A stretch of 48,427 nucleotides of DNA, the filler included, from Jimgerdemannia flammicorona (lineage: Eukaryota): NCBI GenBank assembly GCA_003990765.1. It is 2 parts of 2 records of this genome, joined end to end, with 100 filler letters (N's around TTAATTAATTAA, not from the genome) between each part and the next. Parts side by side here need not be neighbours in the genome. Positions count along the whole stretch, not along the records: positions 1 to 24,164 come from RBNJ01001014.1; 1 more part is not named here. One strand, given 5' to 3'. The position numbers and the translations under genes are program-made. Shown one piece after another: positions 1 through 48,427 of this stretch. The notes under the pieces were generated by a model, which saw only the letters and a list, made by a program, of their open reading frames with translations, did not search any database and was not told the origin of the DNA. Each line of letters starts with the position of its first letter. Positions within the stretch are counted from its first letter, which is position 1.

Positions 1-3000
1 TCACCCCCCCCTACCCCTTCTTGACGAAAGACCACTTTATCAAACACCATCTCCACCTGCCCACCACTCTGTTCACAGATCCCTTCCACCAGACGACAAT
101 GTTGCCCACCTTGTGGTCCCCATCCCACCCACCACCCGATCAGCAGATCTGCCACCAACTCCTCCCATCTCAACAACTTCTCCTGTATCCCTATCTACTG
201 CCCCTCCTCAAAAACAAAGAGCCAATGTCCAGCCAACCCCACCCACACTGCTACAACCCACCCTACAGTAAGCCACCTATTGCCAACACCTCCCACATGT
301 CTAGATTCCAGATCTTCCCATGATCTCGCTCTCTATCTGGTCTCCTTTCAACCCCTAGCTGGTCCTCTACAGCTATCCAAAAATCCCCCAGCACCTCACA
401 CTCCCCCAGCCAATGTTCCAGTGTTTGTACAAATCCCCCAACATACCCAATGTTATAACACTCCTCACACTCCAGCTGACCACCATCTACCAGATGCCCA
501 GCATGGAAGTTCAACATAACATTTCTCTGCAACATTTGCCACCACACTATCCAGAACTTGGGAGGAAGCCACCACCACACCTCTGTACTCCAAGACCAGA
601 TCCCTGCCCAGTCCCACTCCTCACCAATTCTCACCACCTGCCAACTACTTGGTCAAAGATCCTGGCCAATTTGCCGCTGACACTCCACTCTATCACCAAT
701 GTCAAACTCAGTGAGTGGAACTCTCCCTAGAAGCAGATGGTCCCATCTCCACATAGCTGGACCCCATACCACCTCCCCCTCATTGCCATGCCAGCGCAAG
801 CCTATCTGGTGCACCCCATCGACCACTCCCCACCAGAAGCCCTTATACCATAGCTATCAGCTACCATTCAGACCCACCAAAGAGAGTAGATCCCCTGAGG
901 ACCCCTGGGGAGAGATTCTCATCTCTCACACCTTCTTCATCAATGGTACCCAACCTCTACCCTGTAGATCAACAGCCCTTCTCAATCACCAAGCTCACAG
1001 GCAGTGTAGGCAATTAGGGAAATCAACAAGGCCCAGGCCTCCCCTAAGCACTGGCTCGACAAGGGTATCCCAACTGATCTGGGCCCTTCTACCTGCCCAA
1101 ATCCAATCCCTAGCCAGTTTCATCAGCCTCTTCACCACCTAAGCAGGAAAGTCTAAGTAATATGCCACATACCACAGCTTGGGGAACCAGTATACATTCA
1201 GAATCGCCACCCACCCCACCAGGGAGATGTGATGACCCCCCCAACTTTTTAGAGCCTCCCCCCAAATGTCCACCCTCCTCTCCCACCATATCCACAGTAG
1301 GACTGATCCATATACAGAGAGGAAGATATCTAGATACCTCACCACCTCTCCTGTGGGGACAATTGTTCCAATGACATCCCCTCCCACTAGCCCATTCCCC
1401 AGCACTATCGTCTCATACTTATGCCAGTTGAGCTTTGCTCCAGAGTGTACCTTATACCACTCCACTGTTTCCCAAAGAGCCTCTACATCCACTACTGATC
1501 CAAGTCCAACTACTATATCATCTGCAAAGGCCCCCACCTTCTACTCCACATCATACACAGAGAGCCCAGTCACCCTCTTATGGATCCTGTCTATCAAAGG
1601 TTCTAAGGAGAGCACATAAAGGATAGGGGACAGTGGGTCCCCTTGAGGGACTCCTCTCCCCAAGGGGAATGCCAAACCCCTGTGACCATTACACATCAGT
1701 GCCGCTCTACTCCCTTCCAACAAACTCAACATAGAGGCCCAAAACAATGGCAGAATGCTAATTCTGTCCAGTACCTTGCCCAGCCAAACCTGCCTAACAC
1801 AGTCGTAGGCCTTCTCCTGGTCCAAAAAAACCAGTCTACCATCCAATCCACAGGCCCGGGCTCCTTCAATGATGCCATGCACCCAGGCAGTTCCATCCCT
1901 GATAAGTCTACCTCCTATAAAGCCCCACTGCTCCTCACCCAGCACCTGTTGAGCAACCTTCTGTAGCCTTGCAACAATCACCTTAGTCACTACCTTCCAA
2001 TCCATATCCAGAAGTATGATTGGCCTCCAGTTCTTCTAATCCTTGTGCCGGCCCTTGTCTTTGTATAATAGGGCCACCAGCCCTAAGTCCTGCTCTCCAA
2101 CCCACATGCCATTTAGAAGAACATAGTCACAAAGGGCCACCATCTCTCCCAGCATCCCAGGGATTTTCACCATCTTCTTCTAGAAGTCCCACAGTAACCC
2201 ATCTTCTCCTGGCGCTGTCCCAAGTTTAGTCACTGCCAGGACTCCTTGGATCTCCTCCTCCTGGACTGGTAAGATCAAGTCACCCAGCCCCTCTATCTGT
2301 GGCAGCTCCCACTCCTCCAGTGTGTTACCAATCGCCTCTACATCAGCACCCCCTTCCTCCTCACTCCACAGACCCTGCCAATTCTCCTTCAATACTCCCA
2401 GGATCTGCTGCATACCATGCACCAACTCTCCCTCAGCATCCAAGATCCCATCCCACTGATGTCTCACCCACCTGGCTTGGAGGAGCCTAGACAAGTACCT
2501 AGTAGGCTGCTCCCCCTCCTCAAGCCCCTACCATCTTAGCCTGGCTGCCATTCCTTGCATATGAGTCTCCTCCTCCTCTCTCAATACCTGTTGTAGTTCT
2601 ATAACTTCCAATTTCGCCCTCTCTAACCTCTAATCCTCCATCACATCAGACTTAAGCAAATCTGCCCACTCCAACTGCAATCTCCTCAGTCTATTTGAAG
2701 CACACTGTATTCACCTCCTCCTCTATCTCCCCGCCTCTCTACCAGCTCCACCCCAATAGACCCTTGCAGCCTCCTTCAATCTCATCCAACAGATATCTAC
2801 TGACAAACCCTCCTGCCTCCAAAGTGGAATCTTTGCCTGGATGTCCTCCACCCATGAATCCCACAACTCCTTCTCAGCCAGCAGAGAGGAGTTAAGACAC
2901 CAATGTCCAGGTCCATCTCCACTCCCCCCAAACTGCCCCTGCCCAAAGAGTCCCCAGTGATCAGACCATGGGCACCACACCACCTCCAAAGTCCTCCAGA

Positions 3001-3637
3001 CATCAGCACCCCAACATTCAGCTGTCAGAATCCAGTCAATTCTTGTCCCTAAGCCATTCACCCAGTGCGTGTAGATCCTGGAGTCGCCCCACCATGTTTG
3101 GCCCATATCCCCTAAGGAGCTAAGGTTTTCCACCTCCTCCTATGCATCTATACCACCACTCCTCTCACCAACATTCCTCCCTCCATCAGTCCTATCTAGC
3201 CACAAATCTTGCACTATGTTAAAATCACCACCAAGAACATTGACCCCTTCCTCCAAGAGAATGCCCTCCTCCAGTAGCTCCTTAATCCACACAATCCTCT
3301 CTCCCCTAGCTGCCAGGCAGTAACAAGAGCCCACCCTCACTGATTCCCACCCTGGCTGGTACTATTTACCCCAGACCAAGCGATTTCCCCAGCTCTTGAT
3401 TCCCTCCAAATCTCCTCTACCCTTCTTTACCAGAATCGTCACCTTTCCAAACCAAGTGGTAGCCCCACCCCATTCCCTAGTCCATTCTACCTGATCATCC
3501 TCATCCTCACACTGTACATCCTGCAGTAAAAAGAGATCAGCCTCCAATCCCTTTAGCTATGTAAAAATGTTCTTATGCCACCCAGATCCTCGAAGGCCAT
3601 TCACATTGAGAGAGAAAATGTTAGTTGTTCTTTTCAT
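1..3637 (-). pseudogene. LINE ORF2 (APE endonuclease - reverse transcriptase - C-terminal Cys/His motif), many stops and frameshifts
   Basis: ATG at 3637 (MKRTTNIFSLNVNGL); stop TGA at 1-3; pieces in ORF track 3362-3547, 3140-3340, 2723-3133, 2180-2494, 1541-2005, 1139-1537, 263-637. Confidence 0.93.
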
Positions 3638-3668
3638 GAGGAATATTGTTAAAGATTAAACCTCTCCT

Positions 3669-5678
3669 CTACAAATCCACCCTCAAGTCCTCCTGTGCCA
3701 AATCCAAGATGTGTTCCGCAGCCAGTTCCTTCTTCTCAGCTCCCTGTGCCTCCAACCCCTCCAGAAGTTCAACCATTGTCCCATCCTCTTTCTCCTCAAA
3801 GTCCTCCCAATACTCCCCACAGGCCTCTTGCCAGAACTACAAACCATGGCGTTCTGCCCAACAGTAGGCAGCCTGCTCACCAGTGACAACCACCAGCTCC
3901 ACCTTCCTCACCTCATCTACCTCATAACCCTCATCTTCCAGTAATATTGTAAGAATCTCCATCTTCAGTACCTCCACCACTCCATCACCTCACAGGATCC
4001 TTGCCCAGTACTCCTCCAACATGATCCTCAGATCCACTTCCCCCAACACCTCAGCTGCAAGGTTATCTATCACCTTGCTCATCCACAGCAGGTTCCCAAT
4101 CTCCTTCCCTCCAGGGGTCCCCAGCTGCCCTGCATCTAGCATCGTAGTATCAGTACCTACACTGGCACCCTCATTCCACTCCTCCTCTGGGACATCCACC
4201 AGCTCATCCTCACTAACTGCCACCACCTGGCCCCCTTTCGCCACATCTGGGACTCCAAAGGTAACTTGCTAGGCCCCCTGTATTGGTACATCTTCTGCTG
4301 CCCCTCTCTGCTCCACCGGGCCCCTCCTGACAAGTGGGGGGGGGGTGCCATCTGACTCCTCCTCCCAGACCTCGAAAGTACCGTCGGCATAGGGATCCTT
4401 GCCCAGCACCTTTGCAGCCCATTCTTCTGTCACCACCGCCTCCTTTCCACCTTTGCTAGCCCATACACTGGCTTTGATGCCTCCAGAGCCCCATCTACCT
4501 TCCTCTTCTCCCCTCCTATCATACTCGCCAAGAGCTCCCTCTGCCTCAAGTGCCCCTGGGCCTGCTCCCACTGCCTTTTGTCAGTGCGGACATACAATCT
4601 CCAGGTATGTTGACTCCTCATAGAGTTTCCAGGCCTTTGCCCACCATTCCACCACACCACTCATCTCCTCCAATGCTTCCAACAAATCCTCCTCCTCCTT
4701 CTCACTCCCCTTCACCCTCGATACCTTACAAATAAAAGCCCCCCACATTAACACTGAAGGCCAGTCACTTGCCTTCCCCATGACTTTCTTGCCTGTCAGC
4801 CTAATTCTGACATCAATGTCACCTGTCCTGATCGTCATCCCCTCCCACACCTGAAAGCCAATGTCCACCACATCACCATACTCAATCATCACCTCCTCCA
4901 CCCTCTTCCTCATCTCCTCCTTAGTCACAATGGGCACCCCCTTCACCAGAAGTTGCACCACTCTGGGGTCCCATCACAAGTACCTCACCATGGGGACCAC
5001 TACCTCCCCAACCACAACTCCAGTCTTCAGTGCCTCATCCAGGGGGCCTGCCTCCTCAAAGCCCACCTCGACCCCCTCCAGACCCTTCAAGAACTTCACC
5101 GAGGCTGCCCCGGCCACCTGCTTTGAAACAAGCCCCAGAACCATCCTCACTGTCACTGCCAAGCCCTGGAAGCACAAGGTCACTGCGAATTTCAAGATTG
5201 ACTTCTTGAGTAACAGGGTCACCACCAGCCCTGTTACACTATCTGCCAGATCCCCCTTCTGCATCGGGAGCCCCTGCCCCACCTGGCCATCAGCTGTCAC
5301 ATCTCTTTTTTTTTCCTGATTCCCTGTCACACTCCCATCAACAGTCACACCCCTAGCCACTGTACCTCCAGCCCCTATGCTTACACCCCCAGCCTGGGGA
5401 CCTCCCCCCCTCCCAAGGCTCATCTTGCCCTTCCCCACAGCAGCACCAGCCCTGTCTCCAGCTGGCCATCCACTCCCCTTCACCTTGTCAGCAAAGCTGG
5501 AGGGGCCAGCCTTTCTGCTATCACCACCTGTCACCAGTCCTCCTCCAGAGCCCTCACCACCATTCAACTCTCCAAAGGCCCCCATCCCCAGGCCATAACC
5601 CCTCCCCACTTTCTGCCAGCCGAAAGCCCCAGCTCTCCCTGACCCAGTATACTTGTCGGAACTCTTGCTTGAAGACAT
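3669..5678 (-). pseudogene. LINE ORF1 (Gly-rich N-terminus, RRM-like region, acidic C-terminus), disrupted
   Basis: Colinear with ORF 42955-44673 (LLKKS..F.VT.CF.GL.V; YG.++D+GF.VWEG; WP..LMWG); ATG 5678 (in-frame ATG at 5717), stop TAG 3669-3671. Confidence 0.88.
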
Positions 5679-5760
5679 ATTGATAGTACCTTTTCTCCTA
5701 GTTGTGTCAAGAACCATTGCTTGAAGTTTTGTATAACGTGAATTGTACAGGAGAAAGGTG

Positions 5761-8700
5761 GAAATTCAGCATGATATTCCTATGCAACATTCTCCACCAT
5801 ACCACCCAGAACTTGGGAGGAAGCCACCTCCACACCTCTGCACTCCAAGACCAGATACCTGCCTAGTCCCACTCCTCACCGATCCCTGCCACCTGCCAGC
5901 CACTTGGTCAAAGATCCTGGCCAAGCCCCTGCTGACACTTGACTCTCTCCCCAATATTGAATGTAGCCAGTGGAGCACCCCCCAGGAGCAGTCTATCCCA
6001 ATGCCACATATTAGGCCCCCACACCACCTCCCCCTCATTACCTTGCCAGTGCAGGCCAATTCAGTGTGCTCCATCAGCCACTCTCCACCAAAAGCCCTTG
6101 AACCACAGCCTCTGAATTCCATTCAGCCCCACCAAAGAGAGCAGATCCCCAGAGGACCCTCGAGGGGATATTCACATCTCCCACACCTTCTGCAGCAGAG
6201 GCACCCAACCTCTGCCCTACAGTTCCATAGCTCTCTTCAACCACCAGGCTCATAAGCAGTGCAGCTTCTTAGGGAAATCCACCAGGCCAAGACCTCCCCT
6301 GACTACTGGTCTCACAAGAGTATCCCAACTGACCTGGGACCTCCTCTCCCCCCAAATCTAATCCCTAGCCACCTTCGTCAGCTTCCTCACCACCCACACT
6401 GGGAAGTCGAGGTAATATGCCACATACCACAGCTTGGGGAACCAATATACATTCAGGATTGACACCCACCCAGCTAGAGAGATATGGCAGCCTCCCTAAC
6501 CTCGAAGGGCCTCCCCCCAAATATTCACCCTGCTCTCCCACCATACTCATGACAAGACAGAACCATATATAGAGAGGAAGATGCCCAGATACTGCACCAC
6601 CTCACCAGTAGGGACAATTGTTCCAATGACATCCCCACCCACTAGCCCATTCCCTAGCACCATTATCTCACACTTATGCCAGTTGAGCTTTGCCCCTGAG
6701 TGAGCCTCATACCATTCCACAGTCTCCCGAAGTGCCTCTACATCTGCCACCGACCCAAGTCCAACCACCATATCATCAGCAAAGGCCCCCACCTTCCACA
6801 CTATACCATATATAGAGAGCCCTGCTATCTTCTGGCGAATCCTATCCATCAATAGCTCAAGCGAAAGGGCATAGAGAATAGAGGACAGAGGGTCCCCCTG
6901 AGGAACTCCTCTTCCCAAGGAAAATGCCCTCCCATGGTGAGCATTACATGTCAGAGCTGCCCAACTGCTTTCCAGCAGACTCAACATAGAGGCTCTAAAT
7001 CTTGGGGGAACACCAATTCAGTCCAATACCTTGCCCAGCCACACCCGCCATACATGGTTGTAGGCCTTCTCCTGGTCCAAAAAGACCAATCTTCCATCCA
7101 GTCCACAGGCCCAGGCCCCTTCAATGACACCATGAACCCATGCAGTCCCATCTCTTATAAGTCTGCCCCCAACAAAACCCCACTGCTCCTCCCCCAGCAC
7201 CTGTTGGGCAACTTTCTACAGCCTCGCAACAATCACCTTAGTCACTGTCTTTCTGTCCATATCCAGAAGTATGATCGGCCTCCAGTTCTTCCAGTCTTCC
7301 CTCCACCCCTTGTCTTTGTACAATAAGGCCACCAGCCTGAGATCCTGCTCGCCAACCCACTCACTGCTCTGAAGGACATGGTCACAGAGAGCAGCCATCT
7401 CACCCAAAACTCTGGGGACATCTACCATCTTCTTCCAGAAGTCCCATGGCAATCCATCCTCCCCTGGCGCTGTCCCAAGTATAGTTGCTGCCAGGATACT
7501 CTGGATCTCCTCTCTCTGCACTGGTAAGATCAAGTCACCCAGTCCAGCTACTTGTGACAGCCCCCACTCTTCTAGTATATCCACAATCTCTGCCTCATCA
7601 GCACCCCCTTCTCTCTCACTCCACAAGCCCTGCCATCTCTCCTTCAAAACTCCTAAGATTCAATGTGTGCCATGTACTATGTCCCCATCAGCATCCAGGA
7701 CCCCATCCCACCAATGTTGCACTCTCCTAGCTTTGAGAAGTCTTGATAAGTATCTAGTAGGCTGCTCACCCTCCTCAAGCCCCTGCCATCATAGTCTAGC
7801 AGCCATACCCCACATATGAGATTCCTCCTCTTCCCTCAACACCTGTTGTAGTTCCACTATCTCCAATTTCGCCCTCTCTATCCTCCAATCTTCCACCCCA
7901 ACAACAGTGAGCAAATCTGCCCACTCCATTTGTAGACTCCTCAGCCTGCTGAAAGCACACCTCATGCACCTCCTCCTCTGCCTCCTGGCCTCTCTACCAG
8001 CCCCTCCCTAATAAACCTTCATAGCTTCTTTCAATCTCATCCAGCAGACAGCCACAGGCAAACCCTCATGCCTCCAGATAAAAACTTTTGGCTGAATGTC
8101 CTCTACCCACAATTCCCACAGCCCCTTCTCAGCCAGCAGGGAGGAGTTAAGGCACCAATGTCCAGGTCCATCTCTACTCTCCCCAAACTGCCCCTGCCCC
8201 AACAGACCTGAGTGATCAGACCATGGGCACCACTCCACTTCCAATGCCTTCCAAACATCTGAACCCCAGCACTCCGCCATCAGAATCCAGTCAATCCTTG
8301 TGCCCAAGCCATTCACCCAATGTGTGTAGACCCTGGCATCACCCCATCTTGTTCTGCCCATATCCCCCAAGGAGCTCAATGTCTCCACCTCCTCCCATGC
8401 ATCCAGACCTCTACTCCTACCCCTGGCACTCCTCCCTCCATCAGTTCTGTCCAGCCACTGATCCCGAACCATATTAAAGTCTCTACTGAGAACATCGACC
8501 CCTTCCTCCAAGAGAATACTCTCCTCCAGCAGCCCCCTAATCCATGCAGTCCTCTCACCCCTAGCTGCAGGGCAGTAGCAAGAGCCCACCTTCACCGATT
8601 CTCACCCAGGCCGATGCCAATCTCTCCAGACCAAGCGATCACCCCAGCTCCTGATTCCCCTCAAGTCTCTTCTGCCCTTCCTCACCAGAATCACTACCTT

Positions 8701-9146
8701 TCCAAACCAAGCAGTAGCCCCACCCCATTCCCTAGTCCACTCTACCCAATCATCCTCATCCTCACACCGAACATCTTGTAATAAAAAGAGATCAGCCTCC
8801 AATCCCTTGAGCCAAGTAAAAATGTTCTTATGCTGCTCAGAGCCCCTTAGCCCATTCACATTCAAGGAGAAAATGTTGGTTGTACTGTTCATAAAGAATA
8901 ATGATATATCGTGGTCCCATCCTCTATAAGTCCACATTCCACTCCTCCTGCACCAAGTCCAAGTTACATTCAGCAGCTAGTTCCCTCTCCCCAGCTTCCT
9001 GTACTGCCAACTCTCCCAGAAGTTCAACCATTGCCCCATCTTCACACTCCTCAAAGTCCTCGCGATACTCCAGACAGGCCTCCTGCTAGAGCCACAGACT
9101 ATGATGCTCTGCCCAACAGTAGGCCACCTGCTCACCAGCAACCACC
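5761..9146 (-). mobile_element. LINE copy 2; 5'-truncated in ORF1 and interrupted near its 3' end by copy 1
   Basis: ORF2 ATG at 8892 (MNSTTNIFSLNVNGL..LLQDVR); RT motifs in 7018-7200 and 6547-6987. Homology to copy 1 stops at the 'LNF' codons at 5761 and at ~9146 in ORF1. Confidence 0.92.
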
Positions 9147-9543
9147 CCCTCTACTAGAAATTGCATACCTTTTGGAAACAAGACCATCACCCAGAAATTG
9201 CATACTTTTGGAGATCACTGTACTATACAAGATTGTCACACCAGATATTGTATACTTTTGAAATACAATTATCATACAGAAATTGCATAAGGAGAACTGC
9301 CAAATTGCCAGACTGTTATATATAAGGAATACCTGTACCATATATACAAATTTCTGCTATATCTAGAGAACTGTCCCAATTAGGAAATTTACACACAAAT
9401 CACCTGCAGATATCCAGCTTTGACTATTATACCACTAAATACAAAGAATATTTTGTTGCCTTTAACAAAGTAACTGGGGGCTCAAGCCAAACTACATCAA
9501 CCCCCAACCTTGTAATTGCCTCTATTGAGCTAGGTACATTACA
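9147..9543 (+). mobile_element. LTR (3' part) of a Ty3/gypsy-like retrotransposon
   Basis: Ends ...TACATTACA immediately before a PBS-like sequence. Homologous to a second copy at ~10340-10596 + 16781-16837. Contains degenerate AGAAATTGCATAC(T)TTTGG repeats. Confidence 0.75.
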
Positions 9544-9545
9544 TT

Positions 9546-9563
9546 TGGGGGCTCAACTGAGAA
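9546..9563 (+). other. Primer-binding site, tRNA-Pro-like (TGGGGGCTCAACTGAGAA)
   Basis: Starts 2 nt after the LTR-terminal CA; begins TGGGGGCTC like known tRNA-Pro PBS sequences. Confidence 0.7.
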
Positions 9564-10107
9564 GATTTCAAAATTGACATGAATTTTCAGCTCACAAGAA
9601 CTGATAGTCAAACTGGATAAATTTGATACAAAATCAATCTCTGTCACTATAGAAGAACCAGTTATCACCAGCATTTGGACAGGAAGAGAGGTAATTACCT
9701 CAAGACTTGCTAATTACCCAGCATCAGAAGGATCCCAACCAGAAACCAGTACAGCCTGAAATCTCCAACCAGATCAACCAGACAACATAGGTGGTCCTGT
9801 TAGAGATTTTGAAGAACTTGCCTAAGAACTAGAAGATATCATTACATAAGTCTGAAATCATACAGCCAGATACCCCACAGCAGTCCTACCAATCTCACCT
9901 ATAGAATCTTTACCACCAGCCCTTGCAGAACTAGAAGCAGCTCCTTCAAGAATACCTAGGCTCACTCTACTTCAACTAAGATCTGCAACACCCTCCTCAA
10001 GATACTCAATCACTTTCACTCTCAGTAACAGTTCAGAAAGTATATCAGAGTCGGAATCTAAATCAGAATCTGGACCAGAACCAGAATTAGAAGAAAGTGA
10101 TAATGAA

Positions 10108-10325
10108 ATGGCCACCTTATTGCCAATCTTTGCAGGATATCTGGAGGAAAACCCCAGAGAATTCCTTGATAGAATTGAAGGAATTGCAGCTCTGAGGAAT
10201 CTCCCAGATGAAAGAAAAATTGCCATTTACAAGGCCCAGCTCAGAGAACCAGCCAGAGGAATTTTCCACTAAATAGCAAATGATCCAAATTCAGAACTAG
10301 CAGTAGAAATACAAACAGCAGTATC
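10108..10325 (+). pseudogene. Ty3/gypsy-type gag (capsid N-terminal) fragment
   Basis: Translates MATLLPIFAGYLEENPREFLDRIEGIAALRNLPDERKIAIYKAQLREPARG, matching the P.F.G...E.P.EFL...E......D..K......L...A pattern of retrotransposon gag; lies downstream of LTR+PBS; in-frame stop and truncation. Confidence 0.7.
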
Positions 10326-10596
10326 TTTCTAGCTGGAATATATATACTCATATTATATAGAGATCATCATACTATATAAGATTATTATACAGAAACTATA
10401 TATATTTAAGAGATTACTACTATCTAAAGAGAAAACTACTTATATTATATATAAATTACTACTATACTCAAGAACTGTCTCAATAAGAAAATTAACTACT
10501 ATATCTAGATTTGACTATTATACTACTAAATACTAATATTAGAGATTATAAAATATTTTATTACTCTTTGACAAAGTAACTGAGAGTACAAGCTAA

Positions 10597-13500
10597 CATC
10601 TTTCTCCACTATTATTTACATAACACAAACTTTAAAACACACTTTTGAACTATTTATTGGAGAAAGATACTAAGATCATAGCAACCAACAAGTAAGCTGA
10701 CATGTATACTAGGTCAGATAGACCTGGAGTCTTTGACTGACAATATATTAGATGAGAGTATGGACTAGAGATAGAGTCTTTTAGTAGTCCAAGTAGGCAG
10801 GACAGTTTGGGCAGTAGTAGTGCTCCCAAATGAGTCGAATCAATTCAAATCGAATCGAATTGAGGGTTAAACAAGTCAAATCGAATTGGGGATTTTTCAA
10901 TTTGAATCAATTCAAATTGAATCAAAAGTCAAATTGAATTGAGGGTCTGATTTGAACCCTAATTTTCAAAATGCAATAACTCAGCGTAAACTCATCCAAA
11001 TCTAACGTACTTTAGCCTGTTAGAATCACATTAATATGGTGAATCTAACAAGCTAAAATACGTTAAATTTGGATGAGATTTCGTCGAGTTATTACATTTT
11101 GAAAATTAAGGGTCGAATCAAATTGGACCTTTGATTCGATTTATTGGGAGCACTAGACAGTAGTAGCAGCACTGGGGGAGAGATAGAAGGGCAGAGGGAG
11201 AGGAGCTTTGCCAATACATTGAAGGCTGGAGAATGGCCTATTGGAGCTCATGATAGGCAGGTAGAGGAGAAGAGAAAGCAGAGAGAAGGAGAAGTGAGAG
11301 GTGCAGCATCTCAGCCAGTGGGTGAAAGAGCTGGAAGAGTAGCTACTGGGAGTAGGGGGAGAACTACTGATAGTGGTGTAACTGAGAATCTGGAAAAAAA
11401 TCCAGATGTGACTGCTGATAGTGGGGCTGAACTGGTAGGACCAAAGAGGAAGAGAGATCTGGTAGATAGTGTGATAGGGCTGATAGTAGTACTATTGCTC
11501 AAGAAGTCAATCTCAGAGTTTGCTATAATCTTGTATTTCCAGGTCTTGGTGGTGATAGTGAGGATAGTTCTGGGGCTTATCTCTAAGTAGGTGGCTGGGG
11601 CTGCCTCGGTGAAGTTCCTGAAGAGTCTGGAGGGGGTTGAGATGGGCTTTGAGAAGGCTGGCCCAATAGAAGAAGTGTTGAAGGCAAGAGTGGCTATAGG
11701 GGAAGTAGTAGTCCCTATAGTGCACTGTCTGAAGTGGGACCTCAGAGAGATTCAGCTACTGGTGAAGAGAGTACCTACTATGATGAAGGTTGAGACTAGA
11801 AGGAGGGTTGAGGAGGTGATGACAGAGTATGGCAATATAGTTAATATTAGATTCCAGATGTGGGAGAGGACTACCTTTAGGATGGGGGATATGGATGTCA
11901 GGATTAGACTGGCTAAGAGAGAGGCCACTGGAAAGATAGGTGATGGGCCCTCAGTACTAATGTGGGGGGCCTTTATCTGTAAGATATCGAGGATGAAGGG
12001 GAGTGAGGAGGAGAAGAAGAATCTGTTGAAAACTCTGAAAGAGATGAGTAGAGTAGTTGAGAGGAAGACAAAGGCCTAAAAGATATATGTATAAGGAGTT
12101 GATATATTTGGAGATTGTAGATGGAAAATATCTCCACACTAACAAGAGGCAGTGGGAGAGGACTCAGGGGTACAAGAGGTAGAGAGAGCTGTTGGCAGGC
12201 CTGGAAGGAAGGGTGAAGAAGAATGAGAGTGGTATAGAGGAGTCTGGAGGTACTGAAGTGAGTATCTGGGCCAGTAAGGGGGAAGAGGATGTCAAAGAGG
12301 ATTGGGATGAGGCCAGGAAGCCACTGCCCAATGACTTATATGCAGATAGTATATTTAAAGTCTGGGAACAGGACTTAGATGGCACTTCTCCTCTTGTCAG
12401 GTGAGGTCCTGCTGTAAAGAGTTGGGCAGCAGAGGATGTGCTGATACATAGTACCCAGTGAGTTCATTTTGGAGTTTCTGATTTGGCAAAAGGGGGTCAG
12501 GTGGTGGCAGTTAGTAAGGATGAGCTAGTGGATGTAATGGAGGAGGAGTGAAATAAGTCTATAAGTACAGAAGTGGATATCATGATGTTGAGTACAGGAT
12601 GGCCAGTGTCTCTGGGAGAGAAGGAGGTAGAGAACCTACTGTAGATGAGCTAGATGATGAACAACTTTGTAGCTGAAGAGTTGAGAGAAGTAGACCTGAG
12701 GGTGATGAGTGAGGAGTATTGGATATAGATTCTGTATAGAGAGAGGGTGGTGGAGGCACTGAAGGTAGAGGTACTTGTAATTTTTCTAGAGAAGGAGGGG
12801 TATGAGATTGATAAGGAGAGAGAGGCTGAGCTGGTGATTATTACTGGTGAGTGGGTGACACACTGTTGGGCAGAGTGTCATGGATTGCAGCTCTGGCAGA
12901 AGGTGTGCCTGGAGTATTAGGAGGAGTTTGAGAAGAAGGAGGATGGGGAGATGGCTGAACTTCTGGTTGAATTGGAGATAAAGATAGCTGTAGAGAAGGA
13001 AGTGGATGCTGAACATAACTTAGATATAGCAAGGGAGGGGATGAATATGGATTTGTAGAGAATGAGTAGTACTTCTAAACATTATTTCCAATGAACAGTA
13101 CAACTAATATTTTTTCTCTGAATGTAAATAGGTTACAGGGCTCTGGGTGGCATAAGAATATTTTTACTTAGCTTAAGAGATTGGAGGCTGATCTCTTTTT
13201 ACTATAGGATGTGCATTGTGAGGATGATGTAGATCAAGTTGAGTGGACTAGAAAATGAGGTGGAGCTACTGCATGGATGGACAAAGTGGCAATTTTGGTG
13301 CAGAGTGGTAAAGGGGATTTGAGTGGAATTAGGAGCTGGGAAGACCATTTGGTATAGGGGGAATGGCATCAACCAGGTTAAGAGCTAATAAGAGTTGGCT
13401 CTTACTACTGCTCTATGGCTAGGGGTGAGCAGATTGTATAGATAAAGAGTCTTTTAGAGGAGGGCACATTCTTGAAGGATGGAGTAGATGTTCTGAGGAG

Positions 13501-16500
13501 TGACTTCAATATGGTGTGAGATCTTCAGTTAGATAGAACTGATGGAGAGAGGATTGCTGATAGAAAGAATGGTGGCCTAGACTCATGGGAAGAGGTAGAG
13601 AACCTTAGCTCCTTGAGAGATATAGGCTGAATATAGTAGAGAGATAAGAGGATTTACATATACTGAGTGAATAGCCTAGATATAAGGATTGACTGGATAC
13701 TGACTGCTGAATGCTGGGGCATGAATATTTGGAGGACTCTGAAGATAGAGTGGTGCCTATGGTTGGATCACTGGGGATTGTTAGAGCAGGGGCAGTTTGG
13801 GGAGAGTGGAGATAGACCTAGACATTGGTGTCTTAACTCCTCCCTACTGACTGAGAAGGTGTTGTAGAACTCTTAGATAGAGGACATTCAGGAGAAGATT
13901 ACTAGCTAGATACATGAGGGCTTGCCAGTGGATGTCCAGTGGATGAAGTTGAAAGAGGATGTGAGGATTTACTAGAGAGGAGCTGGTAGAGTTACTGGGA
14001 GGTAGAGGAGAAAGAGAGTGAGGGCTGCTTCAAATAGGTTGATTAGACTGCAAATGGAATAGGCTGAGTTGATAAATTCTGAAGAAGTGGATGATTGGAG
14101 GTTAGTGCAGACTAAGCTAAAAGTAGTGGAGTTGTAACAGATATTAAGAGAAGAGAAGGAGATACAGATGAAAGAAATGGTAGCTAGATTGAGGTAGTAG
14201 GGACTTGAGGAGAGAGAGAGACCCACTAGGTATTTGTCAAGGCTCCTCTAAGCAAAAAGGGTATAACATCAATGAGATGGAGTCCTTAATGCAGAGGGAA
14301 AAATGGTTCAGAGTATACAACAGATCTTGGGGTTGCTAAAGGAATGATGGAGGGGTCTGTGGAGCGAGAAGGAAGGAGGTGCTGATTGGAGACACTCTGG
14401 AGAATTGAGAGCTACTGTAAGTAGAGAACCTAGGGGATTTGATCCTATTAGTCCAAGAGGAGGAGATCTAGAGAGTCCTTGTAGCAACTAAGCTTAGAAT
14501 AGTACCAGGAGAGGGGAAATAGTAGCCCTCTGTGACATTGTTCTTCTGAATAGCCAGTGGGTAGGAGGGCAGGATCTAGGGCTAGTGATCCTATTGTACA
14601 AGGATAAAGAGAGGAGAGAGGACTGGAAGAACTGGAGGCCAATCATACTTCTGAATATAGACAGGAAGATAATTACTAAGATAATTGTAGCAATATTATA
14701 GAAGATTGTCCAATAGGTACTGAGTGAAGAGCAGTGGGGTTTTGTTGGAGGTAGACTTATCAGGAATGAGACAGCCTGGGTCCATGGCATCATTGAAGGA
14801 GTACAGGCTAGTAGATTGGATGGGAGACTGGTCTTTTTGGATCAAGAGAAGACCTATGACCATGTATAGCAGGTGTGGTTGGATAAGATACTAGATAGAA
14901 TAAGAGTTTCTCTGCTATTTTGAGCTTCTATAATGAATCTGTTGGAGGGCAGTAGGGTGGCACTATTGTGTAATAGTTACTGGGGTCTGACATTTCCCTT
15001 GGGGAGAAGAGTTCCTCAGGGGGATCCACTGTCTCCTATTCTATATATCCTCTCACTAGAACCTTTGATAGATAGGATTTGGCAAAAAGTAGTAGGACTC
15101 TCTATTTATAGTGTAGTGTAGAAGGTGGGGGCCTTTGCAGATAACATAGTGATTGGACTTGGATCAGTGGCAGATGTTGAGGCTCTGAAGGAGACAGTAG
15201 AATAGTATAAGGTACACTCTGGAGCAAAACTCAACTAGTATAAGTGTGAGATAATAGTGTTGGAAAATGGGCTAGTAAGAGGGGATATCATTGGAACAAT
15301 TGTCCCTACAGGAGAGACAGTGAGATATCTGAGTATCTTTCTTTCAGTGTATAGATCTGTCTTGCCATGAGTGTGGTGGGAGAGGAGGGTGACCATCTGG
15401 AGGAAGGCTCTTAGAGGTTGGAGAGGCCACCATATCTCTCTAGTAGGTCAGATATCAATTCTGAATATCTACTGATTCCCTAAGCTGTGGTATTTGACCT
15501 ATTACTTAGACTTTCCTGCTTGGGTGGTGAAGAGATTGATAAAACTGGCTAGGGATTGGATTTGAGCTGGGAGGCAGTCTCAGATCAGTTGGGATACTCT
15601 TTCAATACCAGTAGTTTGAGGAGAGCTAGGACTGGTGGATTTTTCTAAGAGACTGCACTACCTGAGAGCTTGGTGGTTAAAGCAGGCTGTAGAACTAAGG
15701 GGAGGAAGATGAGTACTACTGATGCAGAAGGTATGAAAGATGAGATTCTCTCTGAGAGGGTCCTCAGGGAATTTGCTATCTCTGGTGGGCCTGAGTGGAA
15801 GCCATCAGCTAAGGTATAAAGGTTTCTGGTAGGGGGTAGCAGATAGAGTATACTATATAGATCTGTGCTGGTATAGTAATGAAGGGGAGATGCTGTGGGG
15901 ACTAGCTATGTGGAGATGAGATAAATTGCTTTTAGGGGGCACTCTACTTATTGAGTTTGATATTATAGATAGAGTGGAGTATCAGTGGAGACTCAGTCAG
16001 AATCTTTAGCCTTAAAGTTAGCAAGTAGTGAGGATTGGAAAGAAGTGGGATTGAGCAGGAGTCTGGGTATAGAGTACTGCAGTGTGAAGGTGGCTTCCTT
16101 TCAAGTTCTGGGTAGTATGATAGTAGATACTATAGAGGTATATCATGTTGAATTTCCACACTAGATATCTAGTAGATAGTGGACTACTGGAATGTGAGGA
16201 GTGCTTCAATATAGGATAAGTTGGGGGATCTGTACAGACTCCAGAATACTGACTAGGAGAGTGCAAGATTATGGGGAACTTTTGGATAGTAGTAGAGGAT
16301 CAGGTGGGTGAAAGAAGAGACCAGATAGAGAGAGAGGTTGCTGGGAGGATCTGAGAACTAGGTTGATGAGAGGTGTGGGCAATGAATGGCTTACTATAGA
16401 GTGGGTTTTAGTTATATAGATAGGGCTGGCTGGATATTGACTCTTTGTTTTTGAGAAGAGGTAATAGATGGGTTTGCAGAAGAAGGTGTTAAGATGGGAG

Positions 16501-16770
16501 AGATTGATGGAGAATTTGCTGATAGAGTGGTGGGTTGGATGGGGTCCCCAGGGTAGGCACCACTACTATCTGGTGAAAGAAATATATGAACAGAGTAATG
16601 GGTGGGTGGAGGTGATTAATGACCTAGTGCTCTTTAATGTAGGGGGGGAGGGGGGTCTCTAGAGGGATCAGATAGGGGTGGGCTAAGTATATTATATATT
16701 AAATAGATAGATGTATTATGTAATAAAGGAAGGAGTCTAAGAGACTATAAAAATAAAAAAAAATAAAAAA
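10597..16770 (+). mobile_element. LINE copy 3, full-length, hypermutated, with 10-bp TSD and A-rich tail
   Basis: TSD TACAAGCTAA (10587-10596) / TATAAGCTAA (16771-16780). ORF1 ~10678-13058 (ATG mutated to ATA), ORF2 13091-16662 with dozens of stops; AATAAA and A-tail 16748-16770. Confidence 0.93.
10818..11155 (+). mobile_element. hAT-type MITE copy 1 (inserted in ORF1 of LINE copy 3)
   Basis: TIR TAGTGCTCCCAA...TTGGGAGCACTA; 8-bp TSD GGCAGTAG/GACAGTAG; subterminal AATCG/AATTG pentamer repeats; long internal palindrome ~10945-11128. Confidence 0.9.
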
Positions 16771-17120
16771 TATAAGCTAAACTACTATATCAACTTTTTA
16801 ATCTTATAATTTGTCTCTATTGAGCTAGTATATTACAATATATATATATAAAGTAAAATAGATATATATTTAAAAATAATAAGAATATATATATATATAA
16901 TAGTATACTTTACTATTATATATAGTAATTATATTCTTTAAGTTGATAATCTTTAATATTAATAGCTTAAAAATACTTATATATATTAGATATCTTTAGC
17001 TTGAGAAAGTAGCTATTTTAATATTTAAGTATTATTTATTATATTTATAATTGATTTAGTTTTCTTCCAATAAACTGATTTAGTAATTATAAATTTTAAT
17101 TTTTTAAAGTTTAAGTTTTT

Positions 17121-18308
17121 TTTATTTTTTTATTTTAATGGACTTATGTCCTGCAGAATTTTATTAGAAGAGAATCTAGACTATATAGGCCAAAACCCTC
17201 TCCCACTATCTACCAAGCACTGCCCCCCCATTAACCTAGGCTAGCTATTATCTAGCAGCTCAACTATACCAGGTACAGCAGAGCCTATGTTGGTCCATAT
17301 CTCATTCTGTGTACCACACTCTCCCTACCACCAGGGGAAACCCAATCATATGCCAATAACCAAAAGTGTATGCCTGAGAACCCAATGTATATATAAGGCC
17401 ACACTTGAGCCAAATAGAATAGTCCCTGTCACCCCAAAGAGAATGACAGGCAAAGAAAAACTCTCATCAAAGTATAACATAGTGGGTAGGGCCTGGTTCT
17501 CTTAGTTGAGGTGAGTAAAGGACTTACATGTGAGGTGGGAGGAAGCCCTCAATACTCTACTACTCAAGCCTGTAGGCCTCGATCACATTGCCATATCAGC
17601 TCTCGGTTCTAGTTGAGTGCAGCCAAGATGCCTGAAATGGGTAGCCTTGGGCCCCTCGACCCCCCCTGACGACTGGGGCCCAACCCCACTGACCACCAAA
17701 AGAAGCCGAGAGTGACACCTACCACCTAACTGCACTGCACCAATCAAAAGGCCCCACCAAAGCAGTACCTGCTCTAGCCCTGATGACTGTCCCCAGCCTG
17801 GTACCCTACTGGTTCACCATTATTGCCCTTCCTCCTATCTGTGATGGCCATCTCCCCTCTCATCCCAATAACACCTAAAAAGCAGTTATCTATGCTAGAA
17901 CCATGCTCACCGGGAAGCTCGCCAAAGCCAGAGGGCTCCACTACAGGTACTGAAGATCTGCAGATAATCTATACTGAGCACTTAATGTCCAAGATCGGCT
18001 GACTCCCTATATAGCCCAAGATATATTGAGACAATACCTTATTGATAATGGCAAAGGAAGAAGGTACCACACCAAAACGAGTATACCCCAGATGCAGCTA
18101 AAGGTACCAGAATCTGCGAAAAAGTGGAGAAAGCACCGATCTGACACTAATAAAGAGGTAACTCATCACCATTACCCTTCTCCCACCATGCCCCTGCAGG
18201 CATAGCAAACCAACCTGAGGTAGAGGGGGTAATATTAGGGAAAAGGAGACTCAGAAGGTCACCTACTAAACTCTGTGATCAGTAAGGTAGTGGAGAAAGG
18301 AGTACTGG
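17121..18308 (-). mobile_element. Putative non-autonomous retroposon (~1.2 kb) with poly(A) tail and TSD
   Basis: Flanked by AAGTTTAAGT(T/C)TTTT at 17107 and 18309. Minus-strand 3' end is AATAAA-GGACATAAGTCC-A-rich tail; 5' end carries CTTTCTCCACTA as in LINE copy 3; no recognisable RT. Confidence 0.7.
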
Positions 18309-19102
18309 AAGTTTAAGTCTTTTAATATATCTTTTTTTAGATATAGTCTGAATCTGTATATTTTTTAAATTTAAATATTTATAGAATTCAGAATATCTAA
18401 TTTTAAATAGTTTTATTTTAATTAACATAGAGACTTATATATCTATAAATTATAAACTTAAGTTTTAATTATTTATTTAATATTAAAGAGTAAAAATTTC
18501 TTTAATATTTTTTTAGTAAATAGGAAAATTTCCGAGATTTATTAAGTTATATATATTTTTAAACTCTTTTAGATTTTGCTAACTATTGGTTAAGAAATAT
18601 AAGATATAAAGTTACTTAAATATATATAATATAAAAGTTATATTATAATAATATTCTTACTAAGTTATAATAATATTATTTTTATATATTAACTATAAGG
18701 TAATTGTTCTAAATTTTACTATAAGACTATGATATAATATTTTATATATTCCAAACTATATTTGTTTTAAGATCAAATTCTGACTATTTTAAATTTAATT
18801 ATAGTCTTTATATTTACTTTTTAAATAAACTATTTTAATATATAATATTAATAAAATTGTAGACTATTTTATTTAATAATATTATTGATATCATTGATCT
18901 ATTTTTAGACTATAACTATAGTGATATTAGTGAGATTATATATATACTAAACTAATATAGAAACTAATGTAATTACTATAATATTACTAATATTATAGAC
19001 GAAAATTAATATAAAATCATTATAATCTCATTAATATTATTAGATTTTCCAATATATAATCTTATATTAATGATATAAATTTTAATAGTAATAAAAGTAT
19101 GA

Positions 19103-19592
19103 GGAGAGATTTCAGATAATTGGAAAGGTGGTTGAATTCTATAGAGAAGAGTAGTATTCTCAATAAATTAAATCAAATTGAATTTGACCCAAATTTAATT
19201 TAATATTTAATTTGAACTCAATTTTTTGAAATATAATAACTTGATGAAAACATATCTAAATTTAATGATCTTTAGCTTGTTAGATTCCTCTATATAAGAG
19301 GAATCTAACAAGCCAAAGATTATTAAATATAGACATGTTTTTATTAAGTTATTCTATTTTGAAAAATAGAGTTTGAATTAGACTCTCAATTTGATTTGAA
19401 TTAAAAAATCCCTAATTCAATTTGATTCAAATTGATTCAATTCATTTGAGAGTACTAGAGAAGAGATTGAGAGTAAACTCTATTGAGAGATTGAGTAAAA
19501 AATAAGACCTTGCTATTGTATTATATGGATATAGATTGGTTTGATAACAAATATAGAAGTCCAAGTAACTATAAAATAAAAATAAAAATAAA
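19103..19592 (+). mobile_element. Severely 5'-truncated LINE stub (~180 bp of 3' end plus tail) carrying MITE copy 2
   Basis: TSD AATAAAAGT(A/G)TGA at 19090-19102 and 19593-19605; ends AGTCCAAGTAACTAT(AAAAT)n like copies 3 and 4; translation GRFQIIGKVVEFYREEI resembles the ORF2 end GRVGVVGERVVFICEEV. Confidence 0.65.
19152..19457 (-). mobile_element. hAT-type MITE copy 2 (opposite orientation to copy 1, C>T/G>A eroded)
   Basis: TIR TAGTATTCTCAA...TTGAGAGTACTA; perfect 8-bp TSD GAGAAGAG (19144-19151, 19458-19465); same palindromic core TTTAGCTTGTTAGATTC...GAATCTAACAAGC. Confidence 0.88.
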
Positions 19593-20858
19593 AATAAAAG
19601 TGTGAACATTATTCCTGAAATCTGAGTATTGCATCTTATGGTGATGCATACTGATTACTGAGAGTTGAAGGTGTGGATGTCAACAATATCAATATAAGCT
19701 ATATCACACCTTTAGTTTGTGGATACTATATGGATTATCAGTTAGTCATAACCAGTCATCATTTCAAAAGATTATTTTCATAAATCAACCATCTTCCAAT
19801 TAATCATATAAGAGATAGCATACCGATATATGTCGCCACCTGCTTATAGGGAGCAGGAATAGGGGGGTAAGATTTGGTTGAGGACGGTTGTATGTATGTG
19901 GCGATGCATAAGGTACAGGAAGCCACAAGTATCTTATCCATATATCATCACACTCTGCAGGCTTGGTTAGAAACCCCACCAACAAACGAGCACACTGCAT
20001 CCGCGACCATTGCGAACGGCACCACGGGATGGACGAGGCTAAGCTCAAGCACACCGTTTTGGCTTCCAGGGCTCGACGGGACTGTCATGTCAGGCAGTCA
20101 CAGATGTTGTTGAAATGTGCCCCCATTCCGTATAATATTTCCTTGGCGTTCCAAATCCCCAAACGCGCAATTTATTTCTCTGCCCATGCGTGCTCAAAAT
20201 GTCAGTTTGGGAGGGATCGGCCGAGAAATCAAAGCGAAGCGTTGGAAGTCGTGCTTTTATCCCCGCATCACTCTTTCTCTCTTTGTTGCCCCGTCAGCTT
20301 GACTTTCATCCTCAGAACTCTAGGACAGAGGCCGAAGGTGAGTTGCCATGCGGGTTTCGGTATATGACCGCCGTCGTTCTCTGTTCGGCTTGAGCCTGGA
20401 TGATGATTTGACCTGGCAGAATTCCCTTATATGAGACGGCGCGGCGAAACGACGACGGAATGTAGTCGTCTAAACCCATACTGTCTCTGTTTTTCATGGC
20501 TTGAAGATGAGGCAAGACGTTTATGTATCGAGCACCATTGGGAAGAAAAGTAATTGAGCGTGGTTACTTATTGAGCATCCATTTTTGTCGCCAACACTTT
20601 TTTATTTAACCAGGGGCATTATATACCTCTAGATGCAATGCCGTCCAATGCTGACTCGATTTATTAGAGAAACCGGAAGCAAACATAAATACAATAGATA
20701 AAAATCGGCAGACAAAAAAAAAAAAGCATCAACCGAACAAGTAAAACGTCGAGCACCGCTTCCAAAATCGCACGCTGCATTACCCCCCTCAGCATCATCA
20801 TCAATTTCTAACCCCACTTCTTAAGGAGACTCTCGCCTCTCCACCGTTTCCTCCCCTC

Positions 20859-23298
20859 TCACGACCCAACACCATATACAGTTTCGATATACGTCACCCA
20901 CCGCAAGATGATCAGCTTGATATCCTCCCAACCCTCCAGATTCTGTACCCTTTCCCCCTTCACACCTCCCACGCCCGCACTATCGAGCGGAGTGCGTCTC
21001 TCGACCTTGAACCACTCGCGATGTATATTCCCGCATCCCTTGCATGTATTGAGGTCAGCACGGTGCTTGTCAAAGAGTTCGAGATGGATGAGGCGCTCGG
21101 CGCGGTGGGAATGCTTGCACTTTATAACGGGGCCGGAGTCGAGGTCAGAGGTAGAGGAGGTCGATGAGGAAGAAGAAGGAGAAGGGGAAGGGGAGGGCAT
21201 GGGCGAGCTGCGGAGATTAGGCTGCGGGTAAGAGGCGGTGGTGGGGAAGTGCTCGATGAGTTTTGGGGTGTAGCCGCATTGCTGACTCCATTGGTGGAGG
21301 CGCCGGTGGAGGTTGGTGGTGCGGCCGACCTTGTAGAGGCAGTAGGTGTCGGTAGAGGAGGAGGGGCCTATGGGAAATCGATATGAGAGGACGTTAAGTT
21401 GGCGTGTTGCGTTCGCCGGTATGACTATCCCGAAGGGAGGAGGTTGAAAGCGATACAATCGGAAAAAAAAAAAAAAAAAAAAAATTCCAGCTCACGAGTG
21501 AAAATGTACGTACCGTCCAATAACTGATAGGCGTAAATGAAACCGGCATCGTCGCTCGGGGAAATGGGTTTCTCCATCTCCATACGCAGGAGGTACCTTG
21601 TCTTCTCCGAAAGGCCGGGGCTTATCCATTCTGTAAATTCAAGACCGCGGAGATGCGATGGCGTGCTTCAATATCACGCAAAACGCCTCCCCCGCGTCCC
21701 ACCATCCCTCGATGCTTACCATCAACATGCACCCACTTCAGCTTGATCTCCTTACCCACGAACACGAGCTTTTCCCGGACCGCCTCGGACCGATGATGAT
21801 GACAGTATGGCAACGCGCCGTCCTCATTACTCTCATCGATTTTAACCTTATTGGTGCACCGAGTTCCCTTCTTACTGAACCCCTGGCACCGCAAACTGGC
21901 CTTGCCGCTCGGAGTTGTGTCTCGCTGCCCGAGGCGCGAGTGCGTGGGCGGGCTCGGCATGCGGGGGAGGGTTGGGGAGGAGTGTGTGCGAAGTTGGTTT
22001 GCGACGGTATAGGGGGAGGGGAAGGAGTATTCATCGTCGGAGTTGGAGTAGGTAATGGGAGGTTGTTGAGGTCGGTGAGGGACAACGGAGGTGGAGGGTG
22101 AGGGTGAGGGTGAAGGCGAGAGCGAGTCAGAGGAGGAAGGAGATGAGGGCGGGAAGGGTTTTTGTCCCTGGGGGACGGTGGAGGAATGGGATTTGCGTGG
22201 ATGGTTGAGGAAAGATTTGAGGTTGTTGACGAAACCTTTGATGGAGGAGTTGTCGTTATCACGCTTTTCAGGCGTGGTGGGAGCTGTGGCGTAGTGGCGG
22301 TTGATGAAGGAGAAAGGTTTCTGTGCGGCTGTTGGGGGGGAAGCGGATGAAGTGGGTTCATAATTCGTTGCCGGAGGTGGCGATGCCGTGGACAGGTTCG
22401 GTTCTGCTAACGGTGTTGCGGGGAGAGGTTTATTCACGTTTGCGTTAGAGGTTGATGGTTCTTGGAATGATGAAAGATCCATGCCATCTGCGTAGTCTTG
22501 CTGTTCGGTGGGACCCCGACTGCCCGAATATGGTGTGCGTTGCGGCGACACATTCGATGTTTGGGAAACATCTCTTGTTCCCGCTTGTGTTGGGGTTATT
22601 GGCGAACGAATGATCTGCGGCTGGTGCTTGCCGCTGACAGTGATCTCTGCAGGCGTTGAATCGCCGGAATAAATGACGATCACCGTGGTGGACTGTTGAG
22701 GGACATTGGTGCCGTTTATGTTCGGCACCGCGGAACGTTCCGGTGTCGCTGTCTTTTTCCGCCTCCCGGGTCCATTGCTTTTCGGCTGCTTGGTTCGCTG
22801 GGGTGTGGCGAGCGCGAGAGTCTGCATGTTCTCAGTTAGCTGCCCGAGTGAGTCCTCGGTGTCGTTTTCGAAGTCGTCCTCGACAATGTGTGGATCCTTC
22901 TTGCGAAGCGCAAGGGTTTGCATGTTCTCTGTCAACTGCGCGAGCGAGTCCTCGGGGTTGTTCTCGACGATGCGTGGAACCTTCTTACGAATAGTCTTAC
23001 TGAAGAAGCCGATGTCGCCGTCGTCGTCGCTGCCGTCATTGTCAGGGTTGTCACCGACAGCTTTGCTCTGAACTTCCCAGTCCGAGTCAGAGTCCGCGTG
23101 GACAGACTCCTTGCTCTTGCGAATGTTGAAGATGTCAGTGTTGTTGGCCTGGGCACGGTGAGAGTAGCAGAACTGGTTGCCGTCGGCGTCGGTCACGCCT
23201 TTGACGACAGAGCGCTGACACGGCTTGCCGTTCACGGAGATGCCACGGCATTTTGTAGCGTTGGGGCGCTTTGAGGGAGTTCGTTTGGTGACGTGCAT
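20859..23298 (-). CDS. T5orf172/MUG113 (DUF1766, GIY-YIG-like) domain protein, 3 exons: 23298-21720, 21630-21514, 21367-20859 (~734 aa)
   Basis: GT-AG introns 21631-21719 and 21368-21513 keep frame. Spliced product has GFIYAY...YKVGRTTNLHRRLHQWSQQC...HRAERLIHLEL...CKGCGNIHREWF, plus two C-x-G-x4-G-x2-C...CxxH modules. Confidence 0.92.
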
Positions 23299-23640
23299 GT
23301 CGCCAACATGAGGTTCCGCTTCGTTGAGTGTTTATTCAGGGGGTTTCATGATTGATCGTGGCGCGGGACAGGTTAAATGCCGTGTCACTCATTCACTATT
23401 TCTGATGACTGACTCCTGACTGACTCCTGACCTGCCAACCATCATCCCTCCCCTGCCAACCACCCCTCCCTCCCTCTCCCATCAATCAATCAAATGCCAT
23501 ATGGGTGTAAACTTTTACTGTTCCATGTACTCGCCGACCAAAACCTACCTAACGAAATACAGGACCAACAATGATGTACAGTGAACATAATAATACACGC
23601 ACCATCCTAACAATCTACTCTATAAACACCCCCTCAACCT

Positions 23641-24060
23641 CTAAAACCTCCTCTCTCCCCATCTCTCCCCGTTCCACCTCTCCCCCGGCCACCATCTGTC
23701 CTCCATCTTCCCAATCTTAATAACTTCTTTATACCCGACGACGCATGCGACCGTCCCGCCGACATCCGTCTCCTCCTTCACAACGACCGCGTGCGGCACC
23801 TCCCCCGTCGCGACCCGACGCATTGCTCGCGCCACCACGGCCACGGGTGCTGACACCTTGAGACCGAGACACTTGAGGGGTGCCGCTAGAACCCGGAAGG
23901 CCAGCGCCTCACCAATGTCGTTGCCTCGACCGCGGCGTTCTTCTACCTCGAGGCCAGAGGGACGGACGATGGTCACGCGCGCAAAGTTAGAGAGGCGGAG
24001 CATGTGTTCGGTTTCGCCTTTGGTGCGAAAGTAGAGGAAGGGTGACCCAGGGTTCGCGCC
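23641..24060 (-). CDS. Terminal exon of an Fmp52/HTATIP2(TIP30)-like NAD(P)-binding oxidoreductase; upstream exons not in the window
   Basis: After acceptor AG (24061-24062) the exon reads GANPGSPFLYFRTKGETEHMLRLSNFARVTIVRPSGL, the GANxxSxFLYxxxKGExE...IxRP signature of this family. The 5' part is lost at the assembly spacer. Confidence 0.8.
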   Translation of the reverse strand, partial: GANPGSPFLYFRTKGETEHMLRLSNFARVTIVRPSGLEVEERRGRGNDIGEALAFRVLAAPLKCLGLKVSAPVAVVARAMRRVATGEVPHAVVVKEETDVGGTVACVVGYKEVIKIGKMEDRWWPGERWNGERWGERRF

Positions 24061-24164
24061 CTAAAGTGGGGGTGGTGATAGTTTTATAATTTTTTATTTA
24101 TATTTTATTTTTGTGGATGGGGAAAGGAACGAGATTTTTAAACGACAAGGTTCTCCCCCCCCCC

Positions 24165-24264
24165 NNNNNNNNNNNNNNNNNNNNNNNNNNNNNNNNNNNN
24201 NNNNNNNNTTAATTAATTAANNNNNNNNNNNNNNNNNNNNNNNNNNNNNNNNNNNNNNNNNNNN
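24165..24264. other. Artificial 100-nt assembly spacer N44-TTAATTAATTAA-N44
   Basis: Symmetric Ns around a 12-mer that has stop codons in all six frames. Confidence 0.95.
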
Positions 24265-25316
24265 GTGGAGTTGCGTGGAGGGGGCTGGGTCCCCTTGCTG
24301 CAGAAGATATGGGAGGGGAGGACATCACCTAGAGGCTTGACTGGCGATCTTCTTTCATTGGTTGGGCTTCAGAACACTGCGCAACTGAGATATAAAGGCT
24401 TCTGGTGGGGTATAGCCAAGGGGGCACACCGCATTGGTATTCGCTGGTGAGGGGATGAGGGGGAGAGGGCTTGGGGCCCAGTAATGTGGAGATGGGATTG
24501 CATTCTTCTGGGAGGCGTACCTTTACTGGAGTTCAACATTAGTGATGGCATCAAATGCCAAAGGGGACCAGGCCAGGATCTGTGGCCTAGCAGTTGGCAA
24601 GGGGTTGGAATTGGTGAGGAGTGGGACTGGCATGGGGTTTGGACCTGGAGTACTGCAGTGAAAAATTGGATGCCGCTGAAGTACTGGATAGTCTGGTGGC
24701 ATGTGCTGAGGAGGAATGTGATGCTTAACTTCCACTCAGGACACCTTGTTGTCAGGGGCTGCTTTGACTGTGAGGAGTGCCATAATGTAGGGCAGGAAGG
24801 GGGATTGATACAGATGCCAGAACATTGGCTAGGGGAGTGTGTGGTATTGGGAGACTTTTGGCAGGCCATTGGGGACCACTTGGGGGTAAGGCGTAGGGGT
24901 GATGATGTACGGGGGAGGTGGGAGGACCTGAGGGATCGATTGATAGGAGGGGTAGGGGAAGAGTGGATTACACTAGGCTGGGCATTGGCTATTTGGGTTG
25001 GGCTGGCCGGACACTGGCTATTTGTATTTGAGGAGGAGAAGAGACAGAGCTTGGGGAGCCGGTTAGCAAGGTGGCAGTTCCTTATAGAGGATACCTTGAC
25101 AGGTTGGTGGCTTGGCTGGGGGCTGCAGGGGGGTCGGAGACACCGCTTAGTGGTGAAAATCTGTGGTCAGAGTGGTGGACGAGTTGGAGTTGTTGGTGAG
25201 AGGGTGGTCTTTATATGTGAGGAGGTGGGGTGGGGCCCCCCAATGGGGATTGGTTAGTGGGTGGTTATATTGTATACTTATTCATAGACTGGTAATAAAG
25301 ACGGAGTCCAAGGGAC

Positions 25317-25366
<50 letters not shown>
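24265..25366 (+). mobile_element. LINE copy 4, 3' portion (ORF2 C-terminus, 3' UTR, pure poly(A))
   Basis: ORF 24484-25257 with CEECHN..EHWLGEC; single upstream stop at 24448-24450; AATAAA 25294-25299, hairpin AGTCC-AAG-GGACT, uninterrupted A-tract 25320-25366. Confidence 0.93.
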
Positions 25367-25368
<2 letters not shown>

Positions 25369-27105
25369 TATAGTGAGAGAATTCACTTAATTTACTAAGT
25401 CAACAATATAATTGACATTCTTATAGATATACTTCTTATGGTTTATTTATTGATTAAATGGCTAAGATTTCATATAAAAATAGTTCAATAAAGATACTTA
25501 TATATATTAATTATATAAAACCTCTTATATATTATATATTTATATAATATTTATTATGAGATTTATTTGTATATTTAAAAGTATAAAAGTAATCTTCTGT
25601 AATACTCAGTAATTGCTTATATTATTATAATATTAAATTTATACTTATAGTTTTATATCCTTTACCAAATTTTATTTATTAAGAAGATTTATTATATAGA
25701 ATACTCAAATAGTATTATCTTTTCTATCAAATACTAGAATAGACCTCTTGGCTATATTTATACTAATAACTAGAATTATATTTTCTGTATCTATATCTAT
25801 AGTTGTAATTGAAACTGCTTTTACTATTGTTAGAATACTTATAATTAGTATATCTGTATTATTATACTAATCTTGACTCACTATATTGTAGTATATATTA
25901 TAGTATATATTTTAGTAATATGTTACTATGGTTATTACTACTAAGTATAAGTAGAACTTATAATCTTTATTATAAAAAAGAATATTTCTATTGAACTTAT
26001 GTAGGTTATATATTTCATAAATAATATAAAACTGATGAAATGGTGTAAGTCACATGCTGATATATCAAGTTGCCATCTCAACATCCTGTATATTAACTGA
26101 TGATTAAACAATCTAAATTATAAAGAAAATATATATAATGAATATATAAATATAGAGACATAAGTATGAAAAATGGACAATAGTATTGGCTTACTGAAGG
26201 ATGAGCCTTCCACCAAGCCAACAAGCTGTATATCTTGCTGTTGAATACAATCAGATAATGCAGTGAACATATTTTGATTCACTAATATATTCTTACTTTT
26301 CAGCCTTTATAGATGACAAATATAAGCACATATTTACCTTATGTGTTGCATCTGACAATTTTGTAGGAGGTGATTGTCAATGAGGAATGGAACTTTTGCA
26401 TTTGGCGAAAGAAACTATCCAGTGAGGAAATATAGCACAGTAAATATGTAGGACACGTCAGGCAGGACTGTGTTGAAATATGCAACTCGAGTAACGAGCA
26501 ATTTGTGGCTTATGTTATGTACATGTCATCAATGCCGACGTCATCAATACCGACGTCATCAATCCTCACGTCATCAATAATTTCTGCAACTTGAGTATCA
26601 ATAAAAATATCCCTGTTCTTCCACGATTACTCCAGTAATTCAGTAATTCCAAAACGGAATAGATGAAAATTACAATTATTGAAACGTAAATACTGTGTTA
26701 GAAATAAATGTTAATTGCTCAATGATTGCCTGAAGACATGTTCCTCGCAATGGATTTGGGAATTAGCCGTTTCAATCCGCTGTTCTATATTATCATACTT
26801 CCGTCACATGATATATCATATGATCCCAGACACATAACCGTTCCTCGCTTCATGAAATACTTGACATGATAACAATACGGACCAGGGTTGGTGTGCCATA
26901 ATTAATACTGCGAGCTGTAATTGATGTTCATTGTGTTAAATGACGTCCAATTCGGGCGAGATTCATGGTGTAAAACTTTTTGATTGGGCAGGTTACGTAA
27001 GCTATTTGCTCCTTTTTTTTTTGCTCTCCACATTACACCATTTCCTCCCCTTTTCTTCCACAAATTTTTACTAATAACCTTACACACCGACACACCCTCT
27101 TTTCA

Positions 27106-28550
27106 ATCGAAAAACCTACAACACAAGCCCATCACCTTCGGCGTCAAGCTAGACAGAGATCTAACCATCAAATATTCCTCAAAGTTACCCGCTTAACCGC
27201 CGTCCCCAAAGCGCGCTCTCAAAGCTAAGCCTATAACCAAAACGAACGTCAACGCGCGTTCGTCGCTGTCAAAACGCGGTGCAAGCTCATTGAGATAACA
27301 CCGACTCCGAAAATGTTGACCCGACCGCCGGGAGCAAGCCAACAAAATGTCGTCGTCGCACCTAGCCGCAAGAGCTCGCCAGCAATGAGGCGGCCTACAA
27401 CCAAACCCATCTGCTAGACAGGAGCGTAAAAGAATGGCTCACCAGCAAACTCCAAATTACCACGCGCGGCGTTCAAACTTGGAGGCAAAAGCGAAAGACG
27501 ACGCAGTTGGTACGCGACATCTTGTATAATGGCATACCTCCGGCAATTCACTCGATTCGGACAGCAAGAACAACATCACCGTTCGTGACGGTAAGTCGGA
27601 CATCCGCGTGTGTGTGAAAACAAAATTGAGCAACCAGAAACAACGCCGCGTTTGCCGGCGGCTTGAGGGTGCCGCAGCTGGCGTCCTGGATGACGTTAAC
27701 AAGATGTGAAGGAGAACGCCAAAACGCTGATGACCAGGTTGACAACACTGGAAAAGGTGACGGTGTCTGCCTTTAGTAAGCTTCAATACAATCGATCAAT
27801 TTCTGCGTCTCCTCGTCGCAATGCAAGGTGGGATTCCAAGGAAAACGTGTGCCGACAAGAGACCAATCCACATCGTCACGCGAGTGCGGGACGCTTCCTC
27901 TCAAGACCAAGACCTCGCATTCCGATAACATATCCGTTGCTTCGACCGAGGCGTAAAATATCCTGCTCACCAGTAATTCAGGAGATGCAACAATCTCCTC
28001 ACCAATATTTTGCTCTCCGATCTGCAACATCGGCTTACCCGACTCGCACTTTAGAACCGAAGCATTGTCGCAGATCACGACGTCGGCCACTCCGCTTTCG
28101 ATTTCCGCTAATCACAGAAGCACAAGCTACAACCGAACCCCTCAGGGTATCTACCATACTTCATCCATTGCATTGCGGTCACTTTTGTTACACACAACTC
28201 TGATCGACGACACCCGTGGTCTACAGACGTGAAACACGGTTTCCATGATACTACCGCGTCCTTGTTCGTCGCCAGCGAAAACATCAGGACCGATATGCCG
28301 GCCAGATTCTCGACATCTCCGCAACATAAAAGGCCGTTATTGCAGGCGCTTCAGGCATCGTCCACGTCAGGTCGTCTCCAAACCACCTACCGATATGGCG
28401 AGCCTATTGAATGAAGTTTTGTGGGAGCAATGGCGCACGCCTCAGGGGGGTTCAGACTCCTCTTCATCGTCCGAGTTCGAGTTATTGGCTGTGCTATGCG
28501 ATACCCCTATTTATACGGCGGAGTACCTGCCTGTGGCGGAGATGGTATGA
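27106..28550 (+). pseudogene. Homeodomain transcription factor pseudogene (paralog of 30381-32534)
   Basis: Colinear with the intact gene. ATG mutated to ATC, stops at 27194-27196 and 27363-27365, frameshifts, 12-nt deletion removing FQNR of helix 3; retains KENAKTLMT.LT.LEKVTVSA and LAVLCDT..AEYLP. Confidence 0.9.
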
Positions 28551-28888
28551 ATAAAATTGAAGAAAACGATTAATTGAACTTGCGAGACGCAGCTGCCACA
28601 GGCAACACCACACACAACTGAACACAGGTACACCCGTTTGTAACACCTCGCCTCCACGCTCCACCACCCGCGAGCACTATGCGGCCTTTCCAAATCAAAT
28701 CCTTTCGAGAGTGCATTTATAAGTGTATAGATTTGCAAAAAGGTTTTAGAGATGTGCGAGTGACATCAGCAGTCAAAGAGTTCAAATATCGTTTGCCTAG
28801 CTGCAGTTTAGAAATATGTGTTGAAGTTTGTGATTTAGGGTCACATGTCACTGCGCCACCTGTCAATATGCGCGGTGGACCAGATAAA

Positions 28889-28932
<44 letters not shown>

Positions 28933-30380
28933 CCCCATTTTTTTTTTTTTTTTTTTTTTTTGTATATATCGATACCACGGACTTTTTTTTTTAAATTTTT
29001 TTTACGCATAATATTTCCATTTTTCAATACAAAAAGACTGTGCTCTCTTGTCACTGATAATACGTGGGAAAAAATTGCACCAGTTTTAACGATAATGAGC
29101 TTGACGTTAACATCTTTTTGATGGATACCACTATGCCTTCGTAAAATATATACATTGCTTTATTTTGCAAAGGCAGCTACCACAAAATGGTGATAATAAA
29201 TTACATGTTGATTGTAGCCTACATTCGAAACATGTATGTCAATGTGAACCATATCCGATATCGCAAATAACCATTTCCGTCAATGGTATCTGAACCGAGT
29301 CCCCTTGTTGATACGTATAACCTCTGTGACAAAACTTTTCTGATACACTCATATTTTCAGTGTAGGTGGATCCAGCTTGAACATCGGCTGATGATTGAAC
29401 TATCGAAAAAAAAGGTTAGCAAGTACTTAATGATTGTGTGAACAAAGAGACTCCAATATGAAGATAGACTATAGTGTTGGCTTACAGGAGGATACCAGAG
29501 AGAATCCCCTCATTGAAAATAAGCTTCGAAGCAGGCCATTGGAGTCCCATGCATCCCGCAAAGTTGACATGTCGTAGATCTGACTGTTGAACACAAAAGG
29601 GGGATGCAATGGAGCTGGACCTGAATATATCTTGGTTCACTAAAAAGCTGCATATTTCCGATCCCTTCGTGGCCTGAGAAATCCGAGCATTCACCTTATT
29701 TGTTGCATCGTGGGTGGATGTCGACGGGTAATGAGTCACATGCATTTGGCGAAAGCAAATATCCAGTGAGGAAATATGGCAGAGGACATATTGGGCGGAA
29801 CTGGACGAAAATTACAATCATTGAATGTATATACAGGCGTGGAAGGTAATCGCCCAATGGTCATCTTTACATATACTGCTCGCAATGGATTTAAGACTCA
29901 GCAGATTCAATCCGCCGTTCTATGTGAGATGAAATTCTTTAAAAAGCGACCAATCCAGATAGGCCATAAGGTACTTTTTAATAAACTTCGCCTCATATTA
30001 TAATCCTTCGATCACATGACACAAATCACTTGATCTCAGCCACATAACCATTCCTCTTATCAACTCAAAAACAACACCACCAACGCTAGCGTTTAGCAGG
30101 GTGCCATAATAATTACTGTGGGCCGTCAGTTGATATTCGTTTTTTATTTCATATCTTTCTTGTTTTGTATCTCATCATTCTTTTGAGCGTAACTAGTGGC
30201 TAAATGACACCCAATTTAACCTATTCTGGGAGATTCCCGATAGTATCAAATGGGGCTTTGTGATTGGCCGGGTCACGTACTTGATAGATTTTTTTTTTTT
30301 ATTCTCCTCATTACGCGTTTTTCCTCCTCTTTTCCCCCAAACATTATTCGCACCCGAGACACCCCCTCCCCCCCTATTCA

Positions 30381-32534
30381 ATGGAAACGTTGCAACACAA
30401 GCCCACTACCTTCGGCGTCAAGCCAGACAAAGATCTCTCTATCAAATATTCCTCAAAGTCAGCCCCCCAACCGTCGTCCCAAAAACGCGCTCTAAAAGCC
30501 AACCCGATGACCGTGACAACCGACACAACCGTCAACACGCGTTCATCGCGCGCTCTCAAAGTCCAGCCGTTTCCCGCGACAATCGACACCACCACCAACA
30601 CGCGTTCGTCGCGCGCTCTCAAGGCCAAGCCACGAACCGCGACAATCGACAACACCACCAACACGCGTTCGTCGCGCGCTCTCAAGGCCAAGCCACTAAC
30701 CGCGACAATCGACAACACCGTCAACACGCGTTCGTCGCGCGCTCTCAAGGCCAAGCCGATAACGGCGACAATCGACACAACCGTCAACACGCACTCGTCG
30801 CAGTCAAAGCGCGGTACAAGTACGAAAGTATTCCACTGGATTAACACCGACACGGAAAACTTTGACCCTAACGCCGGGAGCCGGCCAACGCAGCGTCGTC
30901 GTCGCACCCAGCCGCAAGAGCTCGCCGTCCTTGAGGCCGCTTACAACGACAATCACCTGCCGGACTGGAGCGTGAAAGAATGGGTTGCAAAGCAACTGCA
31001 AATGACCACGCGCTCCGTCCAAATTTGGTTTCAAAACCGGAGGCAAAAGGGGAGAAAGCAGATGAAGGTTGTACGGAACAACCTTAGTGGTGGTATCCCT
31101 ACCAGAAGTTCGATCGATTCCGACAGCAACAACGTCAATACTACACGTGACGGCACGTTGAACCTACGCGTATACGGTAAGGCAGAAATTGCGAAAACCA
31201 TGAACTGCGTCGACATTGAGGGTATTGCAGGTGTAGGGCCGCAATGTGTCACGAATGAGGCGGCCAATCGCGATGTGAAGGAAAATGCTGAAACGCTGAT
31301 GACCAGTTTGACAGCACTGGAAAAGGTGACAGTGTCTGCCCTTATTAACCTTCAATACAATCCATCAATCTCTTCGTCTCCTTCGAGTCCTTCGTCGCCA
31401 AGGGGCCAAATCTCATCGCCACACGAGTGCTGTGGAATCACGGGCGCGCTTCCTGCCACTATCAATACCGCGCATTCCGATAACACACCCGCTTCTTCTT
31501 CAACATTGAAACGCAAAATGTTGAGTTCAACAGTAATCCAGGAGCTGCAACAACCTCAGCACAAATATGTCGCTCTCCAATCCGCAACTTCGGCGCACCC
31601 GGCAAGTGCTTTATTTGTGGACTATGACAAACCGCCTAAGCGCTCCAGGGGTTGTGACAGTTATGGCGGCGATAACGTTGATGACTCCGACAAGGAGAAT
31701 TGGGATCCGAATATTCTTTCGCCGTCCGGAATACCACAACCGAAGAGTCGTCGCATCATCCGCTCGTTCACGACGCCCGCCGCGCCACTCTCTATTTCTG
31801 CTAATCACAGAAGCACAACTTGCCATCCCGCCCCCCCGGGTCTCTACCAAACAACACCGTTTCCGTTGCCACCACGTTTGACCCACACAACTCTGATCGG
31901 CAACACCCCGTGGTCTCTGGGCATGAACCAAGGCATCCCCGATGCTTCCGCACCCTTGCTCGTGACTAACGCAAAAATTCGTACCGCGAAGCCGACCATG
32001 CAACGCAAAAGGCCGCCAGTGCACGCGATGGCGGAAAATTGTAAAGCCAGAGCGTCAGGAGCCTTGAACGATTTTTCCGGGAAAAGGAATTTGTGCTTCG
32101 CTGAGTTGGGCAAATATGAGCAAGTCGACTGGGAAACGATGGACGTTGACATGCCGATGATGGAGTTCGAGAAACCAGGATTTTTGTTGAACCCTCAAAT
32201 GAGCGCGAACACGACGAAGAGCAATGATACCTACGACATACGTTTTGAAGTTGATTCCAATAACAAGATTGACAACGACATCATCTCGACCATTACTTCC
32301 ACAACTTTGACGGCAAATGGCATGGCGTCGCGGGCGTTACAGGGCTCGTCCACCTACCGTAACTGCCAGGTCTCCAAATCACCTCCCGATATGGCAAGCC
32401 TACTTAATGAAGTTCCGCAGGAGCAAGGACGCATGGCTCAGCAGGAGTCAGAATCACGATCTTCATCGTCCGAGTTCGATTCGTTGGCTGTTCTATGCGA
32501 TACCGCCATCTTGATGGCAGAGTACCTGCCTTGA
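30381..32534 (+). CDS. Homeodomain transcription factor (717 aa, intronless) with N-terminal 21-aa tandem repeats
   Basis: Homeodomain RRRRTQPQELAVLEAAY...VAKQLQMTTRSVQIWFQNRRQK at ~30885-31064; open 2154-nt ORF; paralog confirms start and end. Confidence 0.93.
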   Translation: METLQHKPTTFGVKPDKDLSIKYSSKSAPQPSSQKRALKANPMTVTTDTTVNTRSSRALKVQPFPATIDTTTNTRSSRALKAKPRTATIDNTTNTRSSRALKAKPLTATIDNTVNTRSSRALKAKPITATIDTTVNTHSSQSKRGTSTKVFHWINTDTENFDPNAGSRPTQRRRRTQPQELAVLEAAYNDNHLPDWSVKEWVAKQLQMTTRSVQIWFQNRRQKGRKQMKVVRNNLSGGIPTRSSIDSDSNNVNTTRDGTLNLRVYGKAEIAKTMNCVDIEGIAGVGPQCVTNEAANRDVKENAETLMTSLTALEKVTVSALINLQYNPSISSSPSSPSSPRGQISSPHECCGITGALPATINTAHSDNTPASSSTLKRKMLSSTVIQELQQPQHKYVALQSATSAHPASALFVDYDKPPKRSRGCDSYGGDNVDDSDKENWDPNILSPSGIPQPKSRRIIRSFTTPAAPLSISANHRSTTCHPAPPGLYQTTPFPLPPRLTHTTLIGNTPWSLGMNQGIPDASAPLLVTNAKIRTAKPTMQRKRPPVHAMAENCKARASGALNDFSGKRNLCFAELGKYEQVDWETMDVDMPMMEFEKPGFLLNPQMSANTTKSNDTYDIRFEVDSNNKIDNDIISTITSTTLTANGMASRALQGSSTYRNCQVSKSPPDMASLLNEVPQEQGRMAQQESESRSSSSEFDSLAVLCDTAILMAEYLP
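30486..30800 (+). repeat. Coding tandem repeat 5 x 63 bp (RALKAKPxTATIDxTxNTRSS)
   Basis: Units start at 30486, 30549, 30612, 30675 and 30738. Confidence 0.95.
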
Positions 32535-33375
32535 GGCGGAGATTATCTAAATGCAATTGAAGTCAAGTTGTGAGAAATAAGTAAATCGAACTTGCAAGAT
32601 GCGGCCGTTAAAGGGTCCATTACGGATAACCGAACACAGATACACCTATTTGCACTACGTCGCTTACATTCTCCATTTCCTTTTATTTCTGGTTTACTGT
32701 TTTATGTCTATATTTGTGAGCCATTTTGTGTAAAACAATTTAATAGAATACAAGTAGAAATAAATACGTTGGTTTATGGCAATTAATAATAAGAGAAAAT
32801 AACCGTACCAAGAACCTGTTGTCTCGTTCGGGCTCGTCTTGGGTAGGAAGCTGGCAGGGTGGAAGTGTGGAACGCGTTTCAATGCACCACCCCTTCTAAC
32901 CACACGCATTGCATCGTATTCGACCCTGCTGCCCACATATCCAACTCTCCACCTACGAAAAGGGAGGTAAGAGAAAGAGTCCTGAATGTGATCTGGAAAG
33001 AGGTTTTGAGGATGTGTTGTGGGCGCGGAATTCGGTATATATGTATATATATATATTCAGTTACACGATTTGATTTTGTATCAAAAAATGCGGATGTAGC
33101 TCCCAATTTCGTGCTTACCCTTAGAAAAAAGGCGGACCCGAGTACAGTTACGGTGAATTTTTCTCCCCGCAACCGTATTGGTAAAAACAATTTATAAATA
33201 ATTATGGCAATAATAACCGATGTTGAAGTTTTCTTTCCACGACGAGGCTGGGTAAAAACAAAAACAACTACAAAATCAATGGCGGTTTCAAAACTCCAGT
33301 GTCAAATACTCCCTTTTAATTATTAGCCAGGCCTGACTCAATGCCTGAAATCTTAAATGATCTTTGACGTTTTCA

Positions 33376-34200
33376 CCCTGATGGCGTGGCATAGATCTTT
33401 GCGCCGCTTGTGCACGGGGAGCGATCCGATCCGTCTTTAGCTATTGGATGTTCTTGCGAAACGGACACAGTGCGAAAGTGCAGGCGAAATGGTGAGGGCA
33501 CGAGATACTGAGGGTTGGCGAGATACACATATGACATAACTGCGAAGTGAAAACAAAACTGTTGGTCCCATTTTCGTTGTCGATCCAATTTTTGTCATTG
33601 ATCTAATTTTGGCGAGTTTCAACCACAATTTGAAGGTTTGACCCTGATTGCATGCCATAGATCTTTGCGCCGTTTGTCCATCTATCTTTAATTTTGGATG
33701 GGCTTGTGATAATGGACATAGAACACATTGAATGCGAAAGTCGAAGGGAGACAGCGAAATGCGTGCGCGCTGTGAGTTGCATGCGGGTTGATGGGATGCA
33801 CATATGACATAACTATCAAGGGAATACGAAACTCTTGATACAAATTTTGTTGTCGATCCAATTTTGTCAATTCAATTTGTCAATCCAATCTTGTCAATCC
33901 AATCTTGTCAATCCAATCTCGTCAATCCATTCTTGTTAATTAAATCTTGCCCATCGAATCTGGTCATTTAAATCTTGTCAATCCAATCTTGTCAATCCAA
34001 TCTTGTCAATCCAATCTTGTCAATCCAATCTTGTCAAGCCAATCTTGTCAATCCAACCTTGTCAATCCACAATTTGAAGATTTGGCCCTGATAGTGTGCC
34101 GTAGGTCTGTGCGCTGTTCGTCCATTAATAATTATTTGTTCCGGTGTCCTTTTGGATGGGCTTATGAGATATGCGGTCTTTCTAGTGAAATACGTGTGGG
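33376..34200. repeat. Degenerate ~266-bp tandem repeat (about 2.5 units) with an internal 14-bp minisatellite (CAATCCAATCTTGT)n at ~33856-34068
   Basis: Units begin CCCTGAT..G..TAG.TCT.TGCGC at 33376, 33642 and 34086; ACATATGACATAACT and TTGTCGATCCAATTTT recur. Confidence 0.88.
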
Positions 34201-35319
34201 TGTACGTGATGCGTCTAGGCTGGCGAAGTTTTGTGCGAGATGGCGAGTTGCGTATGGAAAGTGAATTGAGTGAGACCTGACGAGATGCGTACGGGCAGGC
34301 GAACGAGATGCGGTTGGTGTGTGAGCTGGAGGGGCGGATGTGATTCTTGATGCCCATAAATAGTTCCCATTTCGGAAAGCTGATATTCCATTCGAGCACG
34401 AGATGGGGGACATTTAATAATCATTTTATATTTGGCAATTACTTATAGAAACTTTGCAAGCAAAACAATATATACTATGCAGTTCACAAACGACAACACA
34501 GCTCTTTGCAACGTTTGGCCATTTTGAGCCAATACATTTCGGGAAGATGAAATGATGGCGTCCGAGTTCGGGAGGCAAGGTATTTCACAAGAATTCTACG
34601 AAAAAACACATTAGTACAATTGCGGGTCGCAGGCAACCGCAGAGTTCTTTGCGTGTTTTGTCTATGGGTAACGAATACATCCACTCATCATGTTGTGCTC
34701 TATACTCACTTTTCTCCCCCTCCGTCCGTTTAAACATCTGCCTCTCCCTCTCCCTCTCCCCCAACAGCTAAACTTCCTCCTCACACGGTGGCGTCGTCGA
34801 CGGTCGGCCATCTATTTTTGGATGCGGTATGGCAAACGAACGCGGGCCATAGTGAATGCAAAAGTGGTTGTGCTAGTGTTATTGGTAGTCTTGGTTGTGT
34901 AGGTAGGTGGCAGCGGCGGTAGCGACAGCTTGGAGGTTAAGAAAAACGCGCGGCGACAATTGTTTAGTTGAAGTGGTAATGCTAGTGTTGTTGGCGGTTG
35001 ATGGCAATATTGGTTTGGTTGTGGTCGAGGCTTTGGTAATATTGTTGGTGGTCTGCTGGTGGAGGAGGTTAAAGAAACACTCGGAGCACAGGAGTTTTTT
35101 GTTGTAGTTTACACCAGATAGGGACGTCATCAGAGAAAATTCTATGAACACCGAAGAGTTAGAATATATCTGATACCCGTGATTTTTACGCACACATTCG
35201 TATTTTTACTTGATAACTATAATATAGAAATGAAAATATACACCAGCTGGACTTGTACAGCGGCCGCCGATCTTATCTTCCCCCGGCACCTTTCGACCCG
35301 AAGCCCATGCCCACCCGTC

Positions 35320-35400
35320 CATCCGAACCACGTCGCCCACGCCCCCCACCCAATCCACACTGCCCACGCCCCCCACCCGATCCACACCGCCCACGCCCTT
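35320..35400. repeat. 27-bp C-rich tandem repeat (about 3 copies)
   Basis: GCCCACGCCCCCCACCC(A/G)ATCCACAC repeated. Confidence 0.75.
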
Positions 35401-38400
35401 CACCTGAATAACAACTCCACCCGAATCAATTCCCTACCCACCAAACCCAACACCTCCCGATGCCTTCCACCCAAATGATGTCTTCACGCCCTTCATCCGA
35501 ACCATGCTGCTGCCCTCGTGCCCTATACCTGAACCACACCTCCACCCTAACCACACCACCACACGCACTCCACCGGAACCCCACCTCCATGCCCTCACCC
35601 GAACCCCACCCCTACACCGTCCAACCGAAAAACCTCCACGCCTTCCACCCAACTCACCTCCACTCCCTCTACCCAAGGTTGCTTCGGTCGCGTTAGAATG
35701 TTCCGTCCAACGTTTACAAGATGAACGCAATTTAGCAAGTTTTCAACAAGCGAGGGGCCTGAAATATTGAGCTGTGAAGGGTGGGCGGAAGATATTAGGC
35801 GTTGAAGCGCAGTTGTTGAAACATAGTCGAATAGGTAAGATGTACGGACGTATGTTACGCGTTTTCCAACGGCTAATGAGAAGGTAAGAAGTGCATGCGC
35901 CTCCCAAAGTGTTCGGACACATACCGCACTGCAAACTAGGCCGAGTCTGGAGCCAGGGATAGAGGAATTAGGTCAAGGGTTTGTGAATGGCGGGAGGCTT
36001 AGATCGCGAAGGGAAGTATTTGGTGTATATATGTGGCTTGGCAATTAGGTCGATTGATCACATGCTGGTGGCTTTGAAAACAGACCGCTCTGCAAGCTGC
36101 TCAAGCTACTGTTCCATCGTCATGTCGTCCATCGCCGTCCTCATCTCTCAACTATTAGCCACCCTACAACGGCCAATTGTCTTCCAGCATCCATTAGCCA
36201 TACCCTTCAAGATCCTTCGCTGCCCAGCTGCAATGCCTTCAACCGCCGTGACATTTCGCGCTGCGTGCAATCTACACCTCTTCGCCTAAAAGAATGTCTT
36301 TTCGACGTCGCCCATAATAATCTCTTAGCGTATATTCGTCCCGTAGCAGCGAATTACCACCGGTAAGCAAGTACGATTGTTAAAGGTTAATCGTCGGCCA
36401 GCGGCACACGTCGCCCAGCAACACATCGTCACCCAGCAGGAAATCCATTGGCCAGTAGCAAATCGTTGCTCAGCGTTCCCGTCGAGCCTGATATTTTGCC
36501 TAGGGAAGTTAGTTGTCGTCCGGCAGCAATGCGTCACTCGTAGAAGCTGGTCGTAGGCCCTGCTTCTTAATTATCCTACAGCAGTCGTCCCAGCTCCAAG
36601 TGGTCCAGCATTAATTCGTCACTCACTCAGTGTTACATCGCATCTCAGTTGTAAATCGTTGTCCAGCGGCCAATCGTCGTCCAGCGGCCAATCGTCGAAC
36701 AGTGGTAAATCACAAGCGGCAGGAGACGGAAACTGGGTAAAGGTGTCGTTCGATGACGTTATGTATATTGCAGAAAATATGATTGTTAACAAGGTAAAGA
36801 ACAGACGTTAATGTTTATGGAATGATATTCGACTATTTGAAATGCCATTAAGCTACAAGTTTAATAATGCCAATTTTATTTTATTTTATTTTTCCACCAG
36901 AACCAACCATAAGACCTGACGAACAACTGCTTCAAATCCAAAAGCAACTGTACCACAGACCAAGACAAGCTCTATGTATCTTGTTTCTTTCCTGTTCGGC
37001 GACTTCAAAAATGCATGCCTGTATCGGAAAACCTTCGCGATAATCTCCCTTGACGTCTCTAAGCACCTTATTGATTCAGTTGTCGATCGGCTCCATCCAT
37101 CTGCGCGTGCTATGCCTATCGAACACCGTGCTCACATCGCTCACGAGAGACTAAAGCATTGAGATCTTTCGTGCATTCGCCTGCGCAACCTCGAGCACGC
37201 AGAGCTCGATAACGTGCGTAACCTCGGTATTCTGTACGGGTACAACAACTATTTACGAGAAACTCCCTACGGGTTCCCTAGTGTGGTATACTGCGTGAGA
37301 GATCGTGGGTGAGATCGTGATGGCAACCCTGCTCCTCCTCAATTATTTTCTGGCATGTTATAACTGCTTAACAATAAATAGAGTACTAGGTGTCGTTGTC
37401 ACTACGGTCTGTATCTTTGTCAATTAGGAGACTCAGATTTTGTCGCCACCGCGTGGTATGTATGACGGACAAAATTACTTGCATGGCAAATGTGGAATGA
37501 TGCGGCGCTCCCGCCACCTTCGTCACAAAATCCTGAGACCGTCATTGAGTACCTGCGCCATAAATTTAAGTACATGCATGATGTGGTTTTACTATGTTCC
37601 GAATATTAGGCTCCAAATTTATCGGAATTATTTGGATGAGCCGATTCCCTGTTAACAAATTTCTGTCTTAAATTTCGATGGAGGAAATTTTACATTTTTT
37701 TAAAATAGTGTTGTCCGATATGAGGATCACATTGCAAAGCATCGGCAACAAAATGAAGATTGGAATTGCATTTTTGCTTCGGTTTCAATATTTTCCGATA
37801 CCAGACCTGTGATTTTGAAGGCTGCAAGTTCGGGTGGCTGACTGAAACGAGTCCGGCAAAGACCCTTTCTCAAGCTACAATTTTCCCGATACAATCAATT
37901 GGTCGAATGAAATTCCTGATAATCTGTGCATTAATATCACAACGATGACTAAATGTATTACTTTTAGCTAACTATGCTGAAATATCACATAATATCTTCA
38001 TAATGCTAATGGCAATCCATTTTATGTACGAACCAAAATAATTTTCATGTGTTTAATTTCCCGCACAAAGAAATTGCAGCACACATAACTGGCTCCGAAT
38101 TATGTATTTAAAATCGCCAGATTGATGCAAAGAGAGGGAGGGGCCGATTGCCTCATTATAAAATTTGTGCTGGAATCCTTTTCGTCATATTAGTAGGTGA
38201 TACAAATGGAATACATTTTAAATATTTCCTGATTACATATATTTTACAACAGCATTATTTTCATTACTCAGTTATTGTCGATTTCCAGGCCATCCTAATT
38301 TTTGTATTATCCCACACAAGAGTACAGCATTCAGCCTGCGTGGTTGGACCCTGACGTACGTTACCCGTCAATTTGCACTCTAAGACATTTCACCATCGCA

Positions 38401-38520
38401 TCATGACGTTGTTGGTCGTACGTCACGCGCTCTGATAGAGAAAAAAAAAAAACAGGATCTCAGCACGTATAGATTTCTCTATCTTTCCAAGACCAACCCC
38501 ACTTTTTCCAACCTACAACC

Positions 38521-41019
38521 ATGCTCAGAGACTTTGTTCAGGCGATTTTCGCATACATCTTTCAGCCGAGCCAAAACGTCCTTGTTGAAGGCGAAGGGTA
38601 AGTTCTTGATATTCCACCCTTGCCACCGAGTGTAGGACCTCGTTTCACACGTTATTTTAACTTCGCGCGGTTGTTTACGTCGCGCAGTTGTTTACGTTGC
38701 TCGGTTGTTTACCATTTGTGATTGTTTCTTTTGCTCTCTCACTCTTGCCTTTCGGCGACCTGCGTTCAGTGATATACTCGATACTGCACAGCCGGTTCGG
38801 GTCCCCCAAAGCACCGACACCACACCCACTGACCTCACCGACCTCACCAACCTCACCTACCCCACCGACCTCACCGATCTCACCGACCTCATCAGTTCCG
38901 TCGACAACAGCTCAGTACCCGACCATGTCAACCCCGCCATTTCCGACGTCACCGACACCCTTTCCGTGACTGTCAGCGAAGTCCAACCGGCTGAGGGAAT
39001 CGACGTCTCCAACCTCACTCCCGAACTTAATGTTGCCACAATTCGGACCACCAAGGTCAATACCCCGCGACGCAGGAAGCCTCTTCTGCTCCCGCCGTCG
39101 GGGTATTTCAAGCAAGCCGAAGAGCCCAGGGTCGAGAGTACTCCCCTGGCCGAGCTCCCACATACATCACCGCCGTTGCCCACGAAATGTGAGTCTGTCA
39201 TTGTTCGATTTATGATTTGGCGAAAGCGGTTGCCGTCCTAACATTTAATTCATATATTCATTTGGTTTGTGTATAGTCGTGCGGGACTCTTGCGGAGAGC
39301 GAATCATGGAATATATGTGGGAACTCGAACAATCCAAGACAAAGAGCGCGGTATGTTCTGGGTACATCAGTAGTAGTTCTGGCTCCTACAACATTGTTTT
39401 GCTAACTATAGAAATTCTATGATTGCCTCTTCTAGGATGTCGATCGCCAAATCGCCGACGATCTCGTGGATGACATTCCGCCTGCCCACTTCGCATACGA
39501 CCAGCCGTATGAGGCACGCCCCGCCCTGGTCGTCAAGAGTGCCGTTGAGGAGTTCTGCCCAGCTGTGGCCATGACCGAGTCGGAGGCAACGACGTCATGC
39601 TCCATCGCCAACGCTCCCATCGCGTGGTCAATGACCAAACGACTCTCCAGGCAGCTTACAATCCTCAACGTGCACAAAAGCGCGACTAACATCCTCCAGC
39701 CAAGCCTTGACAACGGGACCAGGACAGCCGTCCGACACGCGAATAACCCGTCAAGGACTAAAGCTGCTTGGCCAAAAGAAGAGACTATTGTCGGCGTGTC
39801 GTCCCTTCTCTCGCAGATAAACGACAAGGATACTAGCATCCTCCGGCCAATGCAAGAAAGCGCTAGCAGCATTCCCCCCCCGAACGATAGCTGCACGACC
39901 AGCAGCGTAGCTCGACCCGTCAAAAAGGCTACGTCTCGGGCCAAATGTGCGTTGCCCAAATCGGAGGGAACTGGCGTCGTGTCGCCCCCTATTCCGGCGA
40001 TACAAGGCAGCGCCAGCGGCGTCCTCCCACCGAACGATGCCAACACGACCAGCAGCAACGCTCGACCAGTCAAAAAGGCTACGTCTCGGGCCAAATTTGC
40101 GCGGCCAAAATCGGAGGGCATTGTCGACGTATCGGCTCTTCTTCGGCCGATACAAGATACCGCAAGTAGCATCCTCCCACCGAGCGATATCAATACGACT
40201 AGCAGCGTTGCACCACCAGTGAAAAAGACTACGACACGGGCCAAAGTTGCGTGGCCAAAATCAGAAAGCATTGTCGCCGTTTCGCCACCTCTTCGGCCGA
40301 TTGACAACAGTGCAGGCAGCATCCTCCCGCGGAGCGATAACAACATGAACATCGGCATCCTCCCGCCGGGCGACAACAACATGACAGTTAGCGTCCACCC
40401 GCTGAGTGACGACAACATGACCATCGACATCATCTCGCCGAGTGATGACCACATGACCGGCAGCATCCTCCCGTCGGGCGATGACAACGTGACCATCAGC
40501 ATCCTCCCGTCGAGCGATGATAACACGACCAGCAGTACCCTCCGGTCGAGCGATGTTAACACGACCAGCAGTACCGTCCCGCCGAGCGATAACAACGCCA
40601 CCAGCAGTGTCGCTCGACCTGTGAAAAAGGCTACGTCACGGGCCAAATTTGCGAGGTCAAAATCGGAGAGCATTGTCGTCGTCTCGTCCCCTCTTCGGCT
40701 GATACATGGGGACGGGACAAGCATCCTCCCTCCGATTTATGACAACGAAAGGAACGCAGTACTTGGTGCCACAATTGGTGGGCAATCTCAACCACAAATT
40801 CCGGTGGTCGCGCCACCAAATAGTGAGGTGCCGGCCCAGGCCACTGGTTTTGTGAGACCGCCGCCGAAAATGGCATTCTCACGTATCAAATCGAAGAGGC
40901 TAGCACAGGCGAATGGGGTTGGTGGGTCGGGCTTACGGCCCCCGGCCCCGCCCAATATTTCTACAGCCTCCGTCTCACAGCATATTCTCCCGTCCTCTGA
41001 CTCGTCGATGCAATATTAA
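38521..41019 (+). CDS. Uncharacterised repeat-rich, probably disordered protein; 4 exons: 38521-38597, 38770-39188, 39277-39350, 39436-41019 (~717 aa)
   Basis: Donors GTAAGT, GTGAGT, GTATGT; CTAAC branch sites in introns 2 and 3; all three junctions keep frame and join ORFs 38705-39241 and 39466-41019. Confidence 0.8.
39835..40740 (+). repeat. Coding hierarchical repeat: 150-bp (50-aa) units with an internal run of 36-bp (12-aa) subunits
   Basis: TTSSVARPVKKATSRAK..PKSE recurs near 39900, 40050, 40200 and 40600; SILPxSDDNxTx is repeated ~8 times at ~40318-40600. Confidence 0.92.
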
Positions 41020-42343
41020 TCTCGTCACATAACAAATCCCTATATTTCACATTTATCCATGTATTCACATACGCCACATATTATAATTCATTATTAATTT
41101 CTAACCTTGCGGCTCTGTAGATCTGCTAGCTTTCTGTAATATTTTTACCGAACGTCGTCTTGTCAAATTTGTAATAATGCAAGGAATAAAAGCTCATGAT
41201 TCTAGAATGCATGGTGAAAATTTATGCGACCCGTCATCCGTCTCTCCTTTTGTTAGAAAAAATATATATATAAGGCCAGCTCTTATTAATGATAAGGGGT
41301 AGTTTACTAACTATTTTCGATTAGAGTAGAAAGATATATTTATCAACATAAATAAGGAGTTATCGATTTTATTATATAATTAAGATTACGAGTCTACATA
41401 ACAAGTGGCATATCGTCTCCGGATGGGTGAGATTGCATCGACACTCCGCTGCATTGAGACTCGCCTGTATAAAGTGTATCATCTTTATCATCTATGTAAT
41501 CGGTTCACGCATCCTTTTGAAAGCGTCGAATAATAAAAATTTAAATAGTTCATGGAACCAGATAAGGGAGAAAGATACGGTGGGGGAAAAGGGGTATTTG
41601 TTGTAATCAATGGTTTTCACAAAGAGTAGCATTTTTATTAATATTGCAAACATCGCACTTTTGCGACTGATTATATTTGATGACGTCGATATTGCTGGCG
41701 TCTATGCAAGCCACAAGCATCTGTTGTAAATCCCAATATCACTCACCATTATGCTAGGTATCGTCAAATAAAAATAAAAAATAATACCACATGTTAGATA
41801 AACAGAATGAATACAAGCAGCAATCCCTAACGTCTTCAACAAGCGAAAAAATACTGCCACAACCACCATGCCCAAGAAAGTACATTGCTTGTGGGAATCT
41901 TACAATGGAACCATCTGGTTATCCGTTAGGTCAAAATCCATGCTCACACACGAATTAAATGAATTTGCTAAATGAGATTAAACGCCGTTCTACTTATCCA
42001 AGCCGTAGGTAGTTCATGTAAGAGTAATAATGTTCTGACGGGTCAGGCTCGCCTGCCACTATCTAATACGGTGTTGGGCCTACCACTTGTGGACCAAAGC
42101 AGTTGAGAAATCGCTTTGTTGAGGAGAGTGAAAATAATGAATAAAGGTTTAAATAACCAATATCGGAACGACTCGAACACTACAACTTTTTGCAGAACTC
42201 GAAAATTATTCTTGCTTTGAACACTACTCAGCCGAGTATTCATTACTGAAAATCGAAATGAATTCCATGCATTCATACAAGAAGCGCTATCAGAGCTATC
42301 CAGAGGGCCTCAACGCCCTTTGTGTGTAGTTACACATATGTAT

Positions 42344-42681
42344 TGTGACAAGCCAGCAGAGAAACGTATCAAGTTACCATCCAAATTTGTCACTATAATT
42401 TAGCCATATACTACAACAGGTGCATTAGACAACCAGGACTGCCCCACTGTGCCAAATTGTATAAATAACCCAGATAGTCAAATAAGGACAGAAAGTATTC
42501 CTAGCTGTTACATCATACCAGAATTTGAGATTCATTTTCCCAATAGAAAAAGCTAAACATTACCAGAAATAGCAAGCAATAATTAGCTATATAGTGTTAT
42601 AAGCCAGCAAAATGTATCCCAATTAGTCATTATAATTTAGCCATATACTATATCAAGAGTACTAGGCAACCAGGACTGCAT
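42344..42681 (+). repeat. Two ~90-bp direct repeats, each starting TGT (42344, 42595); possible LTR 5' ends
   Basis: TGT(GAC/TAT)AAGCCAGCA...TATAATTTAGCCATATACTA...CAACCAGGACTGC occurs twice; CpG depletion starts here. Confidence 0.55.
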
Positions 42682-42764
42682 GACCCTTTCACCAGTAACA
42701 TTCAGGTGACACAAGACTCAGACAACACTTTTTACTATGTTTTTGGTGTCCAGCAACTATCAAC

Positions 42765-44673
42765 ATGGATGGCAATGATCGAACTGGTAAGCATACTGGC
42801 CAGGGGGGTGATGGTGCCTTTGGCTGGCAGCAGGTGGGGAGGAGAGGAGATGGTTTGGGATTGCTGGGGGCCTCGATGGCTAGCCAAGGCCCTGGGGGTG
42901 GAGGGAGGGGCAGGCTAAGGAGGGGAGAGGTCAACCTTTGCTGACAAGGTCAGAATGGGAAAGATGGCCTCAGGCCTTGATGGTTGGCTGGGCCTGGGGA
43001 CAGCATCGACAGCTGCTGCTGGGGGACAGGGAGGTGTACCCAGGGGAGTATCAGGTGGCAGGGCAGGGGTGGGAGTAGGGGCTGGAGATGTGACTGTTGA
43101 TGGGGCTGTGACTGGGGATCTGGCAAAAAATCCAGATGTGATGGCAGTTGGCAATTCAGGACTGGGAGTGGGCACGAGGCCTGGGGACCTGGCAGATGGG
43201 GTGACAGGCATGGTGTCGGCCCCATTACTCAAGAAGTCAAGGTTGGAATTCGTGGTCACAATGTGCTTCTGGGGCTTGGTGGTGATGGCAAGGATGATTT
43301 TGAGGCTGGTGACGCAGGAGGCTAAGGGAGCAGCATTGGTGAAGTTTTTGAGGGGAAAGGAAGGGGTTGAGGTGGGGTTTGAGGAGGAAGATGCCTTGTT
43401 GGCAGCCATGGAGAAGGGGGTGATGATTGGTGGGATTGTGGTCCCTATGGCCCAGTGCATGTGCTGGGACCCCCGAGTGGTGCAGTTGACAGTGTTGGAC
43501 CTCCCTACTGTGTCAAAGGAAAGGACCAGAGAGTTGGTTGTGGAGGCGATCAAGGAGTATGGTGAGATTATAGATGTTGGGTTCAAGGTCTGGGAGGGCA
43601 TGGAGCTCAGAACTGGTGATGTTGATGTCAGGGTGAGGCTGGCTGGGAAGGAGAATATGGGGAAGTCAAGAGACTGGCCAGCAATGCTGATGTGGGGACC
43701 AGTGGAGTGTAAGGTCACAAGGGTGAAGGGGACTCAGGAGGAGGAGGAGGACCTGTTGGAGGCTCTGGAGGACCTGGAAGGGGCAGTTGTGAGAAGGAGA
43801 TTGGCCTGGAAGGAGTTTGAGGCCAGGATAGTGGTAGGGGAGGTGGATGGGAAGAGGGTCTGGATGGAGAAGGGGGCCTGGGAGAAGATGCAGGAGAGGA
43901 GGATCCAGAAGGAGCTGGTGGCAAAGTTGAGTGGGGGTAGGGCTGGTGGAGGCTCAGGGGAGGGAGTTGCAGGGTTGCAGGAGAGTGCCTGGGCTGAGGG
44001 GAGAGAGATGGCCCAGGGTGGGGCTCAGATTGGAGTGGGGGAGGGGAGGGAGGGCAATTTGGAGGCAGATGCCGAAATGGGTGAGGGTGTGCACCCTCAG
44101 TATAGTGTTCCAGATGGGGCAGAGGGGGTGGAGGAGCTGATGGATGTGCCGGATGAGGAGTGGGATGAGTCAGTGAGAAGGAGCACACTGGTGGACCCCG
44201 AGGTGGATGGGGGACAAATCACTCAGGGGGTGGCAGAGGCAGTGGATGAGGAGAAGTGGATGTGGAAGACCCTGGAAGGGGTAGCGGCTGAAGAGCTGGG
44301 GGGTGAGGACTTCAGGGTGATGGAGGAGAAGCATTGGGAGGAGATCCTACAGGGGGAGGAGGTGCCAAGGAAGATAAGGAATGAGATCCTGGCTGTCCTC
44401 CTGGAGTCAGTTGAATATCAAGTTGATGATCAGCGAGAGGAGGAACTTAGGAGAATTGTGAGTAACAGGGCACTTTTCTTGTGGAATTCGAGGAAGGGAC
44501 TGGAGAAGTGGCACACAGTCTGCTTGGACTACCGGGTGGATATAGAGGAAGTGGACAGGGTGGAATGTCAGGAAATCTTGGGGGCACTGGATGCTCAGGA
44601 TAATGCAGAGGGTGACTTGGAAGCTGAGCAGTGCTTGGATCTGGCGGGGGATGAGATGAGTATGGAATTGTAG
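42765..44673 (+). pseudogene. LINE ORF1, best-preserved copy (572 aa open from 42955; N-terminus has a stop at 42916-42918)
   Basis: MDGNDRTGKHTGQGGDGAFGWQQVG aligns with copy 1 MSSSKSSDKYTGSGRAGAFGWQKVG; RRM-like VQLTVLDLP...YGEIIDVGF...RTGDVDVRVRL. Confidence 0.88.
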
Positions 44674-44704
44674 GTTGGGATCTCTATTGCAACATTTATT
44701 CAAT

Positions 44705-47700
44705 ATGAAAAGTACAACTAGGATATTCTCATTGAATGTTAATGGGTTATGGGGAGTGGCTAGGAGGAAGTATATATTTGGTGGGCTTAAGGGACTGGAT
44801 GCGGACCTCTTCTTATTGCAGGATGTTCATTATGAGGCAGATGTGGACTTACAGAATTGGACTAAGGAATGGGGGGGTGTAGCAGTTTGGAGGGGGAAAG
44901 TGTGTATTCTCATTCGGAAAGGGATGGGGGACATTGGGGATATTGGACATTGGGGGTCTCGGGTGGTGTGGGGAGTGTGGAAGAGGCCTGAATGGGGCTC
45001 ACTGATGGTTGGGACCTGTTACTGCCCAGCTGAGAGAGGGGAGAGGGTGGAGTGGATTCACAGATTGAAAGAGACTGGTGTATTGGGAGAAATTGGGTTA
45101 GACTGTATGGGGGGTGACTTCAACATGGTATGGGATAAGGAGTTGGACAGAACTGATGGAGGGAGAGGTGTGTGGGGTGAAAGTGGTGGGTTGGGTGACT
45201 GGTTGGAGACGGAGAGATTGTGTTCTCTAGTGGACTCAGGAAGACATTTTTGGGCTGATTGGCGGGTGTACATCCACTGGGCGGCAGGACTGGGCTCCAG
45301 GATTGACTGGGTTCTAACGGCAGAGTGTTGGGGAGCAGATGTCTGGTCGGTGCTGGAAGTTGTATAGTGTCCATGGTCTGATCACTGGGGGCTGCTTGGA
45401 GGGGGGAGGTTTGGAGGAAATAAGGATGGGCCTGGACATTGCAACTAAATTCTTCCTTGTTGGAGGATAGAGTGTTGTGGGAGAGATGGGAAATGGAGGT
45501 GGTTGGAAATATCAGCAGGTGGTGGGAACAAGGCCTGGAGATTGGAGACTGCTGGAGAAGGCTGAAGGTGAAGGCTCAGGGGTATTGGAGGGAAGCAGAG
45601 AAAGGAAAGTATGCCCAGCAAAGGCAGCGGGTGCTGTGTGCCTTGCGGCATCTGGCAGCACTTATGGAGAGATGGGCAGGTGTGCTGGAGGATGGGGCCA
45701 TGACTGATTGGTGTATTGCGAGAATCTGGCAGGAGGTGGAGGAGCTCAAAGGGGTGCTATGAAGGGAGGAGGAGGAGCAGTTGCAGGGAATGGTGGCCCG
45801 CCTGTGGTGGCAGGGGCTTGAGGAGGGGGAGAGGCCTACCAGGTTCTTGTCACAGTTGTTACAAGCACGATAAATGAGGCAGTGGTGGGAGGGAGTTTTG
45901 GATGAGAATGGTGAGCTGGTGGTAGAGACTCTGGTGATTCTGGGCCTATTGCAAACCCAGTGGGGGAATCTTTAGAGTGAGGAGGAAGGGGGATTGGATG
46001 CTCTGGATGATGAAAGGCAGCTGGGGAATTGGTACCCAGACCCTGCGATAGGACTTGGGGCATTGGGGGACCTGGTGAGTGGCAAGGAAATTTGCAGGGT
46101 TGTGGCCTCATCGAGTAAGGGAACAGCTCCAGGAGAGGATGGGCTTCCCTGGGATTTTTGGCAGAAGATGTCTGGGGTGGGTGAGGTGCTAGAGGAAATG
46201 ACTGCTATGTGTGATGGAGTTCTTCAGTCTGGTGCCTGGATTGGGGGACAGTGCTTAGGGCTAGTCTCCTTGCTCTATAAGAACAAGGGTAGGTGAGAGG
46301 ACTGGAAGAACTGGCAGCCAATTATGCTTCTCAACATAGACTGCAAACTGGTGACGAAAATCTTGGTGATGAGGTTGCAAGGAATCGCTCAGCAGGTGCT
46401 TGGTGTGGAGCAACATGGGTTGTTGGTGGTTGGTTGATTCGAGATGGGACAGCCTGGGTTCATGGAGTGATTGAAGGTGCCCGGATGACAGGGGTGGATA
46501 ACAGATTGGTGTTTCTGGACCAAGAGAAGGCTTATGATAGAGTGTGGAGAATATGACTGGAGGGAGTGCTGAAGCAGATTGGTATCCCCCCAGGGTTCTG
46601 AGGATCATTAATCAGCCTCTTGGAGGATAGTCAGGTGGTATTGGTCATCAATGGCCACAGGGGGGTGACCTTTCTCCTGGGACATGGGGTGCCACAAGGG
46701 GACCCCTTATCGCCCATATTGTATGCCCTTTCCCTGGAGCCACTACTGGACAGGATTTGGCATAAGATTGGGAGTTTGGACATTTTAGGGGTAAACTGGA
46801 AGGTGGGGGCCTTTGCTGATAATATAGTGGTCAGGCTAGACTCCTTGGGGGATGTGAGAGAGTTACAGAGGACTGTGGAATGATATGAGCGGGATTCTGG
46901 TGCTAAACTAAACTGGCACAAATGTGAGATACTGGTGCTGGGCACTGGAATTGTTGGTGGTGATGATATTGGGATGGTGGTACCGGCTGGTGAACCAGTG
47001 CACTACTTGGGGATCTACTTCTCGGTGTTTGGATCTCTTCTTCCCTGGGTATGGTGGGACCATAAACTTCTGGAGTGGGGTAATGTTTTGCTGTGATGGA
47101 GAGGCTGGCATATGTCCCTTGCCAGAAGGGTGATGGTGTTGAATGTGTACTGGATGCCAAAGCTGTGGTATGTTGGATATCATTTGGATTTCCCAACCTG
47201 GGTGGTCAAGGGGTTTTTGAAGATGGCGAGGTCATGGATCTGGGGAGGGTGGCAAAGCCAGGTTGGGTGGGAGGTACTCACACTGCCCTTGGAAAGAGGT
47301 GGGCTGGGCCTAGTGGACTTTACTAAGTGGCTTCTATGTCTGCAAGTCTGGTGGCTGCGAAGGGCGAGCAAGCTCAGAGGTCCAGAGTGGGTGCCACTCA
47401 TGCAGAGGTTGTGGGAGGTTCAGTACTCCCCACGTGGTGGCTCCGGTGACCTGCTTGTGATGGTGGTCATGGAAGGGAGCAGGAGGATGTGGTTTACGGA
47501 CTTTTGGTGGGAGGTGGTAGATGGTGCTAAGAAAATTGGACTTCGGTGGTAAGATGATGAAGCCAAGGAGGTTTGGAGACTGCAGATGTGGCAGTGGGAC
47601 AGGCTTCTATTGGGTGGTGTTCTGGTGGAGAACTTTCAGCTTAGCGAGGGTCTGGAGTGTCTGCGAGGCCTAGGTGGAGACCTGTGGCCAGAAGCCTGGC

Positions 47701-48408
47701 AGAGGGTTGGAATCGGAGAGGAGTGGGATTTGAATGGACTCTGGCTTTGGAGCAAATAGGTGCAGCAGTGGCTGCCCCCCAAGTTCTGGGTGGTGTGGTG
47801 GCAGGTCCTATGGCGGAATGTGATGTTGAACTATCGATCTGGACACTTGATGGATGGTGGGGTATTTGAGTGCGAGGATTGTTTCAATGTTGGTCAGGAG
47901 GGAGGAGTGGTACAAATGTCTGAACATTGGCCATAATGTAGGGCAGGAGGGGGGTTATGTACAGATGCCAGAACATTGGCTAGGAGAGTGTGAGGTGTTG
48001 GGGGATTTTTGGCAGACAATTGGGAATCACTTGGGAGTACGGGGTAGGGGTGATGAAGTACGGGGGTGGTGGGAGGACTTGAGGGATAGATTGGTAGGGG
48101 GGATAGGGAAGGAGTGGCTTACTTTGGGTTGGGCTTTGGCTATTTGGGTGGGGCTGACCAGTTATTGGCTATTTGTTTTTGAGGATGGGAGGAGACAGAG
48201 CTTGGGGGACCAGTTGCTGAGGTGGCATAGGTTTATGGAAGACACCTTAACAGGCTGGTGGCTGGGTTGGGGGATGCGGGGTGGTTAGAGGTGCCACTTG
48301 GTGGAGAAAATCTGTGGGCAAAGTAAGGGAAAAGTTGGGGTAGTTGGTGAAAGGGTGATTTTCATTCGTGAGGAAATAGGGAGGGGCCCCCCTGTGGGGA
48401 TTGGATAG
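44705..48408 (+). pseudogene. LINE ORF2 (endonuclease - RT), disrupted
   Basis: ATG at 44705 (MKSTTRIFSLNVNGL); fragments 44675-45367, 45439-45762, 45994-46296, 46620-46883, 47112-47552, 47854-48288; terminal TAG at 48406-48408. Confidence 0.92.
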
Positions 48409-48427
48409 TGGGTAGGAATTATGTATA

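Follow-up and report, generated by a model that had tools for sequence, protein, structure and literature searches.

C-to-T decay of transposons beyond CpG in the early-diverging fungus Jimgerdemannia flammicorona and its possible relation to DIM-2-type methyltransferases

Introduction

Canonical RIP is a burst-like process that leaves strand-biased mutation in each copy. The RIP of Neurospora and other Pezizomycotina introduces C:G>T:A changes on repeats and produces stop-riddled ORFs and AT-rich relics, and in Neurospora it includes a DIM-5/DIM-2 branch (PMC7882544, PMC12543289, PMC4165359). RID-1 has been described as confined to Pezizomycotina, and DIM-2-like homologues have been described in Endogonales (PMC9963178). 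Jimgerdemannia flammicorona, a mycorrhizal, early-diverging fungus of the Endogonales (Mucoromycota), shares with RIP the direction of change on repeats, the stop-riddled ORFs and the AT-rich relics. However, it differs from Neurospora in that RID was not found, CpG is lost before CpA, neither a burst nor a strand signature is seen and a host duplicate is spared. A previous sequence-only reading of this DNA had made its interest depend on the host being an early-diverging fungus and not an ascomycete; the host lies indeed within Mucoromycota, outside Dikarya, as an exon of a methyltransferase in this genome agrees at 99-100% with proteins that carry the name J. flammicorona.

Other described systems are also close to the present one. 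In Zymoseptoria tritici, TE methylation and mitotic C>T changes depend on Dim2, more than 98% of the C>T changes fall on CA, and CG escapes (PMC8016269). J. flammicorona resembles this species in the presence of DIM-2, the non-CpG C>T in repeats and the AT drift of transposons; on the other hand, Z. tritici has Dnmt5 and Rid, whereas in J. flammicorona CpG dominates, CpC is also hit and DNMT1 was not found. The MIP of Tuber melanosporum offers a parallel in another truffle-like, mycorrhizal and TE-rich fungus with CpG preference, where C>T is higher in methylated TEs; Tuber is nevertheless an ascomycete for which the account in PMC4165359 mentions no CA>TA enrichment, whereas repeats of J. flammicorona decay to deserts of 12-18% GC. 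In Phycomyces blakesleeanus, TE methylation follows the order CG (3.4%), CHH (0.9%) and CHG (0.5%) (PMC11258239). Both fungi are Mucoromycota with DIM2 and a similar context shape, CAG being slower in J. flammicorona, which is known here from its mutational scar alone; Phycomyces has DNMT1, one DIM2 and a measured, repeat-restricted 5mC, unlike J. flammicorona with its three DIM2-clade genes. Finally, RIP-like composition outside Dikarya has been reported in Entomophthorales such as Zoophthora radicans (PMC11105155), where the report consists of dinucleotide indices, in contrast to the alignment-polarised substitutions and the host-gene control used for J. flammicorona.

A kingdom-wide k-mer screen found RIP-like enrichment in ascomycetes only and scored J. 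flammicorona as 'no_rip' (PMC12543289 and its supplement). A table of the same source gives this genome as 73% repeats, a proportion at which the contrast between repeats and non-coding DNA may be blind. Despite that score, the alignment counts described here show a hypermutation restricted to transposons, by which repeats are worn down to 12-18% GC. No paper on this decay pattern in Endogonales, or linking the enzymes to the spectrum, was found in the literature searched, which was mostly open-access.

Transposon copies in the window

The window is the whole stretch of 48,427 nucleotides that was analysed. Copy 3 occupies approximately positions 11140-16770 on the plus strand, in the order ORF1, APE endonuclease-RT ORF2 and poly-A. 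Its 5' region with ORF1 (11140..13090, plus strand) has an approximate 5' boundary, similarity to copy 1 by BLAST from 11368 and frames that resemble the ORF1 of sister copies; the endonuclease-RT ORF2 (13091..16662, plus strand) keeps 1 CpG and contains 58 stop codons; and the 3' end with its poly-A tail (16663..16770, plus strand) was delimited from the sequence. Pfam domains Exo_endo_phos and RVT_1 were matched in sister copies. This is the order of parts of an L1/Tx1-type LINE, and by that order copy 3 is placed as a dead element of this putative clade.

Copy 1 (1..5400, minus strand), of a subfamily other than that of copy 3, contains 41 CpG. Copy 2 (5759..9154, minus strand), of a younger subfamily, contains 25 CpG, keeps about 20% of the ancestral ones and shows non-CpG C>T of about 0.04. 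A distant LINE copy (42919..48427, plus strand; 55 CpG counted over 42900-48427) was used as outgroup, and a LINE 3' fragment with poly-A from a more distant subfamily (24283..25366, plus strand) adjoins an assembly gap. Besides these, a LINE-like element with poly-A and a uniform length of about 1.16 kb is found at 17117..18308 (minus strand; 11 CpG counted over 17150-18310), with a CpA loss of 0.27, a CpC loss of 0.14 and 10 of 70 CpG kept. The earlier statement that all TE copies lack CpG was too strong, given that younger copies keep 11-55 CpG and that a MITE-like repeat near 10900-11120 has a CpG o/e of about 1.2.

It had also been stated that neighbouring copies vary strongly. The copies do differ, but copies 1 and 2 are not a like-for-like pair with copy 3: the identity between copies 1 and 3 is only 72.6%, and in the genome searches copy 3 has its nearest relatives at 78-83%, copy 2 at 92-93%. 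These searches show that copies 1/2 and copy 3 head different subfamilies. In each of them 40 candidates out of thousands were scored and the ones nearest to the query were given, which tilts the copy sets towards less-mutated copies.

Substitution spectrum of copy 3

Thirty copies of the copy 3 subfamily, 31 copies of the copy 2 subfamily (including copy 1) and the distant copy were aligned. Polarisation by majority and by GC threshold was dropped because it is biased through decayed CpG and subfamily structure; three-way agreement and counts of private changes were used instead. The sites scored were the 1775 of 3324 columns in which the two subfamily majorities and the distant copy agree, once possible ancestral CpG had been removed.

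At these sites non-CpG C>T/G>A changes amount to 140/851 in copy 3, against 5/755 reverse transitions (T>C/A>G) and 9/1606 transversions, which is an excess of about 25-fold and 29-fold, respectively. The excess is present on both strands, and the RIP-like C>T/G>A hypermutation beyond CpG that had been proposed for 13091..16662 is thus borne out. The dinucleotide-context spectrum gives C>T values of 0.256 in CpA, 0.198 in CpC and 0.06 in CpT; non-CpG transitions are well above background in the order CpA>CpC>CpT, and the CpA/CpC loss of 0.2-0.26 against transversions of 0.006 indicates that the excess extends beyond CpG. When each subfamily is pooled, the values for C>T/G>A, reverse transitions and transversions are 0.137, 0.0064 and 0.0064 for copy 3, and 0.039, 0.0057 and 0.0038 for copy 2.

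Related to this, stops make up 58 of the 1183 scored codons of the ORF2 of copy 3. The TGG>TAG/TGA and CAG>TAG changes noticed by the sequence-only reading are real: 33 of 80 TGG and 10 of 32 CAG codons are now stops. The motif pairs it quoted were recovered at matching positions, where AACTGGCATAAG at 1418 and 6673 (minus strand) corresponds to AACTAGTATAAG at 15233, and TGGTATAAG at 1451 (minus strand) to TAGTATAAG at 15203. Copy 3 had no orthologous read cover in two sequencing runs that are presumed to be RNA.

The origin of 33 of the 58 stops from TGG would fit APOBEC/AID-like editing of cDNA during retrotransposition, as would the family-wide finding that CA slightly outnumbers TG at former CpG sites (2070 against 1559). 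However, the TGG excess arises because the sense strand is G-rich, the rates of C>T and G>A within copies are equal (25/149, or 0.168, and 115/702, or 0.164, in copy 3), and a CpG-poorer MITE-like copy changes in the same direction (30 against 8). The probability left to cDNA editing is next to negligible.

Host genes as control

The homeobox gene region at 30549..33145 (plus strand) has an 86%-identical duplicate of 2.6 kb on another contig, of which about 600 bp lie outside the ORF, and the CpG o/e is 1.2 in both copies. Once polarised, this duplicate shows C>T at 26/1014, reverse changes at 28/966 and transversions at 52/1980, with a TS/TV of 1.1; its spectrum differs from that of copy 3 with a Fisher p of 2e-22. 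Only one such case serves as control; it is in part coding and in part under selection, and its identity is near the threshold quoted as at least 80% for RIP and MIP (PMC4165359). When the CpG-normal sequence of the loci examined was compared all-vs-all, no second non-TE duplicate was found. The transcribed host genes at 19800..24100 have normal CpG, which is regained some 300 bp from the repeat block; CpG boundaries are sharp at repeat blocks and intergenic DNA retains CpG. The C>T decay is confined to TEs and genes are spared (one duplicate tested).

These data bear on a simple explanation, namely ordinary age together with a genome-wide GC-to-AT mutation bias. It would agree with the fact that non-CpG change is higher in families with less CpG, as are, to a small extent, private transversions (0.0015, 0.0032 and 0.0058 in the three families compared below). 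Nevertheless, the absence of C>T bias in the host duplicate and the return of CpG beyond the repeats mean that the bias is neither genome-wide nor due to age alone, and the strong dependence on dinucleotide context points the same way. This explanation is already largely refuted and must be regarded as extremely unlikely.

AT-rich tracts

The tracts 16840-17105, 18320-19090 and 25370-26030, which had been described as TA-rich deserts, have 12-18% GC. The first two belong to an old AT-rich interspersed repeat with a left part at 16826..17116 (12% GC, 0 CpG, 81% of the remaining C in CpT) and a right part at 18309..19090 (13% GC). Other copies have the two parts uninterrupted; here the 1.16-kb element lies between them, flanked by target-site duplications of 10 bp (17107-17116 and 18309-18318), and they form a single old repeat into which a younger element has inserted. 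In 19 relatives examined the GC content is 13-20%, and their matched parts contain 0 CpG. The majority GC is 15%, and C or G occurs in at least two copies at 32% of 432 columns; the repeat was probably AT-rich from the start. It matched no class of protein.

The tract at 25370..26030 has 18% GC, 0 CpG and 63% of its remaining C in CpT; among the loci examined it gave weak matches only and was assigned to no family. In the three tracts, 63-81% of the surviving cytosines are in CpT, compared to 21% in genes. As CpT is the context least hit, leftover cytosines enriched in CpT are the expected end state of such deserts.

DNA methyltransferases

Three loci of the genome (C8187, C3657 and C11271) encode BAH-type C5 methyltransferases with catalytic motifs; for C8187, motif I is missing from one database model and present in the other. 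Two DNMT2-like genes were also found, C1744, with a PDB match, and C58/C2181, whose motifs suggest one split gene. In a tree of the catalytic regions (FastTree, 31 rows, 376 columns) the three loci group with Dim-2 proteins, apart from DNMT1/MET1, with a support of 1.0. Two of the three were searched against PDB, and the best match was 9BAQ/9BAP, which corresponds to Neurospora DIM2 (PMC11315935).

A whole Mucorales DNMT1 query found nothing in the genome, and a query with the DNMT1 catalytic core picked up nothing but the three DIM-2 loci, whose identity to it is 29-39%; as positive control, a DIM-2 query did detect loci at 35% identity. The inventory of methyltransferases that had been suggested as a check therefore comprises three DIM-2-clade and two DNMT2-like genes, with DNMT1 not found, and the DNA 5mC writers found are of DIM-2 type only. 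No RID-like locus appeared among the PF00145/TIGR00675 hits in a family search which is insensitive, since PF00145 missed two methyltransferase loci; family searches thus cannot prove absence, and in a fragmented assembly a methyltransferase gene may have been missed.

The enzyme inventory itself has already been published, as Dataset S1 of PMC9963178 lists for this species three DIM2, KMT1, Raf1/DIM-9, HP1 and RNAi genes, and contains for it no DNMT1, RID1 or DNMT5 rows, among the matches listed (places 1-2 and 61-180 of 184).

Loss of CpG and non-CpG cytosines across families and copies

Three families were compared, with CpG survival of 24%, 27% and 1% and non-CpG C>T of 0.058, 0.044 and 0.144. 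The corrected per-cytosine ratio of CpG to non-CpG loss is 12.0, 14.5 and 14.8, respectively. CpG change reaches about 0.7 per C, against private transversions of 0.0015 per site. The order CpA>CpC>CpT recurs in each of them, together with similar preferences for flanking bases: a pyrimidine is favoured at +2, and T is favoured and C disfavoured at -2. CAG decays slower than CAC/CAT. Within one family CpG and non-CpG loss co-vary (rho 0.78). In the 1.16-kb element, where 81 near-identical copies are available, CpA/CpC loss spans 1-19% and follows CpG loss, with a rho of 0.74 for 38 copies that include flanks and of 0.80 for 41 further copies. Its C>T loads are almost unrelated to the counts of transversions and reverse transitions (rho about 0.1, with low power at about 2 events per copy), and in the copy 3 family the correlation between C>T load and background counts is negative, probably through subfamily structure. 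Neighbouring copies differ mainly by subfamily and probably by age, although C>T load is uncorrelated with background counts.

The copies also give little sign of bursts. A strand difference at p<0.05 appears in 0/30, 1/31 and 3/81 copies of the three families, which is the level of chance; same-strand runs number 2327 against 2324.6+-17.4 after permutation, and no spatial clustering of changes was found within copies. These features are relevant for canonical RIP, a RID-dependent, homology-triggered, premeiotic and CpA-biased process, which would act on any duplication of at least about 400 bp and 80% identity. C>T/G>A change in repeats, CpA as the top non-CpG context and a TpA/ApT that exceeds 1 both in copy 3 and in the AT deserts are what RIP would leave. 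However, CpG dominates non-CpG loss 12-15 fold, so that CpA is not the preferred context; the 86%-identical gene duplicate is untouched, although it is one case, near the threshold of at least 80% and partly under selection; RID-like loci are missing from the insensitive family search and from the PMC9963178 matches listed for the species; and there is no per-copy strand bias, a signature that many light rounds would mask. As the pattern fails two tested features of RIP and also its burst-like strand bias, it is not filed as RIP, which is highly unlikely here.

Among the 38 copies with flanks, the ratio of CpA/CpC to CpG loss in the 1.16-kb element was higher where these flanks are AT-rich (rho -0.49 to -0.50, p about 0.002), in one out of 15 correlations examined. 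This effect failed to replicate (rho -0.14, p 0.38, n=41; pooled rho -0.34) and is treated as unconfirmed. The copy of this element in the window has no private transversions; it is an outlier, but also served as search query.

Proposed origin of the decay

The best reading of these results, with a probability of roughly 0.6, is that transposons are methylated by DIM-2-type enzymes under H3K9me/HP1 guidance and then lose their methylcytosines by deamination. Inserted copies would be packaged into H3K9me/HP1 heterochromatin, where the three DIM-2-clade paralogues would methylate heavily at CpG, at about a tenth of that level at CpA/CpC and little at CpT. DIM-2-type enzymes have been described as methylating all CpN contexts (PMC13297926). 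Methylcytosine would then pass to thymine by passive deamination on both strands, site by site, and be poorly repaired. CpG would thereby be lost first and CpA/CpC next, until old repeats end as AT deserts with their last cytosines in CpT, and the copies would differ mainly by the time since insertion and by a copy-specific level of methylation. The near-constant ratio (12.0, 14.5, 14.8), the co-variation of both losses (rho 0.74-0.80) and the lack of strand or spatial clustering give no support to the need for a separate second process. The sequence-only reading had proposed such a process acting on repeats: the non-CpG C>T excess is real and affects repeats and not the host duplicate, but a separate process, or RIP, is unsupported, as this loss tracks CpG loss.

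It is also possible, at a clearly lower probability, that a RID-independent mutator is active, in which a DIM-2 paralogue itself promotes deamination and adds a CpA/CpC arm to CpG decay, either mitotically, following Zymoseptoria, or premeiotically, following the DIM-5/DIM-2 branch of Neurospora RIP. Changes exceed the background by a very large factor, and an excess of this size may need catalysis; the loads of the 81 near-identical copies span 1-19% despite flat background counts; a model with a single ratio is rejected for 40 copies (G=76, df 39, p=0.0003); and there are three DIM-2 paralogues and the precedent of Zymoseptoria (PMC8016269). Nevertheless, non-CpG and CpG loss vary together, with a ratio that is nearly constant among families, strand and spatial clustering are absent, the flank effect that would point to a separate arm was not replicated (rho -0.14, p 0.38, n=41), and CG is spared in Zymoseptoria, unlike here. 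A more specific proposal, that Endogonales possess a RID-free and DNMT1-free mutagenic defence with triplicated DIM-2, one paralogue for CpG methylation and another driving CpA/CpC deamination, is rather doubtful. If it were true, a RIP-like system outside Dikarya would have been overlooked by composition-based surveys.

Under methylation followed by deamination, the pattern works as a DIM-2-linked transposon decay that is new in its lineage, its spectrum (CpG >> CpA > CpC >> CpT) and its DIM-2-only repertoire. If DIM-2-type enzymes are the only 5mC writers, DIM-2 alone would give CpG-dominant methylation and irreversible TE decay without RID or DNMT1, which, if true, bears on whether RIP arose from an older mutagenic side effect of DIM-2. 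The spectrum predicts a methylome in the order CG >> CA > CC >> CT, for which the three loci are the candidate enzymes.

Some decoupling of the two losses remains in the data, as the single-ratio model is rejected and the copy at 17150-18310 combines a CpA loss of 0.27 with no private transversion. Besides, the strong CpG preference without DNMT1/DNMT5 is unexplained unless a DIM-2 paralogue supplies CpG methylation. Neurospora DIM-2 is reported to prefer CpT (PMC8016269), which is the opposite of J. flammicorona, where CpT is the least hit context.

Old CpG sites and the uniform poly-A element

At old CpG sites, CA is more frequent than TG in all three aligned families, which amounts to a slight family-wide bias toward the antisense-strand cytosine; in the uniform poly-A element of about 1.16 kb, 2070 CA were counted vs 1559 TG. 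This excess is possibly due to subfamily structure. The ~1.16-kb element, which lies on the minus strand at 17117-18308, looks like a non-autonomous LINE derivative. Its 5' start is identical in 38 of the 40 copies examined, the other two extending about 300 bp further, and the search gave around 6000 candidates. A related contig of 3259 nt, richer in C/G than the window copy, reaches a depth of 662 in one sequencing run, the RNA status of which is a guess.

DNA methyltransferase genes

Three DIM-2 paralogues are found in the J. flammicorona assembly, on contigs C8187, C3657 and C11271 (loci L035, L038 and L101). Two of them have long branches, and one of these two is placed, weakly, beside a Basidiobolus protein and not among the Mucoromycota set. 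This pattern suggests that the duplication is old and that the copies have diverged. There are also two DNMT2-like genes, the same number reported for Phycomyces: one on C1744, and another that appears to be split across contigs C58 and C2181, each of which runs on into Ty3-like DNA.

Other repeats and host genes

Two palindromic MITE-like copies are present in the window: that at ~10830-11140 retains CpG (observed/expected ~1.2) though surrounded by CpG-free repeats, and that at 19090-19500 contains no CpG. The CpG-free fragment at ~9200-10800 is probably a decayed LTR element; its gag-like frame (9856-10272) had no match in a Pfam search.

A homeobox-type gene region is tandemly duplicated (26397-28663 and 29741-33145, copies ~70% identical), with five 63-bp tandem units inside one copy (30486-30801) and more relatives on at least 10 contigs. 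On the minus strand, a spliced gene with T5orf172/MUG113 and DUF5763 domains occupies 20714-24060, and a single contig of the same sequencing run covers it together with its upstream gene at 23556-24060. The window's two contigs are joined at 24165-24264, an assembly gap where a short spacer lies among Ns. Degenerate tandem units of ~150 bp (39841-40746) lie within long open frames on both strands, for which the Pfam search gave no match; CpG is normal across them.

What the first reader, a model, noticed from the sequence alone, without database searches (positions are those of the whole stretch)
17107..18323. Candidate non-autonomous partner of the LINE: shared termini around an unrelated 1.2-kb body
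Seen: ~15-bp TSD, A-rich tail, AATAAA and a terminal GGAC-ATAA-GTCC hairpin. Within 10 nt of its 5' end is CTTTCTCCACTA, identical to the start of LINE copy 3 (10600-10611) and similar to copy 1. The interior shows no ORF1/ORF2 similarity and no tRNA-like head that I can see. Inference: a full-length non-coding (or decayed cargo-carrying) retroposon that uses the LINE's 5' initiation motif and a similar 3' recognition signal, i.e. a LINE/parasite pair not matching the classical tRNA-SINE design.
Basis: partly seen in the sequence, partly recalled or inferred. Interest (0 to 1): 0.7.

Follow-up and report, generated by a model that had tools for sequence, protein, structure and literature searches.

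The report
Gene-less hitch-hiker retroposon of fungal L1s
This 1.2-kb stretch is one of thousands of copies of a gene-less jumping element that starts with the same short sequence as the genome's LINE retrotransposons and ends in a mirror-image version of their terminal hairpin, so it most likely spreads by borrowing their enzymes; elements of this general kind are known, though this family and its pairing with L1-type LINEs appear undescribed.

Summary
The minus-strand element is one copy of a family estimated at about 5,000 copies (9 in a 400-kb sample, 2.2% of bases). Copies are uniformly about 1.17 kb with a fixed 5' start, poly(A) and distinct 12-19-bp TSDs (39 of 52 assessable). 20 of 27 assessable tail-selected copies are full length, and none of 30 runs directly on from LINE sequence. 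I found no ORF, tRNA, B box or Rfam match. A 15-nt head is shared with the genome's APE-RT, L1-like LINEs. Those LINEs end in AGTC-loop-GACT (3,414 hits); the element carries the same duplex with swapped arms, so the 3' similarity is in layout more than sequence. Subfamilies share the 5' half and tail but have exchanged middles. Best reading: a Pol II-type non-autonomous retroposon mobilised in trans by resident L1-like LINEs, working like Blumeria Eg-R1 and bipartite non-autonomous LINEs. Promoter use and hairpin recognition are inferred. Earlier notes of this scan describe what is probably this family on other pieces of the genome.

The parts
18309..18323 (-). 5' target-site duplication (15 bp)
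   Evidence: 14 of 15 identical to 17107-17121
18301..18308 (-). Variable 5' leader between the TSD and the conserved head (CAGCT is the commonest form in the family)
   Evidence: 8 of 39 TSD-defined copies have CAGCT; the others vary
18286..18300 (-). LINE-like head core (CCTTTCTCCRCTACC); putative internal Pol II initiation element
   Evidence: Shared with 51 LINE heads; score beats 1500 of 1500 genome windows and 500 of 500 shuffles; function inferred
17735..18285 (-). 5' half of the body, conserved across subfamilies (about 1-2% transversions)
   Evidence: boundaries approximate
17255..17734 (-). Middle module, type A here; type B copies carry a version about 22% diverged in transversions, with a duplicated ~80-nt unit
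   Evidence: boundaries approximate
17137..17254 (-). Conserved 3' terminal region of about 120 nt
   Evidence: 0-5 transversions in about 120 sites between subfamilies; predicted stem not significant, z -1.7 and -0.7
17160..17165 (-). AATAAA polyadenylation-type signal
   Evidence: same position in the family
17140..17151 (-). Terminal hairpin GGAC-loop-GTCC; the LINE duplex with swapped arms
17122..17136 (-). A-rich tail
17107..17121 (-). 3' target-site duplication
10597..16770 (+). LINE copy 3 (candidate partner type): head at 10597-10630, AATAAA 16722-16727, AGTCT-AAG-AGACT 16734-16746, poly(A); interrupted near 10820-11155 by an inverted-repeat insert
1..5760 (-). LINE copy 1: same head type; ORF2 frame with Exo_endo_phos and RVT_1, broken by stops

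Best explanation
A high-copy, non-coding, non-autonomous non-LTR retroposon. SHOWN: thousands of dispersed, uniform ~1.17-kb copies with a fixed 5' end, poly(A), 12-19-bp TSDs and occasional 5' truncation (hallmarks of target-primed reverse transcription); no coding capacity; a head shared with the resident L1-like LINEs; several subfamilies. INFERRED: it is transcribed by Pol II from the LINE-type head, processed at AATAAA, then captured in trans by the APE-RT protein of the resident L1-like LINEs. The tail probably descends from a LINE tail that gained a short partial repeat, giving the swapped-arm hairpin (a post hoc reading, about 45%). Whether the enzyme needs the hairpin (about 35%) or just poly(A) (about 50%) is open. 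Middles were probably exchanged between lineages by template switching or recombination. Copies were later degraded by CpG-biased C>T change.
For: 40 of 40 scored candidates were near full length at 86-88%. 981 exact tail-motif hits, control 0. 9 copies in 400 kb. 39 of 52 assessable copies have TSDs, all different. 20 of 27 assessable are full length; truncated copies L112 and L115 have their own TSDs. 7-17 stops in each frame; longest open frames no longer than shuffles; 1-nt indels between subfamilies. No Pfam hit in six frames of copy L058. No B box in the head and T4-T5 runs from nt ~184 argue against Pol III. Head test: 0 of 1500 genome windows and 0 of 500 shuffles reach the score; the LINE-head profile's best hit lies in the first 12 nt in 77 of 77 copies with a hit (78 scanned). 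RT hits in the loci held at that point were all 39-82% identical to the window's RT, whose closest solved relative is human L1 ORF2p (E 1e-16; R2 6e-9). Subfamily B tail matches the LINE motif at 12 of 15 (21 of 20,000 shuffles); the LINE duplex in either orientation arises in about 0.5% of shuffled tails.
Against: No expression, TSS or mobilisation data. Head similarity beyond 15 nt is marginal (27 of 500 shuffles) and the head profile's E-value is only 0.18. For subfamily A, the window's own, the tail after AATAAA is no more LINE-like than chance (9 of 15 ungapped, 3,194 of 20,000; 83 of 300); subfamily C gives 10 of 15 (1,132 of 20,000). Folding of the last 100-120 nt is not significant, and no covariation within the family supports the hairpin. 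The 3' comparisons were designed after seeing the data. The L1-clade label rests on two solved clades and recalled motifs, with no tree. Other LINE clades were not excluded genome-wide.
Confidence: 0.8

Rival explanations
1. The true partner is a different, unseen LINE family whose 3' end is the GGAC-loop-GTCC tail (a classical shared-tail pair).
For: The tail sequence differs from the dominant LINE tail. Stringent LINEs normally share tail sequence with their partners (PMC3747384, passages). Only part of the genome was read.
Against: 0 of 30 contig-ordered tail hits had LINE sequence directly upstream of the tail motif. A LINE-type AATAAA context plus this tail gave 3 hits genome-wide, all with the element's own sequence within the match. 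The head matches the visible LINEs.
Confidence: 0.09
2. Processed retrocopies of a single, highly expressed host non-coding RNA or mRNA (WEIRD-like), not a self-propagating element.
For: Pol II-type features (AATAAA, poly(A)); strong conservation of the 5' half; the 1.1-kb Magnaporthe WEIRD RNA is retroposed by a LINE (PMC2104539, passages).
Against: At least three subfamilies plus an older lineage with diagnostic indels and mosaic middles imply several source copies. The LINE-type head sits exactly at the 5' end. Copy number is in the thousands.
Confidence: 0.06
3. 5'-truncated copies of the long 3' UTR of an autonomous LINE.
For: G-rich sense strand like the LINE 3' regions; the last 110 nt score weakly above all 64-65 body windows against LINE tails.
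Against: Fixed 5' start abutting the TSD; 20 of 27 full length; no nhmmer hit to LINE 3' regions other than one inserted element copy.
Confidence: 0.02
4. The element carries a small functional or decayed coding cargo, such as the 95-codon sense ORF at nt ~135-420 (a ROPIP1-like peptide).
For: The 95-codon ATG frame is present in the A, B and C consensus; Eg-R1 encodes a peptide (PMC6022598, passages).
Against: The older lineage has 1-nt indels at 280, 330 and 379 within it; transversions by position modulo 3 are 11/9/3, not clearly periodic; open frames are no longer than in shuffles; no Pfam hit.
Confidence: 0.05

Closest known systems
Eg-R1 / Egh24 (BG_Non-LTRs) of Blumeria graminis (PMC6022598, passages)
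   Same: Fungal, high-copy, non-autonomous; no A/B boxes; internal T runs; AAUAAA; Pol II-type; family members conserved in the 5' region.
   Different: Per those passages Eg-R1 insertions lack genomic poly(A), and they name no LINE-shared head or partner. This element has genomic poly(A), a LINE-type head and a LINE-like hairpin. Sequence homology to Eg-R1 was not tested.
Bipartite ORF-less non-autonomous LINEs: RIME/Ingi, NARTc/L1Tc, Vingi, RTE and R2 derivatives (PMC5786205, passages)
   Same: Keep LINE 5' and 3' signals, encode nothing, likely Pol II.
   Different: Those are internal-deletion derivatives; here only about 15-30 nt of head and a rearranged tail relate to the LINE, around an unrelated body. 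That 2018 paper lists only the RTE, Ingi, Vingi and R2 clades; this partner appears L1-like.
EhSINE1/EhLINE1 of Entamoeba histolytica (PMC2996970, passages)
   Same: No small-RNA precursor, no ORF, polyadenylated, conserved termini with a variable interior and internal repeats.
   Different: EhSINE1 is 500-600 bp and shares about 70 bp of 3' sequence with its LINE; here 3' sequence sharing is slight and the clearer sharing is 5'.
Stringent L1-clade SINE/LINE pairs: maize ZmSINE2/3 with monocot L1, Chlamydomonas SINEX-3/L1-1_CR (PMC3747384, passages)
   Same: L1-clade LINEs with a conserved 3' hairpin plus poly(A), and a non-autonomous partner.
   Different: Those partners copy the LINE tail in the same orientation; here the arms are swapped and the head is LINE-type.
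MINE/WEIRD of Magnaporthe (PMC2104539, passages)
   Same: Fungal, about 1.1-kb non-coding sequence retroposed by a LINE, with 10-20-bp direct repeats.
   Different: WEIRD occurs only fused to truncated MGL or Mg-SINE, in 33 chimeras, never alone; this element is free-standing and in thousands of copies.

Membership tests
Non-autonomous non-LTR retroposon | Dispersed multi-copy with distinct TSDs | tested here: met
   39 of 52 assessable copies, 12-19 bp, all distinct; 981 tail hits
Non-autonomous non-LTR retroposon | 3' poly(A), common 3' end, some 5' truncation | tested here: met
Non-autonomous non-LTR retroposon | Encodes no RT or endonuclease | tested here: met
Non-autonomous non-LTR retroposon | Mobilised in trans by a LINE | not testable with these tools
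   Inferred from hallmarks and the shared head
Classical SINE (tRNA/5S/7SL, Pol III) | Small-RNA-derived head | tested here: not met
   ARAGORN 0 of 15 loci; no Rfam match near gathering score in 6 + 6 loci
Classical SINE (tRNA/5S/7SL, Pol III) | A and B boxes, no internal terminator | tested here: not met
   No A or B box at <=1 mismatch in the first 400 nt; T4-T6 runs from nt ~184 (box patterns recalled)
Bipartite ORF-less non-autonomous LINE | 5' end from the LINE 5' end | tested here: met
   15-nt core significant, extension marginal
Bipartite ORF-less non-autonomous LINE | 3' end from the LINE 3' end | tested here: inconclusive
   12 of 15 in subfamily B; 9 of 15 in A and 10 of 15 in C, not significant; swapped-arm duplex
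Bipartite ORF-less non-autonomous LINE | Whole sequence derived from the LINE by internal deletion | tested here: not met
   No body similarity to four window LINE references or to the 30 LINE-tail upstream stretches
Eg-R1-like Pol II retroposon | Expressed as a polyadenylated Pol II transcript | not testable with these tools
   No RNA holder listed
Eg-R1-like Pol II retroposon | Sequence homology to BG_Non-LTRs | not tested
L1 clade (partner LINE) | APE endonuclease plus RT grouping with L1/Tx1 in a tree | tested here: inconclusive
   Domains present; nearer L1 than R2; no clade-wide tree; motif likeness recalled

The most novel reading that the evidence does not exclude
A fungal L1-type LINE lineage recognises its RNA stringently through a conserved terminal hairpin, and a long-lived, gene-less partner exploits it with the LINE's own minimal promoter head and a hairpin whose arms are swapped. 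That would be a natural experiment showing the L1 ORF2 protein reads the duplex or its shape rather than the linear tail sequence, and an ORF-less two-ended parasite of the L1 clade with exchangeable middle modules.
Probability: 0.25. Interest if true: 0.72.

Novelty: new variant of a known kind. Interest (0 to 1): 0.48.

Why it matters
About 2% of this genome appears to be this one family, which tRNA-SINE and ORF-based annotation would miss. L1-clade LINEs rarely share 3' ends with partners, and whether ancestral L1s recognised RNA stringently is an open question (PMC3747384, passages). A fungal L1-like lineage with a near-invariant terminal hairpin and a mirror-hairpin parasite makes that testable with two small constructs. 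The 15-30-nt shared head also points to a minimal internal promoter. If recognition is poly(A)-only, this is simply another Eg-R1-like family.

Tried and rejected
RNA evidence: no RNA holder listed. The one run offered (X1, RNA status a guess) has contigs over 29 of 30 bins at mostly 80-95% likeness, including a B-type joint; this shows presence of related sequence only, not expression. Two exact patterns in metagenome contigs gave 0 hits each. Rfam: only weak matches below gathering score, so no support for a ribozyme in the duplicated unit. Coding cargo and antisense ORF rejected. The sliding fold scan gave no window beyond z -2.1. A joint head pattern meant to catch both element and LINE returned only 12 LINE-type heads. 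The sequence look-up in earlier scan notes returned nothing. The Atlas gave only a generic RVT_1 name for the RT and weak fungal-type leads for a host homeodomain (scores 0.81-0.87), so the taxon stays 'probably fungal'. A consensus of the older lineage could not be built: one search listed 40 scored candidates, mostly near full length at 74-76%, but only the L124, L152 and L175 copies were compared. Nine literature searches found no description of this family; the library lacks most subscription papers and Repbase, and no supplements were read.

Full report
Observation. The element lies on the minus strand between a 15-bp TSD (18309-18323 and 17107-17121, 14 of 15 identical), with an A-rich tail, AATAAA at 17160-17165 and GGAC-ATAA-GTCC at 17140-17151. 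The 12-mer shared with LINE copy 3 occurs twice in the window against 0.02 expected. It sits about 330 bp from the tail of LINE copy 3, tail to tail, in AT-rich decayed DNA. Nothing suggests the two are physically linked.

It is a large family. In the 231-Mb own genome, all 40 scored candidates (of 6,195) were near-full-length matches at 86-88%. A tail pattern has 981 exact matches, control 0. Forty 10-kb stretches picked by contig number hold 9 copies, 2.2% of bases. That extrapolates to roughly 5,000 copies (about 2,400-9,900 by Poisson limits; only contigs over 11 kb were sampled). Of 78 aligned full-length copies, 52 had enough flank to assess, and 39 showed TSDs of 12-19 bp, all different. 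Among the first 30 tail hits in contig order, all 30 had the element's own sequence upstream (one, L172, only over about 30 nt). Twenty were full length, 7 truncated or interrupted and 3 cut by contig ends. What lies 5' of the break in the truncated ones was not compared with LINEs, but L112 and L115 (the same copy as L188) have TSDs at the break. Single-copy origin and a LINE 3' UTR are therefore rejected.

It is non-coding and not a Pol III SINE. Subfamily consensus sequences have 7-17 stops per frame. Their longest open frames are equalled or exceeded by 63-86% of shuffles, and subfamilies differ by 1-nt indels. A 95-codon ATG frame in subfamilies A, B and C is broken in three older copies. 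Six frames of copy L058 hit no Pfam family. No tRNA was found in 15 loci and no Rfam family in 12 loci. There is no A or B box near the 5' end, and T4-T6 runs begin at nt ~184 (box patterns recalled). Against a transition-reverted consensus, 2,976 of 3,189 differences are C>T or G>A, mostly at CpG (42%) and CpA (12%); that reference biases the spectrum in this direction.

The resident LINEs. Copy 1 encodes Exo_endo_phos and RVT_1. Its RT is closest to human L1 ORF2p among solved structures (E 1e-16, against 6e-9 for R2). That comparison holds only these two clades, and the likeness of the motifs to L1/Tx1 is recalled, so 'L1-like' is provisional. RT hits in the loci then held were all 39-82% identical to it. 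Fifty-one LINE heads from several families share a pyrimidine-rich start. LINE tails share AATAAA-N(2-9)-AGTCYAWGDGACTAT-poly(A): 3,414 exact matches, control 0. The motif was first seen in an open survey of poly(A) ends. Of the first 30 matches, 22 had at least 340 bp of LINE-like sequence upstream.

The 5' link. The element's first 34 nt score above 1,500 of 1,500 genome windows, 157 of 157 body windows and 500 of 500 shuffles against 20 of the 51 LINE heads. The signal is mostly a 15-nt core; beyond it 27 of 500 shuffles do as well. A head profile hits best at the 5' end in 77 of 77 copies with a hit, though at E 0.18 on the consensus; the copies are not independent. That this core is an internal Pol II start element is inference.

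The 3' link. The layout matches: AATAAA, short spacer, 4-5-bp hairpin, 2-3 nt, poly(A). The sequence differs: LINE AGTC(C)-loop-(G)GACT, element GGAC(T)-loop-(A)GTCC, the same duplex closed at the opposite end. Shuffled tails give that duplex about 0.5% of the time, but any 4-bp hairpin about 20%. In subfamily B the 15 nt after AATAAA match the LINE motif at 12 positions (21 of 20,000 shuffles). A and C are not significant (9 and 10 of 15). A LINE tail extended by a short partial repeat would explain this; the reading is post hoc. Loops vary among subfamilies while the arms do not, but there is no covariation and the folds are not significant. A LINE-type AATAAA context with the element's hairpin occurs only 3 times genome-wide, each with element-type spacer sequence.

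Subfamilies. Clustering of 78 copies gave A (60, including the window's copy), B (8), C (4) and 6 singletons; these counts are skewed by the searches that fetched them. A and B differ by about 1% transversions over nt 10-570 and 3% over the last 120 nt, but about 22% over 570-1050. There B lacks about 100 nt of A and duplicates an ~80-nt unit, yet total length stays 1.17-1.19 kb. An older lineage at 74-76% identity is also numerous. Module exchange is the simplest reading; stronger constraint on the ends is the alternative.

Comparison and novelty. It works like Blumeria Eg-R1, described as non-autonomous, lacking A/B boxes and Pol II-transcribed (PMC6022598, passages). It also works like bipartite ORF-less LINE derivatives, reported as of 2018 only from the RTE, Ingi, Vingi and R2 clades (PMC5786205, passages). 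It fails membership of classical SINEs and of strict internal-deletion derivatives. EhSINE1 (PMC2996970, passages) and MINE/WEIRD (PMC2104539, passages) are further analogues. L1-clade pairs sharing a 3' end are rare (PMC3747384, passages). Nine searches showed no description of this family; other papers were seen as listings only. Earlier AI notes of this scan describe 1.17-1.2-kb poly(A) elements on other pieces of this genome and name Eg-R1 and NARTc/RIME as analogues. They are probably this family, but that was not checked by sequence (one search was blank). One note suggests an Endogonales host, which I did not test beyond a weak fungal lead.

Verdict. A real, abundant, non-coding LINE-dependent retroposon: a new variant of a known kind, interest 0.48. 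The mirror hairpin and the minimal shared head are the parts worth an experiment.

Noticed in passing
G000 genome-wide; window 16722-16750 and 25294-25320: Divergent L1-like LINE families with different 3' UTRs all end in AATAAA-N(2-9)-AGTCYAWGDGACTAT-poly(A) (3,414 exact hits); unusual for L1-type elements and suggestive of stringent 3' recognition or a shared processing signal.
   Followed up: partly
window ~10820-11155 and ~19166-19435; also L010, L014, L023: A ~300-bp MITE-like insert with long inverted repeats interrupts LINE copy 3; related copies occur elsewhere in the window and in other loci.
   Followed up: no
element nt ~770-800 (window ~17505-17530): A block conserved between the otherwise divergent A and B middles holds a splice-donor-like GTAAGT on the sense strand and GTGAGT on the antisense strand (motifs recalled); function unknown.
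   Followed up: no
repeat copies genome-wide: Transition hypermutation biased to CpG over CpA, on both strands within each copy; differs from classical CpA-biased RIP as recalled.
   Followed up: partly
L147:7327-7812, L017, L018, L051; L219, L228: A second, more distant LINE group (RT 39-50% identical); L219 and L228 carry the canonical LINE tail behind a different 3' region and may belong to it.
   Followed up: partly
window 20859-23331 (-): Open frames with T5orf172/MUG113 and a weak DUF5763 match.
   Followed up: no
window 30288-32534 (+) and ~27100-28200: A 748-aa frame with a homeodomain and 21-aa repeats, with a diverged duplicate about 3.3-3.7 kb upstream.
   Followed up: partly
window 33849-34106: Tandem array of a 14-bp unit.
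   Followed up: no
L025, L017, L101, L109, L177, L183, L217: Element copies often lie inside or beside LINEs and other copies of their own family.
   Followed up: no
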